Part shown: positions 1 to 64,000 of the stretch, piece after piece | Position numbering within the stretch: position 1 is the stretch's first letter | How the letters are laid out: the number at the start of each line of letters is the position of its first letter | DNA from: an uncultured Actinomycetes bacterium | GTDB taxonomy: Bacteria; Chloroflexota; Dormibacteria; Aeolococcales; Aeolococcaceae | Assembly: GCA_964508345.1 (NCBI GenBank) | Contig: CAZDTK010000001.1 | Span: 236,012-300,011 of the forward strand | Length of the DNA: 64,000 bases | Reading direction: 5' to 3' | Program-made: the position numbers and the translations under genes | Notes under the pieces: generated by a model | Seen by the model: the letters and a program-made list of their open reading frames with translations, nothing else | Database searches by the model: none | What the model was told of the DNA's origin: nothing

Positions 1-314
1 CCGAGATCGACGGCACCATCGCATCCAGTTCGGATTCCGAGGGCGCGACGGTGGTGATGGACGTCTCACCGAGCACCGACCTCCCCACCTCAGAGGTCAT
101 CACCTACAGCGACGGCACCGTGAACACCACCACCTTCACCAACTGGGGGACGGCGCCATCCGTCAACGTGCCGGCGACGGCGGTTGCCTGGTCGACGCTC
201 ACCACGTCGCCGCCTCCGGACGGCTACGGCAGCGGGGAGACGCCCTCGGCTTCGGCGGCGGCAACGGCGACCGCGACCCCCACACCGACGGCGACGCCGA
301 GCGCGAGCGGGTAG
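1..314 (+). CDS. 3' end of a gene that starts upstream of the window; Thr/Pro/Ala-rich C-terminal tail, function unknown
   Basis: Open frame runs from position 3 with no stop until 314; composition-biased TPTATPSASG tail; no domain recognised. Confidence 0.3.
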   Translation, partial: EIDGTIASSSDSEGATVVMDVSPSTDLPTSEVITYSDGTVNTTTFTNWGTAPSVNVPATAVAWSTLTTSPPPDGYGSGETPSASAAATATATPTPTATPSASG

Positions 315-422
315 GCGGCCGGGAGGCCCACGCCCTCAGCCCGTGATCACGCGGGACCGGTGATCACCGCCAGGTGACCGCTCGCACGACGCGTGCCGGA
401 GGCCGCGAATCGGCCGCATTGC

Positions 423-935
423 TCATGACGGTGGCGCGCCGGAGTTGGCTTGGGATGTACCCGTCGCCCCACCCCTGCTCAGCGGCGACGGAGCCAGCAG
501 TCCGACCAGACCGGAGATGGCCGACGCGCCGATGGCGATCACCGCGGTGGGAACTGTCTTGTTGAGGAAGACCGCCGCAATGGAACCGGCCAGCACCACG
601 GCGGCAACCCCAATCAGTGCCGCGACCACCGCCACGTAGACACCGTGGTCGCCCACCTTGTTGTGCATCCGTTGCCACTGCTTCTTCTCGCCGTTCCACC
701 AGGAGTTGCCGTCGCCGGTGATGGCACCGTCGATCCGCTGCCATCTCTTGCCGTCCCACCAGCAGGTGCCGTCCGTGGTGAGGCCCCCGTCGGCGGGTGC
801 GATGGTCACTGTCGAATGCGACGGGGCGCCTGCCGCCTCGTCGGATCGCACAGGCGGTCCCCCGCCGCCGGGTGCGGGGACGGATGGCTTTCCCGGGTCA
901 GCGGATCCGCGCGTGGTCATGTGCTCGCTTGTCAT
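423..935 (-). CDS. small membrane protein with a duplicated Trp-rich motif (DGTCWWDGKRWQRIDG / GDGNSWWNGEKKQWQRM) and one TM helix
   Basis: 170-aa ORF; internal repeat visible in the translation; hydrophobic helix VYVAVVAALIGVAAVVLAGSIAAVF; high-GC3 codon usage consistent with the host. Confidence 0.35.
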   Translation of the reverse strand: MTSEHMTTRGSADPGKPSVPAPGGGGPPVRSDEAAGAPSHSTVTIAPADGGLTTDGTCWWDGKRWQRIDGAITGDGNSWWNGEKKQWQRMHNKVGDHGVYVAVVAALIGVAAVVLAGSIAAVFLNKTVPTAVIAIGASAISGLVGLLAPSPLSRGGATGTSQANSGAPPS

Positions 936-1311
936 CGCGTTTCCCCCATCGTGCCGGGACTGTCGAGGGGCGGTGCGGGTGCCACGTCCCTGGCCGCGTC
1001 CCTCCCCGCCGCTCGACCTGCGAACTCGGTGAAGCCCCGGCTCAGCGAGCAGACTCTGCGCGGAACCTCGGCGAGATGCAAGGGCAGAGCGGCCCGGTGG
1101 GGGCGACGTTCTCGTCGATCAGCCAGGCATCGATGCGCGATGCCCGGATGCGCCGCGAAACGATACGGACACGTCAGTCAAGCCGAATCTGTCACGAGTC
1201 CTCCAACCGGCGATGGTGTGCGCCGGCAGTCTCCCGGCACTCTCAGGATCCCGCCCGGAGATGCGCGTGCATCGCTCGTCGCCTGCGGGCGGCCGGGGCT
1301 AGGATGGTGAG

Positions 1312-2679
1312 ATGGAGGGCGATCCGCCGGCCGGCCATGACGATGCGCTGCATCCGGTCCGGCACCTCCGGCGAGCGCTGAGCGGCGTCACTGCGCCCCC
1401 CGCCGGCGGCCGGATCCCCCCCGAGGTCCCGCCGCCACCGGTGACCCCGCACGCCCCGCCCCGCAGGGGGCGCACGCGGCTGCGCCTGACCGCCGGCGTG
1501 GCCCTGACGCTGGCGGTCTCGGCCGCCTGGAGCGCAGCCACCCTGCACGGGGAGCAGCCGGCTCCGCCCACCTCCATCGCGTCCCAGGTTCCCGCCGACG
1601 CCATCGGGAACCTCCGCATGTTCAGCCAGAGCACGGGGTGGGCCGAGCGCCAGAGCGACGGGGCCATCCTCCACACCACCCGGGGCGTGCTGCGCTGGAC
1701 CGTCGCCTCACCGCCCACGCTCGAGACGGTCATCGCCGTCTCGTACGTTGACGTGCGGACGGCACGGGCGCTCACCGTCCCGGCCAGCGCCCAGGGCGCG
1801 ACCACCGTGGAGTCGTGGGCCACCGGTGACGGGGGAGCCACCTGGAATCGCGAGGGCAGCTTCTCGGTAGTGGGCTTCTCACCGACGCTGATCGGCACGC
1901 TCGACTTCGTGGATCCCCTCCACGGATGGTTCTCCCAACTCCAGGACGACCCCGGGGTGACCGGGACCGAGCTCTACCGCACCACGGACGGTGGCGCCGA
2001 CTGGACCCAGATCGCGTTCGTGGGCACGGGCGGACCTGCCGGCGCCGCGCCCAGCACGCAGGCCCCGACCGGGTGCGTCGCGCTCATCGCGGCCTTCGTC
2101 AGCCCCGGCACCGGCTGGCTGAGCGGGAGCTGCTCGACGGGCCCGCCGCCCCTCTATGTCAGCCACGACGGGGGCCTCAGCTGGGCGGACCAGCCGCTGG
2201 CACCCGTTCCCGGCAGCCTGTACGGAGAGCAGTCCTCGCCTCCCAGCTTCACGTCGACCGAGGACGGCACCCTGATCACCGAGGACGTCGGTGCGACGCC
2301 GGTGAGCGCCGGCCTGTTCGCCACCACCGACGGTGGGCGGACCTGGTCGCTCCGCCACTCCAGCGCGGGGACGCCCTTCGGCTCCGACTTCGTCGACACC
2401 GATCACGGCTGGCTGGCCATCTCCTCTCCTGAAAGTGGTGCCACAGCGCCCGACCTGGACGTCACCGGCGATGGGGGCAGAAGCTGGTCGGTGCTGCACG
2501 CCCTCCCCGACATCGGGTGGAACGTGTACATGGGGCTGCAGCTCGACTTCCTCACCCCCGCGGTGGGGTGGGTGTCAACCGGCGTCGACCAGTCCGACGG
2601 AGGTCGCAGCTACCTGCTGGAGACCGGTGATGGCGGCCAGACGTGGTCCGCCCTGCGCCCGCTGATCTCCATGCAGTAG
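1312..2679 (+). CDS. secreted BNR/Asp-box (Ycf48/sialidase-like) beta-propeller repeat protein
   Basis: At least 6 repeats of the S/T-x-D-G-G-x-T/S-W motif (TGDGGATW, TTDGGADW, SHDGGLSW, TTDGGRTW, TGDGGRSW, TGDGGQTW); N-terminal hydrophobic signal/anchor (LTAGVALTLAVSAAWSAA); exact start uncertain. Confidence 0.75.
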   Translation: MEGDPPAGHDDALHPVRHLRRALSGVTAPPAGGRIPPEVPPPPVTPHAPPRRGRTRLRLTAGVALTLAVSAAWSAATLHGEQPAPPTSIASQVPADAIGNLRMFSQSTGWAERQSDGAILHTTRGVLRWTVASPPTLETVIAVSYVDVRTARALTVPASAQGATTVESWATGDGGATWNREGSFSVVGFSPTLIGTLDFVDPLHGWFSQLQDDPGVTGTELYRTTDGGADWTQIAFVGTGGPAGAAPSTQAPTGCVALIAAFVSPGTGWLSGSCSTGPPPLYVSHDGGLSWADQPLAPVPGSLYGEQSSPPSFTSTEDGTLITEDVGATPVSAGLFATTDGGRTWSLRHSSAGTPFGSDFVDTDHGWLAISSPESGATAPDLDVTGDGGRSWSVLHALPDIGWNVYMGLQLDFLTPAVGWVSTGVDQSDGGRSYLLETGDGGQTWSALRPLISMQ

Positions 2680-2858
2680 CGGCCTCCGCCACGCATCTCC
2701 GGCGCTCGCCGCTCACGCGGGGCCAGGACCTCACCAGTCAGATGCTCGCCGCCGCTGCGGAGGACCGCTCCAAACGAGGAGCTCACAGCGGATTAGAATG
2801 CCTTCCGAGCGGGGCAGAGGGCTGGCCCAAGCCCGTGGCCCGTCAAGGGGGGAAGGTC

Positions 2859-3530
2859 ATGGTGCGCTTCACTCACGTGGCATCCGCCGGAGCGGCGGCC
2901 CTGCTGCTGGTCGCATGCGGGACCTCGACGGGGCAGACCCCAACGGGGACACCCAGCTCCGCTGCCACCGCGACCGGCACCGCGATGCCGACGCCGACAC
3001 CATCGCCCCCACCGACGGCGACACCCACCACCGCCCCCATCAGCCTCTCCTGCCCCTCGGCGAGCGAGGTCAGCACCGACGCCGGGGGACCCTCGTTCAT
3101 TCTCCAGGGCGCGGGAGGCAACGCCAACGAGTTGGAGCCGAACGGCCCCCCGCCTGCTGCCCCGCTACCCAGTGACCTCGCGGTCGGCTCGTGCTCCTAC
3201 ACCAACGCGGACAACATCATCATCATCATCGTCCTGGCCACCGGCTTCCCGGCCGCGGACTTCAGCACCGCCGAGCAGGACGTCACCCATCCCGAGGGCT
3301 TTGGCACCCCCACCGGCACCCAGACCTTCATCCCGCAGAGCGGCCTGGGAGACCAGGCGGTCGCCTACAGCTACAGCATCACCCCCACTGCGACCAACAG
3401 CGTCAGTTACGAGGAGGGGACGATCGCGATCCAGGGAACCAACCTGGTGAGCGTGCAGGTGTTGGGGAGCGCCTACGTCCCGACGATCCCGCAGGTGGCC
3501 AACACCCTCACCGCGGCGCTCCTGACCTGA
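2859..3530 (+). CDS. lipoprotein (LVAC lipobox), Thr/Pro-rich linker, unknown function
   Basis: Internal ATG at 2859 preceded by a G-rich RBS (ggggggaagg); signal peptide MVRFTHVASAGAAALLLVACG with Cys lipobox; the upstream part of the 2643 ORF looks non-coding. Confidence 0.6.
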   Translation: MVRFTHVASAGAAALLLVACGTSTGQTPTGTPSSAATATGTAMPTPTPSPPPTATPTTAPISLSCPSASEVSTDAGGPSFILQGAGGNANELEPNGPPPAAPLPSDLAVGSCSYTNADNIIIIIVLATGFPAADFSTAEQDVTHPEGFGTPTGTQTFIPQSGLGDQAVAYSYSITPTATNSVSYEEGTIAIQGTNLVSVQVLGSAYVPTIPQVANTLTAALLT

Positions 3531-3838
3531 GCCTCGAGGGAGCGGCGCCTTCTGCGGGAGGTCGTAGCTGTGGTCATCACGCTGGCGGTCGCGCACAGCC
3601 TCCGACGGTCGGGGATGAGGCGGTCCGGGGGTGAGGCGTGGACCTGGGCAGATCGAGATTCTCTCTGCGGGTGTTCGCTGGTGATCCGGGTACGCGCACA
3701 GCAATCGCGACACGAGGGTGTTGTTGCTGAGATTGTTGCGTCCTGTAGAGGAGGCTCAATGACCTAGGACCAAAGGGCCCAAGTACCCTACGCACGTTCG
3801 GCTAGGGTGCTCCTCGGGACCCCGCCTCCGAGGAGAAC

Positions 3839-4694
3839 CATGTCGACAGTAGCGCGGACGTTCCAGGGGCGAGGCGCCGTCCAGGTGGATTCCCGGCTCG
3901 ACTCCAGCTCGGGAGACGTCGTGTGGGGAGAGAATCGGGTCGCCTCGTCCAAGCGTCTCGCGAGAGTGGCCGGGGTCCTCTACCTGCTGGTCGGCATCCT
4001 CGGCGGGTTTGCCGAGGGGTACGTGGAACCCAAGATGTACGTTGCCGGCCACGCGGCGGCCACCGCGGGCAACGTGGTCGCGAATGCCGGCCTGATGCGC
4101 ATCGGTGTGGTGGCAGACCTATTGGATGGGACGGTCTTCGTAATCCTCGCGATGGCCCTCTACATCCTGCTGAAGGACGTGCACAAGAGCGTGGCGAGAG
4201 GGATGCTGATCCTCGTCGCCCTGGCCGCCGGCATCACCTGCCTCAGCGCACTCTTCGAGTTCGAAGGGCTGCGGGTCGCAACCGGAGCCGTCAACGTGGC
4301 CGCCTTGGGTACTGCCGGTTCGAATGCTCTGGTGCTGCTCCTGTTGGACTCCCAGCACTATGGGTTGCTCATCGCTCAGATCTTCTTTGGACTGTGGCTG
4401 GCGCCGCTGGGGTACCTCGCTTACAAGTCGGGGCGGTTCCCCAAGGCATTGGCCATCCTGCTCGTCGCGGCGAGTGTCTCCTACCTGTTCGATATGCTCG
4501 CGGCGTTCCTCGTCCCCGGTTTTGACAAGTCGATTCATACCCTCGCCAGTATCGTGCCGGCGGTCGCGGAGACGTGGATGGTCGGCTACCTTCTCATCGT
4601 CGGGGTGAGGAGCACGAGTACCGCAGGCCTCGGCGACCACAGCTCGAATGTCGATGTAGGGGGCTCCAGGCCCTCCGCAGACACGACAGATTGA
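3839..4694 (+). CDS. DUF4386-like multi-pass membrane protein
   Basis: ATG at 3839 with RBS gaggagaacc; 6-7 predicted TM helices; sequence pattern typical of the DUF4386 family (recall-based). Confidence 0.6.
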
Positions 4695-4887
4695 CGCGAG
4701 GCGAGGGCCGCTCGACGGTGACGTAGCCCGAGCGGACCGCGCCTCCGGGCATCGTGCGGCTGGGCAGCCGAGATTCTCCGTGGGTCCGTCAGATTGATCC
4801 CGTGCCCGGCCACAACCTCTTCAGCACGGCTCTGCCAGGCAATAGACTCGGGACTGACCCGTCAACACTTGGACAGGAGGGCGAAGG

Positions 4888-5367
4888 GTGGCCCCAACCA
4901 ATAAGGCGAGCAAGAGCACACAGAAGCGTGCGACTCGCACCAGCGCGAGCGGCACGGCATCCGCGGGATTCAGCGCTGAGGAGAAGGCGGCCGCCCGCGA
5001 GCGTGTCCGGGAGCTCAAGGCCGAGGCGGCCAAGGCGGATGGGGAGACAGAGCTGCTTGCCGCCATCGCCAGGATGCAGGAGCCGGATCGCACGATTGCC
5101 GAGAGGGTCCACGAACTGATCACTGCCGCAGCCCCGGCTCTCACACCGAAAACGTGGTACGGAATGCCCGCATACGCCAAGGACGGCAATGTGATCTGCT
5201 TCTTCCAAAACGCGGGGAAGTTCAAGGTCAGATACCAAACGATCGGCTTCAGCGACAAGGCGAAGATCGACGACGGTGCCATGTGGCCGATTCAGTACGC
5301 ACTCAGCAACCTGACTGCCAAGGAAGAGGCCAAGATCACCGCGCTTGTGAAGAAAGCGGTGCGCTGA
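4888..5367 (+). CDS. DUF1801 (YdhG-like) domain protein
   Basis: 159 aa; Lys/Ala-rich N-terminus then a conserved WYGMPAY...GNVICFFQ block typical of DUF1801/YdhG. Confidence 0.65.
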   Translation: MAPTNKASKSTQKRATRTSASGTASAGFSAEEKAAARERVRELKAEAAKADGETELLAAIARMQEPDRTIAERVHELITAAAPALTPKTWYGMPAYAKDGNVICFFQNAGKFKVRYQTIGFSDKAKIDDGAMWPIQYALSNLTAKEEAKITALVKKAVR

Positions 5368-5397
5368 AGGCGTCGTCCGATGTGGCCGGTGCGAACG

Positions 5398-6036
5398 CTA
5401 TCCTGCCTTCGCGGGTGGCCCCTGCGGATAGACGGTCTCGCCGCGGACGAGCATCTCCACGAACTGTGCCACGCGGCGGGCACGCGTCTCGGGGCGCTGG
5501 GCGCTTCCGATCCGGTAGAGAATCGCATAGCGGTTTCGCGATGTGAGGCGATCGAACATCGCCTGGGCCGCCCGGTTCGCACGCAGCGCTGCCGCCAGGT
5601 CGTCGGGGATCTCGATATCCCGGCTGCCCGCGTACGCCGACTCCCAGCGGCCGTCGCCCCTGGCCTGCTCAATGGCGGCGAGGCCCGCTTCCTGCATCCG
5701 CCCCTCCACGATGAGCCACTCGGCGATTGTCACATTCCGTTTCGACCAGCGGCTGCGGGCACCACGTGGGGTGAAGCGCTGGCAGTAGGTCACCTCGTCG
5801 CGCCTTCTGAGCTGGCCGTCGATCCAGCCGTGGCAGAGGGCCTCCTCCAGGGCCTCGTCGTAGTTCAGTCGGGTGGGCTCCTTCGTGCCTTTCTTGGCGA
5901 GCACGAGCCAGACGCCGGCGGCCTCGGCCTGATGGCGGCGGAGCCAGGATCGCCACGCGTCAGCGTTCTCGACGATCAGCTCAGGCAGGTCAGTGGCCAC
6001 GGCTTGGGAGCTTAGCTTCGGCCACCTGCCAGGCAC
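5398..6036 (-). CDS. YdeI/OmpD-associated family protein
   Basis: 212 aa with motifs WRSWL, VWLV, CHGWIDG, RNRYAILYRI characteristic of the YdeI/bacteriocin-protection family. Confidence 0.65.
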   Translation of the reverse strand: MPGRWPKLSSQAVATDLPELIVENADAWRSWLRRHQAEAAGVWLVLAKKGTKEPTRLNYDEALEEALCHGWIDGQLRRRDEVTYCQRFTPRGARSRWSKRNVTIAEWLIVEGRMQEAGLAAIEQARGDGRWESAYAGSRDIEIPDDLAAALRANRAAQAMFDRLTSRNRYAILYRIGSAQRPETRARRVAQFVEMLVRGETVYPQGPPAKAG

Positions 6037-6214
6037 CCTTCTTCAGGGCAGCGCCAATGCGGTGACGGTTCAGTTTGAATCGGAAGGTCGCGCAGCGTCG
6101 GGGTGGGCTCTGAGGGCCATGCCAATTGAAAGAAGCACCCCCCACATTCCGAATAAGACTAGAACGACCCCGGGCCGGCTGCAAAGGCAGCCCTGGCATC
6201 GCCCGTAGGATCGA

Positions 6215-6604
6215 TCACTCCACGAGCCTCGAGGCATGGGCTCGATACACCTCACTCTTGGCTTCGCGCCTCTGCCCGCTGTCCAGGGTCTCGATCAATG
6301 AGAGGAGACGCTTGGTCAGAATGATCAAGTACCGCGTGTCCGGAGTCAGCGCCACGAAGGTGTGAGCCACGCCGGCCGGAACGAAGACCGTCGACCCCGC
6401 CGGTGCTTCCAGCTCGCGATCGGCGAGGCGGAACCTCAAAGCTCCGGCCAGTACGTGCCACGCCTCATCGTCCGCGAGGTGGACGTGGAGCTCCCTGGGC
6501 CCGCTCCCGGTCCACTCACGCACCGCGAAGGAGTCTCCGGTCGCCTCGATGGGAGTTGTCGGGTGCCCACCGATGGCATAGCTGACGGCGGGCGTCGTGG
6601 CCAT
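6215..6604 (-). CDS. cupin domain protein
   Basis: 129 aa; cupin-like motifs (HVHLADDEAWHVLAG ... VFVPAGVAHTF). Confidence 0.6.
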   Translation of the reverse strand: MATTPAVSYAIGGHPTTPIEATGDSFAVREWTGSGPRELHVHLADDEAWHVLAGALRFRLADRELEAPAGSTVFVPAGVAHTFVALTPDTRYLIILTKRLLSLIETLDSGQRREAKSEVYRAHASRLVE

Positions 6605-6722
6605 CTCGAAAGCACCCTACCACCGAGCGCAGGCCCACGCTGTCGCCTGATCGGCGGGGCGATGGCGTGCGCCGGTAGGCCGAGCTTCTCTATGTAGGCG
6701 CTGCCCTGATCTCAACTTGGTC

Positions 6723-7127
6723 TCACCGAGACACCACCATGAGGTGGCGGTGAGCCGCGTCAGGCCAGGCTGCGATCGGGTCCGCGGCCGAGTAGATCTC
6801 CAGGCTGCTGAGGTAGCCGTGATCCAGGAAGACGAGAATCCCACCAATCTCCCCGCCCCGGTCGTCGGTCACCCTGGCTTCTGCGGGGATGGGCGATTTG
6901 GAGGCCGGAGCTGGTGGCGCCCCTTGCGGGTCCACGTGGAGGTCGACCGTCGCGCAGCCGCACTCGCACCTACCGACCACGGTGGCGTGAGGTAGTTGCG
7001 ATCGCAGGTCCTGGGCGCCCGTGAACTCCATGCCGAGGAGCTCGGTGAGCACCTCAAGCTCAGTGGCGGTCAATGCCCGCTCGGGCACCTCGCGAGTCAA
7101 GACCTCAGAGCCTACACCGGCGCCCAC
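6723..7127 (-). CDS. hypothetical protein with a CxCxC cluster
   Basis: 134-aa ORF (GRCECGCATVDLHVD); no recognisable domain. Confidence 0.35.
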   Translation of the reverse strand: MGAGVGSEVLTREVPERALTATELEVLTELLGMEFTGAQDLRSQLPHATVVGRCECGCATVDLHVDPQGAPPAPASKSPIPAEARVTDDRGGEIGGILVFLDHGYLSSLEIYSAADPIAAWPDAAHRHLMVVSR

Positions 7128-7257
7128 TCGCTCATCGGGCCGCTGGCGACGGGCGACCTCGGCAGGCCGAGATTCTCTCTAGGGCTGTCTTGTACTGGGG
7201 ACGCTCGTCACCCCTAGTCGCAACGGCGGCGACCGGCGCGTCCACCAGAATTGGCTG

Positions 7258-7503
7258 ATGCCAAAGAACCACGTCCCGAACCCCAACTGGAACGCGAAAC
7301 ACTTCTCACAAGCCAACCCGCGCGGCCGCGGACAGGGCAACGTTCCCCGGCTTCTCCGGCGTGTCGCCAACACGCTTGCGATCCTGGGTGAGATTGAGGT
7401 TCAAGATCTCGTCATGCATACGGAGATCACACCCGACGGGGCCTGGCCATCGGTCACCGTCTACTACCACTCGACAGCCAGGAGCCGCAATCGCGTCAAG
7501 TAG
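7258..7503 (+). CDS. hypothetical small protein (81 aa)
   Basis: ORF in an otherwise non-coding 440-bp gap, downstream of the recurrent GGCAG..CGAGATTCTCT motif; lower GC than neighbours; no homology recognised. Confidence 0.25.
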   Translation: MPKNHVPNPNWNAKHFSQANPRGRGQGNVPRLLRRVANTLAILGEIEVQDLVMHTEITPDGAWPSVTVYYHSTARSRNRVK

Positions 7504-7569
7504 ATACGGTCAATATCGGCAGGCCCAGCTCCACCGTCGCCGCTCCCCAGCGGAGCCGCACGCTCGCGC

Positions 7570-8328
7570 TCAGATGCTCGCCGCCGCCGCGGTGTCCAGG
7601 AACCAGCGCAGGTCACCCTCCGCCGGCCGCACCCGGGCGGCCGGGACCGTGCCCGCCGCCACGCCGCGGAGCGCATCCCCCTTGGCAGCGCCGGTGACCA
7701 GGAAGGCGACGTTGCGGGCGGCGTTCAGCACCGGGAAGGTGAGCGTGATGCGGTCGAAGGGGGCGTAGTCAGCGCGGGCTCGCGCCGCCCAGCGGTCGGT
7801 GACCTCGAGCACGGGGTCACCCGGGAACAGCGACGCGGTGTGGCCGTTCTCGCCGAGGCCGAGCAGGACGGCGTCGAGACGGGGCGCGTCGCCCGCCGCG
7901 CCGGAGGCGCAGGTGGCGGCGAGGACAGCGGCGTAGTCGGCGGCGGCCAGGTCCAGGTCCTCGCGCTCCCCCTCCATCCGGTGGACGCGCCCGGCGGCGA
8001 CCGGCACGTGGTCGAGCAGCGCCTCGCGGGCCATCCGGTAGTTGCTGCCCGGGTCGTCGGGGGGACAGGCGCGCTCGTCGCCGAAGAAGAACTCCCAGCG
8101 CGCCCAGTCGGTGCGCTCCCGGCGGGGCGCCGTGGCCAGCAGCGAGTAGAGGCTGCGCGGGGTGCTGCCCCCCGCGAGCGCGATCGCGAAGCGGCCGCTC
8201 CGGGTGATCGCGTCGCCCGCCAGGTCCAGGAGCCAGTCCGCGGCGGCCGCGGCGACCCCCGCCGGGTCGGCGGCGACGCTCACCGTGCCGGGCAGCTCGG
8301 CGGTCCCACTCATGAGGTGCTCATCCAC
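7570..8328 (-). CDS. pgl: 6-phosphogluconolactonase
   Basis: 252 aa; Pgl/NagB fold motifs (AIALAGGSTP, FFGDER, LLGLGENGHTASLFPG); last gene of the PPP operon. Confidence 0.85.
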   Translation of the reverse strand: MDEHLMSGTAELPGTVSVAADPAGVAAAAADWLLDLAGDAITRSGRFAIALAGGSTPRSLYSLLATAPRRERTDWARWEFFFGDERACPPDDPGSNYRMAREALLDHVPVAAGRVHRMEGEREDLDLAAADYAAVLAATCASGAAGDAPRLDAVLLGLGENGHTASLFPGDPVLEVTDRWAARARADYAPFDRITLTFPVLNAARNVAFLVTGAAKGDALRGVAAGTVPAARVRPAEGDLRWFLDTAAAASI

Positions 8329-8373
8329 GGCTCACATCCCTCCGCGCACCGCCCGTCTCCCTCCGCGCATCGC

Positions 8374-9984
8374 TCACGGACGGCGCCACTCCCGGCCGTC
8401 CCGGCGCATGAAGGCGTCGGCCTCGGGAGGCCCCCAGCTGCCGGCCTCGTAGTTGGGACAGTTGAGGCGATCCGGCGGGTGCGAGCGCCAGCCGTCGAGG
8501 ATGGCGGTGCACACCCGCCACGCCTCCTCGACCTCGTCCTCGCGGGCGAAGAGGGTGGCGTCGCCGAGCATCGCCTCCAGCAGCAGCCGCTCGTAGGCGT
8601 CGGGCGAGGCGCGCTGGAAGCTGGAGCCGTAGGAGAAGTCCATGGCCACGCTGCGGATCTTCATCGACTGGCCGGGGACCTTGGCGCCGAAGCGGAGCTG
8701 GATGCCCTCGTCGGGCTGGATGCGCAGCAGCAGCAGGTTGGGCTCGATGGCGTCGGGCGGCGGCGCGCCTCCCGGCATCGCCTGGTGGCCGCCGAAGGGG
8801 GAGTGGGGGACGCGGCGGAATTGGACCGCGATCTCGGTCGCCCGGCTGGGCAGGCGCTTGCCGGTGCGCAGGTAGAAGGGGGTGCCCGCCCACCGCCAGT
8901 TGTCGATGTCGAGCTTCATGGCGACGTAGGTCTCGCGCAGCGACTCGGGAAGGACGCCGGGCTCCTCGCGGTAGCCGGGGACGCGCTCGCCGTTCACCGT
9001 CCCCGGCCCGTACTGGCCGCGCACGGTGTGGAGCAGCGCGTCCTCGGGGTGGATGGGGCGGATGGCACGGAGCAGCTTGACCTTCTCGTCGCGGACCGTC
9101 TCGGTCTCGAAGTTGCTGGGGGGTTCCATGCCGACGATGGCGGCGAGCTGCATGACGTGGTTCTGGATGATGTCGCGCAGCGCCCCGGTCTCCTCGTAGA
9201 AGGGACCGCGCCCCTCCACCCCGAGCTCCTCGGCGACGGTGATCTGGATGTGGTCGATGTAGCGCCGGTTCCAGATCGGCTCGAAGATGCCGTTGGCAAA
9301 GCGGAAGACCAGGACGTTCTGGACCGTCTCCTTTCCCAGGTAGTGGTCGATGCGGTAGATCTGCGGCTCCTCGAAGGCGCCATGCAGGGCGGTGTTGAGC
9401 CCGCGGGCGGTGGCGAGGTTGCGGCCAAAGGGCTTCTCCACCACCAGCCGGCGGAACCAGGTGCGGTCCGTCTCCCGGCTCATCCCCTCGCGGCGCAGGC
9501 GCTCGGCGAGCGGCGCGAAGCCGCTGGGCGGGATCGCGAAGTAGTAGATGCGGTTGCCCGCGGTTCCCCGCTCCCGGTCGGCGCGGTCGAGCGCCTCCTT
9601 GACAGCCTCGAGCCCGCCGTCCTGGTCGGAGAACTGCGCGTAGCTCAGGCCGGCGGCGAAGCCCTCCCAGACCTCCTCGTCGAGGCGCAGCCGGGCGAAC
9701 CGCGACACCGCGTCGCGCATGCCGGCCCGGAACTGCTCGTCGCCGATGGGGTGGCGGCCGGCACCGATGACCGCGAAGCCGGCGGGGAGGAGCCCGTCCA
9801 CCGCCAGCGCGTAGAGGGCGGGGATCAGCTTGCGCTTGGTCAGGTCGCCGGTCGCCCCGAAGATGACCAGCGCGTTCGGTGGCGGCGCCGGGACCTCCTC
9901 GTCGCCGTCGCCGGACCCGCCGGGCTCCACCTCCCGCTCCGGGGAGACCTCCTCGGTCCCGGTGCCGGCGATGGTCACGCTCAC
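8374..9984 (-). CDS. zwf: glucose-6-phosphate 1-dehydrogenase
   Basis: NAD(P)-binding motif LVIFGATGDLTKRKLIPAL, active-site motif RIDHYLGKE, EKPFG; N-terminal acidic extension, start may be downstream. Confidence 0.9.
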   Translation of the reverse strand: MSVTIAGTGTEEVSPEREVEPGGSGDGDEEVPAPPPNALVIFGATGDLTKRKLIPALYALAVDGLLPAGFAVIGAGRHPIGDEQFRAGMRDAVSRFARLRLDEEVWEGFAAGLSYAQFSDQDGGLEAVKEALDRADRERGTAGNRIYYFAIPPSGFAPLAERLRREGMSRETDRTWFRRLVVEKPFGRNLATARGLNTALHGAFEEPQIYRIDHYLGKETVQNVLVFRFANGIFEPIWNRRYIDHIQITVAEELGVEGRGPFYEETGALRDIIQNHVMQLAAIVGMEPPSNFETETVRDEKVKLLRAIRPIHPEDALLHTVRGQYGPGTVNGERVPGYREEPGVLPESLRETYVAMKLDIDNWRWAGTPFYLRTGKRLPSRATEIAVQFRRVPHSPFGGHQAMPGGAPPPDAIEPNLLLLRIQPDEGIQLRFGAKVPGQSMKIRSVAMDFSYGSSFQRASPDAYERLLLEAMLGDATLFAREDEVEEAWRVCTAILDGWRSHPPDRLNCPNYEAGSWGPPEADAFMRRDGREWRRP

Positions 9985-10053
9985 GGGAGCCGGTCCACGC
10001 TGCCGGTGGCGGTCGGGGTCATGGGTGCGGCTCCACCGCCCGGTGCGCTCCGC

Positions 10054-12897
10054 TCAGCCCGCGGGGGCTCCGGCGGTCTCGCGGACGCTGCGGGCCAGGG
10101 CCTCCAGGGTCTGGTCCAGGTCGTCGTCGACGTGGATCCGGATCACTCGCCGTCCATGGTTGCGCAGCGACTGCAGGTCGCCCTGAACCTGGGCCTGCTT
10201 GAGCACCGAGAAGGTGAACGGCTGTCCGGGGATGGTGACATCGACGGAGTCGTTGGCCGTCACCTGGATGAAGACCCCGGTGTTGGGCCCGCCCTTGTGG
10301 AGCTGTCCCGTGGAGTGGAGGAAGCGCGGCCCGAAGCCGAGCGTGGTGGCCACCCGGTACCGGTCGCGGATCGCGGTCCGCAGCTCGTCGAGCGGGCCCT
10401 CCTCGGCGGTGAAGGGATTGACGTAGGCCATGATCGCGACGTAGTCGCCGGGCTTGACCAGGGCGAGGTGGGCGAGCAGCGCCGCCTCCGCGGATGCCGC
10501 CGGACCGCCCCCGTAGACGCGCACCCCGCCGGCGTTCGCCGCGGGCTCCTCCTCGGGCAGGCTGCCGCTCTTCTCGTAGGCGGCGAGCACGGCCTGGGTG
10601 TTGTCCTTGGACTCCTTGACGTTGGGCTCGTCGAAGGGGTCGATCTGGAGCGAGACGGCGGCCACCGCGGTGGCGAACTCCCAGCGGAAGAACTCGGCGC
10701 CCAGGTCGTAGGCGTCGCGCAGCTCGAGGACCACCGCGGGCTGGCCGGCCGCGATCAGCGTCTCCACCTGCCCGTCGACGTGGCAGGGCTCGCCGCCCAG
10801 GCACAGCCCGACCACCAGGCGGTCGTCCCCGTAGTCCTCGGGCTTGCCCACCGGCTCCTTGCCGATGGGGATGTAGCCCTTCCCCTCCTTGCCGGTGGAC
10901 TCGGCGATCAGCTGCTCCGCCCACAGGGAGAAGGAGGCGATCTGCGGCGGCGCCAGGATGGTGACCTTGTCGTGACCGGCGGCGTGGGCCAGGCTGAGCG
11001 CCGCGCCCAGCTCCAGCCCGCAGTTGAGCTCGGGGAGCGTCGCCGCGGCGCAGGTGGCGCGCATGGCGATGGCGCGGTCGAGGAGCAGCCCGACGTCCAG
11101 CCCCATCACCGCCGCCGGCACCAGGCCAAAGAAGCTGAGCGCCGAGTAGCGCCCGCCGATGTCGCCCGGGTTCTCGAAGAGGTGGCGGAAGCCACGCTCG
11201 GCCGCGATGTTGGCGAGCGGCGTGGCGTGGTCGGTGATGGCGGCGAAGTGCTCACCGGGGTGGGCGGCGCCGGTGGCGGTCACCGCCTCCCAGAAGTGGG
11301 CCAGGTGGGAGGAGGTCTCCAGGGTCGTGCCCGACTTGCTGGCGACCAGGAAGAGGGTTTGCTCCAGCTCCAGGCGGCTCTCCAGCTGGGTGATCGCCTC
11401 GGGGTCGGTGGTGTCCAGGACGTGGAGGACGGGGAAGCCGGCGGCGCTGCCGAAGGAGGTGCGCAGCACCTCGGGGCAGAGGCTGGAGCCGCCCATGCCG
11501 AGCAGCACGCAGTCGGTGTAGCCGGCCTGGCGCACCTCGGTGGCGAAGGCGGTCAGCTCTCCGACGCGCTGGCGCATGGTGACGGGGACGTCGAGCCAGC
11601 CCAGCCGGTTGCCGATCACCGCCGCTGCGGCAGGGTCGCCCGGCTTCCAGAGGTCGGGGTCGCGCGCCCAGATCCGCTCGGCGATCCGGTCGCGGCCCGC
11701 CTGGGCGACGGCGTCCTCGATGCTCTCCCCGCCCAGCGCCAGGTGGAAGGTCACGCGCTTGCCGTACCCGCCCCGGAAGGAGTCCAGCTTGCCGGCGATC
11801 CCGCTGATCAGCTGGTCGTACGAATCGGCGAAGGACTTGACGCCGGCGGTGAGCAGGTCCTGGGTGACCTTGGCCACGCTGATCCCGGCCGCCTCCAGGT
11901 CGAAGACTGTCTGCTCGGCGGCGTCGACGTCCTCGCGGACGGTGTCGCCGGCGACGATGCCGTGGTCGCGGAAGGCCTCGACCGTGGCCGGCGGCATGGT
12001 GTCGACGGTGTCCGGCCCGATCAGCGCCTCGGCGTAGACCACGTCGCGGTACTTGGGGTTCTTGGCGCTGGTGCTCGCCCACAGCGGCCGCTGCACGGGG
12101 GCGCCGGCGTCGCGCAGGCGCTTGAAGGAGTCGCCCCGGAAGTGCTTCTCAAAGGCCTCGTAGGCGAGGCGGGCATTGGCGATCGCCGCCTTGCCGAGCA
12201 GCGCCTCCAGGCGGGTGGCGTCACCGCCCGCCTTGATCCTCTCGTCGAGGAGGGCGTCCACGGCGGTGTCGACCCGGCTCACGAAGAACGAGGCCACCGA
12301 GTGGACCGCCAGGGATTGATGCGCATCCAGGCGCCGCTGCAACCCGTGGAGGTAGGCGGCGATCACGCGCTCGTACGCATCCAGGGCAAAGATGAGGGTC
12401 ACGTTGATGTTGACCCCGGCCGCGATCAGCTCCTCGACGGCGGGGATGCCCTCGGGGGTCGCCGGCACCTTCACCATGAGGTTGGGCCGCTCCACCCGCT
12501 TCCAGTACTCCTGGGCGAGGGCGACGCTCCCCTCGGTGTCGTGGGAGAGCGGAGGGGGCAGCTCCAGGCTCACGTAGCCGTCCGCGCCCTGGGTGCGGTC
12601 GTAGACCGGGCGGAGAGTGTCGCAGGCGTGCCGGATGTCGCTGATGGCGAGGCGGAGGAAGACCTCCTGGGGGTCGGTCACGCCCTGGCCGAGCAGCTCG
12701 TGGATCTGCTCGTCGTAGTGGGTGCCGTCGGCGATCGCCTTCTCGAAGATGGTCGGGTTGCTGGTCATGCCGGTGACGTTGTCCTCGGCGATCAGCCGGG
12801 CCAGCTCGGGCCCGGTGACCAGGTCGCGGCTGATGTAGTCGAGCCACACGGACTGGCCGTGGTCCGCGAGCCGCTGGAGCGGGTTGAGAGCCGGCAT
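10054..12897 (-). CDS. bifunctional transaldolase / glucose-6-phosphate isomerase fusion (947 aa)
   Basis: ATG at complement 12895-12897 gives MPALNPLQRLADHGQSVWLDYISRD (transaldolase N-terminus, TSNPTIF motif). The C-terminal ~550 aa carry PGI/SIS motifs (LLGMGGSSLCPEV, VASKSGTTLET, GGRYSALS). The six-frame ORF 10054..14700 is over-extended because its 5' part overlaps tkt in another frame. Confidence 0.85.
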   Translation of the reverse strand: MPALNPLQRLADHGQSVWLDYISRDLVTGPELARLIAEDNVTGMTSNPTIFEKAIADGTHYDEQIHELLGQGVTDPQEVFLRLAISDIRHACDTLRPVYDRTQGADGYVSLELPPPLSHDTEGSVALAQEYWKRVERPNLMVKVPATPEGIPAVEELIAAGVNINVTLIFALDAYERVIAAYLHGLQRRLDAHQSLAVHSVASFFVSRVDTAVDALLDERIKAGGDATRLEALLGKAAIANARLAYEAFEKHFRGDSFKRLRDAGAPVQRPLWASTSAKNPKYRDVVYAEALIGPDTVDTMPPATVEAFRDHGIVAGDTVREDVDAAEQTVFDLEAAGISVAKVTQDLLTAGVKSFADSYDQLISGIAGKLDSFRGGYGKRVTFHLALGGESIEDAVAQAGRDRIAERIWARDPDLWKPGDPAAAAVIGNRLGWLDVPVTMRQRVGELTAFATEVRQAGYTDCVLLGMGGSSLCPEVLRTSFGSAAGFPVLHVLDTTDPEAITQLESRLELEQTLFLVASKSGTTLETSSHLAHFWEAVTATGAAHPGEHFAAITDHATPLANIAAERGFRHLFENPGDIGGRYSALSFFGLVPAAVMGLDVGLLLDRAIAMRATCAAATLPELNCGLELGAALSLAHAAGHDKVTILAPPQIASFSLWAEQLIAESTGKEGKGYIPIGKEPVGKPEDYGDDRLVVGLCLGGEPCHVDGQVETLIAAGQPAVVLELRDAYDLGAEFFRWEFATAVAAVSLQIDPFDEPNVKESKDNTQAVLAAYEKSGSLPEEEPAANAGGVRVYGGGPAASAEAALLAHLALVKPGDYVAIMAYVNPFTAEEGPLDELRTAIRDRYRVATTLGFGPRFLHSTGQLHKGGPNTGVFIQVTANDSVDVTIPGQPFTFSVLKQAQVQGDLQSLRNHGRRVIRIHVDDDLDQTLEALARSVRETAGAPAG

Positions 12898-12902
12898 CGG
12901 TG

Positions 12903-14786
12903 TCAGTGCCCCCCTGCGGTGGTCTTGGCGGCGTGGCGCGCGGCCTTGGCGATCCCCTCGGCGTCGATGCCCTCGGCGGCCAGCAGGTCGCTGGTCTTGC
13001 CGCTCCCCGGGACGCTGCGCACGGCGAGGTGGAAGATCCGCGGCGGATGGTCGTCCCCGGCGAGCGCCTCCATCACCGCGGCGGCCAGGCCCCCCTCGGG
13101 GTAGTGGTCCTCGACCACGACGAGGATCCCGCCGCAGTCGCGGGCGGCCTGGCGGAGCACCTCGGCATTGATCGGCTTGATCGAGTAGCAGTCGATGACC
13201 CGGACGGGGATGCCCTCGCCGGCCAGCTTGTCGGCGGCGGCAAGCGCCTGGTGCACGGTTACCCCGGCGGCGACCACCGCGGCCCGGTCGGCGTCGCTGC
13301 GCCGCACCACCCGGGCACCGCCGATGGGGAAGGCGTCGCCGTTGTCGTAGAGCACGGGGTAGGCGTTGCGGGTGGTCCGGATGTAGGAGATCCCCGGCCG
13401 GTCGGCCATCTGGGCGACCAGCTTGGCGCAGCTCACTGCGTCGCTCGGGTAGAGGACGGTCGAGCCGTGGACCGCGCGCAGCGAGGCGATGTCCTCCAGC
13501 GCCATCTGCGAGGGGCCGTCGGCGCCGATCTCGCTGCCGGCGTGGGAGCCGGAGAGACGGATGTCGGCCTGGGAGATCGCCGCCATGCGGATGAAGTCGT
13601 ATGCACGGGAGACGAAGGCCGCGAAGGTGGAGGCGAAGGGGATGTAGCCGCGCACCTGGAGGCCGATCGCGGCCGAGACCAGCTGCTGCTCGGCGATGAA
13701 CATCTCGAAGAAGCGCTCGGGGTGCGCCTTCTTGAACTCGTCGGCGTGGGTGGAGTTGCTCACCTCGCCGTCCAGGGCCACCACCTCGGGGCGGGCGCCC
13801 AGGGCGGTGATGGCGTCCCCGTACGCCTTGCGGGTGGCGACCTTGTCGCCCAGGGTGTAGGTGGGGAGGGTGACCTCGACGCGCTCGGGGCTGATGGCCG
13901 GGGTGCCCCGCTCCGGCTTGTGGACGTCGAGGAGGACGTCGCGCTCGCCGCCCAGCTCGGCGATCGCCCGCGCCGCCATCTCCGGGGAGAGGGCCACGCC
14001 GTGCCAGCCCTCCTTGTTCTCGATCTCGGAGAAGCCCTTGCCCTTGATCGTCCGGGCGAGGATGACCGTCGGCCGGCCCACCGTCTCCCGGGCGTCGACG
14101 AAGGCGCCGTCGATCTCCTCCAGGTTGTGGCCGTCGATCACCAGCGCCCGGCAGCCGAAGGCCTCCACCCGGCGGCGGTAGGCCTCCAGGTTCCAGCCGA
14201 ACTCGGTCTCGCCCCGCTGGCCGAGCCGGTTGATGTCGGCCATGATCGTGAGGTTGTCCAGCCGGTAGTGGCTCGCCTTGTCCAGCGCCTCCCAGATCGA
14301 GCCCTCGGCCAGCTCGCTGTCGCCGCAGAGCACCCAGACCCGGTAGGGGAGCTTGTCCAGATACATGCCGGCGAGCGCCACCCCCACCGCGATGGGGAGC
14401 CCCTGGCCCAGCGAGCCGGTGGCGACGTCCACCCAGGGGATGACCGGGGTGGGGTGGCCCTGGAACTTGGAGCCGAAGGTCCGGTAGGTCATCAGCTCGG
14501 CGTCGTCGATCACCCCGCAGGCCTTGTAGAAGGCGTAGAGGAGGGGGGAGGCGTGGCCCTTGGAGAAGATGAGGTGGTCGTTGGTCGGCAGCTCGGGGCG
14601 GGTGAAGTCGTAGTGGAGGTGGCGCCCGCCGAGGACCGCGAGCAGGTCGGCCGCGGACATGCTGGAGGTCGGGTGTCCCGACCCGGCCCGGGTGCTGCAC
14701 CGGATCGCGTCGATCCGGATCTGCTGAGCCACCTCGTGGAGGGTGTCCAGGTCCACGAGACCCGCTGCCTGTCCGGTCGCCGCCAT
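12903..14786 (-). CDS. tkt: transketolase
   Basis: ATG at complement 14784-14786 with an AGGAGG RBS; ThDP motifs (GHASPLLYA, GDSELAEGSIWEA, GSLGQGL); 5 nt upstream of the tal-pgi start. Confidence 0.9.
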   Translation of the reverse strand: MAATGQAAGLVDLDTLHEVAQQIRIDAIRCSTRAGSGHPTSSMSAADLLAVLGGRHLHYDFTRPELPTNDHLIFSKGHASPLLYAFYKACGVIDDAELMTYRTFGSKFQGHPTPVIPWVDVATGSLGQGLPIAVGVALAGMYLDKLPYRVWVLCGDSELAEGSIWEALDKASHYRLDNLTIMADINRLGQRGETEFGWNLEAYRRRVEAFGCRALVIDGHNLEEIDGAFVDARETVGRPTVILARTIKGKGFSEIENKEGWHGVALSPEMAARAIAELGGERDVLLDVHKPERGTPAISPERVEVTLPTYTLGDKVATRKAYGDAITALGARPEVVALDGEVSNSTHADEFKKAHPERFFEMFIAEQQLVSAAIGLQVRGYIPFASTFAAFVSRAYDFIRMAAISQADIRLSGSHAGSEIGADGPSQMALEDIASLRAVHGSTVLYPSDAVSCAKLVAQMADRPGISYIRTTRNAYPVLYDNGDAFPIGGARVVRRSDADRAAVVAAGVTVHQALAAADKLAGEGIPVRVIDCYSIKPINAEVLRQAARDCGGILVVVEDHYPEGGLAAAVMEALAGDDHPPRIFHLAVRSVPGSGKTSDLLAAEGIDAEGIAKAARHAAKTTAGGH

Positions 14787-14991
14787 CTGGAGGTCCTCCT
14801 GCTCAGAGCCCGGTCGAATGCCCGCGCGCGGGCCAGCCCCTCCCCTCTCATGATGACCGAGGTGGGGGGTGCCTCGCCGGGACCCACGCGCTCCCACCGC
14901 ACCGCCGGAGACCGCGCCCGAACCCTCTCGGGACTCTCTGGGAGAATGGGCCGCACCGACGACCGATCACCCCACGGACGGAGGGCCGGCC

Positions 14992-16683
14992 ATGGCGGAC
15001 TCTGTGCAGCTGCCGGGAACCGCTCATGAGCTGACGGCGAGGGAGTTGGAACACACCCGCTCTCTCGGGCCGCTCTCCGCGGAGCAGGCGGCTGAGACCG
15101 TGGAGGTGACCCTCCTCCTCCGCGAGAACCCCGACGGGCCGGCGCTCGCCGAGACGATCGAGGCGATCAGCGCCCAGCCGGTGGGCCGCCGGCGCCACCT
15201 CACCCACGCCGAGTTGGCCGCGGCCCACGGCAGCACCGCCGAGGACGTCGCGCGGGTCAGCGCCTGGCTGCGGAGCGCCGGGCTCCACCCCACCGCGGTC
15301 GACACGGCCACCCGGCGGGTCAGGCTCTGGGGCACCTGCGAGCTGCTGGCGGCCGCGTTCGGGGTGGAGTTCGAGCGTTTCGAGACCACCCTCCCCGGCG
15401 GTGCCCCCCTCACCTATCGCGGCCACCGCGGCCCGGTCTCCGTCCCCGCCGAGCTGCAGGGGATCGTCGAGCACGCCGGCGGCCTCAGCGACCGTCCGGT
15501 GGCCCGCGCCCAGTATTGGATCGCCGACATGGCGACGGTCGAGGAGACTTTCACCCCGGAGCAGCTCGCCGCCGTCTACCGGTTCCCGGCAGTCGCCAAT
15601 GGCGGGGCCGGCCTGACCATCGACGTCGGCATCGCCGAGCTGGGCGGGCGGGTGGACCCGGCGGTGGTGAGCTGGTTCACGGCCGCCCACCCCAACGTCC
15701 AGGTCATCGAGGATTCCGTCGACGGGCCCCTGCCCCAGCCCGACCCGGGCGGCTCCGACGTCGAGGTCGCCCTCGACTGGCAGGTGATCGCCCAGGCGCT
15801 GCTGGTGGCGGCGCCCCAGGCCACGCTGCGGCTGGTCCTCCGCTACGGGCCCAACACCGAGCAGGGCTTCGCCGACCTCTGGAACTCCTTCGCCAGCGAC
15901 ACCACCTACGACTTCGTGGGCGTCTCCACCAGCTGGGGCGAGGCCGAGGACCAGTGGACGGAGAAGGGGGCGTCGGCGATGGACGCGGCGGCCCAGGCCT
16001 GCCTGGCCGTCGGGATCTTCCAGATCACCGCGAGCGGTGACAACGGCGCCGCCGACGGGGCCACCGACGGGAAGGTCTACGCCGACTGCCCCGCCTCCTG
16101 CCCCAACGTGCTGGGCGCCGGCGGCACCAGGCTGACGGTGAGCGGCGACCAGATCAGCAGCCAGGTGGTGTGGAACGAGGCCACCCTCAAGGAGGGGGCC
16201 GGCGGCGGCGGCGTCTCCATGTACTTCCCCGTCCCCGCCTACCAGTCGGCCAACGGCATCGCGGAGAAGTCGCTCAACAACGGGGCGACCGGCAGGTCGG
16301 AGCCGGACATGGCCGCCGACGCCGACCCGGTCACCGGCTACGCGGTGGTCACCGGCATCGACTCGTCCGGCAACCCGACCACGACCACCGTCGGCGGGAC
16401 CAGCGCCGTCGCGCCGCTGCTCACCGCCGGCTTTGTCGCGATCTCGGCCGTCCTCGGCCGCCGCCTGGGGCGGATCCAGGACCCCGCCTACGCCCTGGGC
16501 CACGCCGGTCGCGGCTTCTCCAACGTCACCCAGGGGAACAACGCCTACCCGGCGGGGACCGAGGGATACAGCGCGGGGCCGGGATTCAACGTCCCGGCGG
16601 GCTGGGGGAGCCCGATCTTCAGCGAGCTGGCCACCGGGTTCCCCACGGCCGTCCCCACCCCGGCGGGCGCGTTAGCGGAGTGA
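14992..16683 (+). CDS. S53 (sedolisin/kumamolisin-like) serine peptidase with N-terminal pro-domain
   Basis: ATG at 14992 (RBS ggacggaggg); pro-kumamolisin-like activation domain followed by a catalytic domain with a GGTSAVAPL Ser motif; divergent from tkt across a ~200-bp intergenic region. Confidence 0.8.
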   Translation: MADSVQLPGTAHELTARELEHTRSLGPLSAEQAAETVEVTLLLRENPDGPALAETIEAISAQPVGRRRHLTHAELAAAHGSTAEDVARVSAWLRSAGLHPTAVDTATRRVRLWGTCELLAAAFGVEFERFETTLPGGAPLTYRGHRGPVSVPAELQGIVEHAGGLSDRPVARAQYWIADMATVEETFTPEQLAAVYRFPAVANGGAGLTIDVGIAELGGRVDPAVVSWFTAAHPNVQVIEDSVDGPLPQPDPGGSDVEVALDWQVIAQALLVAAPQATLRLVLRYGPNTEQGFADLWNSFASDTTYDFVGVSTSWGEAEDQWTEKGASAMDAAAQACLAVGIFQITASGDNGAADGATDGKVYADCPASCPNVLGAGGTRLTVSGDQISSQVVWNEATLKEGAGGGGVSMYFPVPAYQSANGIAEKSLNNGATGRSEPDMAADADPVTGYAVVTGIDSSGNPTTTTVGGTSAVAPLLTAGFVAISAVLGRRLGRIQDPAYALGHAGRGFSNVTQGNNAYPAGTEGYSAGPGFNVPAGWGSPIFSELATGFPTAVPTPAGALAE

Positions 16684-16746
16684 CCTCCGGCGACCGAGGC
16701 CCGGGGAGCTCGTCGCGTCCCGGTTGTGATTCCGCGTTCCTGCCGC

Positions 16747-19500
16747 TCACTCCGGCGCCGAGCCGCCGAAGCTGCGGACGAGCTGGCTGCGCGAGCGGAT
16801 CCCGAGCTTGGCATAGGTGTGCGAGAGGTGGGCCTCGACCGTGAACACCGTGACGGACAGGTGGCTGGCAATCTCCTTGTTCGACATGCCTCTCGCCGCG
16901 AGCTCGACCACGCTGCGCTCGCTCGGTGTCAGCTGTCCCTCTGCCCCCGATCGCCGGCCGCTCACCCGGCTGAGCTCGGAGCGCGCTCGGGTGGCCCACC
17001 CGGTGCAGCCGCACTCGTCGAACTGGGCCGACGCGTCCTCGAGCGATTGGCGCGCGCCCGCACGCTTCTGGAACCGCCGCTGGATCACGCCGAGCATGAG
17101 CAGCGTTCGCGCCCGGTCGAAGTGCAACCCGAGCGCGCCGTAGTCGGCAGCGGCCTGCCCCAGCGCCGATGCGGCTGCATCGGTGTAGCCCCCGGCGAGC
17201 CGCACCACGGCCGCACAGCGTCTGGCCGACGCGAGTCCCCAGGGGTGCTGCTGCCGGACGGCGGAGCGGCGAAGCCGGTTGGTCACGCCGGCGGCCGAGT
17301 CGATGTCGCCCGACTGCACCAGCGCCTCGACGAGATCGGCCGCCACCGGGAACGCACCGGGATCGTCCACCTGCTCGCGGAGCGTGTGCGCCCACACGGC
17401 CTGCAGGCTCTCCACGGCTCGGCTGAGAGCGTTCTCGAACAGCGCGGCCACGCCGATCGCCTGCCGGGCCTCCAACCGATCCCACCCCTGCACATAACCC
17501 GAACCCGTGTCGAGGATCGCCGCGGCCCATCGTCTGGCGTCGGACGGCGCACCCGTCACCGCTGCCTCCCGCGCACGCAGGCGGGCCTGCACCTTGTCCG
17601 TCCACGGCTGGTCGTGGGAGATCTCGTTCAGCAGCCCACCCGCCTCCTGCAGGTTGCCAGCCCGCAGCTCGAGGTCGCAGAGCAGCTGCTGCTCGATCCT
17701 GCTTCCCTGGAGGTCGCCGCGTTCGTCGGCGAGCGCCAGGAGTTGCCGCAGGATCATCCGGGCATCGCCGAGCTCGCCCCTGAAGACGAGGCGTATGGCG
17801 CGCATCCGATCCATCGAGCTCTCGGGAAGGCTCTGGGGTCGGTCGGACAGGAGCTGCGACGGGCTGAGGTCGTCGATGGGGCGACCACGCAGGATGCGGG
17901 CCCAGGCGAGCGCGGTGCGGACGCGATCCCCAACATCGGAGCCGGCGTGTTGAGCGGCGGACACGGCCTCGAGCGCCCATGTCTCCGCTCTGTCGATGCG
18001 CTCGACCGCGCCGACCGTCAGGAACCGTGACCTCTTGGCCAGGGCGAGAGCCCGCACCTCGGGGTCTCGAGGGGCCTCGGTGAGGGCAAACTCGACATGG
18101 GCCTGGTCTCCGACAACATCTGCAGCCTCGCCCAGGACAAGATGCGCGATGGCGCGAGCTCGGCCGGGCGGCAGCTCGCTCATCTCCGCGGTGAGCAGCT
18201 CCGTGACGCGCGGCATGTCATCCGCTCTGACGTGGAATCGAGCGAGTGCCAGCACGCGATCGGTGTGCCCTGGGGCATCCCGTGGCGTCAGCCGGAGTGC
18301 GTGCGTGCCAAGCTCCTGAGCGTCCCGGACCGCGCCGCGCTTGGCTGCCAGCTCAGCTGCCGCCGCGATGGCACCGGCCACGTCCGCATCCGGGGCGACG
18401 GTGGCGATGGCCAGGTGCCGAGCGCGCAGCGTCGCGTCACCGACGGCAGATGCCAGCTCCAGGTGGAGGTCCCTCCGCTCCCGCGCGGAGGAGTGCCGCC
18501 TCGCCGCCACGGCGAGCATGGGATGTGCCACGTGCACATGCGAGCGCTCGATGACCAGGAGCCCGGATGAGATGGCATCCTCGAGCGCCAGCGGATCCAC
18601 CAGAGCCGAGAGCTCGGCCCGGGTCAGGCTGCCGCTCAGGGCCACGGCCAGCAGCGCGCGGCGCTCGGGCGCGGGGAGTCCGCGGATCCGGCTGTCGAAG
18701 ATGTCGTCCACGACCTCGGGAACGGGGAGCTCGGCGCCGAGCTCAGGGACCCCCTGAGCGGCGAGCAGGCGGCAGAGCTCGAGCACAAAGAGTGGGTTGC
18801 CCTGGGTGGTCTCATGGATCTGGCGAAGTACGTGCCGCGTCAGCGTCAGGCCGCTCCGCTCGGACACCAGATCGCGCATGGCGCCGAAGCTCAGAGCGGC
18901 GACCTCGATATGGCGAAGGTCGTCGGGCTGCATCGCTCGCTCGAGATCGGATCGCCGGCCGGAGCGTCGCGTGACCAGGAACCGCGTACCGCCGCGGGCG
19001 AGCCGGCGCGCAGCGAAAACCAACGAATCCGCGGAGGAGCGGTCCAACCAGGCGACGTCGTCGATGGCGACGAGCAGCGGACCGCGCTTCTCCAGGGCCC
19101 GAAGGGTGGAGAGCAGCGCGGCGGAGATCGCATAGGGGTCGGGCGGTGCCGCGAGGGGTTCCCCCCTCCGCAGCGCGGCCTCGAGCGCCTGGAGCTGGAG
19201 AGAGGGCAGCCCAGCGAGCACGCCCGGGTCGACATCGTCGACGAGGTCCGCCAGCGCCGCGAACGAGAGCTCAACCTCCGCCTGAGTGGATCGGGTCGAG
19301 AGGACGAGGTACCCCTCGGCCGCGGCAGTCTCGACGCCGGCCTCCCACAGGGTCGTCTTGCCGATCCCCGCCTCGCCGGAGATGACGAGGCATCGAGCCG
19401 GGCTGCCACTGTCGAGGAACTGTCGCAGGGCGAGCAGATCGGCCGCACGGCCGACCAGGTGCTGCCGCTCTGATGCTGCCTCCTGCTGGTGCGACCCCAT
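16747..19500 (-). CDS. LAL-family transcriptional regulator (N-terminal AAA+/P-loop NTPase, C-terminal LuxR HTH)
   Basis: Walker A GEAGIGKTT near the N-terminus; long helical/TPR-like middle region; C-terminal LuxR-type HTH (LTPSERSVVELAARGMSNKEIASHLSVTVFTVEAHLSHTYAKLGIRSRSQL). Confidence 0.85.
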   Translation of the reverse strand: MGSHQQEAASERQHLVGRAADLLALRQFLDSGSPARCLVISGEAGIGKTTLWEAGVETAAAEGYLVLSTRSTQAEVELSFAALADLVDDVDPGVLAGLPSLQLQALEAALRRGEPLAAPPDPYAISAALLSTLRALEKRGPLLVAIDDVAWLDRSSADSLVFAARRLARGGTRFLVTRRSGRRSDLERAMQPDDLRHIEVAALSFGAMRDLVSERSGLTLTRHVLRQIHETTQGNPLFVLELCRLLAAQGVPELGAELPVPEVVDDIFDSRIRGLPAPERRALLAVALSGSLTRAELSALVDPLALEDAISSGLLVIERSHVHVAHPMLAVAARRHSSARERRDLHLELASAVGDATLRARHLAIATVAPDADVAGAIAAAAELAAKRGAVRDAQELGTHALRLTPRDAPGHTDRVLALARFHVRADDMPRVTELLTAEMSELPPGRARAIAHLVLGEAADVVGDQAHVEFALTEAPRDPEVRALALAKRSRFLTVGAVERIDRAETWALEAVSAAQHAGSDVGDRVRTALAWARILRGRPIDDLSPSQLLSDRPQSLPESSMDRMRAIRLVFRGELGDARMILRQLLALADERGDLQGSRIEQQLLCDLELRAGNLQEAGGLLNEISHDQPWTDKVQARLRAREAAVTGAPSDARRWAAAILDTGSGYVQGWDRLEARQAIGVAALFENALSRAVESLQAVWAHTLREQVDDPGAFPVAADLVEALVQSGDIDSAAGVTNRLRRSAVRQQHPWGLASARRCAAVVRLAGGYTDAAASALGQAAADYGALGLHFDRARTLLMLGVIQRRFQKRAGARQSLEDASAQFDECGCTGWATRARSELSRVSGRRSGAEGQLTPSERSVVELAARGMSNKEIASHLSVTVFTVEAHLSHTYAKLGIRSRSQLVRSFGGSAPE

Positions 19501-19598
19501 AACCCCCGACCCCTGTGGCCTCGCGCTCCTCCAGGACGGCCAAAGTCTACAGGTATCCCTAATTGTGCTCGCGGGTGGCCGCCCCTACCGTCGTGAGC

Positions 19599-19934
19599 AT
19601 GCCCGAGTTCATGGTCGAGGTGTACGTCTCGCGGGCGGATGCGCTAACGGCGGCATCACCCACGCGGGACGTCTCCAGGGTTGCGGCCCAGATCACCCGT
19701 GAGGGGAGGCCGGTTCGCCTGGTCCGCTCCATCCTTGTTCCCGAGGACGAGACATGCCTCTACCTCTTCCGGGCGCACACCGGTGATGCCGTTCGCGAGA
19801 CCGCGACACGGGCGGGATTGCGATTCGAGCACGTGGCCGAGGTGACGGCCGACGGCCGGCGTCGCCCTCCGCCCCGGGGAGACGTCCCCCTCCGTCGACG
19901 GGCTCACCTCGAGCAGCGGGAGGCACCGGCGTGA
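19599..19934 (+). CDS. DUF4242-like small protein
   Basis: MPEFMVEVYVSR...RSILVPEDETCLYLFRA resembles DUF4242; start inferred at an internal ATG; divergent from the LAL regulator. Confidence 0.4.
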   Translation: MPEFMVEVYVSRADALTAASPTRDVSRVAAQITREGRPVRLVRSILVPEDETCLYLFRAHTGDAVRETATRAGLRFEHVAEVTADGRRRPPPRGDVPLRRRAHLEQREAPA

Positions 19935-19987
19935 CCTCCCGTGATTCCCAAACCTCATTTCGAAAGACCATCTCAAGGAGAACAGTC

Positions 19988-20473
19988 ATGACACGCAGAA
20001 AGCTCATCTTTTCCGGAGCAGCGGCGGCCGCCGCGGTGCTTGCCGGCGGCGCGATCGCCTTCGCAGCGTGGTCCGCCTCAGGGTCCGGGAGCGGCTCGGC
20101 CATCGCCGACACGGAGCAGACCGTGACGGTCAACGCGGTGGCGCTCACCTCGTCGTCGGCGTCGCTCTACCCGGGCGGCCCCGCGGGCAACGTCTACTTC
20201 ACGGTCACCAACCCCAACCCGTACGCGATCAAGGGCACCAACATCGCCTGGGGGACGCCCGTCTCGGGGAACCCCAGCGCCTGCCCGAGCTCGGTGATCA
20301 GCATCGACGCGAGCGCTCCGACGAGCGGCCTCTCGTTGACGATACCGGCCAGTGGGACCTCCGGGCTGCTCGAGGTCAGCGGCGTCCTCGACCTGTCCTC
20401 GTCGGCGACCGACGCATGCCAGGGCAACTCGTTCACCGTGCCGATCACCATCAGCGGTCAGCAGCTCCCCTGA
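19988..20473 (+). CDS. secreted protein, paralog 1 of a local triad
   Basis: ATG 19988 with RBS aaggagaacag; signal peptide MTRRKLIFSGAAAAAAVLAGGAIAFA; Ser/Thr-rich; shares the LYPG...TVTNP...ACP pattern with the next gene. Confidence 0.55.
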   Translation: MTRRKLIFSGAAAAAAVLAGGAIAFAAWSASGSGSGSAIADTEQTVTVNAVALTSSSASLYPGGPAGNVYFTVTNPNPYAIKGTNIAWGTPVSGNPSACPSSVISIDASAPTSGLSLTIPASGTSGLLEVSGVLDLSSSATDACQGNSFTVPITISGQQLP

Positions 20474-20496
20474 GCCTGCTGGCGCGGAGCGACCTC

Positions 20497-21024
20497 ATGT
20501 TCGCGACACGTGGCGCGCGGGGCTCCTGGCGAGGGGCCCTGCGCGCCGGCCGGATGGGTCCGGCGGCTCTTCTCGGTGTGGTGATGATCGGGCTCTGCGG
20601 GTGCTCAGCCGATCTCCACACTGACCGGCTGGTGTTCCTGGGCTCCGGGAGCTCGGGCCCCGTGTCGATCGCCGGCGGCTCGAGCTTCGCGCCCGCCCCG
20701 CCGGCCGGCGGCGAGGGATCGTTTCGCATCGCCGGTGACAGGAGCGGCCTGTACCCCGGGCTCTCCACCACCCTGGTGCTGACGGTGACCAACCCGCAGG
20801 CGTTCGCGATCGTCGTGAGCTCGGTGACGACGACGGTGCACGCTGCCAGCGGCAGCTGCCCGGCATCCGACCTCTCGGTGGGCTCGTTCGAGGGGCAGCT
20901 CTTGGTTCCGGCCCGCGGCTCCGCCACGACATCGGTCCCCGTGAGGTTGGTGGCGGACGCCCCCAACGCCTGCATCGGGGCCACCTTCCCGCTCGTCTAC
21001 AGCGGCGTCGGATGGAGACCGTGA
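20497..21024 (+). CDS. lipoprotein, paralog 2 of the secreted triad
   Basis: ATG 20497, 23 nt after the previous stop; signal with LCGCS lipobox; LYPGLSTTLVLTVTNPQAF / SCPASD motifs parallel to the upstream gene. Confidence 0.5.
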   Translation: MFATRGARGSWRGALRAGRMGPAALLGVVMIGLCGCSADLHTDRLVFLGSGSSGPVSIAGGSSFAPAPPAGGEGSFRIAGDRSGLYPGLSTTLVLTVTNPQAFAIVVSSVTTTVHAASGSCPASDLSVGSFEGQLLVPARGSATTSVPVRLVADAPNACIGATFPLVYSGVGWRP

Positions 21025-21025
21025 G

Positions 21026-21457
21026 ATGAGACGGATCTCCCTTCTTCAGGGCATGTTGGCGTCGCTCTGCCTCACGCTGCTGCTCGGCGTCGTCCTGGCG
21101 CCGCTGACTGAGGCGGCGTGGAGCGCCACCGGGGCGGGGACCGCGAGCGCCCTCGCTGACACGATGCCCTCGGGCAGCCAGCCGAGCGCGAGCCCAACCG
21201 GCACCAGCGTGTCGCTCAGGTGGACGGCCGCACTCCTCCCCGGCAACGAGGGCGTCGCCGGTTACGTCATCCACCGGTTCGCAGCGACGGGCGGCGCCGA
21301 GGCGACGGTGGGCCCCGGCTGCAGTGGTGTGGTGACGACGACGATCTGCACGGAGGCCAACGTCCCCGCGGGCACCTGGGTCTACACCGACACGCCGGTC
21401 CAGGACAGCTGGTCGGGCGGGCAGAGCGCCGCGAGTGCCCCGGTCACGGTTCCGTAG
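21026..21457 (+). CDS. secreted protein with fibronectin-III-like segment
   Basis: Starts 2 nt after the previous stop; signal peptide MRRISLLQGMLASLCLTLLLGVVLAPLTEAAWS; SVSLRWTAA...GYVIHR pattern. Confidence 0.5.
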   Translation: MRRISLLQGMLASLCLTLLLGVVLAPLTEAAWSATGAGTASALADTMPSGSQPSASPTGTSVSLRWTAALLPGNEGVAGYVIHRFAATGGAEATVGPGCSGVVTTTICTEANVPAGTWVYTDTPVQDSWSGGQSAASAPVTVP

Positions 21458-22072
21458 CGGCCAGGGCGCGCCGGCTCTCTCCGGCTCTCAGGGCCAAGGC
21501 ACCGCTCGGGGTGGGGGAGGGCGGTTCGCGGCCCCGGCATCCGGCGGAGCGGGCCCGCAGACCACCGTGGACAAGTCTCCGCTCCCCTGGATCTCGCCGT
21601 AACGGCGAGAGGAGGCTCGAGGCGCCCCGGTTCGGCCCCGGAATCGCGGCCGGCTCAGCAGGGTGCCGCCACGATCATCGGACTGGCTCCTCCCACCCCA
21701 CTCGCAGCTCGCGGCCGCGGTCGTCGTGAGGCGGACCGGCCGCATAGTCACTTCATCTGGGTTGCCATGCCTCCCGGGCGTGAAGGGGCAGATGGCTCGA
21801 TGGGAGACCCCCGGCTCGGGATCGACGTTGTCACAGCAGCGCACAGCCCGTGCCCCGCGGGTCCGCCTGCCTTGGATGTGGTGGTCCGAACTGGGCGCCG
21901 GTCACGAGTGCCACGACTGGGAGGGGGCCCACCGGCCTGTGGAACCGATCGGCGTCGGCTCCCGGCCCGAGCGAGGCTATGCCTAAGCAGCTCTCGGTCG
22001 GCGGGGCCGGGGAGCCTCCCCCGGGAGGTTCCGCGAGTTGGGGGACGGCCCGGCTGCTACCATCAAGGGTCC

Positions 22073-22150
22073 GCGCCCATAGCTCAGTCCGGATAGAGCG
22101 TCTGACTACGGATCAGAAGGCCAGGGGTTCAAATCCTCTTGGGCGCGCCA
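22073..22150 (+). tRNA. tRNA-Arg (anticodon ACG)
   Basis: Cloverleaf folded by hand: acceptor GCGCCCA/TGGGCGC, D-arm GCTC-AGTCCGGATA-GAGC, anticodon arm TCTGA-CTACGGA-TCAGA (anticodon ACG), T-arm AGGGG-TTCAAAT-CCTCT, encoded CCA. Confidence 0.9.
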
Positions 22151-22866
22151 ATCGCTGGCCTTCGTCCGGTTGGTGGACGCGGGCCGTCAGGGCGGCTGGT
22201 GTGTCGTTCCACTGCGCCATAAGGCTGGGTGTGCCCGACGGCGCGCTTGCTTTGGTAGGAGGAGATCTCAGGTCGAGTTTGAGAGCGCCTCGACAAGACG
22301 TCTGATTCTGAGTTCAGACGCCACGTCTGCCTGATATCGGGGCCGCTCAAGCAGACGCTCCGACCTTCGTACCCCTGAACTATGAGCAGACGCTCCATGA
22401 GCGCGCTCGTTCGGAGCATCTAGGCGTCCAAGGTAAGCGGTCTGACCGTGGTGCCGGAGCCGTCCCCCCTCGAGCCCGGATCATCGTCTTGTTTGACGAC
22501 AAACGGGCGGGCGGTGCCTCTCGCAAGACCAGTGACGTGGCCGGGACCGTGGCACAGCAGCCTAGCCGTGATCGACCAGGTCCTAGCCTCACCTCACCCC
22601 CACCGGCGCCCGCGACGCGCGGCGCGCTCATGCGTTCGCTGCTGGCTGAGGGGCCGTGGTGATATCGAGCGCCTGGCGACCTCCTTGCCGTCGCTCAGCC
22701 CGCTGGTGGGAGTCGGCCGCCGATTTCCGGTAGCCCTCCCCCAATGCCTCGAGTGCGGAGTACCCTCAGTAACCACGTCAAAAGGCTCGCCCGGGGCTCC
22801 ATGGTCGGGGTTGAGGCGACCTTGCGAGTGCCTCCGATCAACCTCCACGCGCAGGTAGGTAGCCAC

Positions 22867-23496
22867 ATGTTACGCAGACGTGGCGCATGGCCAACACCCT
22901 CCTTCGAGCAGATCCGCAAACGGGCACGGATCCTCGTTATCGACGATCAGGCCTTTCCATACGAGGCGCTCTTCGCACGTGATGGCTATAGCCTAACGAA
23001 GGAGGACGACGTATCTAGCCTGTCCGATCTCGAGGACGGAGACTACGACCTAATTCTTCTGGATCTTCAAGGTGTCGGCTCGAAGGAGTCATCTGATGAA
23101 GGACTCGGAGTTCTCAGGCACCTGCGAGAAGTTCGTCCAGCGCAGATGGTCATTGCTTACTCTGAGGCAACATTCGGTTTGAAAGCGCAGCCCTTCTTCC
23201 GCCTCGCCGACGGAGTCCTTCAGAAGAGTGCTGACTACATTGCGTTCAAGGAGAAGGTTGATGAGCTGCTTCAATCACGATTCTCTGTCGGGTTTTACGT
23301 TGGGCGAATCGCCGTGGAGGCCGGCCTGGCCGGCAGAGAGAATGCTCGTTTGGCCGACCTGGCTCAGCGTGCAATCATCTCCGGCAGACCAGCGAAGCTC
23401 AGGGCCTTTCTCAAAGACAAGATCGACGACAAGACCATCCGTCGCATCCTGATTATCATTGAGGCCGCGCGCTTCGCGGCATCTGTGTGGAAGTAG
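22867..23496 (+). CDS. response-regulator receiver (REC) protein with a C-terminal ~95-aa domain of unknown function
   Basis: ATG 22867; RILVIDDQ ... DLILLDLQ (phospho-acceptor Asp context) ... conserved K in the REC fold; C-terminal helical region without a recognisable DNA-binding motif. Confidence 0.7.
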   Translation: MLRRRGAWPTPSFEQIRKRARILVIDDQAFPYEALFARDGYSLTKEDDVSSLSDLEDGDYDLILLDLQGVGSKESSDEGLGVLRHLREVRPAQMVIAYSEATFGLKAQPFFRLADGVLQKSADYIAFKEKVDELLQSRFSVGFYVGRIAVEAGLAGRENARLADLAQRAIISGRPAKLRAFLKDKIDDKTIRRILIIIEAARFAASVWK

Positions 23497-24680
23497 GGAT
23501 TCCCTTCTTTCCCCTCCCTCACGTCTATCAAGGGCGGAGGGGCGATGGACTTGACGCACCATGGCCACGGAAGTGCCTTGAATGTCGGGATCGAGAGTGC
23601 GAGCGCGGGGCAGTTGGTGCGCTCAGCACATGCAGGTTCGGCGTCAACTACATTAGGTTGTCTTCCGACCTCCTTGCCTTAGGCTTCGTGGTTACGGACC
23701 TCTCAGAGGCTAGCGTTTCTGACGCTCGCAGAAGAATGCTACGGGCTCCGGGCGTCAAACACTTGCGCCGGGTTCATGTGTTGTCAATCATTGAGCACTG
23801 GCCAGCGGTCGATGTGCAAGTGAAGCACGACGCATCTGCGCGGCTAATGGAGGAGCTCGAAGCCCTCCGTGGTTCGCGGGGATACGTCGAGTTGCTGTGT
23901 GGGCACCTCAAGAGCGAGATACAAACTGCCCTGGGCCAAGTTCACGACTACCGTCAGCTCGTCACACAGATCATCCAGAACATGAACGTCATCGCTGAAC
24001 GAGCGCATCCTAGTATGCCAGTGGACGAGTCGCTGCCGCTAATCGGCCATGAGGAGATGGCGATCTACCAGGCGGCGCGCCTCATGGAGCAGAAGCTTCA
24101 AGCAGCGCTGTTCTTCGTGCACCCGGAGAAGATCAATGACCCTGCCGATAGCGAGAATATCCGGATTCACGGACTAGTCATCAAGTACCGGAAGATCTAC
24201 TCTCATGCCTTCGATGCTAAGGGACTCCGGATAATCGAGACCGGTGAGAGCCTCGGAGGGATGTGGGGAAATGGGGACGCCCTTGGTGTAATTCCGCAGA
24301 CGTTCATTGATAACGCCTATAAGTACTCGCCGAGGGGAGAGCGCGTTGAGCTTAGTTTCCACGAGGACGAGCACTGGATCGAGTTCGTGGTCAGCTCGTT
24401 CGGACCGCGGATTGACGATGACGAGCGCCAGCGCATCTTCGAGCCGTTCTATCGAGGAAGAAACGCTACCGTTGGTACCGGCGAAGGCACGGGCTTTGGA
24501 CTAGCCCTCTCGCAGCTTGTGGCCGACCGATGTGGGGTGGAGATTACCTTCACTCAGAACCCACAGCGAGCAAGTGGCACTCTACTATGGACTTCGTTCA
24601 AGGCAAGATTCCCGCGATCTAGGCGGCCTCCCAGCCCGCCGATCCGGCCGCGAGATGGACGAATTCGCCGCAGCGCTTAG
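23487..24680 (+). CDS. cytoplasmic histidine-kinase-like protein: N-terminal Cys4 zinc-ribbon-like motif, degenerate H-box, HATPase_c domain
   Basis: GTG 23487 overlaps the REC stop by 10 nt (the first in-frame ATG is ~80 codons downstream). CLECRDRECERGAVGALSTC gives a C-x2-C-x4-C-x10-C spacing. N-box IDNAYKYSP, G1-like DDDERQRIFEPFYRG, G2 GTGEGTGFGLALS. A candidate H-box IGHEEMAIY sits ~90 aa before the N-box. No TM segments. Confidence 0.7.
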   Translation: MEVGIPFFPLPHVYQGRRGDGLDAPWPRKCLECRDRECERGAVGALSTCRFGVNYIRLSSDLLALGFVVTDLSEASVSDARRRMLRAPGVKHLRRVHVLSIIEHWPAVDVQVKHDASARLMEELEALRGSRGYVELLCGHLKSEIQTALGQVHDYRQLVTQIIQNMNVIAERAHPSMPVDESLPLIGHEEMAIYQAARLMEQKLQAALFFVHPEKINDPADSENIRIHGLVIKYRKIYSHAFDAKGLRIIETGESLGGMWGNGDALGVIPQTFIDNAYKYSPRGERVELSFHEDEHWIEFVVSSFGPRIDDDERQRIFEPFYRGRNATVGTGEGTGFGLALSQLVADRCGVEITFTQNPQRASGTLLWTSFKARFPRSRRPPSPPIRPRDGRIRRSA

Positions 24681-24775
24681 TCGCATACCCCGCGGAAGGG
24701 TACCTGAGCGAGGCGGTTACGGCTACCCCGCAGCGCACCGACCGGGCGCATACGTGCCAGATCGGGAACTTGGAC

Positions 24776-25348
24776 TCAAGTTCTCCGGGACTGACCCACA
24801 GCGTCGCGAACGCGCAATGCAGCCGACTCGGTGTCCTCGTGTTCCCAGACGCGCAGTGAGAGCCATCCACGCTGCGCCAGTAGGTCGTCAAGCTCCTTGT
24901 CTCTTCTTCGGTTGTACTCGATCTTGGCAAGCCAGTATTCGCGGTTAGTTCTTGGTGGCACGAAATGTCGGGGACACCCGTGAAAGAAGCAACCGTCAAG
25001 GAACACTGCGATGCGCAATCTAGGAAATACAATGTCGGCGGTGCGTCTGAGTTCGGGCAAGGGGCGCGCGTTCACCCGATACCGCAAGCCAAGTCGATGG
25101 AGCTCCGACCGCAGAGCTCTCTCGGGCGCCGTCCCGGAAGACACACAGGCGCGCATCGACCGCCGGGTTGACTCGGACTTTGCCCACGACCTACCACGGG
25201 TTACGAACGCGGGGAGGCGCGGGCTCCGCGGAACCGCGCCTCGCGGAGCGGCAAGACTGTTGGGGTCATCGTCGTCGTTCACGGGGCTGGCCGCGCGTTC
25301 AGGACCCGCTGCGGTCGTGAACGGTCGAAGGTGTGGGCCGTGAACCAT
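24776..25348 (-). CDS. vsr: very-short-patch repair endonuclease
   Basis: Vsr motifs: SESTRRSMRA..., DIVFPRLRIAVFLDGCFFHGC, EYWLAKIEYNRRRD; the N-terminal 45 aa of the ORF may be non-coding (true start possibly internal). Confidence 0.85.
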   Translation of the reverse strand: MVHGPHLRPFTTAAGPERAASPVNDDDDPNSLAAPRGAVPRSPRLPAFVTRGRSWAKSESTRRSMRACVSSGTAPERALRSELHRLGLRYRVNARPLPELRRTADIVFPRLRIAVFLDGCFFHGCPRHFVPPRTNREYWLAKIEYNRRRDKELDDLLAQRGWLSLRVWEHEDTESAALRVRDAVGQSRRT

Positions 25349-25708
25349 TCGGGGTCATCGCCACCCAGTTTGCGGCCGGCGGCGTGCCGATGACAATCAC
25401 TCGTCGCGCGGCTTCGGGGCCATCTGAACCGGCCTCTCCCCCTGCCGCCACGGGACGCTCTGTATTTCGTCGAGGTCGATCGGGTCCCGCCCATTTCGGT
25501 CAACTGCGGGGCGGCGCCACCGACCCAAGGCCCTCACACTTGGCTGACTTAGCACGTTTGCAGCGCTCCGTGGTGCGGTCTATGCGGTCTGACGGCGCTT
25601 GACCAATCATGTATTTCTCACGCTGCTTACTCCACATCCCAAGCCACTCGAGCCGACGCCCTCCCGTGGGGTCGCACATCCGTTCAGGCGCTGATAAGAT
25701 GGTGGCCG

Positions 25709-27055
25709 ATGCTCAGGCAGGCCTGCACCCAACGCCCAGCTCCGCTGCGACGACCTTCCGTGGTGTCACTGTTCACCGGCGCTGGCGGGCTTGACATCGG
25801 TTTGGAGCAGGCCGGGTTCCGCATTGTCGCAGCGACAGACTGTGATCGCGACTGCATCCACACACTTCGCCACAACCAGCTCTCCTCCATTTCGATTCCT
25901 GGACAACGAGGGCGCAAGTACCTACACGGCACAAAGATCATCGAGGCGGACATCCGCACTGTGCATCCGTCCGAGCTACTCGCGAACGACGCCGATCTGT
26001 TCTGGGCTCCTGATCTCTTGTGTGGCGGCCCACCCTGTCAGCCTTTCAGTTCAGCTGGAAACATGAAAGCACTGAGTGATCCTCGAGGCCGACTCTTCGA
26101 GCACTTCGTTCGCATCGCGGACGCCTTGCGACCACGGTATATTCTCTTCGAGAATGTCCGCGGGCTGGTCACAGCGATAGGTCCGAAAGGTATCCCCGGA
26201 GAGGCGATCGCTCTTGTCCGTGAGGCATTCGAAGACATTGGCTACGCCACGACTTTCGCTCTGCTAAACGCAGCCGATTACGGCGTCCCGCAGCGACGCG
26301 TCCGCTGTTTCATGCTCGGGACGAGAGCCGGACATCTACCCGACTTCCCACGGCCGACGCATACGGCTGCGCCTCTCCGAGCCGATCGAGCAGGCCTCAA
26401 GCCACACGTCACTCTCCACAAGTTTCTCGCTCGCTTTCCTGTGGTCGAGGACTCTGAGATAGCTCGGCCGTCGCCTAGCCTAGCTGAGCAGCTCGCGTCG
26501 CTTCCCCCTGGTTCGGGGATCAAGAGCGCCGGAGCTCGGGAGGCAACTCGTCCGGGTGGCCACTGGGGCTACAAGCAGGGTACGTTCGTTGCGGACCCCC
26601 AACTGCCCGCCAGAACGGTCACAGCCGCAACCAGCCAGGACTGGATCCGCATGCCAGATAGCTCGCTGAGGAGGCTTTCGCTTCGAGAGGTGGCCGGCCT
26701 TCAAGGCTTTCCCAGTCAGTGGGAGTTTGTTGGAGGCAGCGCGAGCCGATTCCGGCAGGTGGGAAACGCTGTGCCGGTGGCTTTTGGTCGTGTCTTGGGC
26801 GAGGCGATTTTGAGCACGCTGAATCGCCCCCAGCCGGTTGAGGCCCCCGTGTCAAGGCCGTTTCCGGCCGCGTTCACGGAGTCCATCAACTACACAATTC
26901 GCGAGCACCGGGCCAACAAGGCGAGTCGGGACCGCGTCAGAGAGTTGACGCGTGTTGGCCACGCCGTGACGGACATCAAGGGACTTGGCGCGCAGGACGG
27001 CCACCGTCACCGCGAAGCCTCGGTTACCCTCCCCTTGTGGTCGTCGGAGATGTGA
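25709..27055 (+). CDS. dcm: DNA (cytosine-5)-methyltransferase with an ~80-aa C-terminal extension
   Basis: Motif I FTGAGGLDIG, motif IV GGPPCQPFS, ENV, QRRVR, motif X GNAVP; divergent from vsr across a 360-bp gap. Confidence 0.9.
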   Translation: MLRQACTQRPAPLRRPSVVSLFTGAGGLDIGLEQAGFRIVAATDCDRDCIHTLRHNQLSSISIPGQRGRKYLHGTKIIEADIRTVHPSELLANDADLFWAPDLLCGGPPCQPFSSAGNMKALSDPRGRLFEHFVRIADALRPRYILFENVRGLVTAIGPKGIPGEAIALVREAFEDIGYATTFALLNAADYGVPQRRVRCFMLGTRAGHLPDFPRPTHTAAPLRADRAGLKPHVTLHKFLARFPVVEDSEIARPSPSLAEQLASLPPGSGIKSAGAREATRPGGHWGYKQGTFVADPQLPARTVTAATSQDWIRMPDSSLRRLSLREVAGLQGFPSQWEFVGGSASRFRQVGNAVPVAFGRVLGEAILSTLNRPQPVEAPVSRPFPAAFTESINYTIREHRANKASRDRVRELTRVGHAVTDIKGLGAQDGHRHREASVTLPLWSSEM

Positions 27056-27133
27056 GTTTCGGATCCCAAGCGCTGACAGTGTTGTCGTCAAGGAAGAGGC
27101 GATCACCCTCGGGAACGGTGATGACCTCGAGGC

Positions 27134-28315
27134 ATGATGGTTGACGAATTAGATTCCGAGGAACCAGAAGAGGGCGCGGGCGAGGGGGCGTTCCTTGAAG
27201 CTACGGCAACCGACTCAGCTACGGACCCCAAGAACTGGGGCGCTCTTGCTGAAGCTCTTAAGGGGACCGCGAAAGACTTCACGGCTAGGATGAAGCGAGA
27301 GTCCAAAGCCCTAGAGACGCTCCGCGCGTGCGAAGGCCTCGATCGAGGAGAAAGCAAGCGACTCCGGCGTCTCCAGGACTTAGCGCAACAGGGCCTTGAC
27401 TCCATGTTGTACTCGGACGGTTCGCGCCGGCGCCGGCGGTTTAACCTCCCTGCCCTAGCCGACTACAAACTCGTTATCGCATTCGTTCGGTATGGGGCAA
27501 GGGCCGCGCTGAAGGTGGCCTCACCGAGAGCGGGTGACTTCCTGAACAACCAGCTGAGGGGTCAGTGGGCTGAGCGTGTGGTTCTGTCGCTGACGCGGCG
27601 GCTCGATGACATCGTCTTCGTTCCGTTCGGCCCTTCGAGCGCGGCGATGCCAGGCGATGACCGATACCGCGAATTAACGGCCGCTTATCGAGAGATCGTG
27701 CTGGTGGAGGGGAAGCGACCCGACCTTCTGGCCTTCGATGGGGCTGTGTGGAGCGGCCTCGCCCCGGGCGACATCCGGCGAACGGAGAGTTGGCCGGAAC
27801 GGCTTCTTGTTGAAGAGGACATGGCGATAGTGAGACGGGGGATGTGTGGGGCTGAGGTTAAGTGCAGCACATGGCATTACGCAAAGAGACGAGAAGCGGG
27901 AGGATCGCCACTTGCGGTCACTGCTAAAGAGGAGGAACTTGCAGACTTCGAGCACTGGGAGAGAGAGACTGGCTTGCCAGTGGTATTCTTCCAGGTGCTC
28001 TTTGACGAGATCTACTGCATGAGCTTCGCGCGCATGCTTGCGGCAATTGACCGCGGGTTTCTTTACACGAGTGGGGATTACGTGCTGGATCGACAAACGG
28101 GAGGGGGGGGAAAGGTATTCCACCGGTTCAAGTTAGTAGATTTCAAGCATCTTTTCGGATCGGTGGTTTTTCCGAACGACTCACGCGGGGTAATTCGCGT
28201 GCTGCAGGATGGGAGCGTGGTACCGTTCTTGGAGTACCTGCCTGCAGAGGCGGAGGTGTTGAGTGAGTCAATCTTCCGAGAGGAGGTTGGATTCCGTCAC
28301 GCGACCTCGCCGTGA
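27134..28315 (+). CDS. hypothetical protein, candidate PD-(D/E)xK restriction endonuclease partner of Dcm
   Basis: 393 aa immediately downstream of dcm on the same strand; acidic N-terminus; candidate nuclease motif RPD ... AEVKC; no confident family assignment. Confidence 0.45.
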   Translation: MMVDELDSEEPEEGAGEGAFLEATATDSATDPKNWGALAEALKGTAKDFTARMKRESKALETLRACEGLDRGESKRLRRLQDLAQQGLDSMLYSDGSRRRRRFNLPALADYKLVIAFVRYGARAALKVASPRAGDFLNNQLRGQWAERVVLSLTRRLDDIVFVPFGPSSAAMPGDDRYRELTAAYREIVLVEGKRPDLLAFDGAVWSGLAPGDIRRTESWPERLLVEEDMAIVRRGMCGAEVKCSTWHYAKRREAGGSPLAVTAKEEELADFEHWERETGLPVVFFQVLFDEIYCMSFARMLAAIDRGFLYTSGDYVLDRQTGGGGKVFHRFKLVDFKHLFGSVVFPNDSRGVIRVLQDGSVVPFLEYLPAEAEVLSESIFREEVGFRHATSP

Positions 28316-28806
28316 CTTGCCTTCCTGCAGATCTGGAGCTCTCCAGAAACCCCGGGGAGGTGGACCAGATTGCGAATCTCTGGATTCTGGCGCGAGGGAC
28401 GAACTGCAACATGAGCGCGAAGGATCCGAACAAGTTCTTCCGGGATGTCGAGGACAATACTCTTAGACATGCCGCGATTGAACGCTCACCTCTGACCTAT
28501 CACGGGTTTGAGTCGTTCGTTGACGTGTGGCAAGAGGCGCTCAAGGAACGGCTAAGCGAGCGCTTGGGCTTGTCGGCGGAGGATCTCCGTACCCTCTCCA
28601 GTCCGATAACTCGAGCGATGCCATGGGGAGCGTGCTCGGGATCCGCGCGTAGGTTAGAGGCCGTGACTCGCAAGCAAGCTGGTCTGATCGCGTCGCTCAC
28701 GTATTGCAAGAGTAGGCGGTGCGAGGCAGGACGAGAGGAGCTCCGCGATTATGATCAGGATTCAGCCACGGGGGAGTTGGGTAACAGGTTCCTCTACTGC
28801 TGTTAG
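28312..28806 (+). CDS. hypothetical Cys-rich protein translationally coupled to the upstream ORF
   Basis: GTG 28312 overlaps the upstream TGA (GTGA); 164 aa; C-terminal Cys cluster (YCKSRRCE...LYCC); no homology recognised. Confidence 0.45.
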   Translation: MTCLPADLELSRNPGEVDQIANLWILARGTNCNMSAKDPNKFFRDVEDNTLRHAAIERSPLTYHGFESFVDVWQEALKERLSERLGLSAEDLRTLSSPITRAMPWGACSGSARRLEAVTRKQAGLIASLTYCKSRRCEAGREELRDYDQDSATGELGNRFLYCC

Positions 28807-29558
28807 TGGCCGGACCGCCTGTCTTGCATTGCGTGGATTAGGATGCCCGCGATAAGGGTAATGACGGTGAGAGAGACAGTCCAAGAAATGAGGACCGGGC
28901 GAGAGAAACCGCGTGTGGCAGCCAGGTAGACCCACCATCCCTTGGCGAAGAGAAGCGCAGCCACGGCGCCGAACACTATCAAGATCCAGTGGCCTGCGGC
29001 TGCGAGTTGGACAGTTGAGGGCGCAGCATGTGGACGGGTTGTCGTTCTCCGGCGGGTGTGGATTCCTCGTTGCCAGGCCATCGGCGCGCCGTCCGAATCG
29101 GCGAGCACCGAGGCGTACTGGAGGACGGCCACGGAGAGGGCCAGAGAGACCGCCACCGCGATCACCGGTTGTTGACTAGCAGTCATCGCTGCACCGACCT
29201 CCACTGCGACGATTAGTAGGGGCGCCAGCACTTCAAGGAGCCCTCTGAGCGCTTGCTCGTAGTATTCGACCATCAGGAGCAGCGCCCCGAGGAAGCCGGC
29301 TCCGACGCTGGCGATCTGCCAACTGGTCCCCCACGTCGGTGGGGTCCCAAGGCCTAGCACACGGCGTGGCACTGGGAGGACGTAACTCTCCACGGCGATG
29401 GTGATCGAGAGCATGGCGAGCAGCACCATAAACTCGCGGAGCCGCCGTCGGCGTCTGGCCGCGATCTCTGTCTGCTCCAGCCGTTCCAGGGAAGTCCCGA
29501 GCCGGACTCGGAGCACGACGGGATTGGTTCGGCGGCTCTTGTCGGGCTCCTGGCTCAT
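28803..29558 (-). CDS. multi-pass membrane protein, unknown function
   Basis: 251 aa with 5-6 hydrophobic helices; tail-to-tail overlap with the preceding ORF; lies at the distal edge of the island. Confidence 0.5.
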   Translation of the reverse strand: MSQEPDKSRRTNPVVLRVRLGTSLERLEQTEIAARRRRRLREFMVLLAMLSITIAVESYVLPVPRRVLGLGTPPTWGTSWQIASVGAGFLGALLLMVEYYEQALRGLLEVLAPLLIVAVEVGAAMTASQQPVIAVAVSLALSVAVLQYASVLADSDGAPMAWQRGIHTRRRTTTRPHAAPSTVQLAAAGHWILIVFGAVAALLFAKGWWVYLAATRGFSRPVLISWTVSLTVITLIAGILIHAMQDRRSGH

Positions 29559-29913
29559 GTCACCACAGGAGCAGAAATCGGGCTGCCTCGGCAGCGGCTC
29601 GGCCGGTCTGGCTGCTTAGGCGCGCTTCCGTGCCATGTGTAGTTGGAAGGCGAGAATCCCATCGTCACGACCAGTACGTTAGGCCTTCCGCACCGGTGCT
29701 TCGACCCCGCTACACAGTCGTAACGCACGCCAGTCCGACCGGGACAAGCCAGAGTGAGGCAGCGACCGCGTCCACCTCGCGGACTGGCGGCTGATTAGCG
29801 GCAGCGCGAGACAGTCCCGCTGCGCGCCCACTACTGCCGGATTCCGCCAGCCGGCGGCGTCGGGCGCCGCTGCCGACGGAGGTGCCCGCAGCCGACGAAG
29901 CGGCGATGCGCTT

Positions 29914-30606
29914 CTACCCGCCGCGCACTCCAACGAACCCGAGCATTCCCTCATCCAGGTCCGTCAGCGACCCCAGCACCACGTCCGCCTCCGCATACCG
30001 TGGGTCCCCCGCCACCAGCGGGTCGGGCACCGCGATGCAGCGCATCCCCGCCGCCTTGGCCGAGGCCACCCCGCTCGGCGAGTCCTCGATCGCCAGGCAG
30101 CGCTCGGGCGGCACCCCCAGGCGCCGGGCGGCGGTGAGGTAGACGTCCGGGGCGGGCTTGCTCCGCACCTCCTCCATCGCCGAGCAGCGCACCTCGATCG
30201 ACTCCAGGCCGAGACGCTCGCAGACCACCTCGATCATCCGCGGCGGTGACCCGGAGGCGATGGCGACGGGCAGCCCCAGCCGCCGGAACAGCGCGAGCGC
30301 CTCGGCCACCCCGGGCATGGCCACCCCGGTGGCCCGCACCTCGGCCGCCACCAGGTCGATGATCCGCTCCGCGACCTCTGCGTCGCTCGGCCGGCGCACC
30401 CCGTCGGGCGTGGCCGGCTCGCGCTGCCGCCACACCGGGATCACGGAATCGATGGTCTGCCCTATCGAGCCGAGGCACTCCTCCTCGGTCAGCTCGACCC
30501 CCAGCTCGCGGAAGACCCGCTCCTCCGCCACCCGCCACACCGGCTCGGTGTCGATGAGCAGGCCGTCCATGTCGAGGATGACCGCCTCGATCGGGGGCCG
30601 ACTCAA
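29914..30606 (-). CDS. HAD-superfamily hydrolase (beta-phosphoglucomutase/sugar-phosphatase-like)
   Basis: Motif I ILDMDGLLIDTE; motif III/IV KPAPDVYL ... AIEDSPSGVASAKAAGM. Confidence 0.75.
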   Translation of the reverse strand: MSRPPIEAVILDMDGLLIDTEPVWRVAEERVFRELGVELTEEECLGSIGQTIDSVIPVWRQREPATPDGVRRPSDAEVAERIIDLVAAEVRATGVAMPGVAEALALFRRLGLPVAIASGSPPRMIEVVCERLGLESIEVRCSAMEEVRSKPAPDVYLTAARRLGVPPERCLAIEDSPSGVASAKAAGMRCIAVPDPLVAGDPRYAEADVVLGSLTDLDEGMLGFVGVRGG

Positions 30607-31412
30607 AGGGCGCGGATCTTGTGCGCCTTCTCCACCAGCTTCTCGGCCCGGGCCGGGTCCACCGGGTTCCAGGTGATCCCGTCCACCTTGAGGCTGGTGC
30701 CCACGATCACCCCGTCGGCGATCGAGAGGATCTCGGTGAGCCGGTCGGCCTGGACCCCGGTGTTGGCGAAGACGGGCGTCTGCGGGACCGCCTCCTTGGC
30801 CTGGCGCAGGTCGCTCATGGCGAAGGGGACCCCCGCCTCCGGGCCGCTGATGAGGATGGCGTCGACGCCCAGGAAGGCGGCGCTCTTGGCCCTCTCGGCG
30901 ACGGTGCGGGTGCCGATCGTGCTGCTGAACTCCGGGGTGATGTTGTCGAAGAGGGCGACGTCCCCCGCGCCGATGTTCTCCCGGTAGGCGGCGAGGTCGC
31001 CCAGCGCCGGGGCGAAGAGGCCCATGTCGCTCTCGTATACGCCGGTGAAGACCTCGCGGACAAAGGTCGCCCCCGTCGCCCGGGCCAGGGCCAGGCTCGC
31101 CCGCGCGTCCCAGAGGATGTTGACCCCGAAGGGGACCCGGATCGAGGAGCGCAGCTCGCCGATCACGGCCGCCATCGCCGCCGGGATCTCCGGACCGACC
31201 GCGAGCTGGTAGGGGATGTCGGCCTCGTTGCAGAAGAGCACCGCGTCGACGCCCGCCTCCTGGAGCACCAGGAGGTCCTTGCCGACCACGTCGACGAGGT
31301 GCTGGCGCCCCGCCTCTCGATCATGCCGCGGCCGGCCCGGCAGTCCGGGGAAGTGCAGCATCGCGATCACCGGCTTGGAGACACCGAACCTCTGCTCGAG
31401 CGACATGGTCAT
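30603..31412 (-). CDS. BtpA/SgcQ-family TIM-barrel protein (paralog A)
   Basis: 269 aa; VIAMLHFPGLPG ... LFCNEADIPYQ ... ISGPEAG pattern of the BtpA (PF03437) family; 4-nt overlap with the HAD gene. Confidence 0.8.
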   Translation of the reverse strand: MTMSLEQRFGVSKPVIAMLHFPGLPGRPRHDREAGRQHLVDVVGKDLLVLQEAGVDAVLFCNEADIPYQLAVGPEIPAAMAAVIGELRSSIRVPFGVNILWDARASLALARATGATFVREVFTGVYESDMGLFAPALGDLAAYRENIGAGDVALFDNITPEFSSTIGTRTVAERAKSAAFLGVDAILISGPEAGVPFAMSDLRQAKEAVPQTPVFANTGVQADRLTEILSIADGVIVGTSLKVDGITWNPVDPARAEKLVEKAHKIRAL

Positions 31413-31430
31413 GACGGACTCCTTCCTGAA

Positions 31431-32240
31431 TCAGAGTGCGCTGTGCGCTCTCACGAACTCGATGACCGCCCGGTTCCACGGCCCGGGATCCTCCCAGAAG
31501 GCGGCGTGCCCTCCCGGCACGCTGCTCCAGGTGGCGTGGGGCAACGCCTCGCAGAGGCGGCGGGAGAGCTCCTCCCGGATGATGATGTCGTCGCTCGCGG
31601 CCATCACCAACGCCGGCACGGTGATCGCCGCCACCCGGCCGATGGCGTCGTGGTCGACGAGCGCGGCCGTCTGGGCGGCGAAGGTGGCGGCGGGCTGGGT
31701 GCTCTTCTGCGCCTCGGCGATCAGCTCCTCGACCCGCTGCGGATGGGCGGCGTAGAAGGCGGGGCTGTAGATCCAGGGCGCCTGCAGCCGCACCATCATC
31801 GCCATCCCCGCCGCCTCCGCGACCTCCGCCCAGCCGAGGAACGCGGCGCGGGTGAAGGGATCCGGTGTCGCGTAGGTGTTGGCGAGCACCAGGGAGCGCA
31901 GGTCGCCGGGGTGGGCGATCGCGTACTCCTGGGCGATCACGCCGCCCATGGAGACGCCGGCGAGGTGGAACGGCGCCAGCCCCAGCTCACGGGCGATGGC
32001 GTGCAGGTCCTCCGCCATCTCGGCGCTGGTGTACGGACCGGGGGGCTGGCTGGAGAGCCCCACCCCGCGGTTGTCGAAGCTCACCACGCGCAGGCCACTG
32101 GAGACGAAGGCATCGACCTGGTTGGCCCATGCCTCCAGGTCGTCGCCCACCCCGTTGACCAGGACCAGCGTCTCGGTGCCGTCGCCATGGATCCGGTAGT
32201 GGAGGTGCAGCGCGCCGGTGTGGATGGAGCCCTCGATCAT
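31431..32240 (-). CDS. alpha/beta-fold hydrolase
   Basis: ATG at complement 32238-32240; nucleophile elbow GVSMGG, HGDG...LVLVNG; ATGA overlap with the upstream gene. Confidence 0.75.
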   Translation of the reverse strand: MIEGSIHTGALHLHYRIHGDGTETLVLVNGVGDDLEAWANQVDAFVSSGLRVVSFDNRGVGLSSQPPGPYTSAEMAEDLHAIARELGLAPFHLAGVSMGGVIAQEYAIAHPGDLRSLVLANTYATPDPFTRAAFLGWAEVAEAAGMAMMVRLQAPWIYSPAFYAAHPQRVEELIAEAQKSTQPAATFAAQTAALVDHDAIGRVAAITVPALVMAASDDIIIREELSRRLCEALPHATWSSVPGGHAAFWEDPGPWNRAVIEFVRAHSAL

Positions 32241-33151
32241 CCGAGACCTCGCTCCTGCATCGCATCCTTCCACAGCTCGACGGACTCCAGCAGCCCGTCG
32301 AGCACCGCCCCGTCGTCGTCCTCCCAGCCGGGGATGATCTCGAGGATGAGCAGCAGGTCGCCGGCGCCCGCCTCCGCCAGGGTGTCGAGCACCCGCCCGG
32401 GGTCGATGCGCCCCTGGGCGTTGCGCTCGGGGGTGAAGGGCCAGTGGTGGTCCCCCAGCGCGTCGGACTGCTGGAGCTGGACCTCGACGAGCCCGCGGCC
32501 GAAGTGGCGCAGCCACGCGTACGGGTCGCGCTCGTCGCCGCTCGTCCCCGGCACGCACTGGTGGCCGACGTCGAGGCAGAGCCGGACCGGCACGTGGGCC
32601 AGGTCCCCCTCGCTGAGCAGCCCCTCGACCACGTCCATCGTGGACGGCTCCCGCACCGCCACCAGGTTCTCGATGAGCAGGTGGTCGAGGCCCGCGTCGC
32701 GGGCGTGGCCGGCCAGCTCGATGAGGTCCCTTCTCAGGTCGGACCAGCGCTCCAAGCGGAGGGTCGGGTCCGACCAGTCGGGGACGCTCATGGTGCCGAC
32801 GTGCCCGCCGGTGGCGGTGGCCCCCAGCTCCGCGGTCACGTCCACCACGCTCCGGAACCAGCGCAGCGCGGCCCGGCGCCGCTCGGGGTCGGGGTGCATG
32901 AGCAGGTTGGTGCCGTACGCGGCCAGCCCGGTGAAGGTCGTCTCGGCGCGCAGGCCGTGATGGCTGAGGGCCGCCCGGGTCAGCTCCACCGAGCGATGGC
33001 GCTCCACCGGGTCGTCGAATCCCTCGACGAGGTCCAGGGACAATTCGACGAGCAGCAGCCCGAGATCGTCCCTCACCACCCGCGCCCAGTCCTCGGGCCG
33101 GGGCCAGCGCTTGAGGGCAAAGCAGTTGTTGATGCCGAGCCGCGCACGCAT
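32237..33151 (-). CDS. sugar-phosphate isomerase/epimerase (xylose-isomerase-like TIM barrel)
   Basis: ATG at complement 33149-33151 with a GGAGAGG RBS; MRARLGINNCFALKRW..., metal-binding pattern typical of AP-endonuclease-2/xylose-isomerase-like TIM barrels. Confidence 0.75.
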   Translation of the reverse strand: MRARLGINNCFALKRWPRPEDWARVVRDDLGLLLVELSLDLVEGFDDPVERHRSVELTRAALSHHGLRAETTFTGLAAYGTNLLMHPDPERRRAALRWFRSVVDVTAELGATATGGHVGTMSVPDWSDPTLRLERWSDLRRDLIELAGHARDAGLDHLLIENLVAVREPSTMDVVEGLLSEGDLAHVPVRLCLDVGHQCVPGTSGDERDPYAWLRHFGRGLVEVQLQQSDALGDHHWPFTPERNAQGRIDPGRVLDTLAEAGAGDLLLILEIIPGWEDDDGAVLDGLLESVELWKDAMQERGLG

Positions 33152-33152
33152 C

Positions 33153-34697
33153 TCAGACCTCTCCTGTGGGTTCGACGCGCACCACCGGCGAAGCGAGGAG
33201 CGTGCGGTAGCGGGCGTAGATCTGCTGGTATCGCTCGCGGTTCTCTCGGATGGGCTCCATCCGCACACCGGGGCGGTAGCCGGCCGCGGTCGCCTCGGCG
33301 GCGTCGCGGTAGACACCGGTGCCGATCCCGGCCAGCAGCGCCGCGCCGGCGGCGGTGGCGTCGCCAAGCACGCGCACCACGGGGATGCCGAGGACGTCGG
33401 CCTTGATCTGGTTCCACGCGTCGAGCAGCGCCCCGCCGCCGGAGACGCGCAGCTCGGTGGACGGCGACGAGGCGCGCTCCAGGGTCTCAACGCGGGCCCT
33501 GATCCCGAAGGCGAGCCCCTCCATCACCGCGCGGGCCCAGGCGGGCTGCTCGTGGCGCAGCGAGAGCCCGGTCACCGCGCCGCGCAGCGCCGGGTCGTCG
33601 CGCTCCCCGTCGCCCAGCACCGGCGCGAAGAGGAGGCCGTGGGCACCCGCCGGCTCGGCGGCGGCGTCCCGGTCCATGCGGACGTAGTCGGCGGCGCGCG
33701 GCCGCCGGTCGGGCCCGGCGTAGAGGAGCTGGGCGACCCAGTCGAGCGCCTCCCCGGTGGTGTTGATCCCCACCTCGGTCATGTAGCCGTGGTCGGCGAC
33801 CGCGCTCGGGTAGTGGGTGACCTCGGGGTCCTCGAGCGGCTCGGCGACCACCGAGTTGAGGCAGGTGGAGCTGCCCGCCATCTCGCTGAGCGGCCCCGGC
33901 GCGGTGACCCCCGCGCCCACCGCGCAGGCGATGCTGTCCCCCGCGCCGGCGACGACGGGGACCTCGCCGGCGAGCCCCAGGCGGCGCGTCAGCGCGGGAC
34001 GCAGATGACCGACCACACCCCAGGAGGGATGGATCGGGGGCAGGAGCGAGGCGTCGAGGTCGAGGTCGGCGAGCAGGCCGGTGGCCCAGCGCCGCCCCCT
34101 CTGGTCGAGCAGCGCGGTCGCCGCCGCCATGGTCCAGTCGGTCGCCGTCTCCCCGGTGAGCGCCAGGATCACGCAGTCGCTCGGCTGCAGGAAGTGGCGC
34201 GTCCGGCGGAAGACCTCCGGCTCGTGGGCCCGGATCCACAGCACCTTGGCGGCGACGTGGAAGGCGGCGGGCACGTGGCCGGTGAGGGCGTGCAGCGCGG
34301 ACGTCCCCACCCGCTCGCAGATCCAGGCGGCCTCCGCGGTCGCCCGATTGTCCCTGTAGATGATCCCGGGACGCAGGGGGAGGTCGTGACCGTCCATCGG
34401 CACGACGCTGGGGCACTGGCCGGTCAGGCCGATGGCCAGGACGCGGCAGCCGGGGCCCAGCTCGCGCACCAGGCCGCAGAGCGCGGAGACCGATGCGGTC
34501 TGCCAGCGGCGGGCGTCCTGCTCGGCCCATCCCTCGGCGGGCAGGTCGGTCGGGTAGGCGCGGCGCACCTCGCCGAGCGGAGCCCCGGCGACGTCGAAGG
34601 CGGAGGCCCGGGCCCCGGACGTCCCGACGTCGACGGCGACCAGCACCTCACGGCCCGGCGTGGCCGCGCCGGTCGTCTGCGCGCGGGGGATGGGCAT
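33153..34697 (-). CDS. FGGY-family carbohydrate kinase (xylulokinase-like)
   Basis: VAVDVGTSGARA N-terminal motif and GGGA near the C-terminus; 514 aa. Confidence 0.85.
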   Translation of the reverse strand: MPIPRAQTTGAATPGREVLVAVDVGTSGARASAFDVAGAPLGEVRRAYPTDLPAEGWAEQDARRWQTASVSALCGLVRELGPGCRVLAIGLTGQCPSVVPMDGHDLPLRPGIIYRDNRATAEAAWICERVGTSALHALTGHVPAAFHVAAKVLWIRAHEPEVFRRTRHFLQPSDCVILALTGETATDWTMAAATALLDQRGRRWATGLLADLDLDASLLPPIHPSWGVVGHLRPALTRRLGLAGEVPVVAGAGDSIACAVGAGVTAPGPLSEMAGSSTCLNSVVAEPLEDPEVTHYPSAVADHGYMTEVGINTTGEALDWVAQLLYAGPDRRPRAADYVRMDRDAAAEPAGAHGLLFAPVLGDGERDDPALRGAVTGLSLRHEQPAWARAVMEGLAFGIRARVETLERASSPSTELRVSGGGALLDAWNQIKADVLGIPVVRVLGDATAAGAALLAGIGTGVYRDAAEATAAGYRPGVRMEPIRENRERYQQIYARYRTLLASPVVRVEPTGEV

Positions 34698-34711
34698 GGC
34701 GCGCGGCTCGC

Positions 34712-35668
34712 CTATCCGCGGACCAGCTGCGCGCTCGCCTTGTCGCGGTCAAGGGTGATCAGCGCACCCAGGAGCGCGCCGGTCGTGTAGTCGCTGCCCG
34801 GGTTGAGGATCACGGTCTTGCGATCCCCCAGCTTGCGGATGCCGGAGGCCTCGTGGATGTGCCCGTGCAGGCCGAGCAGCGGCCTGCGCTCCAGCTCGAT
34901 GTCGCGCACCGCGGTGCTCCCCACCGCCTTCATGTTCACCTGGCCCATGGTCGCCTGCACCTGCAGGTTGGCGTCCAGCTCGGGCGCCTCGTCGAGCTGG
35001 GTGTCGAAGGGCGGCGCATGCAGGTTGAAGACGGCCCGCTCCGGGTTCTGCAGCTGGTCGGCCATCGACTTGTAGACGGAGGCGAGCTGCTGCTCGTCCT
35101 GCTCGCGGAAGGTGTGCCAAGGGGTGGTGTTGGCGTAACCCCAGCTGATCATCTCGTGCTGGTCGTCGATCCAGACCACCTTGCCCTCGGCGTGGACGCC
35201 CCACGGCGCCGTGTCGACCAGCTCGCCCAGCTCCACCGGGTCGTCGTTGCCCAGCATCATGTAGAGGGGGAGCTCGAGGGGGCGGAGCCGCTGGTCGGCG
35301 AGGTTGAGCCAGTCGGTGAGCCGCTCCTTCATGAGCCGCAGGAAGAGCGCGTCCAGCGTGCCCGCCTTCTCCATCGCCTCCAGCTCGCCGGGCTCGGCGC
35401 GGTACGGGTAGTAGCCGTGGTCGCTGATGAGCCGCTCCAGCTCCTCCAGCTCGGGGCCCTCCTGCACCCTGTAGGGGGTGCCGACGAAGTTGCACTCCCA
35501 GATGCCGCCCGGGCCCTTGACGATGGATTGGATCGCCTTGCCGGCGAGGTCGCCACCCAGGATCATGACGCTGGGCTCGTACACCTTCGCCGCGTTGATG
35601 AACTTGCGGAAGCAGAGGCTGGAGCCGTGCAGGTCGCTGACGAAGTAGATGAGCGTCTTCCTGGCCAT
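34712..35668 (-). CDS. calcineurin-like metallophosphoesterase
   Basis: IYFVSDLHGS ... GGDLAGK ... GNDD ... GHIH metallophosphatase motifs. Confidence 0.75.
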   Translation of the reverse strand: MARKTLIYFVSDLHGSSLCFRKFINAAKVYEPSVMILGGDLAGKAIQSIVKGPGGIWECNFVGTPYRVQEGPELEELERLISDHGYYPYRAEPGELEAMEKAGTLDALFLRLMKERLTDWLNLADQRLRPLELPLYMMLGNDDPVELGELVDTAPWGVHAEGKVVWIDDQHEMISWGYANTTPWHTFREQDEQQLASVYKSMADQLQNPERAVFNLHAPPFDTQLDEAPELDANLQVQATMGQVNMKAVGSTAVRDIELERRPLLGLHGHIHEASGIRKLGDRKTVILNPGSDYTTGALLGALITLDRDKASAQLVRG

Positions 35669-35738
35669 CAGCGCGCTCCGTGGACGAGCTTGCTGTCCGT
35701 CGGCGGCGCGGTCCGGGTCGGACCCGTCGCGATGCCCA

Positions 35739-36560
35739 TCAGCGCGCTCCGGCGGGCTCGCGGACCCTGCCCACCGCCTCCATGAACCTGCCCGCGCGCT
35801 CCGGATCCACCTCGTTCCAGGTGATGCCGTCGCGCTTCAGGTGGGTGCCGACGATGGCGCCGTCGGCGACGGCGAGGATCCCCGCCACCGTCTCCGCAGT
35901 CACCCCGGTGTTGGCGAGGACGGGGACCTGGGGCACCGCATGCTTGGCGGCGCGCAGATCCTCGATGTCGGTTTCGGTCCCCGTGATCTGCCCGCTGATG
36001 AGGAGCGCGTCGATCCCCAGATAGACGGCGCTCCGGGCCCGCTGCGCGACGGTGCGGTGGCCCAGCGGACTGGCGAACTCCGGGGTGATGTTGCTGAAGA
36101 CGGCCACCCCGGCGGCGCCGATGTGGGCGCGGTGGTCGCCGACCGCGCCCATGTCAGGCCGCATCAGGCCGAGGTCACTCTCGTAGACGCCGGTCGCCAC
36201 CTCGCGGATGAAGGACGCCCCCGTCGCCCGGGCGACCGCCAGGCTTGCGATCGGGTCCCAGACCAGGTCGACCCCGAAGGGCAGCCGCAGCACGCTGCGC
36301 AGCTCGCCGATCGTCGCCGCCATCGCCGCCACCGCCTCGGGACCGACCCGCAGCTGGTAGGGGAGGTCGGCCTCATTGCAGAAGAGGAGGCCGTCGACGC
36401 CGGCGGCCTGGAGGGTCTCCACGTCACGGGCGACGGCCTCGGCGATGGGAGGCATCCCCGCCACCCGGTCGTGGCCGGGGCGGCCCGGCAGGGCGGCGAG
36501 GTGGACCATCGCCACGATCGGCCTGTCGACCCCGAAGAGGTCGCGCAGCAGTGGGCTCAT
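35739..36560 (-). CDS. BtpA/SgcQ-family TIM-barrel protein (paralog B)
   Basis: 273 aa, ~50% identical by eye to paralog A (IVAMVHLAALPGRPGHD ... LFCNEADLPYQ ... LISGQITG). Confidence 0.8.
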   Translation of the reverse strand: MSPLLRDLFGVDRPIVAMVHLAALPGRPGHDRVAGMPPIAEAVARDVETLQAAGVDGLLFCNEADLPYQLRVGPEAVAAMAATIGELRSVLRLPFGVDLVWDPIASLAVARATGASFIREVATGVYESDLGLMRPDMGAVGDHRAHIGAAGVAVFSNITPEFASPLGHRTVAQRARSAVYLGIDALLISGQITGTETDIEDLRAAKHAVPQVPVLANTGVTAETVAGILAVADGAIVGTHLKRDGITWNEVDPERAGRFMEAVGRVREPAGAR

Positions 36561-36632
36561 GCCGGCTCCTCGGAGCCCCGTGCAGCCGCGGCGCCCATCC
36601 CGGCCCCAGACGTCATCCCAGCTCCTCAGAGC

Positions 36633-37469
36633 TCATTCGAGCTCGTGTGCCGAAGAGCCGTTCTCTCCGGCGGTGTCGGTTGCCACCGCGTGGGCCTCGG
36701 GCACCACCGTGACGATCTCGACCCCCGCCCGCTCGATCCGCTCCACCTCGTTGGCATCGGCGCTGGGGTCGGTGACGATCACCGCGACCCGCTCGATGGG
36801 GGAGACCGTGCTCATGGCCACGTCGCCGAACTTGGACCCGTCGGCGACCACCATGATCCGCTCGGTGTGCTCCAGGGCGGCCCGGATGACCTCGGCCTCG
36901 CGGTCGTCCAGGTCGGTGATGCCGCGATGGGCGGTCACCCCCGCGGCCCCGATCACGGCGATGTCGGTGTTGTACCGCTGCACGCCCTCGACCGCCGAGG
37001 CGCCGACGCAGCTCAGCTCGTCCTGGCGGACCAGGCCGCCGGCGATGATCACCCGCACCCGGCGCGTGCCCAGCATGCTGGCCACCGCCAGCGAGGGGGT
37101 GACCACGACCAGGTCCTCGGCGGGGGGCATGGCCCGGGCGAACTGCTCCACGGTCGAGCCCACCCCCACGAACATCACCCGGACCCCGGCGGTGAGCTGG
37201 GCGGCCCGGCGGGCGATCTGCACCTTGGCCTGGGCGTGGTGGAGCATCCGGGCGTTCTGGCCGACCTCGAAGGCCCCCACCGCGCGCACCACCCGGGTGG
37301 TGGCGCCGCCATAGGTCCGGCGGACGAAGCCGTCGCGCTCCAGCCGGCCGAGGTCGCGGCGGATGGTCATCTCGGAGACCTGGAAGTCACGGGCGAGGCT
37401 GCTCACCTCGACCGCCTGGTCCGCCGCCACCCGCTCCAGCAGCTTCAGGCGCCGCTCGACCGCCAGCAC
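36633..37469 (-). CDS. DeoR/GlpR-family transcriptional regulator
   Basis: N-terminal HTH (RLKLLERVAADQAVEVSSLARDFQVSEMTIRRDL) plus a C-terminal sugar-phosphate-binding DeoRC domain. Confidence 0.85.
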   Translation of the reverse strand: MLAVERRLKLLERVAADQAVEVSSLARDFQVSEMTIRRDLGRLERDGFVRRTYGGATTRVVRAVGAFEVGQNARMLHHAQAKVQIARRAAQLTAGVRVMFVGVGSTVEQFARAMPPAEDLVVVTPSLAVASMLGTRRVRVIIAGGLVRQDELSCVGASAVEGVQRYNTDIAVIGAAGVTAHRGITDLDDREAEVIRAALEHTERIMVVADGSKFGDVAMSTVSPIERVAVIVTDPSADANEVERIERAGVEIVTVVPEAHAVATDTAGENGSSAHELE

Positions 37470-37696
37470 CCGTTCCTCCTCAACCTGCCATTCTCCGACG
37501 TGTCCGATTCTGAGCGCCTTTCCGTGTCTGTGCCGAGCCGATGTTCGGTCCTGTCCGTCGGGATGTCCCGGAGCGGCCCTTCGATGTGAGGTGATGTTCT
37601 CACACTTGACATTCGTGTTCGGTTGTGTTCGACTTTAGCCCGCCCCAGCGCAGCTGTCAAGCGGGGGAGTTGCGGCACGGTTGATGGAGGGATGCC

Positions 37697-39325
37697 ATGG
37701 CGACAGAGGCCCGGCCGGGTAGCCGGCTGTTCGTTCGCAACAGCACGGGGTTGGTGCGCTCCGCCTCGGCGCTCGACGCGACCATCTTCAACGCGGTCAT
37801 CTCGGCACCCATCGGGTCCACCCTGGCCTGGTCGATCTTCTTCACCCTGGTCGCCTTCCCGGGGGCTGACCCGATCGGCGTGCTGCTCATCACCCTGATC
37901 ATCAACATCCCGGTGTTGATCATGTTCGCCCTGCTGGGAGCGAGCATGCCCAGGGTCGGAGGTGACTACGTCTGGGTGAGCCGCGTTCTCACCCCACCGT
38001 TGGCCCTGATCTCCAACCTCTGCATGATCATGGGCGGGCTGCTGGGAGCCGCCTACTTCGCGAAGTTCTTCGCGGTCTTTGCGGCGGGGCCGGCGCTGGT
38101 GGCGTTCGGCACCCTGTTCACCAACAGCACCCTGATCAGCTGGGGCTCCTCCTTCGAGACCAACACCAGCTGGATCCTGGGTGCGTCGCTCTTCATGGTC
38201 GTGCTGGTGACCGCCATCCTCATCCGGGGGACGAAGGCGACCTTCCGCGCGCAGAACTGGGCCTTCCTGATCGGCATGATCGGGATGGTGGTGGCCTTCA
38301 TCTGCCTGGGCGTGGTCAGCCAGCACACCTTCTTCTCCAACTTCGACACCCTGAACAAGAGCTTCGGCGGCGGGACCGTCCAGCAGGTGATCGCGGCCGC
38401 GGGCGCTCAGCACGCGGCTCCCAACCTGGGCAACCTGAACGCCACCCTGCCCGCGCTCTTCTCGGTCGAAGGTTTCATGATGTGGAACTTCTGGTCGGTG
38501 TACATGTCGGGGGAGCTGAAGAGCGCCTCCAACCGCACCCGCCAGCTGACCGTCATGTTCGGCGCGCTGGTCTTCGACGTCGTGCTCCTCATCCTGGGCG
38601 CCTTCGTCCTCTTCCACACCGCCGGCTACAACTTCGTCTACGCGCTCAACGCCGCCCCCCACAACTACGCGATCCCCTCGGGGCCCTTCTACTCCTTCCT
38701 GGCGGCGCTGGCCTTCAACACCCCGGTGCTCACGATCATCATCCTGGGCTGCTTCCTCTTCTGGAGCCTGCCGTCGATGATCGCCAACACCTTCATGCCC
38801 ATCCGGTCGTTCTTCGCCTGGTCGTTCGACCGGCTGATGCCGGAGGGGCTGGCCACGGTCAACGAGCGCACCCACTCCCCGATCAACGCGATCCTGGTGG
38901 CCAACGCGATCATCGCGGCGCTCACCATCTGGAGCGTGTACTCCAACGTCTTCCAGCTCGTGCTGGGACTTATCGTCCTGGCCGGCTGCCTGGCGGTGGT
39001 GATCGTCGCCGTGGCGGCGATCGCGCTGCCGTTCCGGCGTCCCGAGCTGTACAAGGCCTCCCCGGCCAACGTGAACTTCCTGGGGATCCCGGTGCTCTGG
39101 ATCGTCGCCCCGCTCTCCATCATCGTCTTCGTGGTGCTGGCGATCGTCTCCACCCACTACCCGGCGCTGGTGATGAACGGGAACTCTGCGGACTGGTGGT
39201 GGATTCCGGCCTGGTTCGGCGGCCTCATCGTCGGTGGGTGCCTGCTCTACTACGTGCCGAAGTTCATCCGCGCCCGGCAGGGCATCAACGTCAGCTTCGT
39301 TTACAAGGAACTGCCGCCCGAGTAG
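37697..39325 (+). CDS. APC-superfamily amino-acid/polyamine/organocation permease
   Basis: 542 aa, ~12 TM helices, GGDYVWVSR motif; RBS GGAGGG; divergent from the DeoR regulator. Confidence 0.85.
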   Translation: MATEARPGSRLFVRNSTGLVRSASALDATIFNAVISAPIGSTLAWSIFFTLVAFPGADPIGVLLITLIINIPVLIMFALLGASMPRVGGDYVWVSRVLTPPLALISNLCMIMGGLLGAAYFAKFFAVFAAGPALVAFGTLFTNSTLISWGSSFETNTSWILGASLFMVVLVTAILIRGTKATFRAQNWAFLIGMIGMVVAFICLGVVSQHTFFSNFDTLNKSFGGGTVQQVIAAAGAQHAAPNLGNLNATLPALFSVEGFMMWNFWSVYMSGELKSASNRTRQLTVMFGALVFDVVLLILGAFVLFHTAGYNFVYALNAAPHNYAIPSGPFYSFLAALAFNTPVLTIIILGCFLFWSLPSMIANTFMPIRSFFAWSFDRLMPEGLATVNERTHSPINAILVANAIIAALTIWSVYSNVFQLVLGLIVLAGCLAVVIVAVAAIALPFRRPELYKASPANVNFLGIPVLWIVAPLSIIVFVVLAIVSTHYPALVMNGNSADWWWIPAWFGGLIVGGCLLYYVPKFIRARQGINVSFVYKELPPE

Positions 39326-39487
39326 GTCGGGGCGGCCCCCACTCCCGGGTCAGGACGGCCGGCTAGCCACCGGCCGCCCTGGCCCATCGCGTTACCATCC
39401 AGCCCCGCAGATGTCGGAGAACGGAGACCCGGCCCGCGGTCCTGCTCGCGTTGCAGAGACGCAAGCCCAACCCCCAGCATTGCTCCC

Positions 39488-40294
39488 ATGACCCAGAACG
39501 GAACCCCCACCCCCGGCCCGGATCCGATGCCCGAGAACGGAACCCGCATCCTCCCCGACATCCACGACGAGGCGACGCGCCTCACCACGGCAGTTCTGCA
39601 AGCCGGGCTGCACGCTCGCCTGCTGGGCGGCCTGGCCGTCTGGCTGCGCTGCCCCAGCGTGCGCACCAGCCACTTCGCTCGCAGCTACGCGGACCTGGAC
39701 TTCGCGATCGCCAAGGGCGCCGGCTCAGGGTTCAAGGCGTTCCTCGTCGCCGAGGGCTACGTCGGCGACCAGTTCTTCAACGGCCTCCACGGTGACACCC
39801 GCCTCTACTACCAGGCCCCCGACAGCCGCTGGTCGATCGACGTCGTCATCGACGAGCTGGTGATGTCACACAAGCTCGACCTCCGCGGCCGCCTCGACGG
39901 CCCGGCCCCCACCATCAGCCTCGCCGACCTGCTGCTCAGCAAGCTGCAGGTCTGGGAGATCAACCGCAAGGACCTGGGCGACGCGCTCTGCCTGCTCGCC
40001 GACCACGGCATCAGCGAGGACGACCGCGACGCCGACTCGGTGAGCCTGCCCCGCCTGCGCAAGGTGCTGGCGACAGACTGGGGCTTCTGCCACACCACCG
40101 AGCGCAACCTGGAGAGGCTGGACGACCTGTGGGGGGAGGAGCCGCTCCCGGCGGCGCCCTTCAACGTCGGCGCCCAGATCGCCACGCTTCGCGCTGCCAT
40201 CGAGGCGGCCCCCAAGACCGTGGCCTGGAAGATGCGCAGCCGGGTCGGCGAGCGCGTCCGCTGGTACGAGACCCCCGAGGAGGTCGGTCACTGA
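39488..40294 (+). CDS. hypothetical protein with a nucleotidyltransferase-like GG...DLD motif (AbiEii/MNT-like?)
   Basis: LLGGLAVWLRC...SYADLDFAI matches the G[GS]-x(n)-D-x-D NTase signature; no partner antitoxin seen; assignment tentative. Confidence 0.4.
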   Translation: MTQNGTPTPGPDPMPENGTRILPDIHDEATRLTTAVLQAGLHARLLGGLAVWLRCPSVRTSHFARSYADLDFAIAKGAGSGFKAFLVAEGYVGDQFFNGLHGDTRLYYQAPDSRWSIDVVIDELVMSHKLDLRGRLDGPAPTISLADLLLSKLQVWEINRKDLGDALCLLADHGISEDDRDADSVSLPRLRKVLATDWGFCHTTERNLERLDDLWGEEPLPAAPFNVGAQIATLRAAIEAAPKTVAWKMRSRVGERVRWYETPEEVGH

Positions 40295-40362
40295 CCGGCT
40301 GAAGGCGGCGCGCTCTCCGGCGTGTGGGTCGGGGATGGCCCCGCCCCTGATACCACCAAGTG

Positions 40363-40375
40363 TTGTAGTATACAA
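40363..40375. promoter_or_regulatory. inverted repeat TTGTA-N3-TACAA abutting the antitoxin start codon (putative autoregulatory operator)
   Basis: ttgtaGTAtacaa at 40363-40375, 2 nt upstream of the ATG at 40378; embedded tagtat resembles a -10 element. Confidence 0.4.
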
Positions 40376-40377
40376 CT

Positions 40378-40623
40378 ATGATTACCGTCCCCGAGGCCGC
40401 CCGCCGGAGCGGTCGTAACCCTGAGACGATCCGGCGATGGATTCGCAGTGGACGTCTGCGGTCCGAGAAGATCGGAACCCAGCATCTGGTCGACGAGGCC
40501 TCCGTGGACGCGCTCGCGGCCCCGGATGCCATCGAGCTGCCGGACGCGTGGCGCCGGGCCGACGGGGGGCGCGCGATGCCCGCTTGGGAGCAGTTGGTGC
40601 GCGACGGGCGCGACGCGCACTGA
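40378..40623 (+). CDS. HTH (excisionase/MerR-like) DNA-binding antitoxin
   Basis: 81 aa; MITVPEAARRSGRNPETIRRWIRSGRL HTH; immediately upstream of a PIN gene. Confidence 0.65.
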   Translation: MITVPEAARRSGRNPETIRRWIRSGRLRSEKIGTQHLVDEASVDALAAPDAIELPDAWRRADGGRAMPAWEQLVRDGRDAH

Positions 40624-40631
40624 CGATACGA

Positions 40632-41042
40632 ATGCGTCTCGTCCTGGATTCTTCCGCCGCGCTGCGAGCGAGCATGTCCGAGGAAGCGCGCGCGCAGATC
40701 GTGGACCATGAGCTCCTGGCTCCGCCTCTGATGTGGTCGGAGACTTGCTCCGCGGTGCACGAGGCGGTGTGGCGCCGCGAGATCGACGACGCCGAAGCTG
40801 AGGCCGTCCTCCGCGCCCTGGGGGAGCTCGGCATTCGGCGCCGCAATCCCGCCCGGCTCCACGCCGAGGCCTACCGGCTCGCCACCGAGCTCGGTTGGGC
40901 CAAGACCTACGACGCGGAGTTCCTGGCCCTCGCACGGCTCGAGGATGCCCAGGTTCTCACCGCCGACGGCCGGCTGCGCCACGGCGCAGATCGCACCGGT
41001 CTGGTTCTCGACCCCTCCGAGCTGCCCACCTCCCGCGGCTGA
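40632..41042 (+). CDS. PIN-domain ribonuclease toxin (VapC-like)
   Basis: ATG 40632, 9 nt after the antitoxin stop; LVLDSS (first acidic residue), TYDAEFLALA, VLTAD motifs. Confidence 0.75.
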   Translation: MRLVLDSSAALRASMSEEARAQIVDHELLAPPLMWSETCSAVHEAVWRREIDDAEAEAVLRALGELGIRRRNPARLHAEAYRLATELGWAKTYDAEFLALARLEDAQVLTADGRLRHGADRTGLVLDPSELPTSRG

Positions 41043-41072
41043 GCTCGCCGCCGGCCGCCATTGGCGCCGACA

Positions 41073-41678
41073 TCAGCCGAAGAGCCGGTCGATCAGGTCG
41101 CGGGTGAGCGCGAGATAGGCATCGCGATCGGGGCTGCCCCCGTGCATGGCGGGGAGCATGGCCGCGTGGGCTCCGGCGACAAGCACCCTCGCCAGGAACT
41201 GGGGATCCCCGGACCGGAGCTCCCCTGCGGCCATGGCGGTCTCCAGGTACCTCGCGACGATGCCGACGACCGGCTCCAGCTGCTCGCTCTCCGAGGCGCC
41301 GGTATCGTGGAAGAGCAGGTGGTGGAGCTCGCGGTTCTCGACCGCGAAGTCGAACATCGAGGCGGCGAAGCGCTCCAGCCTGACGGCGGCGGGCTCCCCG
41401 GCGGGCGGGTTGGCCTCCAGCAGGCCCCCGGCGTGCCGGACTATGCCGTCGCCATACTGGCGCCGGACGGCGGCGACCAGGTCCGCCCTGGAGCTGAAGT
41501 ACAGGTACGGGGTGCCTTTGGCGACGCCGGCGGCGGCCGCGACCTCGTCCATGGTCGTCCGTTCGAGGCCGCCGCGCAGGAGCGCCCGCCGGGCGCCGGC
41601 GAGGATGGCCTCCCGCCGCGCCTCGGGGTCGAGACGCACCCGGCGGGCGGGTCCCCTGCGTCGGGCTTCTGCTGGCAT
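41073..41678 (-). CDS. TetR/AcrR-family transcriptional regulator
   Basis: N-terminal HTH EAILAGARRALLRGGLERTTMDEVAAAAGVAKGTPYLYFSSRADL. Confidence 0.85.
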   Translation of the reverse strand: MPAEARRRGPARRVRLDPEARREAILAGARRALLRGGLERTTMDEVAAAAGVAKGTPYLYFSSRADLVAAVRRQYGDGIVRHAGGLLEANPPAGEPAAVRLERFAASMFDFAVENRELHHLLFHDTGASESEQLEPVVGIVARYLETAMAAGELRSGDPQFLARVLVAGAHAAMLPAMHGGSPDRDAYLALTRDLIDRLFG

Positions 41679-41680
41679 CT

Positions 41681-41695
41681 GACTGACGGTCAGTC
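41681..41695. promoter_or_regulatory. 15-bp palindromic operator GACTGACgGTCAGTC (copy 1), 2 nt from the tetR start codon
   Basis: Perfect odd-length palindrome read directly from the sequence. Confidence 0.55.
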
Positions 41696-41725
41696 TAGCT
41701 GAGATTCGCCAGGCGGGCTGAGGGG

Positions 41726-41772
41726 TTGACCTCCGCGCCCAAGGCGCGATACTCTATGACTGACCGTCAGTC
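41726..41772 (+). promoter_or_regulatory. putative promoter (TTGACC-17nt-ATACTC) with operator copy 2 (GACTGACcGTCAGTC, 41758-41772) overlapping the -10/+1 of the methyltransferase gene
   Basis: -35-like TTGACC at 41726-41731; -10-like at ~41749-41754; the second palindrome is the exact reverse complement of copy 1. Confidence 0.45.
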
Positions 41773-41802
41773 ACTAGTGTACCGATGGAGGTTCGGAAGA
41801 CC

Positions 41803-42459
41803 ATGGGCGAGCGAATGGGCCGGCTCTTCTACTGGCTGAGCTACCTGCACGGGAAGCCGAACTGGGACACGGGCGTCCCCCCCGAGACCGTCCTGGAGGC
41901 CGTCCGCGACCTGCCGCCGGGGCGCTTCCTGGATCTCGGCTGCGGCACCGGGGCCACGTCGGTCCACCTCGCCGGCCTCGGCTGGGAGGTCGTCGGCATC
42001 GACTACGTGCCCTCCGCCATCGAGAGGGCGCGGCGGCGCGCCGGGCAGGCCGGGGTCAGCGCCGACTTCCGCGTCGGCGACGTCACGCGGCTGGACAGCC
42101 AGCTCGACGGCCGCCCCTTCGACCTCATCCTCGACCTCGGTTGCTACCACGGGCTCTCGGAGGCGGGGCGGTGCCGGTATGCCGCCGCGGTCGCGGAGGC
42201 CGCCGCCCCGGGGGCGACCTACCTCCTCTTCGGCTTCACCGCCGTGCCCTCCAGCTGGCGCCTGATCGGCGCCAACGGCGCGGGCACCTCCGACGTCGAG
42301 ACCCGATTCGCCCCCTGGTTCACGGTCGAGACGACGGCGGCGAGCGGCCACGGCAAGGGGAGCACCTCGTGGCGGCGCCTCCGGCGCCGGGGCGAGGTCA
42401 GGGAGTCGGAGCCGCCATCCGCCGAACCGGTGGCCTCGGGTGCTCGGGCGACGGCATGA
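41803..42459 (+). CDS. class I SAM-dependent methyltransferase
   Basis: Motif I LDLGCGTGATS; start taken at the second ATG (41803), which has a GGAGG RBS; the ORF also opens at 41785. Confidence 0.75.
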   Translation: MGERMGRLFYWLSYLHGKPNWDTGVPPETVLEAVRDLPPGRFLDLGCGTGATSVHLAGLGWEVVGIDYVPSAIERARRRAGQAGVSADFRVGDVTRLDSQLDGRPFDLILDLGCYHGLSEAGRCRYAAAVAEAAAPGATYLLFGFTAVPSSWRLIGANGAGTSDVETRFAPWFTVETTAASGHGKGSTSWRRLRRRGEVRESEPPSAEPVASGARATA

Positions 42460-42922
42460 CGTTCTCCCCGTGGATCGCCGCCAGCAGGAGCTGGATGTCC
42501 GACCCCTTGGGGACGAATGCGTCGATGCCCGAGGCCGCGATGGAGCGGGTCACCAGGGCGTCCTCGACCGCCGAGTAGGCGACCAGCCGCATCTCGGGGC
42601 AGATCTCGCGCAGGCCGCGCGCCGCGGCCCAGCCACCGCCATCCGGCATGCGGACGTCGATCACCGCCACCTGGGGCTGCAGCTTTCTGGCCAGCTGGAT
42701 GGCGTCGGGAACCCGGCTGGCGGTGCCGACCACCGCCAGGCTGTCGTCGGACTCGATGAGGGAGCGGACCGCCTCGAGCATCACCCAGTGATCGTCGAGG
42801 AGGAGCACGGTGGTGACCTCGGGGATCTCCCCGGAGGCCTTTCCCACCTTCGCTAAGCCAGAATCGTTGGTCACTGCTGGGGGCTCCTCCTTGACTGCCG
42901 GCGCCCGGATTATGACCCCCAT
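42398..42922 (-). CDS. stand-alone response-regulator receiver (REC) domain protein
   Basis: ATG at complement 42920-42922; VLLLDDH ... AVIDVRMPDGGG ... receiver motifs; the rest of the 649-aa six-frame ORF is antisense to the LLM gene and rejected; convergent 62-nt overlap with the methyltransferase 3' end. Confidence 0.6.
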   Translation of the reverse strand: MGVIIRAPAVKEEPPAVTNDSGLAKVGKASGEIPEVTTVLLLDDHWVMLEAVRSLIESDDSLAVVGTASRVPDAIQLARKLQPQVAVIDVRMPDGGGWAAARGLREICPEMRLVAYSAVEDALVTRSIAASGIDAFVPKGSDIQLLLAAIHGENVMPSPEHPRPPVRRMAAPTP

Positions 42923-43039
42923 CCGGACACATCGACCACAGTCGCATGTGCTTCGCGACAATGGGTCACGCGCACTTTCGAACGCCTCCCGCCCGGCGCG
43001 GTGCGCGACGATGCAACGCGGGAGTAGCTTCGACGGCGC

Positions 43040-44080
43040 ATGAATCTCGGGCTGCTGCTGGGCTTCTGGGGCGAGAACGGTCCACCGCCCCGGCTTCTGG
43101 AGACCGTGCTCGAGGCCGAATCCCTCGGCTACACCTCGGTGTGGACCTCCGAGGCCTCGGGGTCGGACGGCCTCACGCCGCTCGCCTGGGTCGGGGCCCA
43201 CACCGTCACGACGCGGTTGGGGACCTGCATCCTGCACATGGCCGCGCGGGCACCGGCGGCGACCGCGATGGCGGCGCTCAGCCTCGACCACCTCTCGGGC
43301 GGCCGCTTCGTCCTGGGGCTCGGGGTCTCGGGGCCGGAGCTGGTCGAGGGCTGGTACGGCCAGCCCTTCGACCCTCCGCTCGCGCGCACGCGCGAGTACG
43401 TCGAGATCGTCCGCCGGGTGCTGGCCCGCGAGGAGCCCCTGGAGTACCGGGGTCAGCACTACGTCCTCCCGTTTCCCGGTGGCTCCGGGCTGGGGAGGCC
43501 CTTCCGCTCCATGGTCCGGCCGCTGCGTCCCGACCTCCCCATCCTGCTGGCGGCCGAGGGACCGCGCAACGTCGCCCTGGCCCGCGAGATCGCCGACGGC
43601 TGGATCGCCACCTACTACTCCCCCCACCACGACGCTCACCACCGGGCGGCGCTGGCCGAGGGCGCCGCCCGCCCCGGGGCTCGCTCGGATGACGGGAGCT
43701 TCGAGGTGGTCGCCACCGTGCCCGTCATCCTCGACGACGACGTCGAGGCCGCCGCCGATCAGCTGCGCGGGCTCTTCGCGCGCTTCATCGGGGGGATGGG
43801 CCCAGTGGGCCGCAACTTCCACTACAACGCGTGGGCGCGCATGGGCTTCGAGGAGGTCGCCACCCGGGTTCGCGACCTCTGGGTGGTGGGGCGGACGGCC
43901 GATGCGGCGGCGGCGATCCCCACGGCGGTGATCGAGCAGCTCGCCCTCGTCGGGCCCCCCGCCAAGATCCGCGAGGAGCTGCCCGCCTGGCGGGCGTCGC
44001 TGCTCACCACGCTGCTGGTGCACCTCCCGCCCGACCCGACCGCGCTGCGTCAGGTCGCGGAGATCGTCCTCGGGAGCTGA
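43040..44080 (+). CDS. LLM-class F420-dependent oxidoreductase (luciferase-like monooxygenase family)
   Basis: 346 aa; LGYTSVWTSE, GGRFVLGLGVSGPE patterns of the F420-dependent LLM family. Confidence 0.8.
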   Translation: MNLGLLLGFWGENGPPPRLLETVLEAESLGYTSVWTSEASGSDGLTPLAWVGAHTVTTRLGTCILHMAARAPAATAMAALSLDHLSGGRFVLGLGVSGPELVEGWYGQPFDPPLARTREYVEIVRRVLAREEPLEYRGQHYVLPFPGGSGLGRPFRSMVRPLRPDLPILLAAEGPRNVALAREIADGWIATYYSPHHDAHHRAALAEGAARPGARSDDGSFEVVATVPVILDDDVEAAADQLRGLFARFIGGMGPVGRNFHYNAWARMGFEEVATRVRDLWVVGRTADAAAAIPTAVIEQLALVGPPAKIREELPAWRASLLTTLLVHLPPDPTALRQVAEIVLGS

Positions 44081-44165
44081 TGGATCGGGCGAGACCCCGC
44101 GGCCCCGAGGATGATGGGCATCCTGCCGCCACGTGGCGGAGGGTGCGATCTCAGGGGAGGGTTCC

Positions 44166-44507
44166 ATGGACGGCGTGATCACGGTCGCCCTCGGCGGGGC
44201 GGGCTCCTCCCGGGAGTTCCTTGATGGGAGCCGGCGCTGGACGGCCCAGCTCCCGTCGCTGCGCATCGGTCGCGGCGTGTACCGGCCGGGGTGGCGATGG
44301 TCGCTGCACGCCGGCCCCCAGACCGGCGTGCCCTCGGAGGCCCACACCGGGTACGTGGAGGCGGGTCAGATGGCGGTGCGCGGCGCCGACGGGCGGGAGG
44401 TCACGGTCGGTCCCGGGGAGGCGTTCTCGGCCGGCCCCGGCCACGACGCCTGGGTGATCGGCGACGAGCCCTGCGTCGCGCTCGACTTCGAGGTGGTCAT
44501 GCGCTGA
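44166..44507 (+). CDS. cupin-domain protein
   Basis: ATG 44166 with a GGAGG RBS; small beta-rich protein (GYVEAGQMAVRGADGREVTVGPGEAF). Confidence 0.5.
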   Translation: MDGVITVALGGAGSSREFLDGSRRWTAQLPSLRIGRGVYRPGWRWSLHAGPQTGVPSEAHTGYVEAGQMAVRGADGREVTVGPGEAFSAGPGHDAWVIGDEPCVALDFEVVMR

Positions 44508-44660
44508 GCCGGGCCCCTCTCGCCGCCCGGGGCCGTGGGCCCCACCCCCCGGTGCTGGAGAGCACGTCCGCAACCCGACCACCGTCCCTGGCAGGCGCTC
44601 CCCCGATGGTCCATCGTCAACACCGAGGATGGGCCCTTCCGTGGGTGTGAGGTGACAGTG

Positions 44661-45617
44661 ATGAGCAACAACGCAGCCGGGCAGCGCGGGCGGGACGGCG
44701 TGGCCCTCATCGTGGTGCTCGCCGATCTGGCGGTCTATGCGGCGCTGCTCCACAACGGCAGCGTCGGCTTCATCAAGGACCCGCGCGCGATGGCCTCCAT
44801 CGTGCTGATCAGCACCGTCTTCCTCTGTCCGATGTCCGCGAACTACGGCCGGCCGGGTCTCTGGACCGGGTTCATCGGCATGCTCGGCGCCGCCACCCTG
44901 GCCTTGGGCATCGCCACCCTGGTCACCGATGGCTGGGGGGTGCTGGCGGCGCTGATGATCGGGACGGCGCTCATGTGGCTGCTCTCCGCGATCCACCACA
45001 TGGTGGTGTCGGCGACCGCCACCGCTCGGGCGGCGGCGTCCGCCGCCGCCGCGGGACCCGGCGAGCGGGGGAGTGCGGATGTGCTGGTCGCCTACGCCAG
45101 CCGGCACGGCTTCACCCAGGGGATCGCCGACCGGCTCGCCGCGACGCTGCGGGCCTCGGGGCGGACCGTGGACGAGCGCCCGCTGGCCTCGGTCCACGAC
45201 CTCTCCGGCTACGACGCCTGCGTCATCGGCAGCGCTGCCTACATGGGCCAGTGGCTCCCGCCTGCGACTGAATTCGTCAAGCTCCACAGGGACGCGCTCT
45301 CCGCCCGCCCCCTCTGGCTGTTCAGCAGCGGTCCGCTGGGCACGGCGAAGACGGACGCCAAGGGTCGCGATGTCCTGAAGGCCGCCGAGCCGCGGCAGTT
45401 CGCCGAGTTCCGGGATCTGGTCAAGCCGCGCGACCTGCGCGTCTTCTTCGGCGGGCTGGACCCCAGCCGGCTGAGGGGTGGCGAGCGGATGCTCCGCGCC
45501 ACGCCGGCCGGGCGCCCGCTGCTGCCGGAGGGCGACTTCCGGGACTGGCCGGCGATCGACGCCTGGGGCGAGGAGATCGCCCGCGAACTGTCTGCCGGCC
45601 CCGCCCACCAGAACTGA
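44661..45617 (+). CDS. membrane-anchored flavodoxin-like protein
   Basis: ATG 44661 (RBS gaggtg); 3-4 N-terminal TM helices, then a flavodoxin-like fold (VLVAYASRHGFTQGIADRLA ... CVIGSAAYMGQW). Confidence 0.7.
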   Translation: MSNNAAGQRGRDGVALIVVLADLAVYAALLHNGSVGFIKDPRAMASIVLISTVFLCPMSANYGRPGLWTGFIGMLGAATLALGIATLVTDGWGVLAALMIGTALMWLLSAIHHMVVSATATARAAASAAAAGPGERGSADVLVAYASRHGFTQGIADRLAATLRASGRTVDERPLASVHDLSGYDACVIGSAAYMGQWLPPATEFVKLHRDALSARPLWLFSSGPLGTAKTDAKGRDVLKAAEPRQFAEFRDLVKPRDLRVFFGGLDPSRLRGGERMLRATPAGRPLLPEGDFRDWPAIDAWGEEIARELSAGPAHQN

Positions 45618-45893
45618 GGCTCCGCGGCCGGCGCCACCGGGACGCCTCCGGCCCCTAGCATCCGCGTCATCGACGACCTCGTCCCGCAGCATCCGGCGAG
45701 GGCGGATCCCTACCTCGAGATCCGCCGCTACCAGGACGCCGACCGCGACGCCGTCTGGGAGCTGCACAACCTCGCCCTGCACCAGGTCGGGGCGCACGCC
45801 GGCAACGGCGTCTGGGACGACGACCTGCATCACATCCCCGATGTCTACCTGGCCGGCCGTGGGGAGTTCCTGGTCGGCACGCTGGCCGGCCGG

Positions 45894-46181
45894 GTGGTGG
45901 CCATGGGCGCGCTGCGCCCGGGGGAGGGGGAGGTGGCGGAGCTGAAGCGCATGCGGGTCCATCCCGAGCTGCAGCGGCGCGGCTACGGCCGGGCGATCCT
46001 GCGCCGCCTCGAGGAGCGCGCCGCCCAGCTCGGCTACCGGCGCCTGGTGCTCGACACCACCGAACGGCAGGTCGCGGCCCTGCGCCTCTACCGATCCGCG
46101 GGCTTCATCGAGACCGGTCGCGGTGAGGTCCTCGGCTTCCCCTGCCTCTTCTTCGCCAAGGATCTGGTGGAGGACGGCTGA
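45894..46181 (+). CDS. GNAT-family N-acetyltransferase (3' part; N-terminal GNAT motifs lie in-frame upstream with no ATG/GTG/TTG back to the flavodoxin TGA)
   Basis: RMRVHPELQRRGYGRAIL (motif A); the in-frame upstream segment from ~45660 encodes LEIRRYQDADRDAVWELHN...; the frame is continuous with the upstream gene's stop codon at 45615-45617. Confidence 0.6.
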   Translation: MVAMGALRPGEGEVAELKRMRVHPELQRRGYGRAILRRLEERAAQLGYRRLVLDTTERQVAALRLYRSAGFIETGRGEVLGFPCLFFAKDLVEDG

Positions 46182-46182
46182 C

Positions 46183-46590
46183 TCACCGCGCTCCCGGGCT
46201 CGCCACGGGGAGACCGGTGGCCCCGGCGCCGGACAGCAGGCGCTCGTCGTAGGCGACCAGCGCCTCGACGGGGTCGGCCTCAGAGCCGGCGAGGCGTGCG
46301 GTGGCGAGGTGGATGGCGTCAAGGCTGCGCAGGTGGGGATCCTCGAAGGCGGCGGCGGTGGCCCTCACCGGGGCGTCGATCTCGACGACGTAGAGACGTG
46401 CCAGCAGCCCGGGGACGCCGGCCAGGGCATCCGGCGCGTGACGGCGGAGCGCCCGGACCAGCTCCACCTCGGCGAGGGCCGAGGTCACCAGGGCCTGGTC
46501 GGGCCTCTCGGCCAGCCAGGCCACCAGCTCGACCGACCCCGCCTCCCGGTGGACCAGCTTGACCAGCGCCGACGTGTCGAGATAGATCAC
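46183..46590 (-). CDS. PIN-domain toxin (VapC)
   Basis: MIYLDTSALVKL ... conserved acidic residues; 135 aa. Confidence 0.8.
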   Translation of the reverse strand: MIYLDTSALVKLVHREAGSVELVAWLAERPDQALVTSALAEVELVRALRRHAPDALAGVPGLLARLYVVEIDAPVRATAAAFEDPHLRSLDAIHLATARLAGSEADPVEALVAYDERLLSGAGATGLPVASPGAR

Positions 46591-46868
46591 CAGCGCTCGG
46601 CGTCGCGATCCGCAACCAGCCGGGCTGCCACGTCGCGCTCCGCATCACCCGGTGGCGGGGGCAGGGGGACGGCTCCCCCCAGCGTGGGAGCTCGCACCGC
46701 CCCCCTCTCGATGAGCCGGGCGAGGGTTGCCGGAGCCTCCACCGCGGGGACGAGCCGGGCGACGTCGCGGCCCCCGCTGGTGATGGTGACCGCGCCTCCC
46801 CGCGCGACCTCGGCCAGCACCGCGCTCGTCTGCTGATTCAGCTGCCGGACAGATACCCGTCGCTCCAT
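46587..46868 (-). CDS. Phd/YefM-family antitoxin
   Basis: VSVRQLNQQTSAVLAEVARGGAVTITSGGRDVARLVP; 4-nt overlap with the downstream PIN gene. Confidence 0.75.
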   Translation of the reverse strand: MERRVSVRQLNQQTSAVLAEVARGGAVTITSGGRDVARLVPAVEAPATLARLIERGAVRAPTLGGAVPLPPPPGDAERDVAARLVADRDAERW

Positions 46869-46931
46869 TCCCGCATGGTAGAACGCGATGATCTACACGG
46901 TCAACGGCTCCGATCGCGCAACAATCGATCC

Positions 46932-47357
46932 ATGACAGCAGTTGGTGGGGCATTCCTTCTGGCCGGCCGCGTGCTCTTCGTCGCCCTCTTCCTCTTCTCG
47001 GCGCGGGGGCATCTTCAGCGTCACGCCCAGTACGCCGGGGTCGCCAGGGGCAAGCTCCCGCTCCCCTTCCTGGCCGGCATCCCCACCGGCCTCTACCTGC
47101 TGGCGGCGTCCGTCTCGGTCATCGCCGGCATCTGGCCGGACATCGGGTCGCTGATGATCGCCGCGTTCGTCCTGCCCGCGGGCTTCCTCTTCCACCGCTT
47201 CTGGACGGTCTCGGACCCGGCGGCGCGGCGCACCCAGGAGGGCGCCTTCTATCGCAACGTGACCCTGCTCGGAGCCGGGCTCGCCCTCTTCGCACTGTTC
47301 GGGGCGGCGGGCCACGTCCCCTTCGCCGTCACCGGCCCTCTCCTCAACCTGAGGTGA
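46932..47357 (+). CDS. DoxX-family membrane protein
   Basis: Internal ATG 46932; 4 TM helices (LLAGRVLFVALFLFSARGHL...). Confidence 0.65.
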   Translation: MTAVGGAFLLAGRVLFVALFLFSARGHLQRHAQYAGVARGKLPLPFLAGIPTGLYLLAASVSVIAGIWPDIGSLMIAAFVLPAGFLFHRFWTVSDPAARRTQEGAFYRNVTLLGAGLALFALFGAAGHVPFAVTGPLLNLR

Positions 47358-47361
47358 GTCA

Positions 47362-47784
47362 ATGAAGAAGCGCATGCGTCTGGTCGGCCTCGGCGCCCTG
47401 CTCGCCGCCATCGCCGCCTTCTTCCTCCACCCGCACAAGGGGCGCGAGCGCCGGCAGGCGGTCCGCCGCGGTGGCGAGAAGCTGCTCCGCCAGGGTGCGG
47501 GCGTCACCTCGCTGACCGGCAGCCGCCGCCGGCGCGCGCTGAGCGGCACGGTCGAGGCCAGGGAGCGGATCGAGGGTGCGCTGCTGGAGGCACTCGGTGC
47601 TGACGGGTTCGCGCTCCGGGTGATCCCCGGCGAGGACCAGAGCGTCATCGTCCGCGGTGAGGTGGCCTCGCTCGACCTGATCCGCCGCGCCAGCGAGGTG
47701 GTCGAGCGCGCCCGTGGCGACGCCGACGTGGTGAACCTGATCCGGCTGCGGACGCCGGCCGCGGGGGGAGCCGTCGCCGGCTGA
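47362..47784 (+). CDS. BON-domain protein (OsmY-like)
   Basis: N-terminal signal/anchor, BON-like segment VIVRGEVASLDLIRRASEVVERARGDADVVNLIRL. Confidence 0.6.
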   Translation: MKKRMRLVGLGALLAAIAAFFLHPHKGRERRQAVRRGGEKLLRQGAGVTSLTGSRRRRALSGTVEARERIEGALLEALGADGFALRVIPGEDQSVIVRGEVASLDLIRRASEVVERARGDADVVNLIRLRTPAAGGAVAG

Positions 47785-47815
47785 GGAACCCCGGCCCCAG
47801 CCGCCGCGTTCCATC

Positions 47816-48808
47816 ATGGTGCGGATGCGCAGGATCGCGGTGGCCATCGTCGGTCTGGTGATGGTGCTCGCCACCATGGCCGCGGCCCTGCCCAGCTCCG
47901 GGTCCCAGGCCGCCACCCCGCTGCCGTACGCCCCGCCGGGCTCCGACTTCAGCACCGCACCGGGCCCCGTGGTCAGCCCCGCACCGGGCCCCGTGGTCAG
48001 CGCTTCACCGGACTCGGACTCGGCAGCTGTGCAGTTCGCCACCCAGGTGCTGAGCGAGGCTCCGATCCCGCCCGGCGCCCAGCTCTGGACGGCCGCCGCG
48101 CCCGCGGCTCTGACGGCCCCGTTCGTGAGCATCGGTGTCAGCGGTCTGACCGACCTCGACGCGCTGTACCAGGTGAACGAGCAGGCCGGCCAGGCCCTGC
48201 AGAGCTACGTTCTGGCCGGCCTGCCCCAGGGATCCACGGTCGGAACGGCCGGGAACGGGTTCGGGCCGGCAGGATCCTGGATCGGGTTCGTGGTCTCCCT
48301 GCCCACCTCCGGGCCCAACGAGAGTGAGGCCCAGCTCCTCTACGCCACCACCCAGCTCGCGGACGGCAGCTACGTCCTGCGCATCGACGCCCAGGTGGTG
48401 TGGGTGCCCGATGCGGCGCCGTCCGACGCCCTCCCGCCGCCGGGCAGCGCGGTGCTCACCGGGTACACCACGATCTCGATGGCAGGCCCACCGAGCGGAT
48501 CCCTGACGGTCGACCTCGGTGAGACGGACAGCGCCCGGCTCGCCAACGCCATCAACACGCTCCCGCTGGCGGCAGCGATGGGGTGCATGGAAGCATCCGC
48601 GCTCTACACGATCACCTTCCACCCCGCATCGGGCTCCGGCCCGACCGATGTGGCGGTGGGCGGGACCTGCGGGCGGGCGGTGGACGTGACCGTCGGAGCC
48701 ACCCGGCTGCCCGCCCGGAGTGACCAGGGCTGCACGGTCCTTCGGCTGGTGGCCGGCTTTCTGCCCGCTGCGGCCGCCGGAACCCGAAGCCTCCTGGCGG
48801 AGTGCTGA
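47816..48808 (+). CDS. secreted hypothetical protein with a short APGPVVS tandem duplication
   Basis: Signal peptide MVRMRRIAVAIVGLVMVLATMAAA; 330 aa; no domain recognised. Confidence 0.55.
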   Translation: MVRMRRIAVAIVGLVMVLATMAAALPSSGSQAATPLPYAPPGSDFSTAPGPVVSPAPGPVVSASPDSDSAAVQFATQVLSEAPIPPGAQLWTAAAPAALTAPFVSIGVSGLTDLDALYQVNEQAGQALQSYVLAGLPQGSTVGTAGNGFGPAGSWIGFVVSLPTSGPNESEAQLLYATTQLADGSYVLRIDAQVVWVPDAAPSDALPPPGSAVLTGYTTISMAGPPSGSLTVDLGETDSARLANAINTLPLAAAMGCMEASALYTITFHPASGSGPTDVAVGGTCGRAVDVTVGATRLPARSDQGCTVLRLVAGFLPAAAAGTRSLLAEC

Positions 48809-48904
48809 CCTCCGCGTCACCCGGCGGAACGCAGCCGTCGGCGGTCGAACGGCCTGCGCTGCGGGTGGTCCGCTCCCCACGGCATCGGACGTAGCATCGG
48901 GCCC

Positions 48905-49933
48905 ATGCCCACCCTCCATCCACCCCTCCAGCCCATGCTCTGTGCCTCGGCGACCGAGATCCCGGCCGCCTCGGGCCTGGTCTACGAGCCCAAGTGGGAC
49001 GGCTTCCGCTGCATCGTCTTCCGCGACGGCGATTCGATCCACCTCGAGAGCCGCAACAGCCTGCCCCTCCAGCGCTACTTCCCCGAGCTGCTCGACCCGC
49101 TCCGCGCGGCGCTGCCCGAGCAGGCGGTGGTCGACGGCGAGATCGTGATCGCCGGGCCGCGCGGCCTCGACTTCGACGCCCTCCAGCTCCGCCTCCATCC
49201 CGCCGAATCCCGGGTGCGGATGCTCGCCGCCGAGAGCCCGGCGACGTTCATCGCCTTCGACCTGCTCGCGGCCGGCGACGAGGACCTCCGAGAACTGCCG
49301 CTCCGCGACCGCGCCTCACGTCTGCGCGCGGTGCTCGTCCCAAACCCCCAGGTCGCGCTCACCCCGCAGACCACGGACCCGCAGGAGGCGGCCTCCTGGT
49401 TCGACCGCTACGAGGGCGCCGGCTGTGACGGGGTGGTCGCCAAGCCGCTCACCTCAACGTATCGCAGCGGCGATCGCGGCTGGATCAAGGTCAAGCATCT
49501 CCGCACCGTCGACTGCGTGGTCGGCGGCTACCGCAGGGACCTCAAGATCGAGGCGGTGGCGTCGCTGCTGCTCGGCCTGTACGACACCGACGGCGTCCTC
49601 CACCACGTCGGCCACACCGCGTCGTTCTCGGCCGCCGAGCGCCGCGAGCTGCTGCAGCGGCTCCGCCCGCTGGAGGGCGGCACCTCGTTCGGGCAGGGGC
49701 GCACACCCGGAGGCCCGTCGCGATGGACGAGGGGGCGGGAGACGGACTGGGTGGCGGTGCGCCCCGAGCTGGTCTGCGAGGTGGCCTTCGACCATCTGCA
49801 GGGCAACCGCTTCCGCCACGCCTCCCGCTTCCTGCGCTGGCGCCCCGACCGCGCCCCGGACCAGTGCGGGTACGACCAGCTCCTGCCGCCCCACCCCTTC
49901 GACCTGGGGGTGATCCTGAACAGCCGCGCGTAG
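48905..49933 (+). CDS. ATP-dependent DNA ligase (LigC/LigD-ligase-domain type)
   Basis: Motif I EPKWDGFR (adenylated Lys), adenylation and OB-fold motifs; 342 aa. Confidence 0.85.
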   Translation: MPTLHPPLQPMLCASATEIPAASGLVYEPKWDGFRCIVFRDGDSIHLESRNSLPLQRYFPELLDPLRAALPEQAVVDGEIVIAGPRGLDFDALQLRLHPAESRVRMLAAESPATFIAFDLLAAGDEDLRELPLRDRASRLRAVLVPNPQVALTPQTTDPQEAASWFDRYEGAGCDGVVAKPLTSTYRSGDRGWIKVKHLRTVDCVVGGYRRDLKIEAVASLLLGLYDTDGVLHHVGHTASFSAAERRELLQRLRPLEGGTSFGQGRTPGGPSRWTRGRETDWVAVRPELVCEVAFDHLQGNRFRHASRFLRWRPDRAPDQCGYDQLLPPHPFDLGVILNSRA

Positions 49934-49947
49934 CGACCGGCGCCCGC

Positions 49948-50832
49948 CTACTCGATCGGGAGCAGGGCGGCGGCGATCCTCGCGACGCGCTCGGCATCGG
50001 CGATGGCATCGATCTCGACGATCCTGCCGTCGCTGACGGTGAAGCCCATGACGGTCGCCGCGCGCCCGTCCACGGCGACGATCACCCCGGCCGCGCCGTT
50101 CACGAGCGCGGGGCGCACCTGCGAACCCGGGAGCGCGGAGCGCAGCCCGCGCAGAGCCTGACGGGCGACGACCGCCGCGCCGCGGCGCTCCATGGACGGG
50201 GCGAAGGCACCTGCACCGGCGTCGAGACGGAGGACGACCTCGGGGTCGAGCAGCGCGACCAGGGCCTCGAAGTCACCGTCGCGCGCCGCCTGGAAGAAGG
50301 CGTCGACCACCCGCCGCTGGCGGGCGAGATCGGCATCGGGAGCCGGCACCTCGGCGCCCCTGATCCGCCGCCTCGCGCGGCTGGCGAGCTGCCGCGCCGC
50401 CACGGGCGTGCGCCCCACCACCGGAGCGATCTGCTCGAAGGGAAGCTGGAACATGTCGTGGAGCACGAAGGCGAGGCGCTCCGCCGGGGCCAGGGTGTCG
50501 AGCACGACGAGCAGGGCCAGGCCCACCGAGTCGGCGAGCAGCGCCTGCTCCTCCGGTGAGGCGACCACCGGGTCGGGCACGTGCACGGGGAGCGACTCCT
50601 CGCGCCGGACGTTGCGGGAGCGCAGCGTGTTGAGACAGACGCGGGCGACCACCGTCGTCAGCCACGCCTGGAGGTTCTCCACCTCGCTCGCCCCTGCCCG
50701 GCTGAGCCGCAGCCAGGCCTCCTGGACCGCGTCGTCGGCCTCGGTGAGCGATCCCAGCATCCGGTGCGCCACCGCCCGCAGATGGGTGCGGTGCTCTTCG
50801 AAACGGTCCGCCAGCCACTCCTGATCAGCCAC
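49948..50832 (-). CDS. ECF sigma factor with C-terminal SnoaL-like extension (ECF41/SigJ-like)
   Basis: Sigma-70 region 2 (DAVQEAWLRL) and region 4 (LAPAERLAFVLHDMFQLPFEQIAPVVG), plus a ~100-aa C-terminal extension. Confidence 0.85.
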   Translation of the reverse strand: MADQEWLADRFEEHRTHLRAVAHRMLGSLTEADDAVQEAWLRLSRAGASEVENLQAWLTTVVARVCLNTLRSRNVRREESLPVHVPDPVVASPEEQALLADSVGLALLVVLDTLAPAERLAFVLHDMFQLPFEQIAPVVGRTPVAARQLASRARRRIRGAEVPAPDADLARQRRVVDAFFQAARDGDFEALVALLDPEVVLRLDAGAGAFAPSMERRGAAVVARQALRGLRSALPGSQVRPALVNGAAGVIVAVDGRAATVMGFTVSDGRIVEIDAIADAERVARIAAALLPIE

Positions 50833-50929
50833 CGGTCACACAGCTCCTTCCTGGCGTGTCTGAGGGGTAGACCCGCGAGATCGAGGAGACGTGACGGGCG
50901 GCGGATCAGCCCGCCCAGCAGGAGGAGCC

Positions 50930-51738
50930 ATGACAGCAACGATTCTGGTCATCGGCGGCACCGGGCGGCTGGGGCGTCCCGTGGTCGCGCTGCTCCGCGA
51001 CGCCGGGTGCGCGGTGCGCGTGCTCACCCGCCACGAGGGTCGCCCCGAGGACGGCATCGAGCACACGGTGGGCGACCTTCGCACCGGCGAGGGCCTCGAG
51101 CAAGCCCTGGCGGGGGTCGCGACCGTCGTCAACTGCGCCGGCAGTCCCAAGGGCGATCAGGGGATGGCCGAGATCCTGGTGCGGGCGGCGGCGCGGGCGG
51201 GGACCACCCACCTGGTGAACATCTCCGTGGTCGGCGCCGGCCGGGTGCCGGTGCGGAGCCGCGTCGACCGCGCCATGTTCGGCTACTTCGCCGCCAAGCT
51301 GGGCGCGGAGCGGGTGATCTCCGGCTCCGGCCTGCCCTGGACGACGCTGCGCGCCAGCCAGTTCCAGGACGCCTTCGTCTGGCTGTGCCGGGCGATGTCA
51401 CCGCTGCCGGTGATCCCGGTCGCGGCCGGGGTTCGCTTCCAGCCGGTGGACACCGGGAGGTCGCGGCACGGGTCGCGGAGATCGCCCTCGGCGAGCCGGC
51501 CGGCCTGGTTCCCGAGATGGCGGGGCCGCGCGTGTACGCCATGGGCGATCTGCTCCGCGGCTACCTGCGGGCCAGCCACCGCCATCGCGCGCTCCTCCCG
51601 GTCCACATGCCCGGCGGTGCAGCCCGCGCGATCCGGGGCGGCGGCAACCTCGCCCCCGAGGGGGCCACCCTGGGCCGCCGGACGTGGGAGGAGTGCCTCG
51701 ACGAGGAGGTGGTCGCGAAGCGCCCCGCGCGTCGCTGA
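50930..51738 (+). pseudogene. NmrA-like/NAD(P)H-binding epimerase, apparent +1/-1 frameshift near 51445
   Basis: ATG 50930 with an AGGAGG RBS; Rossmann motif ILVIGGTGRLG; reading frame switches after FQPVD (frame of ORF 50891) to ...REVAARVAEIALGEPAGLVPEM... (frame of ORF 50581) at the run gacaccgggagg. Confidence 0.55.
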
Positions 51739-52007
51739 GATCCCGCGGCGCTCGCGCGCGCTCCGCGCCCGCCCCGGCTCGAGGGCCCGGCGGTATCCGG
51801 GGGCCGGTCACGCGCTGCCCATGAGCGCGCCCGGAGGCCCCTGCATGCCTCACCGGGTGGTTTCGGACTTTCGTGTCCGAAACCGGTTGTGAGAGGGCGG
51901 TGCCTGCCCCGCCGAGCGATCGGGCGGAGCGAGCCGTGAGAGGGTGGTCCCTGCCCCGTCCGCGCGATCGGGCGGATCGAGGCGTGCGACGCGGAGCTCG
52001 TCGGCCC

Positions 52008-53006
52008 TCAGCCCTTGCGGGCGCGGGACGGGGCCACCCGGCGCGGCTCGTCGTCGCCCTTGGGGAAGTGGGGCGGCCAGGGCGCGTCGCCGAGCCCCTC
52101 GCGCTCGTCACGGTCGGCCAGCTCCAGCAGCGTGTCCAGCCGGTGGGCGACCCTGTCGATGCCGGCACCCGGATCCCCTCTCTGGCTCAGCCGGCGCGGC
52201 ACCGTCTCCACGGTCAGCTCCGCGGGCTCGACGTCAGTCACCTCGTCCCATTCCAGCGGGCAGGAGACCCGCGCGTCCGGCACCGGGCGCACCGAGTAGG
52301 CGCTGGCGACGGTGCGGTCGCGGGCGTTCTGGTTGTAGTCGATGAAGACGCCGTGCCGCTCCTCCTTCCACCACTTGCTGGTGGCGAGCGTGGGCGCGCG
52401 CCTCTCGACCTCACGGGCGAGCGCCAGCGCCGCCCGGCGGACGGCGGTGAAGCCCCACTCGGGGACGATCCGGACGTTGATGTGGATGCCCCGCGACCCC
52501 GAGGTCTTGGGGAAGCCGTGCAGCCCCATGTCGTCCAGCACCTCGCGCACCACCAGCGCCACCCTGCGAATGTCGTCGAAGGGGATGTCGGGCTGGGGGT
52601 CGAGGTCGATGCGCAGCTCGTCGGGATGGTCGGTGTCCCCGCTGCGCACCGGCCACGGATTGATGTCGATGCAGCCCAGGTTCACCGACCAGATCAGCGC
52701 CGCCAGCGAGTCGATGACCAGCAGGTCGGCGGAGCGGCCGCTGGGGAAGTGGACCGTGGTGGTGCGCAGGTACCCGGTGTCGCCGACCGGTGCCCGCTTC
52801 TGGAAGAAGAAGGGGCCCGCCGCCCCGTTGGGGTAGCGCTTGAGGACGCTGGGACGGTCGAAGCAGCCCGTGAGCGCCCCCTCACCGGCGGCGATGTAGT
52901 AGTCGATGAGCCGGCGCTTCGTGATCCCGCGCTCTGCGAAGAAGACCTTGTCACCGTTGCTGATGGCGAGGTCGTGGCCATCGACCTCGATGCTCTCCCC
53001 GGTCAC
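52008..53006 (-). CDS. LigD polymerase (primase-polymerase) domain protein
   Basis: 332 aa; KRYPNG ... GFPKTSGSRGIHI ... motifs of the NHEJ PolDom. Confidence 0.8.
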   Translation of the reverse strand: MTGESIEVDGHDLAISNGDKVFFAERGITKRRLIDYYIAAGEGALTGCFDRPSVLKRYPNGAAGPFFFQKRAPVGDTGYLRTTTVHFPSGRSADLLVIDSLAALIWSVNLGCIDINPWPVRSGDTDHPDELRIDLDPQPDIPFDDIRRVALVVREVLDDMGLHGFPKTSGSRGIHINVRIVPEWGFTAVRRAALALAREVERRAPTLATSKWWKEERHGVFIDYNQNARDRTVASAYSVRPVPDARVSCPLEWDEVTDVEPAELTVETVPRRLSQRGDPGAGIDRVAHRLDTLLELADRDEREGLGDAPWPPHFPKGDDEPRRVAPSRARKG

Positions 53007-53683
53007 CTCGCGCGGTTCTCCGCCGCCGGCTCACCCTCCTCTCCGCCCCGCTCCTGCCAGGCATGGAAGCGCTGGAGGATGAGCGGCTCGGCCTCGGCCC
53101 AGCCACGGGCGCGCTGCTCGGGCCCCACCTCGATGTGGGTGTTGGCGGCGTGGCTGAAGACGATCACGTCGCGTCCGTCGGCGAGCAGCGCCTCCACGTT
53201 GTGCGGTGAGTCCTCGATGTAGAGGTCGGCGTTGACGGCGCCCTTCTCACCCATGAAGCACAGATCCCAGTAGGGGATGCCGTGCTTGTCCAGCCACTGC
53301 ACCGTCTGCGCCACCGCGATCTGGTGGAAGTGCTCGATGACCAGGCGGTGGGTGATGATGCGGATCCGCAGCCCCAGGTTGGAGAGGCGGCGGAGCGCCG
53401 GGCCGGCGCCGGCGATCATGTCCATCTCCAGGAAGAGCTTCCGCTCCACCACCGCGAAGCGGTGGACCTTGGGGAACTCGCCGGGCCGGATGCCCCATTC
53501 GGCCATCTCCCAGCCGACGTCGGGGGGGAGCGATTCCAGGTCGCGCCCCAGCCACTCGGCGACCACCCGGCGCATGAAGGGGTAGTAGTCGGCGCAGACG
53601 CCGTCGAGGTCCACGCCGAGCACGAACTCACGCGGGCTCACAGCCACGCCCGTGATTGTCGCCGAACCGGCCGCGACGGTCAC
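53003..53683 (-). CDS. HAD-family 5'(3')-deoxyribonucleotidase-like protein
   Basis: LGVDLDGVCADY (DxDxV motif I) and C-terminal HAD motifs; 4-nt overlap with the PolDom gene. Confidence 0.65.
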   Translation of the reverse strand: MTVAAGSATITGVAVSPREFVLGVDLDGVCADYYPFMRRVVAEWLGRDLESLPPDVGWEMAEWGIRPGEFPKVHRFAVVERKLFLEMDMIAGAGPALRRLSNLGLRIRIITHRLVIEHFHQIAVAQTVQWLDKHGIPYWDLCFMGEKGAVNADLYIEDSPHNVEALLADGRDVIVFSHAANTHIEVGPEQRARGWAEAEPLILQRFHAWQERGGEEGEPAAENRAR

Positions 53684-54501
53684 ACCACCGCTCCCGGCTC
53701 AGCCCTGCGGCTCCGGGGTCCTCGCCGGGCGGAGAGCACCAGGAGCAGCGCCACCACCCCCAGGATGATCCAGAGCGAGTAGTCGGAGAGGTTGTTGACG
53801 AAGGTCTCTGCCGGCTTGCCGATGAAGTAGCCGATCGCCACCATCTCGCCGATGCAGAGCAGCTCGCCCAGGCCGTCCAGGGTGATGAACTTCCAGAACG
53901 GCATCCGCGTCTCGCCGGCCAGGAAGTAGAAGACGCCGCCGGGCAGCCAGAGCGTCGGCGAGAGCAGGACCGCCCACACCGAGAAGCGGGCAAATATCCG
54001 CTCGCCCCTGGCCACCCGCCGGGTCCAGCTGGGGTCGGTCCGGCAGAGGAAGTCGATCAGCACCCGCCCGTAGCGGCGGCCTCCGAAGTAGTAGCAGGGG
54101 TCGGTGCACCAGCTGATCGGCAGGGGGGCGAGCAGCGCAATCCAGATGGCCACCTGGCCGGTGCGCACCTCGGCTCCGCTCACGATCTCCGCCGCCGCCG
54201 CCGCCCGGATGGCCGATGCCTGGATGACCTGCCGGTGCAGGATCATCCAGGTCGCGATCGGGGTGCCCACGTAGTACCAGATGGAGGCGGCCAGCACCGG
54301 GCCCACGATCAGGAAGTCCAGCCAGCCCCAGCGTCCCCGGAGCAGGCGCTCGCCGGGGTGGAGGGGAGCAGGTGCCTCGAGGCTGGCCGGCGCGCCGGAG
54401 GGCACCGCCGCGGGCGCCGTCAGATCCGGCGACGGCCGGAGGCCCTCGGCGTCGCGGGCCGGGTCCGGGTCGCGGGCCGGGGCGGCCGGCTCGGAGCTCA
54501 C
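53680..54501 (-). CDS. DedA/VTT-family membrane protein
   Basis: GTG at complement 54499-54501 chosen because the upstream 130 codons of the ORF are low-complexity G/R-rich; conserved FYFLAGETRMPFWKF...IGYFIG. Confidence 0.55.
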   Translation of the reverse strand: MSSEPAAPARDPDPARDAEGLRPSPDLTAPAAVPSGAPASLEAPAPLHPGERLLRGRWGWLDFLIVGPVLAASIWYYVGTPIATWMILHRQVIQASAIRAAAAAEIVSGAEVRTGQVAIWIALLAPLPISWCTDPCYYFGGRRYGRVLIDFLCRTDPSWTRRVARGERIFARFSVWAVLLSPTLWLPGGVFYFLAGETRMPFWKFITLDGLGELLCIGEMVAIGYFIGKPAETFVNNLSDYSLWIILGVVALLLVLSARRGPRSRRAEPGAVV

Positions 54502-54527
54502 CCGGCCATTGTCCTCACCGGCCGAGG

Positions 54528-55511
54528 TCAGGCGGTCTCCGCCTCCGCGGCCGCCGCGTGGGGTGGGGCGTCTCCCTCCGTGACCGCGGCGTCTCCGGCC
54601 ACGCTCCTCGCCGGGCGGCGCCCTCCCGCCAGCATCACCGCCACCGCGACCACGATCAGCCCGGCGGCCACCAGGGTGCCGGCGGTGACCGTCTCGCCGA
54701 GGAACGCCCAGCCCAGCAGCACCGCCACCAGCGGGTTGACGTACGCGTAGCTGGACACCGCCCGGGGCGAGACCTTGCCGAGCAGGTAGACGTAGGCGGT
54801 GTAGGCGACCAGGGATCCGAACACCACCAGGTAGGCGAACCAGAACAGCGAGACCGCCGAGATCCTCCCGGGATGGATCTGACCCCATTCACCCAGGATC
54901 CCGGCGAAGGCGCAGAGGAGGACGCCGGCGCAGAGCATCTCCATCGCAACGCCCACCAGCGGGCGCCGGGGCACCCGCGCCCCGCGCGCGTAGATCGAGC
55001 CCGCCGCCCAGCAGACCGGGGAGAGCAGGGCGACGGCGTAGAAGCCCGGCGAGGCCGTTCCCCCGCCACCGGTGCGCAGCAGCAGGGCCACGCCCGCGAA
55101 GCCGGCGACCAGGCCCAGCGAGGCCAGCCGGCTCAGCCGCTGGGCCCCGCGCAGGTGGGCAAAGACCGCCATCCACAGCGGCACGGTCCCCACCAGGAGT
55201 GCGGTCACCCCCGAGGGCACGTGCTGCTCGGCGAAGGTCACCCCGCCGTTGCCGCAGAACAGGAGGAGGCCGCCGATGACGAGGGCCGAGCGCCAGTGGA
55301 CGGGGGTGATCGGGTCCCCCCTGCGGTCACCGCTCAGGTAGGCGGCCGGGAAGAGGATCGCGCCCGCGACCAGGAAGCGGACCCCCGCCATGGCGAGCGG
55401 CGGGATGGTCTCGATGGCGACCCGTATCCCCAGGTAGGTGGAGCCCCAGATCACGTACACGGCCGCGAAGGCGGCGACCACGAGGGGGACCGCCGGCCGT
55501 GCCCGCGTCAT
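54528..55511 (-). CDS. EamA/DMT-family transporter
   Basis: ATG at complement 55509-55511; 10 TM helices, duplicated EamA halves. Confidence 0.8.
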   Translation of the reverse strand: MTRARPAVPLVVAAFAAVYVIWGSTYLGIRVAIETIPPLAMAGVRFLVAGAILFPAAYLSGDRRGDPITPVHWRSALVIGGLLLFCGNGGVTFAEQHVPSGVTALLVGTVPLWMAVFAHLRGAQRLSRLASLGLVAGFAGVALLLRTGGGGTASPGFYAVALLSPVCWAAGSIYARGARVPRRPLVGVAMEMLCAGVLLCAFAGILGEWGQIHPGRISAVSLFWFAYLVVFGSLVAYTAYVYLLGKVSPRAVSSYAYVNPLVAVLLGWAFLGETVTAGTLVAAGLIVVAVAVMLAGGRRPARSVAGDAAVTEGDAPPHAAAAEAETA

Positions 55512-56233
55512 CACCCCCCGGCTCCGTCCCCGCTGACGAGAGCCGGGAACCTCCTGCGGATGGCGGTGACGCTCGGGGGCTGGCCGATGCCGGCGCCCAG
55601 GTCGACGTCGGGGAGCGGTGGCTCGGCCACCGTCCGGAGCGGGATCTCGCCGGCCCAGACCGGCAGGGCCCGGTCGGAGGCGGGGTCGAGCGGCGGGCCG
55701 GTGCGGACCTTGGCAGAGCACTCGGCCAGGTCCACCGCGATCACGGCGGTCGCCTCCAGCTCCTTCGGGCTGGGCTGGCGAACCTCCGCCCACCGTCCCG
55801 GCACGAGATGCTCCACGACCGCCCGCAGGGCCCTCCCGCGCTCCTCGGGGTCGGTGACCGGGCGGGCCCGTCCCCTCACCACCACGCTGCGGTAGTTCAT
55901 GGAGTGGCCGAAGGCGGAGCGGGCGAGCACCAGCCCGTCCAGGTGGGTGACGGTCACGCAGACACCCTGGAGGGCGGCCTGGAGGCTGCGGTTGGCGGCC
56001 GCCCCGTGGAGGTAGAGGGTGTCGCCGTCCCGGCCGAAGCCGGTCGGCAGCACCAGCGGCTCCCCGTCCACGATCACCCCCACGTGGCAGATCAGGGCCG
56101 CGTCGAGGATGGCGTGGATGGTCGCCCGGTCGTAGCGGGCGCGATCCGCGTGGCGCCGGACCTGGACGCGGGGGCTCGCCGGACCTGCGATCTCCGCCGC
56201 CTCCCCCTGATCCCGCGCCACATCAGCGGCCAT
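55511..56233 (-). CDS. pyridoxamine-5'-phosphate-oxidase-family (split-barrel flavin-binding) protein
   Basis: 240 aa; PNPOx-like pattern (RATIHAILDAALICHVGVIVDGEPLVLPTGF...); start codon preceded by a GAGGG RBS; 1-nt overlap with the eamA start. Confidence 0.65.
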   Translation of the reverse strand: MAADVARDQGEAAEIAGPASPRVQVRRHADRARYDRATIHAILDAALICHVGVIVDGEPLVLPTGFGRDGDTLYLHGAAANRSLQAALQGVCVTVTHLDGLVLARSAFGHSMNYRSVVVRGRARPVTDPEERGRALRAVVEHLVPGRWAEVRQPSPKELEATAVIAVDLAECSAKVRTGPPLDPASDRALPVWAGEIPLRTVAEPPLPDVDLGAGIGQPPSVTAIRRRFPALVSGDGAGG

Positions 56234-56252
56234 GCCTCTGCCCTCTATATGT

Positions 56253-56258
56253 TATAAT
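56253..56258 (+). promoter_or_regulatory. perfect TATAAT -10 hexamer 8 nt upstream of the MocR start codon (near-leaderless transcript likely), within a 33-bp divergent intergenic region
   Basis: Read directly from the sequence: tatatgttaTAATACaaactgATG. Confidence 0.4.
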
Positions 56259-56266
56259 ACAAACTG

Positions 56267-57592
56267 ATGAACGTTACCGAACTATTCTACATGAGCGGGC
56301 GGCGTGCCGCCGACCTGGCCGTCGCGGTCGAGGCCGCGGTCCGGGACGGCCGGCTCCAGCCGGGGGAGCGTCTGCCCACCGTCCGGACCGTGGCGGCCGA
56401 GCTGGAGGTGAGCCCGGCGACGGTCGCCGCCGCCTACCGGGAGCTGGGCCGCCGCGGGCTGGCGGTCGGGGCCGGCCGCTCCGGGACCTCGGTATCCCCC
56501 CGGCCTCCGCTCCACGCCTCGGTCCGGCCCCGGCTCCGTCCCGGGCTCCGCGACCTGGCACAGGGCCAGCCCGACCGCGAGCTGCTCCCCGACTGGAGCC
56601 GGGCGCTCGCCACGCTGCCCCGGCGTTCCCTCCTCTACGGCGCCCCGATGGTCGACCCCGAGCTGGCCGACCTGGCCCGGGACCGGCTCCGGGCCGACGG
56701 CCTCGACGCCACCCACCTCACCGTGGTGAGCGGGGCTGTCGACGGCATCGAGCGGATCCTCGGGGCCCACCTGCGCCCCGGCGACGGCGTCGCCGTCGAG
56801 GATCCCATCTACCCTCCGATCATCGACCTGCTCCGGGCCATGTCCCTGCGCAGCCTGGCGGTTCGGGTCGACTCGCGCGGCATGCTCGCCGACGACCTGG
56901 ACGGCGCCCTGCGGCGGGGCGCCCGGGCGGTGGTCATGACCCCGCGCAGCCAGAACCCGTTCGGCGGAGCCCTCGACGACCTGCGCCGCACCGAGCTGCG
57001 CCGCGTCCTCGCCCGCCATCCCGAGGCGCTGGTGGTCGAGGACGATCACGCCGAGGCGGTCGGCGGGGGGAGCGTGGTCGGCGTGTCGCTCCCGGATGCC
57101 CCGGCCTGGGCGGTGGTGCGGTCGGTCTCCAAGACCCTCGGCCCCGACCTCCGCCTCGCCGTCATCTGCGGCGACGAAGGGACGGTGGCGCGCGTCGAGG
57201 GACGGCTGTCGGTGGGCGCCGGTTGGGTCAGTCACCTGCTCCAGCGTCTGGTGATCAGCCTCTGGTCGCGCCCCGGACTCGACCTCCTCCTCGCCCACGC
57301 CGCGGACATCTACCGCCAGCGACGCGAGGGTCTCCTCGAGGCCCTCGAGACGCGTGGCATCGCCGCCCACGGCGCCACCGGCTTCAACGTCTGGGTCCCG
57401 GTGGAGGCCGAGGCCCCCGTGCTCGACGCCCTCGCCGACGCGGGCTACGCGGCCCTTCCCGGTGAGCGCTTCCGGATCGCCACCGGGCCCGCGATCCGGA
57501 TCACCTGCGCCGGTCTCGACCCCGTCGAGGCGGAGGCGGTGGCCGACGCGGTGGCCGCCGCGGGCCGCCCCGGATCCTCGCGTCTGACCTGA
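56267..57592 (+). CDS. MocR/GabR-type regulator (GntR HTH fused to a PLP-dependent aminotransferase-like domain)
   Basis: N-terminal GntR HTH ([25 protein letters not shown]), C-terminal fold-type-I aminotransferase-like domain with [13 protein letters not shown] (PLP Lys context). Confidence 0.85.
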
Positions 57593-57845
57593 GCGCTTCC
57601 GAGGAGGCGCGGCGCGCCGCCAACCACTCCGCGTACGGTCTGGGCGGCAACGTGTGGACGGGGACGTGGGGCGAGGAGTGCGATTCGCCCGCCGCATGGA
57701 GACGGGAGGCGTCTTCGTCAACGGCATGACCCACTCCGACCCGCGGCTGCCGTTCGGCGGTGTCAAGCGCAGCGGCTACGGCCGCGAGCTGCACGCCTTC
57801 GGCATCCGCGAGTTCGTCAAAGTCAAGACGATCTGGGTGGTCTAG
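57593..57845 (+). pseudogene. C-terminal remnant (~85 aa) of an aldehyde dehydrogenase, internally frameshifted
   Basis: [21 protein letters not shown] in one frame (beginning inside the MocR 3' end), then after a 1-nt slip at acggggac: [21 protein letters not shown]...[13 protein letters not shown]...[10 protein letters not shown]; no N-terminal ~400 aa present. Confidence 0.6.
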
Positions 57846-57878
57846 CGGCGTGGGCAGGAGTGCGGGCGGATCTCTCCC

Positions 57879-59414
57879 TCAGCAGCCCGGAGCGGTGAGG
57901 ATGAGGAGGACCCCGACGATGTTGATGGTCATGTGGATGATCGCCCCCGGCCACACCGACCTCGACTTGGCGTAGACGTAGGCGAGCAGGATTCCACTCA
58001 GGAAGACGGGGAGGAAGAGCGTCGGCTCCGCCCAGCCCACGTGGGCGGCCGAGAAGATCGCCGCACTGATGAGGACCGCGCCCCACAGCGGCAGCCGTCC
58101 CTGCAGCCAGCCGAAGGTGAAGCCGCGGAAGATGATCTCCTCCGAGATCGGCGCGATGACCGCGACCGCGAGCAGGGCCAGGGCGATCGAGCTGCCGAAC
58201 TCGCCCCGGATGCCGACGCACTGGTTGGTGGAGTTGGCGCCGGGGAAGATGACCCTGCTCAGCAGCCCGCCGCCGTCCTGGAGGACCAGCGCGGCGAAGC
58301 CCAGCGGGATCCCCGCCGCCAGCCACGGCCACGACGGCAGGCGGAGGCCCAGCGCCAGCAGCGAGGTGTGGCGGCGCAGCCCGACCAGGAGCGCGATCAG
58401 CAGCAGGCTGCCGCCATACACCGCGATCTCGTCCGCGTAGGAGAGCGCGACGGCGCCTCCGCTTCCGGCGGTGATCCCCAATCCCTGGGCCGTCACCCCC
58501 GCGACCCAATTGGCGGCCAGGATGATGGGCAGCAGCGTGACCAGCACCGGGGCCACGTCGGTCCAGGTCCACGACGTCCGGGGGGGCGGCCCCTCCGCCG
58601 CCGAGCGCGCCGAGGGGAGGAGCGGGGCGGCTGCCGGCGGTCGGGTGGGGACCACCGTCCAGCCGTAGGGGCCGGGGGCCCAGACCATCGGCATCGGCCG
58701 CACCGCGAGCACCAGGCTGCTGGCCATCCGGTCGCCGAGCGCGCGCCGCCAGGGGTCGGCCAGCCCCGGGATGAAGCCGATGCCGACCGTGAGCAGGCTC
58801 CACCACCAGCCGGCGGTGCGGAGCATCGTCTGCCCCCAGGTGAGCCGCTCGCCGCTCCTCGCGTCGACCACGCGCAGGCCGAGGGCGCGCATCCCCGGGG
58901 TGGCCCCCGAGTGCCAGCCGAGCGCCGGGTAGACGAAGGGGATGGCGATCAGGCTGAGCAGGGCGATCAGCTCCCCGATCAGGAAGCCGGGCAGGTTCGC
59001 ATCCGCCGTGGTCGCGACCGTGGCCGGGGCGATGGCCGCCTCCACGATGCTGCCCCCGGCCACCACCCCGATCACCACGAGGATGGCGATGAAGACCCAG
59101 TCCAGGGCGAAGGCGCCCAGGCGCCGCCCGAATCCGGCGAGCTGGAGCTCCCGGATCCCGAACCCGCTGGCAGGTGCGCCCCTCGGGGGCGGCGGAGGGA
59201 GTGCCCCCTGCAGAGCGGGCGGCCATGCCGGTGGCTGTCCCGGGGGTGGCGGCCATGCGGGTGGCGGTGCCGCGGGCGGTTGTCCCGGAGGCGGCGGCCA
59301 TGTGGGTGGCGGCCCCGCGGGCGGTTGCCACGCCGGGGGAGGGGGAGCCGCGGCCGCCGGAAGGCTCCAGCCCGAGGGCGGAGGCGGGGGCGCAGGTGGG
59401 GGAGACTGGTCCAT
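57879..59414 (-). CDS. RDD-domain / CPBP (CAAX-protease-like) intramembrane metalloprotease fusion with a Pro-rich N-terminal repeat region
   Basis: N-terminal PPPPGQPPA-type repeats; RDD segment GFGRRLGAFALDWVFIAIL; C-terminal CPBP motifs EEIIFRG ... FSAAH ... HMTIN. Confidence 0.7.
   Translation of the reverse strand: MDQSPPPAPPPPPSGWSLPAAAAPPPPAWQPPAGPPPTWPPPPGQPPAAPPPAWPPPPGQPPAWPPALQGALPPPPPRGAPASGFGIRELQLAGFGRRLGAFALDWVFIAILVVIGVVAGGSIVEAAIAPATVATTADANLPGFLIGELIALLSLIAIPFVYPALGWHSGATPGMRALGLRVVDARSGERLTWGQTMLRTAGWWWSLLTVGIGFIPGLADPWRRALGDRMASSLVLAVRPMPMVWAPGPYGWTVVPTRPPAAAPLLPSARSAAEGPPPRTSWTWTDVAPVLVTLLPIILAANWVAGVTAQGLGITAGSGGAVALSYADEIAVYGGSLLLIALLVGLRRHTSLLALGLRLPSWPWLAAGIPLGFAALVLQDGGGLLSRVIFPGANSTNQCVGIRGEFGSSIALALLAVAVIAPISEEIIFRGFTFGWLQGRLPLWGAVLISAAIFSAAHVGWAEPTLFLPVFLSGILLAYVYAKSRSVWPGAIIHMTINIVGVLLILTAPGC
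59222..59345. repeat. imperfect ~36-45-nt tandem repeats (GGCGGCCATGYGGGTGGCGG...) encoding the Pro-rich repeats of the RDD-CPBP protein
   Basis: Three consecutive units visible by eye in 59222-59345. Confidence 0.5.
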
Positions 59415-59489
59415 GGGACCTCGTCCGTGGAGAGCGGAGGTGCCGGCGGATTGTAAACGGCTCCCGGCCCGGGCCTCCGCCCCTGCCGG

Positions 59490-60374
59490 TCAGTACGCGA
59501 CGGTGCCCGCGCTCTCCGCCTGACCCTGCCCCTCGGTACCGATCAGGGATTCCTTGCCCTCGCCGCGCCGGGAGGATGCACCCAGCCAGCTCACCTCGCG
59601 CCCGCGCGGCGGGGACGTCATCCACCGGGAGGTGGCCGGCCAGGGCGGGCCCGTGAGCCACGACCAGCGGTCCGGCGAGCGGAAGCGGAGCTGCCGCCAG
59701 CCGTGGCGCACCGCGGTCCTGCTGAGCCGCCGGTCGGCGTTCACCGTCGTCGGGTGGCCCACCGCCTGGAGCATCGGGATGTCCCCCACCCCGTCGCCAT
59801 AGGCGTAGGAGCCCTCGAGGTCGACGCGGTGGGCCGCCGCGAGGCGGCGGACCGCGTCCACCTTGGCGTTGCCGTGGCAGAGGGAGACCAAGCCCGTGTA
59901 GCGGCCGGAGACGATCTCCGCCTCGGAGGCCACCACGCCATCCGCGCCGACGATCCCACCCAGCCTGTCGATCAGCTCGTGGGTGGAGGCCGAGACCAGG
60001 AAGATCAGGTGGCCGCGCTCGCGGTGCCAGGCGATCAGGTCCAGGGCTTCGGCGTAGAGGCGGGGGCCGAGCACCCGGGGGATGGTCCGCTCCGCCACCC
60101 GGCGCAGCTCGGCCACCTCCATGCCGCGGACCGCGTCACCGATGGCCCGGACCGATTGCTGGACCTCCTGCTCGCTGAAGCCCCGGGCGCTGAACTGCAG
60201 GCCCTGGACCGCGGCGTGGAAAAGGGAGCCGCTCGAGATCAGCCCCGCCCGCCACAGCGGACCCGCCAGCGCCATCATCGACGAGCCCCGAACGACGGTC
60301 CGATCGACGTCGAAAAACGCTGCGATCCGCCAGGGTCGGGGTTCCACGGCTACCATCCCGCCCCATGCAAGCAC
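59490..60374 (-). CDS. HAD-IB-family hydrolase (phosphoserine-phosphatase-like)
   Basis: FFDVDRTVV (motif I), ...YAYGDGVGDIPML (motif IV); C-terminal ~70 aa look non-domain. Confidence 0.6.
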   Translation of the reverse strand: MLAWGGMVAVEPRPWRIAAFFDVDRTVVRGSSMMALAGPLWRAGLISSGSLFHAAVQGLQFSARGFSEQEVQQSVRAIGDAVRGMEVAELRRVAERTIPRVLGPRLYAEALDLIAWHRERGHLIFLVSASTHELIDRLGGIVGADGVVASEAEIVSGRYTGLVSLCHGNAKVDAVRRLAAAHRVDLEGSYAYGDGVGDIPMLQAVGHPTTVNADRRLSRTAVRHGWRQLRFRSPDRWSWLTGPPWPATSRWMTSPPRGREVSWLGASSRRGEGKESLIGTEGQGQAESAGTVAY

Positions 60375-60376
60375 GA

Positions 60377-61258
60377 ATGACCCTCGCCGCGCCCAGAGTG
60401 AGCCACCTGTTAACCGAAGGGCGAACTCGTCTTAGGGCCTCGAAGGCAATCGACCACTGGCGAGGGGCAATCGCGCGCGAGGACGCCGCGGATCTCCTCG
60501 CCCTGGCCATCGGAGTCGACGTCGACGATCTCGACCCGAAGGCGTCGGTTCCAGCGCGCGTGGAGCGCCGTTACCGCGACTACGTGGAGCGTCGAGCGGG
60601 GGGCGAGCCGGTGGCCCTGATCCGGGGCGTCGTGGACTTCGCCGGCCTCACCCTCCAGGTGCGCCCGGGTGTCTTCGTGCCCCGCCGGACCAGCGAGCTG
60701 ATGGCCGAGACCGCGGTCGCCGCCCTGCGCCGCCGCTCGGTCAAGGTGGCGGTCGACGTCGCCTGCGGGGCGGGGCCGGTAGCCTGCACGGTCGCTCACG
60801 CCCTGCCCACGGCTGAGGTCTGGGGGCTGGACATCGACCCGGCCGCGGTCGCCCTGAGCCGGGCCAATGCGCGCCGCCATCACCTCGCCAACGCCCATTT
60901 CGCGGTCTCCGACCTTCTCGACGGGCTGCCTCGGCGCCTTCGCCGTGGGGTCGGCGTCTTCACGATGCACCCACCCTACGTGGCCCGGGCGGACATCCGC
61001 AGCCTGCCCCGGGAGATCCGCGGCTTCGAGCCCCGCCACACCCTGACCGACGGGTCGCCCGACGGGCTGGGCATGGTTCGGGATCTGGTCGACCAGGCTC
61101 CCGAATGGCTCCAACCCGGCGGCCGGGTCCTGGTCGAGGTCGCCCCCTTTCTCAGCCGCCCGATCCAGGCGCTGATGCGCCGCGCCGATCTCGAGGTGAC
61201 CGTCTCGTCCGACCCCGGCGGGATCACCCGGGTCGTCTCGGGACGGCTGTCCCGCTAG
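60377..61258 (+). CDS. HemK/PrmC-like N5-glutamine (or N6-adenine) methyltransferase
   Basis: SAM motif VDVACGAGPVA, catalytic-type motif HPPY; start taken at the second Met to avoid a divergent overlap (the ORF opens at 60365). Confidence 0.65.
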   Translation: MTLAAPRVSHLLTEGRTRLRASKAIDHWRGAIAREDAADLLALAIGVDVDDLDPKASVPARVERRYRDYVERRAGGEPVALIRGVVDFAGLTLQVRPGVFVPRRTSELMAETAVAALRRRSVKVAVDVACGAGPVACTVAHALPTAEVWGLDIDPAAVALSRANARRHHLANAHFAVSDLLDGLPRRLRRGVGVFTMHPPYVARADIRSLPREIRGFEPRHTLTDGSPDGLGMVRDLVDQAPEWLQPGGRVLVEVAPFLSRPIQALMRRADLEVTVSSDPGGITRVVSGRLSR

Positions 61259-61295
61259 CCGTTCGCGGCCGGCACCCGGTCCGCCCGCCCGGCCC

Positions 61296-62165
61296 TCAAC
61301 CGGCCAGGTCGACCCCGGCGGCAGAGAGCGCGTCGGTCCCCGAGGCCAGGACGGTCAGCCCCTTGGCCGCGAGCGCCGCGTCTCCATCGGCGATGCCCTC
61401 GGCGAGATCGGCGCCGGCGGTCGCGTCATCGCGGAAGGCCGTGCGCAGCTCCGGGTCCGCCGCCTTCTCGGCCGCGGTCACCGGCGTCTGCGCGCGGATG
61501 TCGGTCAGCGATGCCTCCGCGGCCAGGGCCAGGGCGCGCGCCGCGCTCTCGCAGCTCAGCCCCGAGGCGGTGGCGCAGGCCGGGTCCATCTCCGCAAGGG
61601 GGGTGAGAACCTGGCAGATGTCGGCGAATGCGGCCGCCGTGTAGGCGTCCGGTGGGCTGCCGCCGCTGCAGTCGGCGGGCTGGATGGGCGGCTCCCCCGA
61701 GATGGCGGGCGCCGAGATGTCGGGGAGAGGCAGGGGCGTGGCGGTCGCGGGGGCGGGTGTGGGTGTGGCGGCGGTCGGGCGGCTCGCCCCGCCGCTGACC
61801 AGCAGGTAGGCGCCGACGCCGGCCGCGCCGGCGATCACCACCCCGCCGAGGATTGCGAGCCCGATCCTCCACCCCGCCGGCCTCCGCGCCGGTCTGTCCG
61901 GCTCCCCGCCGGACGGAGGAGGCTCGCCCTCGGGGGGGAACGGCATCCCGCCGAAAGGCTCCGGAGGGCTGGGGGGTGGGCTCCACGTCGTCCAGCCGGG
62001 CGGCGGGGAGGGAGGGATAGCCGGCCCTGAGGGAGGCGGTTGCGGTTCCACAGGTGGGGGAGGCGGCTCCAGAGGTGGGGGAGGCGACTCCGCAGGAGCG
62101 GGAGGCGGTTTCGAAAGGGGCGGGGGGTCCGACGGAGGTGGCGGCGGCGGGGCCTGGTCGCTCAT
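61296..62165 (-). CDS. Pro-rich, single-pass membrane-anchored protein with a Cys-containing extracytoplasmic domain
   Basis: N-terminal PPPPPPS... region, TM helice IGLAILGGVVIAGAAGVGAYLLV, 6 Cys in the C-terminal half. Confidence 0.5.
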   Translation of the reverse strand: MSDQAPPPPPPSDPPPLSKPPPAPAESPPPPLEPPPPPVEPQPPPSGPAIPPSPPPGWTTWSPPPSPPEPFGGMPFPPEGEPPPSGGEPDRPARRPAGWRIGLAILGGVVIAGAAGVGAYLLVSGGASRPTAATPTPAPATATPLPLPDISAPAISGEPPIQPADCSGGSPPDAYTAAAFADICQVLTPLAEMDPACATASGLSCESAARALALAAEASLTDIRAQTPVTAAEKAADPELRTAFRDDATAGADLAEGIADGDAALAAKGLTVLASGTDALSAAGVDLAG

Positions 62166-62259
62166 GGGATTGCCGCCAAGTCTGCACAGTCGGCGGGGTT
62201 GTCGCCCGGACGCCCTCCAGGGGGGATTGGCACTGCGGCCGTATACTCGATTGCAGCGT

Positions 62260-62335
<76 letters not shown>

Positions 62336-62371
62336 CCGCACAGCAGAGCCACGGATCCGATCACACGGTCG

Positions 62372-62422
62372 GTGCGTGCCGGCCCTCGGTCGCACGCACG
62401 CGCCGGGTGATCTCCCCGGCGC
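62372..62422. terminator. two consecutive GC-rich hairpins (GTGCGTGC-N12-GCACGCAC; GCGCCGGG-N7-CCCGGCGC) between the tRNA-Arg(CCG) 3' end and a convergent gene
   Basis: Inverted repeats read directly; no U-tract, so these are intrinsic-terminator-like only in structure. Confidence 0.4.
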
Positions 62423-62446
62423 GTGCGGCTCCGATGGGGGATGGCC

Positions 62447-63013
62447 TCAGACCAGGACGCGCTCCACGACGCGCTGGCGCCGGCCGCTCCCCGACAGCCC
62501 GAAGACCCTCACCACCTGCCACCCGATGATCGTGGCCAGGACCATGACCAGGAGGTCGCTCCAGCGGAGGGTCAGCCCCGAGATTCGCGGGACCGAGGCG
62601 AAGATCCCGTCGAAGGGCCCGGACAGCCACGAGCCCGCGACGAAGATGAGGTGCGCAAACCCGGTGTTGGCCGCGGCGATGAGGCGGAAGAGGAAGTCGA
62701 GGCCGACGACGGCGTCGATCAGCCCCACGAGGAGGTAGATCCCCTGGCGGATGCGCTGCTCCGCCATCGTTCGCGCCAGCAGGATCCGTGTCCGCTGGGG
62801 CGCGCCCTGCACCTCCCTGACGGGCTGCTGGGTCTCCCGAGCCGGCTGGCGGACGGCCGCCGGTGCGGGGGACTCCAGGCGCTCCGGCGCCGGCTCCCCC
62901 TCCTTGTCGGTCGTTCCTCGCATCTCGCGCGATCCCTGCATGATCATCGCTGTGAACCTCCGGTGCCTGCCCCTCTCTGGGACGCTTTCGGCATCAGCGA
63001 TATCATAACTCAT
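62447..63013 (-). CDS. YggT-family-like membrane protein (N-terminal region/start uncertain)
   Basis: C-terminal half has YggT-like TM pattern (IYLLVGLIDAVVGLDFLFRLIAAANTGFAHLIFVAGSWLSGPFDG...); unusually AT-rich 5' end and upstream region (cattataacgctgttgtaatgtatga). Confidence 0.45.
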   Translation of the reverse strand: MSYDIADAESVPERGRHRRFTAMIMQGSREMRGTTDKEGEPAPERLESPAPAAVRQPARETQQPVREVQGAPQRTRILLARTMAEQRIRQGIYLLVGLIDAVVGLDFLFRLIAAANTGFAHLIFVAGSWLSGPFDGIFASVPRISGLTLRWSDLLVMVLATIIGWQVVRVFGLSGSGRRQRVVERVLV

Positions 63014-63100
63014 TATAACGCTGTTGTAATGTATGACCTTCTCGGCAGGGACGATGAGGCCCCGTGCGTCAGGACGCCGCAGGGAGGGATCCGGCCGGCG

Positions 63101-63994
63101 TCACCACCACTCGAAGGGGCGGCCGTCCCACTCGTCGAGGCGCGGGTACCAGGGGTGCTCGGCCAGCTCCTCGAGCCGGCCCTCGAAGGCGTCGACCTCG
63201 GCGGCGCTCAGGAGCTTGCCGAGCGCCTCGCGGAGCGCCGGGCGGGCGTCGCCGTCACGGAGCCGGCGGACCAGCTCGGCGTCCGCGGCGTCCAGGTCGT
63301 CGCCGCCCAGGCCGAGCAGCACCGTCCGCTGGCGCGGGTAGGGGAGGAAGGTGAGGGCGTTGTCGATCCCCCAGAGGTGTGACCGCGTGTCGAGCAGGAG
63401 GTGGGCCTGCTTGCGATCGGCGTTGTTGGCCAGGACGTCGAACGCGGCCAGCCGGTGCAGCTGGAGCTCGATGCCCTCCGCCTCGGCCTCGGGAAGGGGC
63501 TCCTCGGCGGGATGGACGTAGAGCTGGACGCTCCCCGGTCCCAGCGGCCCGTCGCGAAGGCCGGTGGGCGGGACCACGCCCATGCCCGCCGCGGCGCTGA
63601 GCAGGTAGGCGGCGCGCTCGCGCAGGTGGAGCGTGTGGCGGGTGAAGTCATGGAGCGGGCGCTCCCCGCGCGCCGGCTTGTAGATGGCGCGCAGCGGCTG
63701 ACCCTCGATGTTGGGATCCGGCGCGTCGAGCTCGAGGAGGAAGACGGCGTTGCTGGAGTCGACGACCCGGCCCACCGCGTGCACCGGCGCCGTGGCCAGC
63801 TGCTCGAGGATCGCGGCCTCGGCCGGGGTCGCCAGCGCGGCCGTGTCCTCGGCCGCCAGGCGGAAGCGTCGCAGCAGCGACTCGGCGCTGACGTCGGCGG
63901 CCAGACGCCCTCGCCGTCCCGCCCCGGGGTCGAGGTGGCGTCGATACCGGCGCAGCTCCGCCTCGGCGTCCATGGGCTCCGGCTCCGCGTCCAT
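63101..63994 (-). CDS. SCO1664-family protein (PI3/4-kinase-like fold); N-terminal end at or beyond the window edge
   Basis: 297 aa to the window end; AIYKPARGERPLHDF ... GIDNALTF pattern of the actinobacterial SCO1664 family (recall-based). Confidence 0.65.
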   Translation of the reverse strand: MDAEPEPMDAEAELRRYRRHLDPGAGRRGRLAADVSAESLLRRFRLAAEDTAALATPAEAAILEQLATAPVHAVGRVVDSSNAVFLLELDAPDPNIEGQPLRAIYKPARGERPLHDFTRHTLHLRERAAYLLSAAAGMGVVPPTGLRDGPLGPGSVQLYVHPAEEPLPEAEAEGIELQLHRLAAFDVLANNADRKQAHLLLDTRSHLWGIDNALTFLPYPRQRTVLLGLGGDDLDAADAELVRRLRDGDARPALREALGKLLSAAEVDAFEGRLEELAEHPWYPRLDEWDGRPFEWW

Positions 63995-64000
63995 GCCGAC

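Follow-up and report, generated by a model that had tools for sequence, protein, structure and literature searches.

A ten-gene locus at positions 29914–40294 of the window (the whole 64,000-nucleotide stretch of DNA that was analysed) is tentatively described here as a DeoR-repressed, catabolic locus assembled from two portable modules. It most likely serves to break down a nitrogen- or phosphate-linked sugar-like compound, and our best reading, to which we assign a probability of roughly 0.4, is DeoR-controlled catabolism of a sugar or polyol derivative that is zwitterionic or cationic. The analysis established directly the gene families and their order, conservation, modularity, folds, and cytoplasmic location (the last from the absence of signal peptides).

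Organization of the locus

Gene content, order, and strands (Table 1) are those given in a preliminary description of this DNA. The eight co-directional minus-strand genes were recovered from the open reading frame listing and Pfam/NCBIfam scans, and the same gene set was reproduced by independent gene calls on public contigs with identical sequence. The earlier extent of 29914–39325 was correct for the genes that it covered but missed the conserved 268-aa gene downstream of the permease. Of two ATGA overlaps proposed previously, the one at 32240–32237 is present in the sequence, whereas the HAD/BtpA1 junction at 30606–30603 reads TTGA, the TTG start of the HAD gene overlapping the BtpA1 stop; TTG was assigned as the start because it is needed to retain the nucleophile Asp12. 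At the remaining minus-strand junctions, adjacent genes are separated by 1 to 72 nt.

Table 1. Genes and control region of the locus, with supporting matches
Feature	Positions	Strand	Support
HAD-IA phosphatase, HxpB-like, 230 aa	29914–30606	-	PF00702/PF13419; NF008087
BtpA/SgcQ paralog 1 (BtpA1), 269 aa	30603–31412	-	PF03437 (E 1e-67); TIGR00259
Alpha/beta-fold serine hydrolase, 269 aa	31431–32240	-	PF00561 (E 4e-29)
Xylose isomerase-like (XI-like) TIM barrel, EryC-like, 304 aa	32237–33151	-	PF01261
FGGY carbohydrate kinase, XylB-like, 514 aa	33153–34697	-	PF00370 and PF02782
Cytoplasmic metallophosphoesterase, 318 aa	34712–35668	-	Six family motifs; fold; weak Pfam match
BtpA/SgcQ paralog 2 (BtpA2), 273 aa	35739–36560	-	PF03437 (E 5e-69)
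DeoR/GlpR-family repressor, 278 aa	36633–37469	-	PF08220 and PF00455; first gene of minus-strand operon
APC-superfamily permease, divergent, 542 aa	37697–39325	+	PF13520
Putative nucleotidyltransferase-like (NTase-like) protein, 268 aa	39488–40294	+	Pol-beta-type motif; downstream of permease
Probable control region in divergent spacer	37605–37660	-	Promoter-like site and repeats

Conservation of the cluster

The same gene order was found in 80 related loci of Dormibacterota, Chloroflexota, and Actinomycetota; the arrangement far exceeds chance. The initial proposal of a conserved, apparently catabolic sugar-phosphate cluster is supported. The invariant core consists of the metallophosphoesterase and BtpA (80/80 loci each), the FGGY kinase (74), the APC permease (72), the EryC-like TIM barrel (71), the DeoR regulator (70), and the NTase-like protein (63), many of the absences being contig ends. 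Three genes fall outside this core as accessory members: those for the HAD phosphatase, the alpha/beta hydrolase, and one of the two BtpA proteins (BtpA2). A HAD homolog (at least 45% identity) occurs in just 17 of the 80 loci; the hydrolase occurs in 56, of which 53 also have two BtpA genes. The duplicated BtpA earlier regarded as a feature of the cluster is thus present here, but as a core copy plus an accessory one. Similarly, the extra esterases and phosphatases noted before are all present, with only the phosphoesterase belonging to the core. The cluster carriers are soil and peat bacteria, and distribution across the three phyla is patchy, resembling horizontal transfer.

Module 1: phosphoesterase, permease, and NTase-like protein

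The metallophosphoesterase belongs to an uncharacterised subfamily. Its six family motifs are invariant in 33 homologs, an insertion spans approximately residues 45–130, and the AF2 model (pLDDT 86) has a metallophosphoesterase fold, with aq_1956, TT1561, SbcD, and Rv0805 as best Foldseek matches. Motif III is GNDD, without His, which we take to resemble diesterases of the YfcE/MJ0936 type. The permease scored 87.6 against PF13520 (cutoff, 27), and our search found no sequence relative of it in the PDB. The NTase-like protein, whose true start may be Met14, carries a pol-beta-type RxxGGxA ... YxDxD ... D motif with invariant residues and belongs to a family with 2020 cluster representatives (50% identity) at E≤1e-3. 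Its assignment is putative and falls under every curated threshold: seven of eight diverse members match PF14907, all under the curated cutoff, and the best PDB profile match to the motif is ANT(2'')-Ia (E 0.3).

Homologs of these genes travel together elsewhere. An APC homolog (25–30% identity) adjoins a phosphoesterase homolog in seven other lineages, and the NTase-like gene accompanies both in five distant contexts (Halobellus, Natronococcus, and three metagenome contexts), although it was not found beside the pair in Thermomicrobium. Overall, such sets occur in haloarchaea, in other archaea or anaerobes, and in Thermomicrobium. On the Natronococcus, Halobellus, and archaeal/anaerobe contigs, they lie beside ADH and ALDH or AFOR genes, and methylamine C1 genes (GcvT, MTHFR, FolD, or MttB/corrinoid) also adjoin them. 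The Thermomicrobium pair lies beside a CN-hydrolase, and on one contig the pair lies beside an aminotransferase and an M20 peptidase. These amine and amino-alcohol catabolic neighbors point to amine-bearing substrates; since the trio homologs are just 25–44% identical, however, substrates there may differ from that of this locus.

These neighborhoods also bear on the use of glycerophosphodiesters or phospho-amino-alcohols (glycerophosphocholine, glycerophosphoethanolamine, or phosphocholine), whereby the permease would import the zwitterion, a GpdQ-like phosphoesterase would split it, and the kinase would phosphorylate glycerol, leaving the other genes secondary. Phosphodiesters are abundant in peat and soil, the GNDD motif would suit a diesterase, and the alcohol and aldehyde dehydrogenases beside trio relatives, together with GcvT, MTHFR, FolD, MttB, corrinoid protein, and MtrH, make up the gene set expected for conversion of choline to betaine and subsequent demethylation. 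However, glycerol requires neither the EryC-like enzyme nor BtpA, both of which are core, the kinase is distant from GlpK (146 bits versus a cutoff of 590), choline- and ethanolamine-degrading genes are absent in and next to the cluster, and the trio homologs share little identity with the proteins here. We regard this explanation as very doubtful.

Module 2: BtpA and the sugar-phosphate enzymes

Both BtpA proteins are true SgcQ-type proteins, as originally supposed: BtpA1 shares 47% and BtpA2 45% identity with E. coli SgcQ, the two are 59% identical to each other, and BtpA1 scored 236 against TIGR00259 (cutoff, 153). BtpA1 is the slow-evolving copy, clustering in the tree with the single BtpA of minimal clusters; BtpA2 evolves faster and forms a monophyletic clade. 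AF2 modelled BtpA1 as a phosphate-binding TIM barrel (pLDDT 86), and the BtpA C-terminal third aligned with the phosphate-binding strands of TrpA. Residues invariant in both paralogs and SgcQ are H20, N62, E63, D102, R119, E120, S128, D129, N157, E161, G190, T218-G219, G238-T239, and K242. The view that this family is biochemically poorly defined still holds, as PDB searches found no relative and sgc function was still termed putative in a 2026 paper. An alpha/beta hydrolase also adjoins BtpA in Sinorhizobium.

The FGGY kinase scored 299 against TIGR01312, under the cutoff of 380, and shares 29% identity with E. coli XylB; by these measures it is XylB-like but not a xylulokinase ortholog. With 28–30% identity to the BtpA-adjacent FGGY kinases of Thermus, Rhizobium, and Brucella, it is not orthologous to BtpA-linked FGGY kinases elsewhere either. 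The XI-like TIM barrel, a candidate ketose-phosphate 3-epimerase or isomerase, has its best PDB sequence matches in 3qxb (1.6e-36) and Brucella EryC 4k3z (6e-28) and shares 31% full-length identity with EryC of the R. leguminosarum ery locus. Among the accessory enzymes, the alpha/beta hydrolase has the nucleophile elbow GVSMGG and scores under the cutoffs of the NCBIfam PcaD and RutD models, and the HAD phosphatase scored 203.4 against the HxpB model NF008087 (cutoff, 191).

In Thermus, R. laguerreae, Brucella sp., and Labrenzia, DeoR, BtpA, and FGGY genes are accompanied by genes for an SDR and a CUT1 ABC transporter, sometimes joined by an XI-like or HAD gene; Brucella and Labrenzia carry FGGY-HAD-BtpA. 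A distant BtpA subfamily has a kinase partner of the PfkB/ribokinase type. BtpA therefore lies beside a sugar-phosphorylating step in nearly all contexts examined.

Such contexts are relevant to the plain rare-sugar, pentose, or pentitol route that was favored initially. Here, the XylB-like kinase would phosphorylate a ketopentose, the XI-like protein would be a 3-epimerase (like UlaE/SgbU), and BtpA/SgcQ would replace an AraD-type 4-epimerase or act as an aldolase, yielding xylulose-5-P or triose phosphates, with the phosphoesterase, hydrolases, and permease peripheral. Xylulokinases are indeed the closest relatives of the FGGY kinase, and BtpA is found with a candidate 3-epimerase in three settings that are unrelated: the XI-like protein in this locus and in Thermus, and the RPE-like SgcE in E. 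coli. The Rhizobium and Brucella sets, which require no more than an SDR, a kinase, and BtpA, fit a sequence from polyol to ketose, ketose phosphate, and central metabolite. However, orthology to XylB and EryC fails, the cluster has no polyol dehydrogenase, and sugar or polyol import is not known for APC carriers. The route also leaves unexplained the core permease, phosphoesterase, and NTase-like protein, which are as invariant as BtpA and form their own module, found elsewhere beside amine and amino-alcohol genes. We consider a plain pentose or pentitol substrate unlikely.

Regulation

The divergent spacer contains, on the minus strand, a promoter-like TTGACA-17-TAAAGT site (37660 to 37632; one site in the promoter scan versus 0.3 expected), followed by tandem CGAACA repeats (37631–37615) and an inverted TGTCAAG (37611–37605). 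This layout is kept in the corresponding spacers of related loci, the commonest 8-mers being GTGTTCGA (41/55) and CTTGACAC (37/55). These elements probably form a DeoR operator over the transcription start. The repressor reached no NCBIfam equivalog, and a riboswitch search found none. DeoR regulators also lie beside BtpA-FGGY in Thermus, Rhizobium, Brucella, and Labrenzia and beside SgcQ in E. coli.

A non-catabolic role in salvage, repair, or biosynthesis would have a metabolite such as a compatible solute or cofactor precursor phosphorylated, rearranged, and dephosphorylated, with the permease as an exchanger. The kinase, HAD phosphatase, and phosphoesterase fit such a sequence, as does FGGY-HAD-BtpA in Brucella and Labrenzia, and the distant BtpA subfamily with TenA and ribokinase-like genes recalls vitamin salvage. 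Nevertheless, a DeoR repressor, divergent permease, and operator-like repeats are typical of inducible catabolism, the HAD gene is present in just 17 of the 80 loci, and the patchy spread over three phyla also argues against this role, which is the least probable of those considered.

Proposed pathway

We propose a catabolic model whose substrate is a sugar or polyol derivative, either zwitterionic or cationic; the reactions, step order, and substrate class are inferred. Import and unmasking would come first, followed by phosphorylation, epimerisation, and finally BtpA conversion. Module 1 would be an uptake and unmasking trio: the APC permease may import the zwitterionic or cationic compound, and the phosphoesterase and NTase-fold protein may process a phosphoester or nucleotidyl linkage, releasing a free sugar or polyol moiety. 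In module 2, the sugar-phosphate core, the FGGY kinase would phosphorylate a terminal hydroxyl, and the EryC-like barrel would catalyze epimerisation or isomerisation adjacent to the carbonyl. The BtpA/SgcQ barrel(s), holding phosphate at the standard beta7/beta8 site, would then perform a committed enol(ate)-type conversion (isomerisation, Amadori-type deglycation, or metal-assisted retro-aldol) to a central sugar phosphate. The cluster lacks a dehydrogenase, recognisable aldolase, or transketolase, and exit to central metabolism would therefore depend wholly on BtpA. The alpha/beta hydrolase, second BtpA, and HxpB-like phosphatase may broaden or tidy the pathway, and the likely DeoR inducer would be a phosphorylated intermediate. 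Alternatively, the phosphoesterase could be a late-pathway monoesterase rather than an early diesterase.

Several points count against this reading: the dependence of the exit step on BtpA, the possible late role of the phosphoesterase, the low identity of the trio homologs in other lineages, and the sub-threshold NTase-like assignment. In addition, an operon that pairs a kinase with as many as two phosphatases is awkward for simple catabolism, and the kinase is not orthologous to BtpA-linked FGGY kinases elsewhere. The locus, with three uncharacterised core proteins (BtpA/SgcQ, the odd phosphoesterase, and the NTase-like protein), is a good target for pathway discovery.

Comparison with known systems

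The cluster does not map by orthology onto a characterised pathway, and none of its enzymes is orthologous to a characterised one (XylB, 29%; EryC, 31%; FrlA, unmatched). By analogy, the parts list (APC permease, XI-fold epimerase, kinase, and repressor) is like that of E. coli frl, raising the idea of deglycation of a glycated amine (Amadori-type 1-amino-1-deoxy-ketose). The permease would import the ketoamine, the FGGY kinase would phosphorylate its terminal hydroxyl, the XI-like protein would epimerise C3 as FrlC does, and BtpA would run a TrpF/HisA-like reverse Amadori reaction, giving an aldose phosphate and free amine. E. coli XylB tolerates C1-modified xylulose (1-deoxyxylulose), and BtpA neighborhoods elsewhere often hold amide or amine enzymes (M42 SgcX, GGT, M20, GATase-like, TenA, PIG-L deacetylase, and DegT aminotransferase). 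However, the cluster lacks a SIS-type deglycase; similarity between the permease and FrlA was undetectable (E 3.6), and the XI-like protein matches FrlC at superfamily level only (24% over 173 aa). Furthermore, residue comparison suggests that the TrpF and HisA catalytic pattern is absent from BtpA, and the invariant phosphoesterase and NTase-like protein are left without a role. Deglycation is more doubtful than a plain pentose route.

The resemblance to the E. coli sgc locus pointed out in the preliminary description extends to SgcQ and the DeoR regulator only. In addition to the DeoR regulator, SgcQ has an epimerase and a PTS as neighbors; the cluster has no PTS, and the sgc epimerase is the RPE-like SgcE, in contrast to the EryC-like epimerase candidate with a xylose isomerase fold found here.

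Gene content and boundaries of the locus

Because the flanking genes differ among the related loci compared, with no further conserved neighbors found on the long Actinomycetota contigs checked for them, the BtpA/SgcQ sugar-phosphate locus of the window is delimited here as a unit of ten genes at positions 29914-40294. Listing of open reading frames (ORFs) and profile searches bore out the preliminary description of eight co-directional genes, all on the minus strand, with a divergent APC permease. Its account of gene content and order was also right, but its boundaries left out a conserved gene directly downstream of the permease, encoding a 268-amino-acid nucleotidyltransferase-like (NTase-like) protein. 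Of the two ATGA overlaps it described, that at 32240-32237 is real, but the other junction reads TTGA, the start codon of the HAD phosphatase being TTG, which is the only in-frame start that preserves Asp12, the nucleophile of the DxD motif. Public contigs also encode BtpA1 at 100% identity; on two of them, one from JGI sample 3300014200 and one from an ENA metagenome assembly, the automatic gene calls match the genes of our analysis.

Genes of the locus and coding features of the adjoining lower-GC island (window positions)
Feature	Position	Strand	Basis or remark
C5 DNA methyltransferase	25709-27055		lower-GC island
AccI-like restriction enzyme candidate	27134-28315		lower-GC island
HAD phosphatase	29914-30606	-	HxpB model above cut-off
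BtpA1	30603-31412	-	profile search
Alpha/beta hydrolase	31431-32240	-	profile search
Xylose-isomerase-like (XI-like) TIM barrel	32237-33151	-	profile search
FGGY kinase	33153-34697	-	profile search
Metallophosphoesterase	34712-35668	-	ORF listing; Pfam score alone below cut-off
BtpA2	35739-36560	-	profile search
DeoR regulator	36633-37469	-	profile search
APC permease	37697-39325	+ (divergent)	PF13520
NTase-like protein, 268 aa	39488-40294	+	directly downstream of APC permease

The window around the locus has a GC content of about 72%, and a lower-GC island (61-62%, window about 22000-30000) directly abuts the HAD gene. In addition to the two tabulated genes, this island carries hypothetical genes and one for a HATPase_c protein. 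Because its genes were found solely on contigs of the same genome, it probably represents a mobile element for restriction-modification. The other border, at 40378-41042 (+) and 41073-41678 (-), is marked by a small HTH_17 gene and an overlapping PIN-domain gene, which look like a toxin-antitoxin pair, and by a TetR regulator gene that follows the pair. The TetR gene is common only to the closest relatives, loci L001 and L002.

Conservation of the gene order in related genomes

Relatives were scanned at one genome per species, which gave 180 relatives of BtpA2, and the best 80 loci of the 180 were used. All 80 are from metagenome-assembled genomes and belong to Dormibacterota, Chloroflexota (Limnocylindria and "Chloroflexia"), and Actinomycetota, including Streptosporangiaceae. 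Searches with the window proteins (tblastn) recovered a near-universal order of divergent permease, DeoR, BtpA2, phosphoesterase, FGGY kinase, XI-like protein, hydrolase, BtpA1, and, if present, HAD phosphatase. Homologues of the phosphoesterase and at least one BtpA occurred in all 80 loci, many of which are cut by contig ends, followed by the FGGY kinase (74/80), APC permease (72/80), XI-like protein (71/80), DeoR (70/80), and 268-aa protein (63/80). Two BtpA copies were present in 58/80 and the alpha/beta hydrolase in 56/80, 53 of these having two BtpA copies, while HAD was found in 17/80. A minimal version, seen in about ten loci, consists solely of the permease, DeoR, a single BtpA, the phosphoesterase, the FGGY kinase, and the XI-like gene. 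The 268-aa gene lies beside the permease in the long versions; in the minimal ones it follows the XI-like gene in convergent orientation. One Actinomycetota locus from a long-read assembly (L107) has its permease/NTase-like region and DeoR gene broken into short ORFs; either the uptake module has decayed or the assembly contains frameshift errors.

A single sigma-70-like site was found in 11 kb; it is situated in the divergent spacer and faces the DeoR operon. Comparison of 55 spacers showed a conserved TTGACA-17-TA(A/G)AGT, tandem CGAACA repeats, and then an inverted TGTCAAG. This layout, with its resemblance to GlpR half-sites, is as would be expected of a DeoR/GlpR-type operator placed over the start site. 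A search for riboswitches and other RNAs over the locus found none.

The BtpA/SgcQ paralogs

BtpA/SgcQ (PF03437) is a large family present in cyanobacteria, E. coli, rhizobia, Thermus, and archaea. To our knowledge, it has been known since 1997 only through a photosystem phenotype and the cryptic sgc operon of E. coli. A literature search on BtpA, SgcQ, PF03437, and the sgc operon found no biochemical assignment, and a 2026 study still treats the operon as functionally unassigned.

The two paralogs of the window score 228 and 233 bits against PF03437 (cut-off 30) and, over their full length, 236 and 231 against TIGR00259 (cut-off 153). Their mutual identity is 59%, and that to E. coli SgcQ, over 264 aa, is 47% for BtpA1 and 45% for BtpA2. 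Given this identity and the FGGY kinase and DeoR genes in the same operon, both copies belong to the SgcQ-type, catabolic subfamily. Identity as the photosystem I biogenesis form was rejected, the two proteins scoring 145 and 146 bits on the equivalog NF045918, whose cut-off is 400.

On a neighbor-joining tree, BtpA2 forms one faster-evolving clade and BtpA1 falls together with the lone BtpA that minimal clusters possess. Sub-structure within the two clades runs in parallel, and therefore the duplication is older than the dispersal of the operon and the two copies have been passed on as a pair. The preliminary description had singled out the two copies for an active-site comparison; at the level of residues they differ at only nine conservative, paralog-specific positions. 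None of these coincides with an invariant residue that is a candidate for catalysis, so a functional split between the copies was rejected.

A search of solved structures (PDB) by sequence found no member of the family. In the family profile, the last three strands align with the phosphate-binding strands of TrpA. Residues invariant in both paralogs, the single-copy forms, SgcQ, and the Thermus, Rhizobium, and Brucella homologues are H20, N62, E63, D102, R119, E120, S128, D129, N157, E161, G190, T218-G219, G238-T239, and K242, which in the predicted fold map to the ends of strands and to two flexible loops. In class I (Schiff-base) aldolases, the catalytic lysine sits on one of the strands of the barrel, most often beta4 or beta6. 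The predicted BtpA strands bear H20, N62/E63, D102, R119/E120, and N157 and no lysine, and the sole family-wide invariant lysine, K242, would follow beta8 in the predicted secondary structure. A Schiff-base mechanism is thus unlikely for BtpA, and absence of the DxK motif argues against membership in the OMPDC suprafamily. The acid-rich residue set suggests instead metal-assisted or general acid/base enolate chemistry.

SgcQ-like BtpA proteins (45-54% identity) were also found by tblastn in 190-odd annotated plasmid records. Around the homologues of Thermus thermophilus, Rhizobium laguerreae, Brucella sp., and Labrenzia, the context is likewise SgcQ-type, comprising DeoR, an FGGY kinase, an SDR dehydrogenase, and a CUT1 ABC importer, sometimes with a HAD or XI-like gene added, and the neighbors of E. 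coli SgcQ are a PTS, SgcE, and SgcR. BtpA of a Sinorhizobium cluster follows an alpha/beta hydrolase gene, as in the window, and is accompanied by a PIG-L deacetylase; a DegT aminotransferase also belongs to this cluster, on the far side of an inserted IS3 transposase. In a distant subfamily (28-36% identity), the kinase partner is a ribokinase/PfkB protein, and the other partners are phosphotriesterase-like and GATase-like proteins, TenA, and M20 peptidases. Plasmids of Allorhizobium, Pantoea, Ponticoccus, and Rhizobium (L094, L095, L104, and L105) carry this distant form in a conserved cluster of LacI, a ribose-type ABC transporter, phosphotriesterase-like and GATase-like proteins, ribokinase, BtpA, TenA, and an M20 peptidase. 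A sugar-phosphorylating step, by kinase or PTS, is thus a near-constant neighbor of BtpA in the contexts examined, and amide- or amine-processing enzymes are frequent ones.

Kinase, xylose-isomerase-like enzyme, and hydrolases

The FGGY kinase is xylulokinase-like and 29% identical to E. coli XylB. A plain pentulose route, close to the pentose or pentitol pathway first suspected, is one of the narrower alternatives to the scheme proposed below; assignment as a true xylulokinase was rejected, the kinase reaching 299 bits against the XylB equivalog TIGR01312 with its cut-off of 380. The XI-like protein belongs to PF01261 and not to the RPE family. Its relatives include the putative xylose isomerase 3qxb and the EryC protein of Brucella (4k3z), and over its full length it is 31% identical to EryC from an authentic ery locus of Rhizobium. 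Its closest plasmid homologue (38% identity), at 8995-11376 of a plasmid locus of Amycolatopsis sp. AA4 (L089), lies in a biosynthesis cluster for a 7-deazapurine (preQ0-type) nucleoside, where an RPE-like epimerase and HAD hydrolase accompany it.

The HAD phosphatase, in which the DMDG, S/T, K, and ED motifs are readable, exceeds the cut-off of the equivalog NF008087 for the hexitol phosphatase HxpB (203.4 bits against 191), its substrate specificity being a prediction. For the alpha/beta hydrolase, identities as the 3-oxoadipate enol-lactonase PcaD (142 against a cut-off of 256) and as RutD (134 against 238) were both rejected.

The permease, phosphoesterase, and NTase-like protein

The permease belongs to the APC superfamily (PF13520, 87.6 bits, cut-off 27), scores 36 against TIGR00909 (cut-off 557), and has no PDB relative by sequence. 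The phosphoesterase is a member of the calcineurin-like metallophosphoesterase superfamily, as judged from its six motifs for metal binding and catalysis (DxH, GD, GNH[DE], H, GH, and GxH in the superfamily) and its predicted beta-sandwich fold. Invariant in 33 homologues are D12xH14, G38-x-D40 (GGD), G140-N141-D142-D143, H217, G269-H270, and H272, motif III being GNDD without a histidine. Its model (pLDDT 86) matches 2yvt, 1uf3, SbcD, and Rv0805 with a Foldseek probability of 1.00, the uncharacterized proteins aq_1956 and TT1561 coming first, then SbcD and Rv0805. Since it has no signal peptide, the enzyme acts in the cytoplasm. Use of glycerophosphodiesters is a second narrower alternative to our scheme.

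The 268-aa protein has no Pfam assignment and no significant sequence match in the PDB. Across eight diverse members, R44-x-x-G47-x-x-A50, D69-x-D71, and D118 are invariant, a pattern (RxxGGxA ... YxDxD ... D) typical of pol-beta-type nucleotidyltransferases; PF14907 matches seven of the eight, all below its cut-off (best E, 7e-4), and the best PDB match over the motif is a weak one to the aminoglycoside 2''-nucleotidyltransferase ANT(2'')-Ia (E 0.3). The family comprises 2020 cluster representatives at E<=1e-3. A 252-aa hypothetical protein of the archaeal/anaerobe contig L099 is not a homologue.

Among plasmids, the phosphoesterase and permease each match the same two, of Thermomicrobium roseum and Halobellus limi, where their genes are adjacent; a third, of Desulforapulum autotrophicum, gave only a partial phosphoesterase match (26% coverage, E 2e-4). 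Profile searches and neighborhood look-ups widened the contexts of this trio (see the table below), five of which contain a 268-aa homologue, none being found in Thermomicrobium.

Gene neighborhoods of the permease, phosphoesterase, and NTase-like trio outside the BtpA locus
Genome or contig	Neighboring genes
Natronococcus pandeyae	FolD, ALDH, Zn-ADH, trio, MTHFR, GcvT
Archaeal or anaerobe contig 1	two MttB, corrinoid protein, Fe-ADH, AFOR, RACo, MtrH
Archaeal or anaerobe contig 2	two MttB, corrinoid protein, MtrH, AFOR
Archaeal or anaerobe contig 3	Fe-ADH, AFOR
Thermomicrobium relatives	GcvT, CN-hydrolase
One further contig	class III aminotransferase, M20 peptidase

Based on these neighborhoods, the trio is an ancient portable unit that elsewhere feeds catabolism of amines and amino alcohols (choline-like). 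In the lineage of the window, it is coupled with the BtpA sugar-phosphate module and stands where other clusters have the SDR dehydrogenase and ABC importer.

On uncultured archaeal/anaerobe contigs (L098, at 5570-6334 and 9315-10211, L099, and L100), permease and phosphoesterase lie near two MttB-family methyltransferases, a corrinoid protein, RACo, MtrH, Fe-ADH, and aldehyde:ferredoxin oxidoreductase, a set that looks like an undescribed cluster for utilization of quaternary amines (choline-like). One contig of this set has two copies of the NTase-like gene.

A proposed two-module catabolic scheme

Building on these gene families, their linkage, and their folds, we propose a two-module scheme whose reactions are all inferred and to which, as a whole, we give a probability of roughly 40%. 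A zwitterionic or cationic compound would be imported and unmasked in the cytoplasm by the phosphoesterase and NTase-like protein of the first module. The FGGY kinase of the second would then phosphorylate the product, the EryC-like enzyme would epimerize or isomerize it, and BtpA would convert it to a central sugar phosphate. The alpha/beta hydrolase, second BtpA, and HxpB-like phosphatase would play auxiliary roles. Non-catabolic salvage is a further, narrower alternative. The bacteria concerned (Dormibacterota, Limnocylindria, and soil Actinomycetota) are abundant and largely uncultured in peat and permafrost, and the substrate is therefore likely an environmentally relevant organic nitrogen or phosphorus compound.

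A bolder joint reading, which we regard as improbable, would make the trio a previously unrecognized system for uptake and activation of amino alcohols or amino sugars in Archaea and Bacteria, possibly acting by O-nucleotidylation and then phosphodiester cleavage. BtpA/SgcQ would be the missing enzyme of the route, converting a phosphorylated N-substituted ketose to a central sugar phosphate by, e.g., a reverse Amadori or other enolate step. If true, this would be the first biochemical function for the family.

The locus supplies BtpA with defined and strongly conserved partners, turning this TIM barrel into a testable problem of enzymology, and reveals a second unit, permease, phosphoesterase, and NTase-like protein, that elsewhere stands beside genes for choline-like amine catabolism. 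It is thus a good target for pathway discovery.

Comparison with known systems

As the preliminary description supposed, the cluster does not map onto a characterized pathway, and none explains it: the erythritol and xylose routes fail on partner genes and curated cut-offs, and fructoselysine (frl) catabolism fails at the sequence level. The resemblance to the E. coli sgc operon (sgcR-sgcE-sgcA-sgcQ-sgcC-sgcB-sgcX) that it had pointed to holds for the SgcQ-type BtpA, which is 45-47% identical over the full length and has the same invariant residues, for the DeoR-family regulator, and for a sugar-phosphorylating step paired with a candidate ketose-phosphate epimerase. It does not extend to the Gat-type PTS (SgcA/SgcB/SgcC), in whose place the window has the APC permease and FGGY kinase, to the RPE-like epimerase SgcE, whereas the candidate of the window is XI/EryC-like, or to the M42 hydrolase SgcX; neither a PTS nor an M42 domain was found in the ten window genes. 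Moreover, sgc has only one BtpA copy and lacks the metallophosphoesterase, NTase-like protein, alpha/beta hydrolase, and HAD phosphatase.

The DeoR-BtpA-FGGY-SDR-ABC clusters of Thermus thermophilus and Rhizobiales plasmids share with the window DeoR, an FGGY kinase, and a BtpA of 45-54% identity, but they have a CUT1 ABC importer and SDR in place of the trio, and their kinases are only 28-30% identical to that of the window. The erythritol pathway of Brucella and Rhizobium (EryA, EryB, EryC, EryH, and EryI) likewise combines an FGGY kinase, an EryC-family TIM barrel, and a DeoR-type regulator. However, the window has no EryB (GlpD-like), TpiA2/EryH, or RpiB/EryI in or beside the cluster, the kinases are 27% identical, and ery loci have neither BtpA nor the trio; with EryC identity of only 31% and the partner enzymes missing, membership in erythritol catabolism was rejected.

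Deglycation of Amadori compounds, the remaining narrower alternative, finds its counterpart in E. coli frl (FrlA, FrlB, FrlC, FrlD, and FrlR), which parallels the window by protein class in its APC permease, XI-fold epimerase, kinase, and repressor. In contrast to the FGGY kinase and DeoR of the window, frl uses the SIS deglycase FrlB, the PfkB kinase FrlD, and a GntR regulator, and no SIS or PfkB domain was found in the window genes. The permease has no sequence relationship to FrlA (E 3.6) and the XI-like protein matches FrlC only at the superfamily level (24% over 173 aa), so frl-type membership was rejected.

The trios of Halobellus, Natronococcus, uncultured archaea and anaerobes, and, for permease and phosphoesterase, Thermomicrobium have the same families side by side, at identities to the window of 37-44% (phosphoesterase), 25-30% (permease), and 30-41% (NTase-like protein). 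They differ in their partners, which are alcohol and aldehyde dehydrogenases, AFOR, GcvT, MTHFR, FolD, MttB, corrinoid proteins, CN-hydrolase, or aminotransferase, with no kinase, EryC-like protein, or BtpA, all of which the window has. In sum, the locus is a variant of the familiar operon of regulator, transporter, kinase, and sugar-phosphate enzymes rather than a categorically new system, and it contains three families without assigned function that are common to three phyla of mostly uncultured soil bacteria.

Follow-up and report, generated by a model that had tools for sequence, protein, structure and literature searches.

Candidate near-cognate AUC initiation of a predicted GNAT acetyltransferase from an uncultured bacterium of peat soil

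The stretch of DNA analysed here (the window; 64,000 nt, with coordinates given as window positions) derives from an uncultured peat-soil bacterium and carries an LLM oxidoreductase gene, a flavodoxin-like gene, a GNAT gene, and DoxX and BON genes, in that order (Table 1). In the related lineages L003, L061 and L063, a dienelactone hydrolase gene lies between the flavodoxin and GNAT genes. The flavodoxin-like product from ATG 44661 is covered over 100% of its length by homologues of 319–323 aa and features an N-terminal hydrophobic extension of ~140 aa; the ORF listing extends this frame to 44535..45617, from a GTG further upstream. Direct reading of the sequence bears out the first-pass annotation in that the flavodoxin frame ends with TGA and the same frame then runs on, open from 45618 to a TGA stop at 46179–46181. 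The reported lack of ATG, GTG and TTG over ~280 nt after the flavodoxin stop also holds: none is present in frame across 45618–45893, and the first canonical start codon is GTG 45894.

Table 1. Features of the flavodoxin–GNAT junction (window positions).
Feature	Position	Strand	Remarks
Flavodoxin_5 (HemG-like) gene	44661..45617	+	Pfam PF12724, 77.6 bits; stop TGA 45615–45617
Non-coding spacer, flavodoxin stop to TAGC	45618..45655	+	Varying length, GC2 0.86–1.0, no signals
TAGCAT; TAG = probable relic stop of dienelactone hydrolase gene	45656..45661	+	Invariant in six ATC lineages
ATC, candidate start 1	45660..45662	+	Site of GTG/ATG start in 173-aa orthologues; 20 codons before I of IRRY
N-terminal extension, 20 codons, predicted disordered	45660..45719	+	Constant length, coding-type GC
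ATC, candidate start 2	45669..45671	+	7 nt past TAGCAT, geometry of a leaderless start
GNAT core, β1 (LEIR) to stop	45714..46181	+	Pfam/NCBIfam matches, AF2 model, pN/pS 0.31
GTG, first canonical start in frame	45894..45896	+	Residue 79 of 173-aa protein, inside β3; no orthologue starts there

Profile searches and structure prediction indicate that the open frame encodes a complete GNAT, a predicted acetyltransferase. Pfam Acetyltransf_1 (PF00583) matched with 64 bits (cut-off 20.7), and Acetyltransf_7 and Acetyltransf_10 also scored above their cut-offs. Alignments to Acetyltransf_9 and the NCBIfam profiles start near residue 31–35 of the open frame, at LEIRRY, which agrees with the earlier observation that the start-less stretch encodes N-terminal GNAT sequence. 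In the AF2 model (m3b5ec13494a8; pLDDT 89.4), residues 20–168 form a complete β1-α1-α2-β2-β3-β4-α3-β5-α4-β6-β7 fold with LEIR (45714–45725) as β1, which needs a start upstream of 45714. The placement of GTG 45894 inside the GNAT domain was thus correct. Because this codon falls within β3, the 95-aa product that starts there would lack β1, α1, α2 and β2; a look-up of this product found no record, and no orthologue was found that starts at the equivalent position and still folds as a complete domain, the observation that the first-pass annotation had named as contrary evidence. GTG 45894 is therefore not plausible as the start.

The acetyl-CoA motif QRRGYGRA is present in the translation and fits the pyrophosphate-binding pattern Q/R-x-x-G-x-G/A that follows β4; its Q and both glycines show little or no variation in the family alignment. 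Foldseek comparison of the window model with the solved GNATs 3d8p, 2q7b and 8iym gave TM-scores of 0.80–0.88. Small single-domain GNATs (3d8p, 2q7b, the HP0935 protein acetyltransferase 8iym, and RimI 2cnm/5isv) share the fold (TM-score 0.73–0.88), acetyl-CoA motif and size of the window protein, but identity is only 17–27%, and the family loop VGAHAGNGxWDDDLH is not explained by any characterised enzyme. Assignment as RimI, the ribosomal protein S18 alanine N-acetyltransferase, was rejected (TIGR01575, 37.9 bits, cut-off 86.4), and ‘RimI-like’, as the protein is named by JGI, is a generic label.

No ATG, GTG or TTG occurs in any of the three forward frames across 45618–45722, the interval that separates the flavodoxin stop from the RRY codons at 45723. 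Both the window and L001 lack these codons upstream of the fold in any frame, and in the window no CTG is available there either. A start-free run is not in itself exceptional, because runs of 80–126 codons without a start-type codon occur inside other window genes, where such codons make up 5.6% of coding codons. Among 34 coding-like frames compared in the window, the GNAT frame is nonetheless the clearest with its first canonical start deep inside a conserved protein (codon 92 of 187). A second such frame, 56222..54528 on the minus strand, has its first start at codon 143 of 564 and overlaps another coding-like frame.

Comparison with relatives, which come from peat of the SPRUCE site, revealed five GNAT-bearing lineages with ATC codons at this site (the window, L001, L002, L106 and L113) and a sixth, L102, with a remnant of the N-terminal extension; the flavodoxin genes of the five are only 79–89% identical at the nucleotide level. 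Orthologues in Candidatus Dormibacteria-like genomes start either 2–7 codons or exactly 20 codons (GTG/ATG) before IRRY. Protein alignment, codon comparison and DNA alignment all match ATC 45660 codon for codon with the latter start. The codon at this position is ATC in six of six ATC lineages, the L102 remnant counted, and aligns with GTG in L008, L003, L053, L063 and L108 (contig P0134 is the L053 lineage again). It lies 20 codons before the I of IRRY in eight lineages and exactly 173 codons from the stop in the window, L001, L002, L008 and L053. The non-canonical start offered by the first-pass annotation (CTG or ATC) therefore survives as ATC, which aligns with the orthologous start and is conserved in five lineages, but not as CTG, which does not occur upstream of the fold. 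All five GNAT-bearing ATC lineages also keep a second ATC, 45669, although the two codons between both ATCs vary; GTG lineages have I, T, G or N at its position. The sequence TAGC ATC NNN NNN ATC GA is accordingly common to these five lineages, none of them with a Shine–Dalgarno sequence, and sister lineages read TAGC/TAGG GTG GGC GGY ATC GA at the same place. No GGAG or GAGG is found within 5–12 nt upstream of 45660 or 45669, unlike in the orthologues L053 and L108, where GGAGGG precedes the GTG start; a weak codon and the lack of a ribosome-binding site thus coincide, which speaks against an AUC start. Common descent by itself might also account for the conservation of the two ATCs.

The sequences on either side of ATC 45660 differ in character. 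The spacer has a GC2 of 0.86–1.0, unlike coding sequence, and contains no Shine–Dalgarno motif; a scan found no consensus sigma-70 promoter or terminator at the junction, and RNA folding of 45606–45730 gave no structure signal (z 0.41). The scan matched only once, to a terminator-like site at 45427, within the flavodoxin gene. The predicted extension, whose residues include VIDDLVPQHPAR and DDLVPQHPAR, is 60 nt long in the five ATC lineages, and its length differences elsewhere are all in frame (+9, −27 and −42 nt). Its GC1/2/3 of 0.80/0.35/0.90 is core-like (Fisher test of GC2 against GC3, p = 0.0008). Its dN/dS of ~1, on the other hand, counts against an AUC start. The AlphaFold model assigns the extension pLDDT values of 53–67 and no secondary structure, so a disordered tail of roughly 17–20 residues is predicted ahead of the GNAT fold, whichever ATC serves as the start.

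In L008, L003 and L063, the stop codon of the hydrolase gene is a TAG located 1 nt before the GNAT GTG, which suggests translational coupling of the two genes in relatives that keep the hydrolase. This is the same TAG that forms part of TAGCAT in the window. The hydrolase is missing up to its stop codon in the window's lineage group, leaving a TAGC-ATC junction without a Shine–Dalgarno sequence, and it would have been deleted in this group rather than gained by the other lineages. Coupling of the GNAT gene to the flavodoxin gene by termination–reinitiation is unlikely across a gap of 33–45 nt; such coupling is reported to require overlaps or very short distances (PMC10666635).

The gene lacks a canonical start codon, and yet selection has preserved it in several related species; a rare ATC start is the most likely explanation. 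We consider it reasonably probable, from sequence comparison, that the GNAT gene is a functional single-domain gene of ~170–173 codons that has lost its canonical start and uses a near-cognate AUC. Initiation would take place at ATC 45660, the orthologous start site, or at ATC 45669, three codons downstream, with AUC being read by initiator tRNA and initiation being weak.

The GNAT gene could instead be a start-less relic that was uncoupled by the hydrolase deletion, lost its GTG by mutation and is now untranslated and slowly decaying, its intact appearance reflecting recent loss and recombination. Both the Shine–Dalgarno motif and the canonical start are indeed gone. The gene has been deleted in L102 and is absent in L109 and L111, and so appears dispensable in some relatives. 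L106 has changed family-invariant residues (VQAHPGDDHFDD) and has a pN/pS of 0.56. Moreover, identity is 91% between L002 and L061 and 92% between L113 and L063, with 3′ thirds at 95–100%. In this recombination-like mosaic pattern, exchange with GTG-type alleles may underlie some of the constraint that L002 and L113 seem to show. On the same grounds, we rejected a single clean ATC clade: in the GNAT tree, L002 groups with L061, and L113 with L063, both partners being GTG alleles; the ATC, hydrolase-deleted allele would therefore be polymorphic among close relatives or have been exchanged by recombination. Decay is nevertheless quite improbable. The window-specific branch has a pN/pS of 0.31, like orthologues with canonical starts and significantly below neutrality (binomial p = 7e-4), and the protein keeps every residue that is invariant in a 55-sequence family alignment. 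Values for the window, L001 and L113 are 0.25–0.31 and those for GTG lineages 0.28–0.36, with core pairwise dN/dS of 0.25–0.36 within ATC lineages and 0.30–0.40 for pairs with GTG lineages. There is not one frameshift over 173 codons in the five ATC lineages, but the adjoining spacer varies in length and the extension remnant of L102 carries a 2-nt insertion. The window copy, whose best match is L001 at 84%, has no known close GTG allele as a possible donor, and no donor for gene conversion was found: the window has no second GNAT copy and each species-representative MAG has one. A pseudogene was rejected given the lack of disruption and the pN/pS of the window branch, with L106 as a partial exception.

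Relocation of the start to a site next to the fold has a similarly slim chance. Here GAGGG 45698–45702 would act as a weak Shine–Dalgarno sequence, the start would be ATC 45720, which encodes the I of IRRY, or some other unusual codon, and the extension would be 5′ UTR. Most family members do start 2–3 residues ahead of IRRY, and in a few the annotated protein opens with MIRRY or MRRY; L002 has a GTG one codon before the I, L001 has a CTG two codons before it with GGAG 6 nt upstream, and GGGAGGGCGG-like runs are kept in four of the five lineages. However, GAGGG is 17 nt from ATC 45720 in the window, where the intervening codons are CCC TAC CTC GAG, and L106 has CTC GTC CTC there, with no near-cognate codon, so that no solution is common to all lineages. 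The coding-type GC3 periodicity of the extension and its freedom from indels in five lineages also speak against an untranslated leader. Far less probable still is a flavodoxin–GNAT protein made by read-through of the flavodoxin TGA or inherited from a former fusion, both of which the first-pass annotation had proposed. In the window, L106 and L113, the TGA shares the frame of the GNAT gene, and read-through in the window would yield AHQN-X-GSAAGATG at the junction. It is out of frame in L001 and L002, though: the distances from flavodoxin stop to ATC in the window, L001, L002, L106 and L113 are 42, 44, 43, 33 and 45 nt, which correspond to frame offsets of 0, 2, 1, 0 and 0, and at least three of five lineages would be in frame by chance in ~21% of cases (1/3 each). 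The spacers, with lengths of 33–45 nt that do not differ by multiples of three and a GC2 unlike that of coding sequence, together with the intervening hydrolase gene in L003, L061 and L063, make read-through unlikely as a conserved mechanism. A fusion split by a nonsense mutation does not fit either, because the genes are separate in every relative and neither protein search had a fused homologue in its best 120 matches. The in-frame position of the TGA is a coincidence. An error of sequencing or assembly that removed the start or shifted the frame, also raised initially, has in its favour only the prior probability for draft metagenome sequence, and its likelihood is negligible: the independently assembled JGI contig L101 (1362 nt) equals window positions 44972–46333 with one mismatch (46015) and is identical across the junction. 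Four other lineages have the same architecture, three of them in at least two assemblies; the L002 junction is seen again in L059 and L068, and that of L001 in L112. A frameshifted start was likewise rejected, since there is no upstream ATG, GTG or TTG in any frame that a single indel could connect.

For the AUC start favoured above, the choice between the two codons depends on how the gene is transcribed. If the GNAT gene is read from the flavodoxin transcript, ATC 45660 is the more natural start. TAGCAT fits the −10 type TANNNT, however, and could as such give rise to a leaderless or near-leaderless transcript from A45669, which would make 45669 the start. We regard it as rather unlikely, but worth considering, that the conserved TAGCAT-N7-ATC constitutes a promoter plus start, yielding a leaderless mRNA with a 5′-terminal AUC that is kept by selection in several Dormibacteria lineages; the −10 element would then have been created from the old TAG C GTG stop–start junction by deletion of the coupled upstream gene. 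The DNA ligase gene at 48905 in the window has the same arrangement (TAGCAT, 7 nt, ATG) and no Shine–Dalgarno motif, and its Pfam domain begins at residue 10 of the product from that ATG; this gene is probably leaderless.

To our knowledge, a non-canonical start codon has been confirmed for very few bacterial genes; the two in E. coli are infC and pcnB, both of which start with AUU. The window GNAT gene resembles these in having no ATG, GTG or TTG at the start and, at the start position, a codon one base off AUG that is conserved among relatives, and low, possibly IF3-sensitive initiation would be expected. It differs in having AUC and no Shine–Dalgarno sequence, and its present state would go back to the deletion of a gene upstream, with which the ancestral GTG was probably coupled; the autoregulatory logic of infC is not apparent for an acetyltransferase. 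AUC belongs to the efficiency class of AUU, initiating in E. coli at ~1–2% of AUG with an N-terminal Met as determined by mass spectrometry (bioRxiv 10.1101/063800). Papers retrieved in a literature search for ATC/AUC start codons were almost all mitochondrial or eukaryotic.

Leaderless genes of Actinobacteria and Deinococcus-Thermus, which have a −10 TANNNT ~6–8 nt before the start and no 5′ UTR, offer a second comparison. In the five lineages, TAGCAT is 7 nt before ATC 45669 without a Shine–Dalgarno sequence, a motif position that agrees with PMC3898074 and PMC12340547. The bases C, A and T at −1, +1 and +2 of 45669 match the preferences described for mycobacterial start sites (PMC3898074). 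Known leaderless mRNAs, in contrast, open with AUG or GUG, the 5′ codon being strictly ATG in E. coli and ATG or GTG in mycobacteria (M. tuberculosis; PMC3898074), but the candidate mRNA in the window would open with AUC, for which no precedent was found in the literature. In sister lineages, the hexamer furthermore overlaps the GTG start itself.

Existing annotations are affected as well. The JGI caller took ATG 45903 in L101, which gives a 92-aa fragment, and gene callers have produced 92-, 102- and 115-aa fragments of the GNAT gene in four assemblies from three of the five lineages. These truncated calls constitute a systematic annotation error, where the fragments lack half of the fold and the full-length protein is hidden from protein databases. 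The window GNAT gene would add to a rare but known class, genes with a near-cognate start. Its biological consequence is probably modest, namely low expression of a predicted acetyltransferase. If confirmed, it would represent a rare natural AUC start without a Shine–Dalgarno sequence that has been conserved among species-level lineages in an uncultured phylum, and one that can be traced to the loss of a gene probably coupled to the ancestral start.

The frame of the flavodoxin-like gene does run on past its TGA, as the first-pass annotation had it: codon reading shows it open until TGA 46179–46181, with no ATG, GTG or TTG before GTG 45894, and none of these codons lies in any of the three forward frames between the flavodoxin stop and 45723. 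This open frame encodes a complete GNAT acetyltransferase (Pfam Acetyltransf_1, 64 bits). In an AlphaFold model built with 55 homologues as input (pLDDT 89.4), which gave TM-scores of 0.80–0.88 against solved GNAT structures in Foldseek, β1 is LEIR (45714–45725) and GTG 45894 is residue 79, within β3, so that a product started at 45894 would lack about half of the fold. The enzyme is an ordinary small GNAT and falls short of the RimI cut-off. Comparable start-free runs are also present inside other genes of the window (70.5% G+C), and the peculiarity of this one is its location at the 5′ end; none of the other 34 coding-like frames shows a late first start as clearly, and one further frame of this kind overlaps another frame. 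A 723-aa ORF that overlaps the cupin, flavodoxin and GNAT genes in antisense is probably not a gene but an artefact of high G+C; the coding GC3 signal there sits in the forward frames.

The MAGs nearest to the window at this locus carry the label Candidatus Dormibacteria or Dormibacteraeota. The best 120 homologues retrieved with the 187-aa open frame were inspected; they are 150–176 aa long and the majority begin 2–8 residues ahead of a conserved IRRY, while a subgroup of 173 aa starts with M or V exactly 20 residues ahead of the I (for example VGGIENPHPHGAEAAETELLIRRY). No fused homologue was among these 120. In the window the position 20 codons upstream of the I is ATC 45660, from which the stop is likewise reached in 173 codons. 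An ATC at the relatives' start-codon position, followed by a second ATC three codons on (45669), is common to five GNAT-bearing lineages whose flavodoxin genes share merely 79–89% nucleotide identity. Ahead of the fold, no canonical start is present in the window or in L001, and the sole one in L002 is a GTG one codon before the I.

Sequence at the GNAT start position in the window and in related contigs (L handles)
Contig	Type	Junction
window	ATC	C TAG C ATC CGC GTC ATC GAC
L001 (= L112)	ATC	C TAG C ATC CGC GCC ATC GCC
L106 (= L107)	ATC	C TAG C ATC CTC GTC ATC GAA
L002 (= L059, L068)	ATC	T TAG C ATC GCC GTC ATC GAA
L113	ATC	C TAG C ATC GCC GGC ATC GAA
L008	GTG	G TAG C GTG GGC GGT ATC GAG
L063	GTG	G TAG G GTG GGC GGC ATC GAG
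L003	GTG	G TAG G GTG GGC GGC GGC GAG
L108	GTG	G TAG C GTG GGC GGC AAG
L053	GTG	G CAG C GTG GGC AGC AAC GAC

A sequencing or assembly error at the junction is ruled out by L101, an independent JGI contig of the same lineage, which matches 44972–46333 but for one base, 46015. This base, A in the window (GAG, Glu) and G in L101 (GGG, Gly, as in L001), is a non-synonymous polymorphism within GNAT. Every automated call on record is truncated: to 92 aa in L101, 102 aa in L106/L107 and L112, and 115 aa in L113.

The extension ahead of IRRY (45660–45719) is 60 nt long in 5/5 ATC lineages, and where its length differs elsewhere it does so by multiples of three. Its GC1/2/3 values in the window are 0.80/0.35/0.90 (GC2 versus GC3, Fisher test, p = 0.0008), compared with 0.82/0.44/0.94 in the core from β1 to the stop, and GC2 is 1.0 in the 42 nt upstream. 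The amino-acid sequence is weakly constrained (dN/dS ~1) and is predicted to be disordered in the AlphaFold model. Fixed length and a coding-like GC pattern place the putative start at or before about codon 17–20 upstream of the I, where the only near-cognate codons are the two ATCs; of the non-canonical starts put forward earlier, ATC is therefore retained, at codons 20 and 17, and CTG is not. Initiation downstream, at ATC 45720 with GAGGG as ribosome-binding site, is unlikely: the spacing is 17 nt, L106 has no near-cognate codon at that site, and the extension looks coding.

A former flavodoxin–GNAT fusion, or read-through of the stop, was also suggested by the first-pass annotation and is not supported: the frame offsets between the two genes in the five ATC lineages are 0, 2, 1, 0, 0, the spacer varies and does not resemble coding sequence, no fused homologue is among the best 120 hits of either protein search, and a gene intervenes in some relatives. 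Coupling of GNAT initiation to the flavodoxin stop is unlikely across a gap of 33–45 nt (PMC10666635).

These contigs all share a single orthologous locus, made up of LLM oxidoreductase, (cupin), flavodoxin-like gene, (dienelactone hydrolase), GNAT, DoxX and BON, with one GNAT copy per species-representative MAG and no second copy in the window. In L003, L061 and L063 the hydrolase gene separates the flavodoxin gene from GNAT. Its stop in L003 and L063 is a TAG 1 nt ahead of the GNAT GTG, an arrangement suggestive of translational coupling; in L061 the stop is TGA and the extension is shorter. In L008 the gene is reduced to ~130 nt of its 3′ end, and L053 and L108 are without it, GGAGGG preceding their GTG. 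The ATC lineages have lost all sequence up to the TAG and have no Shine–Dalgarno motif. Because the hydrolase gene of L003 and L063 ends at that TAG, the TAG of TAGCATC is best read as what is left of the hydrolase stop.

The GNAT tree is discordant with start type, which leaves either polymorphism among close relatives or movement by recombination to account for the ATC allele. L002 is nearest to L061 (91% in GNAT, 97% in the flavodoxin gene) and L113 to L063 (92%); in these comparisons very close relatives differ in hydrolase presence and in start type (ATC at codon 20 versus GTG at codon 11), and identity rises to 95–100% in the 3′ third of GNAT. This pattern suggests recombination across the locus among Dormibacteria lineages. 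In L102/L103 (~2465–2560) GNAT is deleted, leaving TAGC ATC GGC GGC and a portion of the extension, with a frameshifting 2-nt insertion, directly before DoxX; the flavodoxin gene there is the most similar to that of the window (79% amino-acid, 83% nucleotide identity). GNAT is also absent from L109 and L111.

Between GNAT and DoxX the window carries a VapC-like/antitoxin-like pair, identified from the translations by eye. DoxX directly follows GNAT in the relatives, and since L111 retains a 39-aa VapC-like remnant, the pair is either a lineage-specific insertion or was lost elsewhere. The true start of the DoxX-like ORF is probably ~19 codons downstream of the listed ATG, orthologues beginning at the equivalent of its internal MTAVGGAF. 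The JGI name 'menaquinone-dependent protoporphyrinogen oxidase' for the flavodoxin homologues is unsupported (HemG model: score 32 bits, cut-off 142).

Coordinates of features in the window
Feature	Position	Strand	Remarks
723-aa antisense ORF	44151–46322	−	
Flavodoxin-like protein, N-terminal region	44661–45100		~140 aa, hydrophobic, ahead of Flavodoxin_5 domain
Flavodoxin_5 gene, N-terminal hydrophobic extension	stop TGA 45615–45617	+	
VapC-like/antitoxin-like pair	46183–46868	−	
PIN-domain VapC-like ORF	46183–46590	−	
Antitoxin-like ORF	46587–46868	−	overlaps VapC-like ORF
DoxX-like ORF	46875–46935 region		listed from ATG 46875
ATP-dependent DNA ligase gene	48905–49933	+	TAGCAT-N7-ATG at 48893–48907; no Shine–Dalgarno; Pfam domain from residue 10
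GntR/aminotransferase gene	56267		TATAAT-N8-ATG
PrmC-like methyltransferase gene	60365		TACCAT-N8-ATG

Both ATCs are invariant, ATC 45660 being orthologous to the GTG start. In most GTG lineages and the L102 remnant the two codons between them read Gly-Gly, and none of the GNAT-bearing ATC lineages has kept this pair; the codon-17 position varies (I/T/G/N) in GTG lineages; and TAGCAT lying 7 nt ahead of ATC 45669 has the geometry of a leaderless gene. These features favour ATC 45669. For mycobacteria and Deinococcus, TANNNT is described 7–12 bp ahead of transcription start sites, and −10 motifs 6–7 bp before ORFs (PMC3898074, PMC12340547), and the TANNNT-N7/8-ATG architecture occurs at 3 of 205 start candidates here, against ~0.7 expected, including a DNA ligase gene that is probably leaderless. 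What speaks against 45669 is the reported requirement of leaderless translation for AUG in E. coli, and for AUG or GUG in mycobacteria (PMC3898074). A leaderless AUC start is a speculative possibility. Either candidate may be the start, and both give essentially the same protein.

GNAT could possibly be a relic gene, given its loss in some relatives and its decay in L106, although selection as measured in the window speaks against this. Pairwise core dN/dS is 0.25–0.36 within ATC lineages versus 0.30–0.40 in pairs involving GTG lineages. Changes specific to the window branch have a pN/pS of 0.31 (17/33 synonymous versus 24% expected, p = 7e-4), with 0.30 in L001, 0.25 in L113 and 0.28–0.36 in GTG lineages. 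The highest lineage-specific value is that of L106 (0.56), and family-invariant residues are altered in L106/L107 (2518–3036; WRLHDLAL, and VQAHPGDDHFDDLHD with a one-codon deletion), which may point to relaxed constraint or to an altered function. GNAT has no frameshift in any of the five ATC lineages, in contrast to the adjacent 33–45 nt spacer and the L102 remnant with its indels. From selection and the intact frame we conclude that the lineage of the window probably makes this protein.

In E. coli, AUC is among four near-cognate codons that initiate at 1–2% of AUG and still yield an N-terminal Met, and confirmed non-canonical starts number just two, both AUU (bioRxiv 10.1101/063800); for this reason the GNAT locus is probably a new example of known but rare near-cognate initiation, one in which the evolutionary origin of the ATC start is unusually clear. 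In practical terms, the chief outcome is a GNAT gene that is real, full-length and mis-annotated, the in-frame position of the flavodoxin TGA being a coincidence.

Follow-up and report, generated by a model that had tools for sequence, protein, structure and literature searches.

A PtsJ-like MocR regulator beside an Anf3-like flavoprotein operon and a young aldehyde dehydrogenase pseudogene in a Candidatus Dormibacterota genome from peat

The tail end of an aldehyde dehydrogenase (ALDH) gene directly behind the gene for a MocR-family regulator raises the question of whether the two once formed a unit of the gabR-gabD type, as the initial annotation had proposed, or are neighbors with separate histories. 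The window (the whole 64-kb stretch of DNA that was analysed; Table 1) comes from a Candidatus Dormibacterota genome from peat, and was compared with more than 100 related loci in terms of anatomy, homologies, synteny, conservation, and independent gene losses. Five assemblies from different samples (L001-L005) match it at 100% over 55400-57900, frameshift included, so the sequence is not an assembly artefact. What the initial annotation says about the sequence itself was confirmed throughout, apart from minor corrections. The locus is two separate things side by side, a regulatory module and a pseudogene; the reading as a whole, in which a MocR module acts on a shared operator/promoter and a recent ALDH pseudogene lies outside its obligate regulon, is considered probable.

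Table 1. Features of the locus, with positions in the window (a point marks features given without strand)
Feature	Position	Strand	Basis
LigD PrimPol	52008-53006	-	gene call; 4-nt overlap
NT5C	53003-53683	-	gene call; 4-nt overlap
DedA/VTT-like membrane protein, 273 aa as called	53680-54501	-	VTT_dom weak
EamA/DMT transporter, YedA-like, 327 aa	54528-55511	-	Pfam EamA E=3.5e-37
PNPOx-superfamily gene (Pyridox_ox_2, COG3467 type), 240 aa	55511-56233	-	Pfam PF12900 E=1e-46
Operator/promoter block	56248-56290	.	conserved Boxes 1-3
Box 1 TATGTTAT	56248-56255	.	imperfect inverted repeat with Box 2
Extended -10 TGT-TATAAT of mocR	56250-56258	+	sequence; conservation
-10-like hexamer TATTAT, predicted divergent-operon promoter	56254-56259	-	overlaps mocR -10 by 5 bp
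Box 2 ATACAAA	56257-56263	.	imperfect inverted repeat with Box 1
Box 3 GAACTAT	56279-56285	.	codons 5-7 of mocR; direct repeat of Box 2, 22 bp downstream
mocR, MocR-family regulator, PtsJ-like, 441 aa	56267-57592	+	Pfam GntR E=2.1e-12, Aminotran_1_2 E=4.2e-22
Deletion junction	57593-57600	+	abuts mocR stop TGA (57590-92)
ALDH pseudogene remnant, last ~84 codons, SSADH-like	57593-57845	+	Pfam Aldedh E=4.7e-22
63-aa GTG ORF inside remnant	57654-57845	+	ORF list
RDD + CPBP (Rce1-like) membrane protein, convergent	57879-59414	-	Pfam RDD + Rce1-like

The regulator had been labeled "MocR/GabR-type", of which only the MocR part stands, the protein being an ordinary regulator of this vitamin-B6-type family. 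The protein joins a wHTH domain (approximately residues 18-76) to an aminotransferase-like domain (approximately residues 96-428), and the PLP lysine K289 (SVSK; codon 57131-57133), together with S286-V287-S288, N230, D259/D260, R296, and R411, is invariant in a 14-sequence alignment. Its top named family is NCBIfam PtsJ NF012025, at 375.9 bits over residues 9-431 (the cut-off of 573 is not reached), versus 44.8 bits over a partial stretch for GabR; by these scores, the regulator appears to be PtsJ-like and not GabR-like. Like PtsJ of Salmonella enterica, it has about 430-440 aa, a wHTH plus an aminotransferase-like domain, and the PLP-site residues, and autoregulation through the gene's own promoter is predicted in both cases. 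It differs in falling below the equivalog cut-off, in belonging to another phylum, and in its neighbors, an Anf3-like flavoprotein and an EamA transporter, whereas the target of PtsJ is pdxK.

The fragment behind mocR is a genuine piece of an ALDH gene. Once frame-repaired, it covers positions 381-461 of the 461 in the Aldedh profile, and its best NCBIfam match is NF006915 (NADP-dependent succinate-semialdehyde dehydrogenase (SSADH), GabD1 type; 109.6 bits, profile positions 376-456 of 457), so the initially noted similarity holds on alignment. Frame A ends at 57660 (...GNVWT) and frame B runs over 57663-57842 (DVGRG...) to a TAG stop at 57843-45; since only 2 nt (57661-62) lie between them, one nucleotide is missing. 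The description of the last ~85 aa of an ALDH placed straight after the MocR stop and split by a 1-nt slip is thus borne out (~84 codons, 1-nt deletion), and the N-terminal truncation is real, although its size was overstated at ~400 aa (~375 residues of a 459-462-aa protein).

Related genomes, where the annotation had suggested looking for an intact gene, do carry an SSADH-like ALDH of 459-462 aa exactly at this position (L012, L021, L023-25, and L026). Window positions 57500-57596 align to 6210-6306 of L023 and 57601-57847 to 7477-7724; therefore ~1,170 bp (L023 6307-7476) are absent from the window, and mapping against L012 gives the same result. The lost part comprises the ALDH promoter and codons 1 to ~377, or ~82% of the protein, and the proposal that the dehydrogenase was removed by deletion is upheld by this junction. 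The ALDH gene appears to have lain ancestrally between mocR and the convergent RDD/CPBP gene, which is the fixed right-hand neighbor bracketing the slot (syntenic in 15/16 clade loci L006-L021, the exception being L019), and to have been cut short by a deletion of ~1.17 kb.

This deletion is recent. The remnant is 91.9% identical in nucleotides to L023 7477-7724, it shares 95% of its C-terminal 60 aa with the L023 enzyme, and the differences between the two fall 0/5/14 by codon position (80 codons), compared with 4/1/18 for two intact genes. Since then, the remaining ~84 codons have lost one nucleotide and taken on three amino-acid changes (E>G, N>K, and G>V), which are window-specific and lie at sites invariant in four intact orthologues. 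In a neighbor-joining tree, the intact loci are sisters of deleted loci; L016 retains the opposite end of the gene (nt 15-126) and other lineages retain nothing, a pattern that reflects at least three independent losses of the ALDH in related peat-bog bacteria.

The 63-aa ORF pointed out in the initial annotation does exist, and it could be asked whether this GTG-start frame, or the whole remnant, is still functional, for example by encoding a small protein or by providing a 3' UTR or spacer that mocR needs. The 92% identity to the intact L023 gene might be taken in favor of such a role, as might probable co-transcription with mocR, there being no terminator-like site between the two. However, that identity is explained by the recent deletion, as the differences from L023 are mostly at third codon positions; the catalytic motifs ELGG (Glu) and GQSC (Cys), at approximately residues 250-285 of the L023 enzyme, fall in the deleted part; the reading frame of the remnant is broken, and three of its otherwise invariant residues have changed; the products predicted by gene callers differ (49 or 59 aa); and in other lineages the slot is filled by 29-118 bp of unrelated spacer. 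A surviving function is accordingly rated as extremely improbable, and the 63-aa ORF is most likely a frameshift by-product, not a gene.

Whether the lost dehydrogenase had been a target of the regulator is best judged from what accompanies MocR across its subfamily. Among the 78 metagenomic relatives (of 84) with an evaluable divergent neighbor, the neighbor is Anf3-like in 51, EamA(-DedA) in 13, DJ-1 in 5, and something else in 9, whereas an ALDH lies downstream of mocR in only 6 of 62. The MocR/flavoprotein pair and its operator also survive at least three independent ALDH losses. The subfamily-wide conserved partner is therefore the divergent flavoprotein (51/78) and not the ALDH (6/62), and a former gabR-gabD-type unit is not supported.

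The alternative behind that proposal, that MocR is a GabR-like regulator of the downstream dehydrogenase and was left orphaned or re-used once the ALDH was deleted, does have features in its favor. The best NCBIfam matches of the intact ALDH are SSADHs (PRK09406, 562 bits), in the closest relatives the gene follows mocR immediately and in the same orientation, an ALDH lies two genes beyond mocR in L030, L037, and L060 as well, and L017 carries a class-III aminotransferase, an amino-acid permease, and a second ALDH between mocR and the ALDH, a GABA-like catabolic context. Against it stand the regulator's profile scores, the partner counts, and the retention of mocR and operator after the losses, as well as three observations on the genes themselves: the operator motif is unique in the window, where it marks the divergent promoter alone; in L012, L021, L023, and L026 (the four clade loci with an intact ALDH directly after mocR), the ATG of the ALDH is preceded at ~7-8 nt by a separate TACCAT; and the intact orthologue, although NF006915 is its best match at 562 bits, misses the SSADH equivalog cut-off of 730. 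The comparison with GabR of Bacillus subtilis (gabR/gabTD) is similarly divided: MocR architecture and an SSADH gene in the regulon are shared, but GabR is divergent from gabT-gabD, while at this locus the ALDH followed mocR in the same orientation under a separate promoter, and no gabT is present in the window. A GabR-like history is therefore regarded as improbable, and the ALDH was not an obligate part of the MocR regulon.

Attention thus shifts to the divergent operon, whose first gene, called a PNPOx-like flavoprotein in the initial annotation, is indeed divergent from mocR and a member of that superfamily, and can be specified further. It matches Anf3 of Azotobacter vinelandii (PDB 6RK0, E=9.9e-55, residues 19-213) and MSMEG_4975 (4YBN/4YBR; E=1.5e-33 to 4YBN), which share the PNPOx-like fold family PF12900. 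Residues R27, H76, and K175 align with the Anf3 propionate contact Arg21, haem ligand His70, and propionate contact Lys170, and their conservation among the partner proteins is 63/64, 69/70, and 66/66, respectively. The flavoprotein thus appears to be an Anf3/MSMEG_4975-type haem-FAD protein, a close homologue of the haem and FAD oxidase Anf3, the predicted haem and FAD assignment coming from the alignment with a single homologue of solved structure; the enzyme under control would most likely act as a haem-flavin oxidase or reductase and not as a PNP/PMP oxidase. Unlike Anf3, it is encoded outside a nitrogenase cluster, and the Anf3 Tyr103-Asn-Phe-Asn loop reads F-G-H-S.

The PNPOx-EamA-DedA gene order was confirmed. 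A GAGGG lies ~7 nt before the flavoprotein ATG, and an ATGA stop/start overlap suggests translational coupling with the EamA gene, which scores just below the NCBIfam YedA cut-off (266.1 bits versus 270) and is absent from L009, L015, and L021. The DedA assignment is weak in the window (VTT_dom 26.8 bits versus a cut-off of 33.9) and clear in the orthologues of L029 and L030. Through 4-nt overlaps the operon, whose order from here on is kept in at least 15 loci, may reach on into NT5C and LigD-PrimPol.

The start codons of mocR and the flavoprotein gene are separated by 33 nt (56234-56266), in which, as initially described, a perfect TATAAT (56253-56258) stands 8 nt (ACAAACTG) before the mocR ATG. 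The hexamer occurs twice in the window versus 0.23 times expected, and is this locus's version of a TGnTAnnnT element that recurs across the subfamily at a constant ~8 nt from the start codon: neither A56254 nor T56258 varies in 17 loci, TANNNT is found 6-9 nt before the start in 64/84 metagenomic relatives (exactly 8 nt in 48/84), and the consensus around it is TTTGTTAyAGTACAAA (in full, TTTGTTAyAGTACAAAnCgATGAACGTACCGgTACaATATC). The stretch from the -10 to the ATG contains no Shine-Dalgarno sequence, and no -35 match was found for the mocR promoter. The start position itself is conserved as ATG, GTG, or TTG in 17/17 clade loci, the downstream M9 ATG being not conserved. The distance of the -10 and the missing Shine-Dalgarno sequence imply a predicted mocR mRNA that is leaderless or has a leader of 1-2 nt, and the near-leaderless geometry proposed initially is conserved across the subfamily, the transcript start being a prediction. 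The canonical gap between -10 and start is 6-7 nt, and as the gap here exceeds this by 1-2 nt, a transcript with a leader of 1-2 nt and a truly leaderless one are equally likely. TTG, a poor start codon for leaderless initiation, is used by several of the 17 clade loci (L007, L009, L010, L013, and L017, read from the alignment).

The same AT-rich core offers a -10-like hexamer on the opposite strand, where no recognisable -35 was found. As A56254, T56258, and A56259 never vary among the clade loci, TANNNT is kept there in 17/17 of them. The arrangement has the geometry of the symmetric bidirectional promoters described by Warman et al. (bioRxiv 10.1101/2020.01.31.928960), in which opposite -10s overlap and positions 2 and 6 pair (A56254 and T56258 in the window), and the ancestral spacing between divergent start codons, 18 nt, agrees as well; it differs in that the window is read from start codons rather than mapped start sites, and the flavoprotein start is now at 33 nt. 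The current spacer is derived from the 18-nt one: the window reads ATA, a relic of the ancestral flavoprotein start codon, at 56246-56248 (minus strand), 18 nt from the mocR start, where nine relatives have an in-frame ATG (L015, L016, L017, L020, L021, L026, L031, L032, and L034), and the window's translation from that place, H-I-E-G-R-G-M, shows a start moved 15 nt downstream.

The -10s are embedded in an operator/promoter block (39% GC versus 70.5% for the window) that is near-invariant in 17 loci, synonymous sites included, while the MocR proteins there are 75-87% identical to that of the window. The operator family consensus is TTTGTTAC/AGTACAAA plus GTACAAT at +22, which the boxes of the window's clade match at 5/7 half-site positions only. 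GTT, GAA, and CTA are used among codons 2-8 of mocR, the GC content of the genome being 70.5%. Box 3 may owe part of its conservation to constraint on the protein (a conserved aromatic at position 7) or to the need for an unstructured 5' end. The layout of the boxes, two direct plus one inverted with the direct repeats two helical turns apart, is the commonest MocR motif type (PMC5320631).

The model that follows goes beyond the anatomy, homologies, synteny, conservation, and independent losses shown above: where transcription starts, whether MocR binds the DNA, which way it regulates, and which effector and cofactors take part are predictions. The regulator gene would be transcribed, leaderless or nearly so, from the extended -10 within the operator, and the minus-strand -10 would serve the Anf3-like protein, the EamA exporter, and the DedA-like protein, possibly also NT5C and LigD-PrimPol. 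A PLP-carrying MocR dimer bound to the boxes would lie over the shared -10 as well as the initial 20 nt of the mocR transcript, and would thereby repress both mocR and the divergent operon, the probable target of the regulator. PLP or a PLP-bound ligand may modulate binding as described for PtsJ, which represses pdxK and its own gene and whose repression is strengthened by PLP (PMC6071262).

The same anatomy would also suit a GabR/PdxR-like regulator that represses its own gene and, with effector, activates the Anf3-like operon. Box 3 and 56270-56290 lie upstream of the minus-strand -10, at roughly its -20 to -35 region, the place of a class II activator, and that promoter lacks a recognisable -35; moreover, the MocRs studied in most depth, GabR and PdxR, are activators of their divergent genes. 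PdxR activates pdxST and represses pdxR from one shared intergenic region (PMC5320631). Boxes 1 and 2, however, overlie both -10 hexamers, that of the plus strand and that of the minus strand, as a rule a sign of repression, and PtsJ, the closest characterised relative, is a repressor. Activation is thus a possibility to be taken seriously, albeit an unlikely one, and repression of both transcripts is the preferred reading.

The closest parallel in layout is found in the PdxW and PdxQ regulons predicted by Suvorova and Rodionov (2016), in which a MocR gene stands beside a COG3467-type 'PdxO' putative PNP oxidase, with a DMT-family transporter (PdxQ) or without (PdxW), and operators consist of direct and inverted boxes (PMC5320631). 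The window likewise combines MocR, a COG3467-type gene, a DMT transporter, and direct plus inverted boxes. It differs in that its partner looks like a haem-FAD protein and not a B6 oxidase, in the fusion of its operator with a leaderless-type -10, and in its origin, that study having been without Dormibacterota or Chloroflexi (PMC5320631). The locus is therefore a known kind of regulon, of the PdxW/PdxQ type, in a new phylum, together with a young pseudogene.

The regulator gene mocR and its divergent partner, a flavoprotein gene of the PNPOx superfamily, are separated by 33 nt, and the ORF coordinates bear out the layout proposed in the initial annotation (PNPOx-like gene, MocR, EamA, and DedA, the last as a weak DedA/VTT-like match). 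The window has a GC content of 70.5%. Nine metagenome contigs recovered from peat samples encode the identical MocR protein, and its relatives in genome collections are nearly all MAGs labelled Candidatus Dormibacterota or Dormibacteria (from bog, fen, and SPRUCE peat). Both mocR and the flavoprotein gene occur in 16/16 species-level clade loci (L006-L021). The EamA gene between the flavoprotein and DedA-like genes is missing in three lineages (L009, L015, L021) that keep the flanking genes, alignment of the L014 flavoprotein gene (8081-8675) falls in two frames, a sign of a possible frameshift or assembly error, and the MocR of L018 (936-2099) is only 387 aa, suggesting an internal deletion. 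Nearby lies an NHEJ-type pair, an ATP-dependent DNA ligase and a LigD PrimPol on opposite strands (window ~46267-52850 and 52008-53006; L001 1-6740 mapped onto the window with an offset of 46266), and a PIN/PhdYeFM toxin-antitoxin pair and a sigma factor of the ECF type are encoded in the stretch at ~46267-52850 as well. Among the five assemblies with the same locus, an NmrA-like gene is called at 4664-5626 in L001 and L004, a call missing from L002, L003, and L005.

Features of the mocR locus (window positions)
Feature	Positions	Strand	Remarks
NT5C and LigD-PrimPol			joined by 4-nt overlaps, beyond the DedA/VTT-like gene
DedA/VTT-like gene, weak	53680-54501	-	
EamA	54528-55511	-	ATGA overlap with the preceding flavoprotein stop
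PNPOx-superfamily gene (flavoprotein)	55511-56233	-	240 aa
Box 1	56248-56255		operator repeat
TATAAT	56253-56258		
Box 2	56257-56263		operator repeat
Box 3	56279-56285		operator repeat
mocR	56267-57592	+	441 aa
ALDH C-terminus (relic)	57593-57845		two frames, after the MocR stop codon
RDD/CPBP gene	57879-59414	-	convergent

The regulator carries an N-terminal GntR-type wHTH domain (Pfam GntR, E=2.1e-12, residues 18-76) and a C-terminal aminotransferase-like domain of fold type I (Aminotran_1_2, E=4.2e-22). Its PLP lysine, K289, lies in an SVSK motif aligned with the SK of MppQ, and none of K289, N230, D259/D260, R296, and R411 varies across a 14-member alignment reaching down to 50% identity. 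Among NCBIfam models, PtsJ (NF012025) ranks first with 375.9 bits, below its cut-off of 573, followed by PdxR (147 bits) and then EhuR and YczR; GabR (NF052285) matches residues 167-262 only, with 44.8 bits against a cut-off of 600. Whereas PtsJ has pdxK as its adjacent target, the neighbours here are Pyridox_ox_2, EamA, the VTT-like gene, and the aldehyde dehydrogenase (ALDH) remnant, with no kinase adjoining mocR; the window's locus also has no class-III aminotransferase of the kind found in the gabT-gabD arrangement of GabR. When 84 metagenomic loci (MocR 48-86% identical) were fetched, the divergent neighbour in the 78 evaluable ones was Anf3-like in 51, EamA(-DedA) alone in 13, DJ-1 in five, and another protein in nine, and an ALDH lay downstream of MocR in 6/62. 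These counts indicate that the conserved functional link is between the regulator and the flavoprotein, with or without a transporter. The earlier reading of the locus as a former gabR-gabD unit gains no support from the low GabR score or from the rarity of a downstream ALDH relative to the Anf3-like partner, and the ALDH itself is SSADH-like (L012 protein against SSADH NF006915, 562.1 bits, short of the cut-off of 730). By gene content and boxes, with MocR next to a PF12900/COG3467 gene and repeat boxes in the shared upstream region, the locus falls into the PdxW/PdxQ regulon type, predicted to comprise COG3467 'PdxO' with or without DMT transporters (Suvorova & Rodionov 2016, PMC5320631). 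It extends a known regulon class to a new phylum and lies beside a young pseudogene, and none of these results overturns current understanding. A DJ-1/PfpI protein replaces the Anf3-like protein as divergent partner in five relatives (L028, L056, L068, L073, L076), and L028 also has luciferase-like oxidoreductases. A Pseudonocardia locus (L022, 39% identity) was not counted as an orthologue, having no Anf3-like or EamA neighbour.

The partner protein matches PDB entries 6RK0 (E=9.9e-55) and 4YBN (E=1.5e-33) as well as PF12900 (E=1e-46). Entry 6RK0 shows Azotobacter vinelandii Anf3, a dimeric terminal oxidase with a PNPOx fold, haem b, and FAD, in which the haem is held by His70, Arg21, and Lys170 (PMC6579470). 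Residues R27, H76, and K175 of the partner align to Anf3 Arg21, His70, and Lys170 in the 6RK0 alignment (chain-to-paper numbering offset of 2, checked on the four motifs R-Y, H, Y-N-F-N, and K), and they are kept in MocR-adjacent homologues that are 44-82% identical (R27 in 63/64, H76 in 69/70, K175 in 66/66). The partner thereby shows the features that mark Anf3 and MSMEG_4975 (a PNPOx-like fold, a proximal His, and Arg/Lys propionate contacts) and is Anf3/MSMEG_4975-like, with haem b and FAD binding and O2 reduction predicted. The former label of 'PNPOx-like flavoprotein' holds for the superfamily and is imprecise as to type, and the 'PNPOx' partner is better annotated as Anf3-like. In the paper library searched, no paper names both Anf3 and MocR.

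The proposal that an ALDH gene had been deleted downstream of mocR, leaving a C-terminal fragment, withstood alignment: the frame-repaired relic matches positions 381-461 of 461 of the Pfam Aldedh profile (E=4.7e-22). The frameshift within it is real, because the window and five independent assemblies do not differ anywhere in 55400-57900, which rules out an assembly or sequencing error. Against L023, a relative with an intact gene, window 57500-57596 aligns to 6210-6306 and 57601-57847 to 7477-7724 (91.9% identity), so that ~1,170 bp are missing from the window, amounting to the whole mocR-ALDH spacer and ALDH codons 1 to ~377, and the break abuts the mocR stop codon. The lost stretch includes a TACCAT ~7-8 nt before the ALDH ATG of L023, and with it went ELGG and GQSC, the catalytic motifs at about residues 250-285 in the L023 orthologue, so that the relic lacks the length and motifs of a functional enzyme (~460 aa, catalytic Glu in ELGG and Cys in GQxC). 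The pentamer TCGCC occurs at both L023 breakpoints, and the window junction GCGCTTCC is no clean match to the predicted microhomology product. Over 80 codons the relic differs from L023 at 0, 5, and 14 sites in codon positions 1, 2, and 3, and two intact ALDH genes differ at 4, 1, and 18 sites in the same codons, a pattern indicating that most of the divergence accrued under selection and that the deletion is recent. After the ~1,170-bp deletion, the relic underwent its 1-nt deletion and acquired three replacements (E>G, N>K, G>V) where four intact orthologues show no variation; as a dN/dS-type test, the 0/5/14 pattern with these replacements, on only 80 codons, is suggestive and not significant. 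The fragment is a deletion relic and young pseudogene, with no further copy of this ALDH in the 64-kb window, and where gene callers report 'Aldedh' ORFs of 49-63 aa on these contigs, the annotation should read pseudogene fragment.

Intact genes were found at this position in related genomes. A 459-aa ALDH fills the slot that separates mocR from the convergent RDD/CPBP gene in L012 and L021 (of 16 species-level relatives, MocR 73-87% identical), the same ALDH lies further downstream of mocR in L017 and L019, and the two closest relatives by protein search (MocR 89% and 87% identical) also carry it (462 and 459 aa). The opposite, 5' end is kept in L016 (11327-11515; ALDH nt 15-126, 87.5% identity to L021) with the rest gone, a second, independent relic that is the mirror image of the one in the window. 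The 118-bp spacer of L015 seems to retain no more than part of the region upstream of the ALDH (read against L021, with no blastn match reported), the slot of L020 is taken by a 590-aa protein with Ig-like domains (11520-13292), and nine loci (L006-L011, L013, L014, L018) have only 29-103 bp of unrelated spacer. A neighbour-joining MocR tree places the intact loci L012 and L021 as sisters of deleted ones, with intact outgroups (L017, L019), indicating at least three independent losses. Elsewhere, a 744-aa protein with no Pfam match occupies or adjoins the slot in L026 (8043-10277), and L017 has five genes between mocR and the RDD/CPBP gene (11346-18439; saccharopine-dehydrogenase-like, a second ALDH of 488 aa, class-III aminotransferase, APC permease, and SSADH-like ALDH), a GABA- or polyamine-like catabolic cluster.

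Upstream of mocR, the TATAAT reported initially is indeed followed by 8 nt (ACAAACTG) and the ATG, within the 33-nt spacer. TATAAT occurs only twice in 64 kb (0.23 expected); the sole other perfect copy is at 63012-63017 (-). Among 17 clade loci, 56248-56290 is almost invariant at the nucleotide level, in contrast to its flanks and the remainder of mocR, which vary. Each clade locus has ATG, GTG, or TTG at 56267, and the ATG of the internal Met M9 (56291) is CTG, ACG, ATC, or CCG in relatives, so translation starts at 56267 and M9 is ruled out as the true start. Callers elsewhere took M9 or spurious upstream starts (e.g., L023 5001 as called versus 4977; P-series N-termini MLWYKAVNVTEL and LLYYKLLNVPTR), and some translate the promoter/operator as a spurious N-terminal extension (TTGTTATAC...). 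Codons 2-8 of mocR (AAC GTT ACC GAA CTA TTC TAC) are AT-rich for this genome. No Shine-Dalgarno sequence occurs in the 8 nt between the -10 and the start, a distance that all 17 clade loci keep, and this leaderless geometry (-10 ~6-9 nt before the start) makes the suggested leaderless mocR start likely. Genome-wide, TANNNT lies 5-9 nt before 5/288 candidate starts and 0/516 internal controls, small numbers from uncurated starts that make leaderless-type genes plausible in this organism. Other long ORFs with TANNNT 6-8 nt before the ATG begin on the plus strand of the window at 1312, 48905, and 60365 (TAGGAT, TAGCAT, TACCAT) and are candidate leaderless genes.

The 84 distant loci share the same register, with the consensus TTTGTTAyAGTACAAAnCg-ATG-AACGTACCGgTACaATATC. 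TANNNT lies 6-9 nt before the mocR start in 64/84 and exactly 8 nt before it in 48/84, and a TG one base upstream of the hexamer makes this an extended -10, of which the window's TGT-TATAAT reads as the local form. An imperfect palindrome (TTTGTTAC / GTACAAA) lies in the consensus, and its right arm recurs 22 bp downstream as the direct repeat GTACAAT (codons 5-7); in the window these elements read TATGTTAT, ATACAAA, and GAACTAT. The commonest MocR operator layout has a pair of boxes in direct orientation plus a single inverted one, with direct repeats typically two or three helical turns apart (PMC5320631). MocR is predicted to bind PLP and these conserved DNA boxes. No further operator copies occur in the 64-kb window, and the ALDH promoter, with a single half-site-like ATACCAT that is also the -10, is not convincing as a MocR site. 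A scan of 51500-60500 gave no canonical -35/-10 promoters and three terminator-like hits, none between mocR and the remnant, and an Rfam search of 55000-58500 gave only a chance CRISPR-DR match (E=0.89).

On the minus strand, too, TANNNT is read in 17/17 clade loci (TATTAT in the window), owing to the invariance of A56254, T56258, and A56259. This is the symmetric layout described for bidirectional promoters of bacteria, with pairing between positions 2 and 6 of the two opposing hexamers (Warman et al., bioRxiv 10.1101/2020.01.31.928960). The flavoprotein/EamA start lies exactly 18 nt from the mocR start in nine Dormibacterota-clade loci (L015, L016, L017, L020, L021, L026, L031, L032, L034) and in the distant loci L027 (3983-4000), L029 (3983-4000), and L030 (4001-4018); this spacing is the largest single class among evaluable metagenomic loci (17/56), and a TAnnnTA core lies between the start codons so spaced. 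Spacing and core suggest two back-to-back leaderless genes read from one symmetric -10. The ancestral flavoprotein ATG reads ATA in the window (56246-48, -). The present start of the ORF, 15 nt farther along, accounts for the 33-nt spacer and the short leader with GAGGG.

We read the module as a PtsJ-like autoregulated switch, in which MocR-PLP would bind the three boxes and occlude the shared -10 along with positions +1 to +20 of its own transcript, repressing both mocR and the divergent operon, with binding tuned by a PLP-linked ligand as in the PtsJ precedent (PMC6071262). The start sites, DNA binding, effector, and cofactors in this switch are those that we infer. Autorepression combined with activation of the divergent operon, for which GabR and PdxR provide precedents, is a possible though less probable arrangement. 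A broader reading, tentative and less likely than not, is of a ~45-bp MocR-subfamily module with a symmetric -10 core (TGnTAnnnTA), two divergent leaderless genes with starts ancestrally 18 nt apart, and an operator over the -10 and the first seven codons.

The repeated independent ALDH losses and the compact, conserved bidirectional promoter-operator are the most interesting by-products of the analysis, and in uncultured Dormibacterota from peat the locus offers a clean natural series for the study of gene loss, comprising an intact ALDH, a 3' relic, a 5' relic, and loss of the entire gene. If the ~45-bp module is real, a PLP-sensing regulator would gate a haem-FAD Anf3-like oxidase/reductase and an exporter instead of a vitamin-B6 oxidase, and the name 'PdxO', widely given in predicted MocR regulons, would be functionally wrong. 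The fixed operator/promoter geometry in >80 environmental loci, together with the putative haem-protein nature of the partner, provides a directly testable hypothesis on what the large PdxW/PdxQ class senses and controls.
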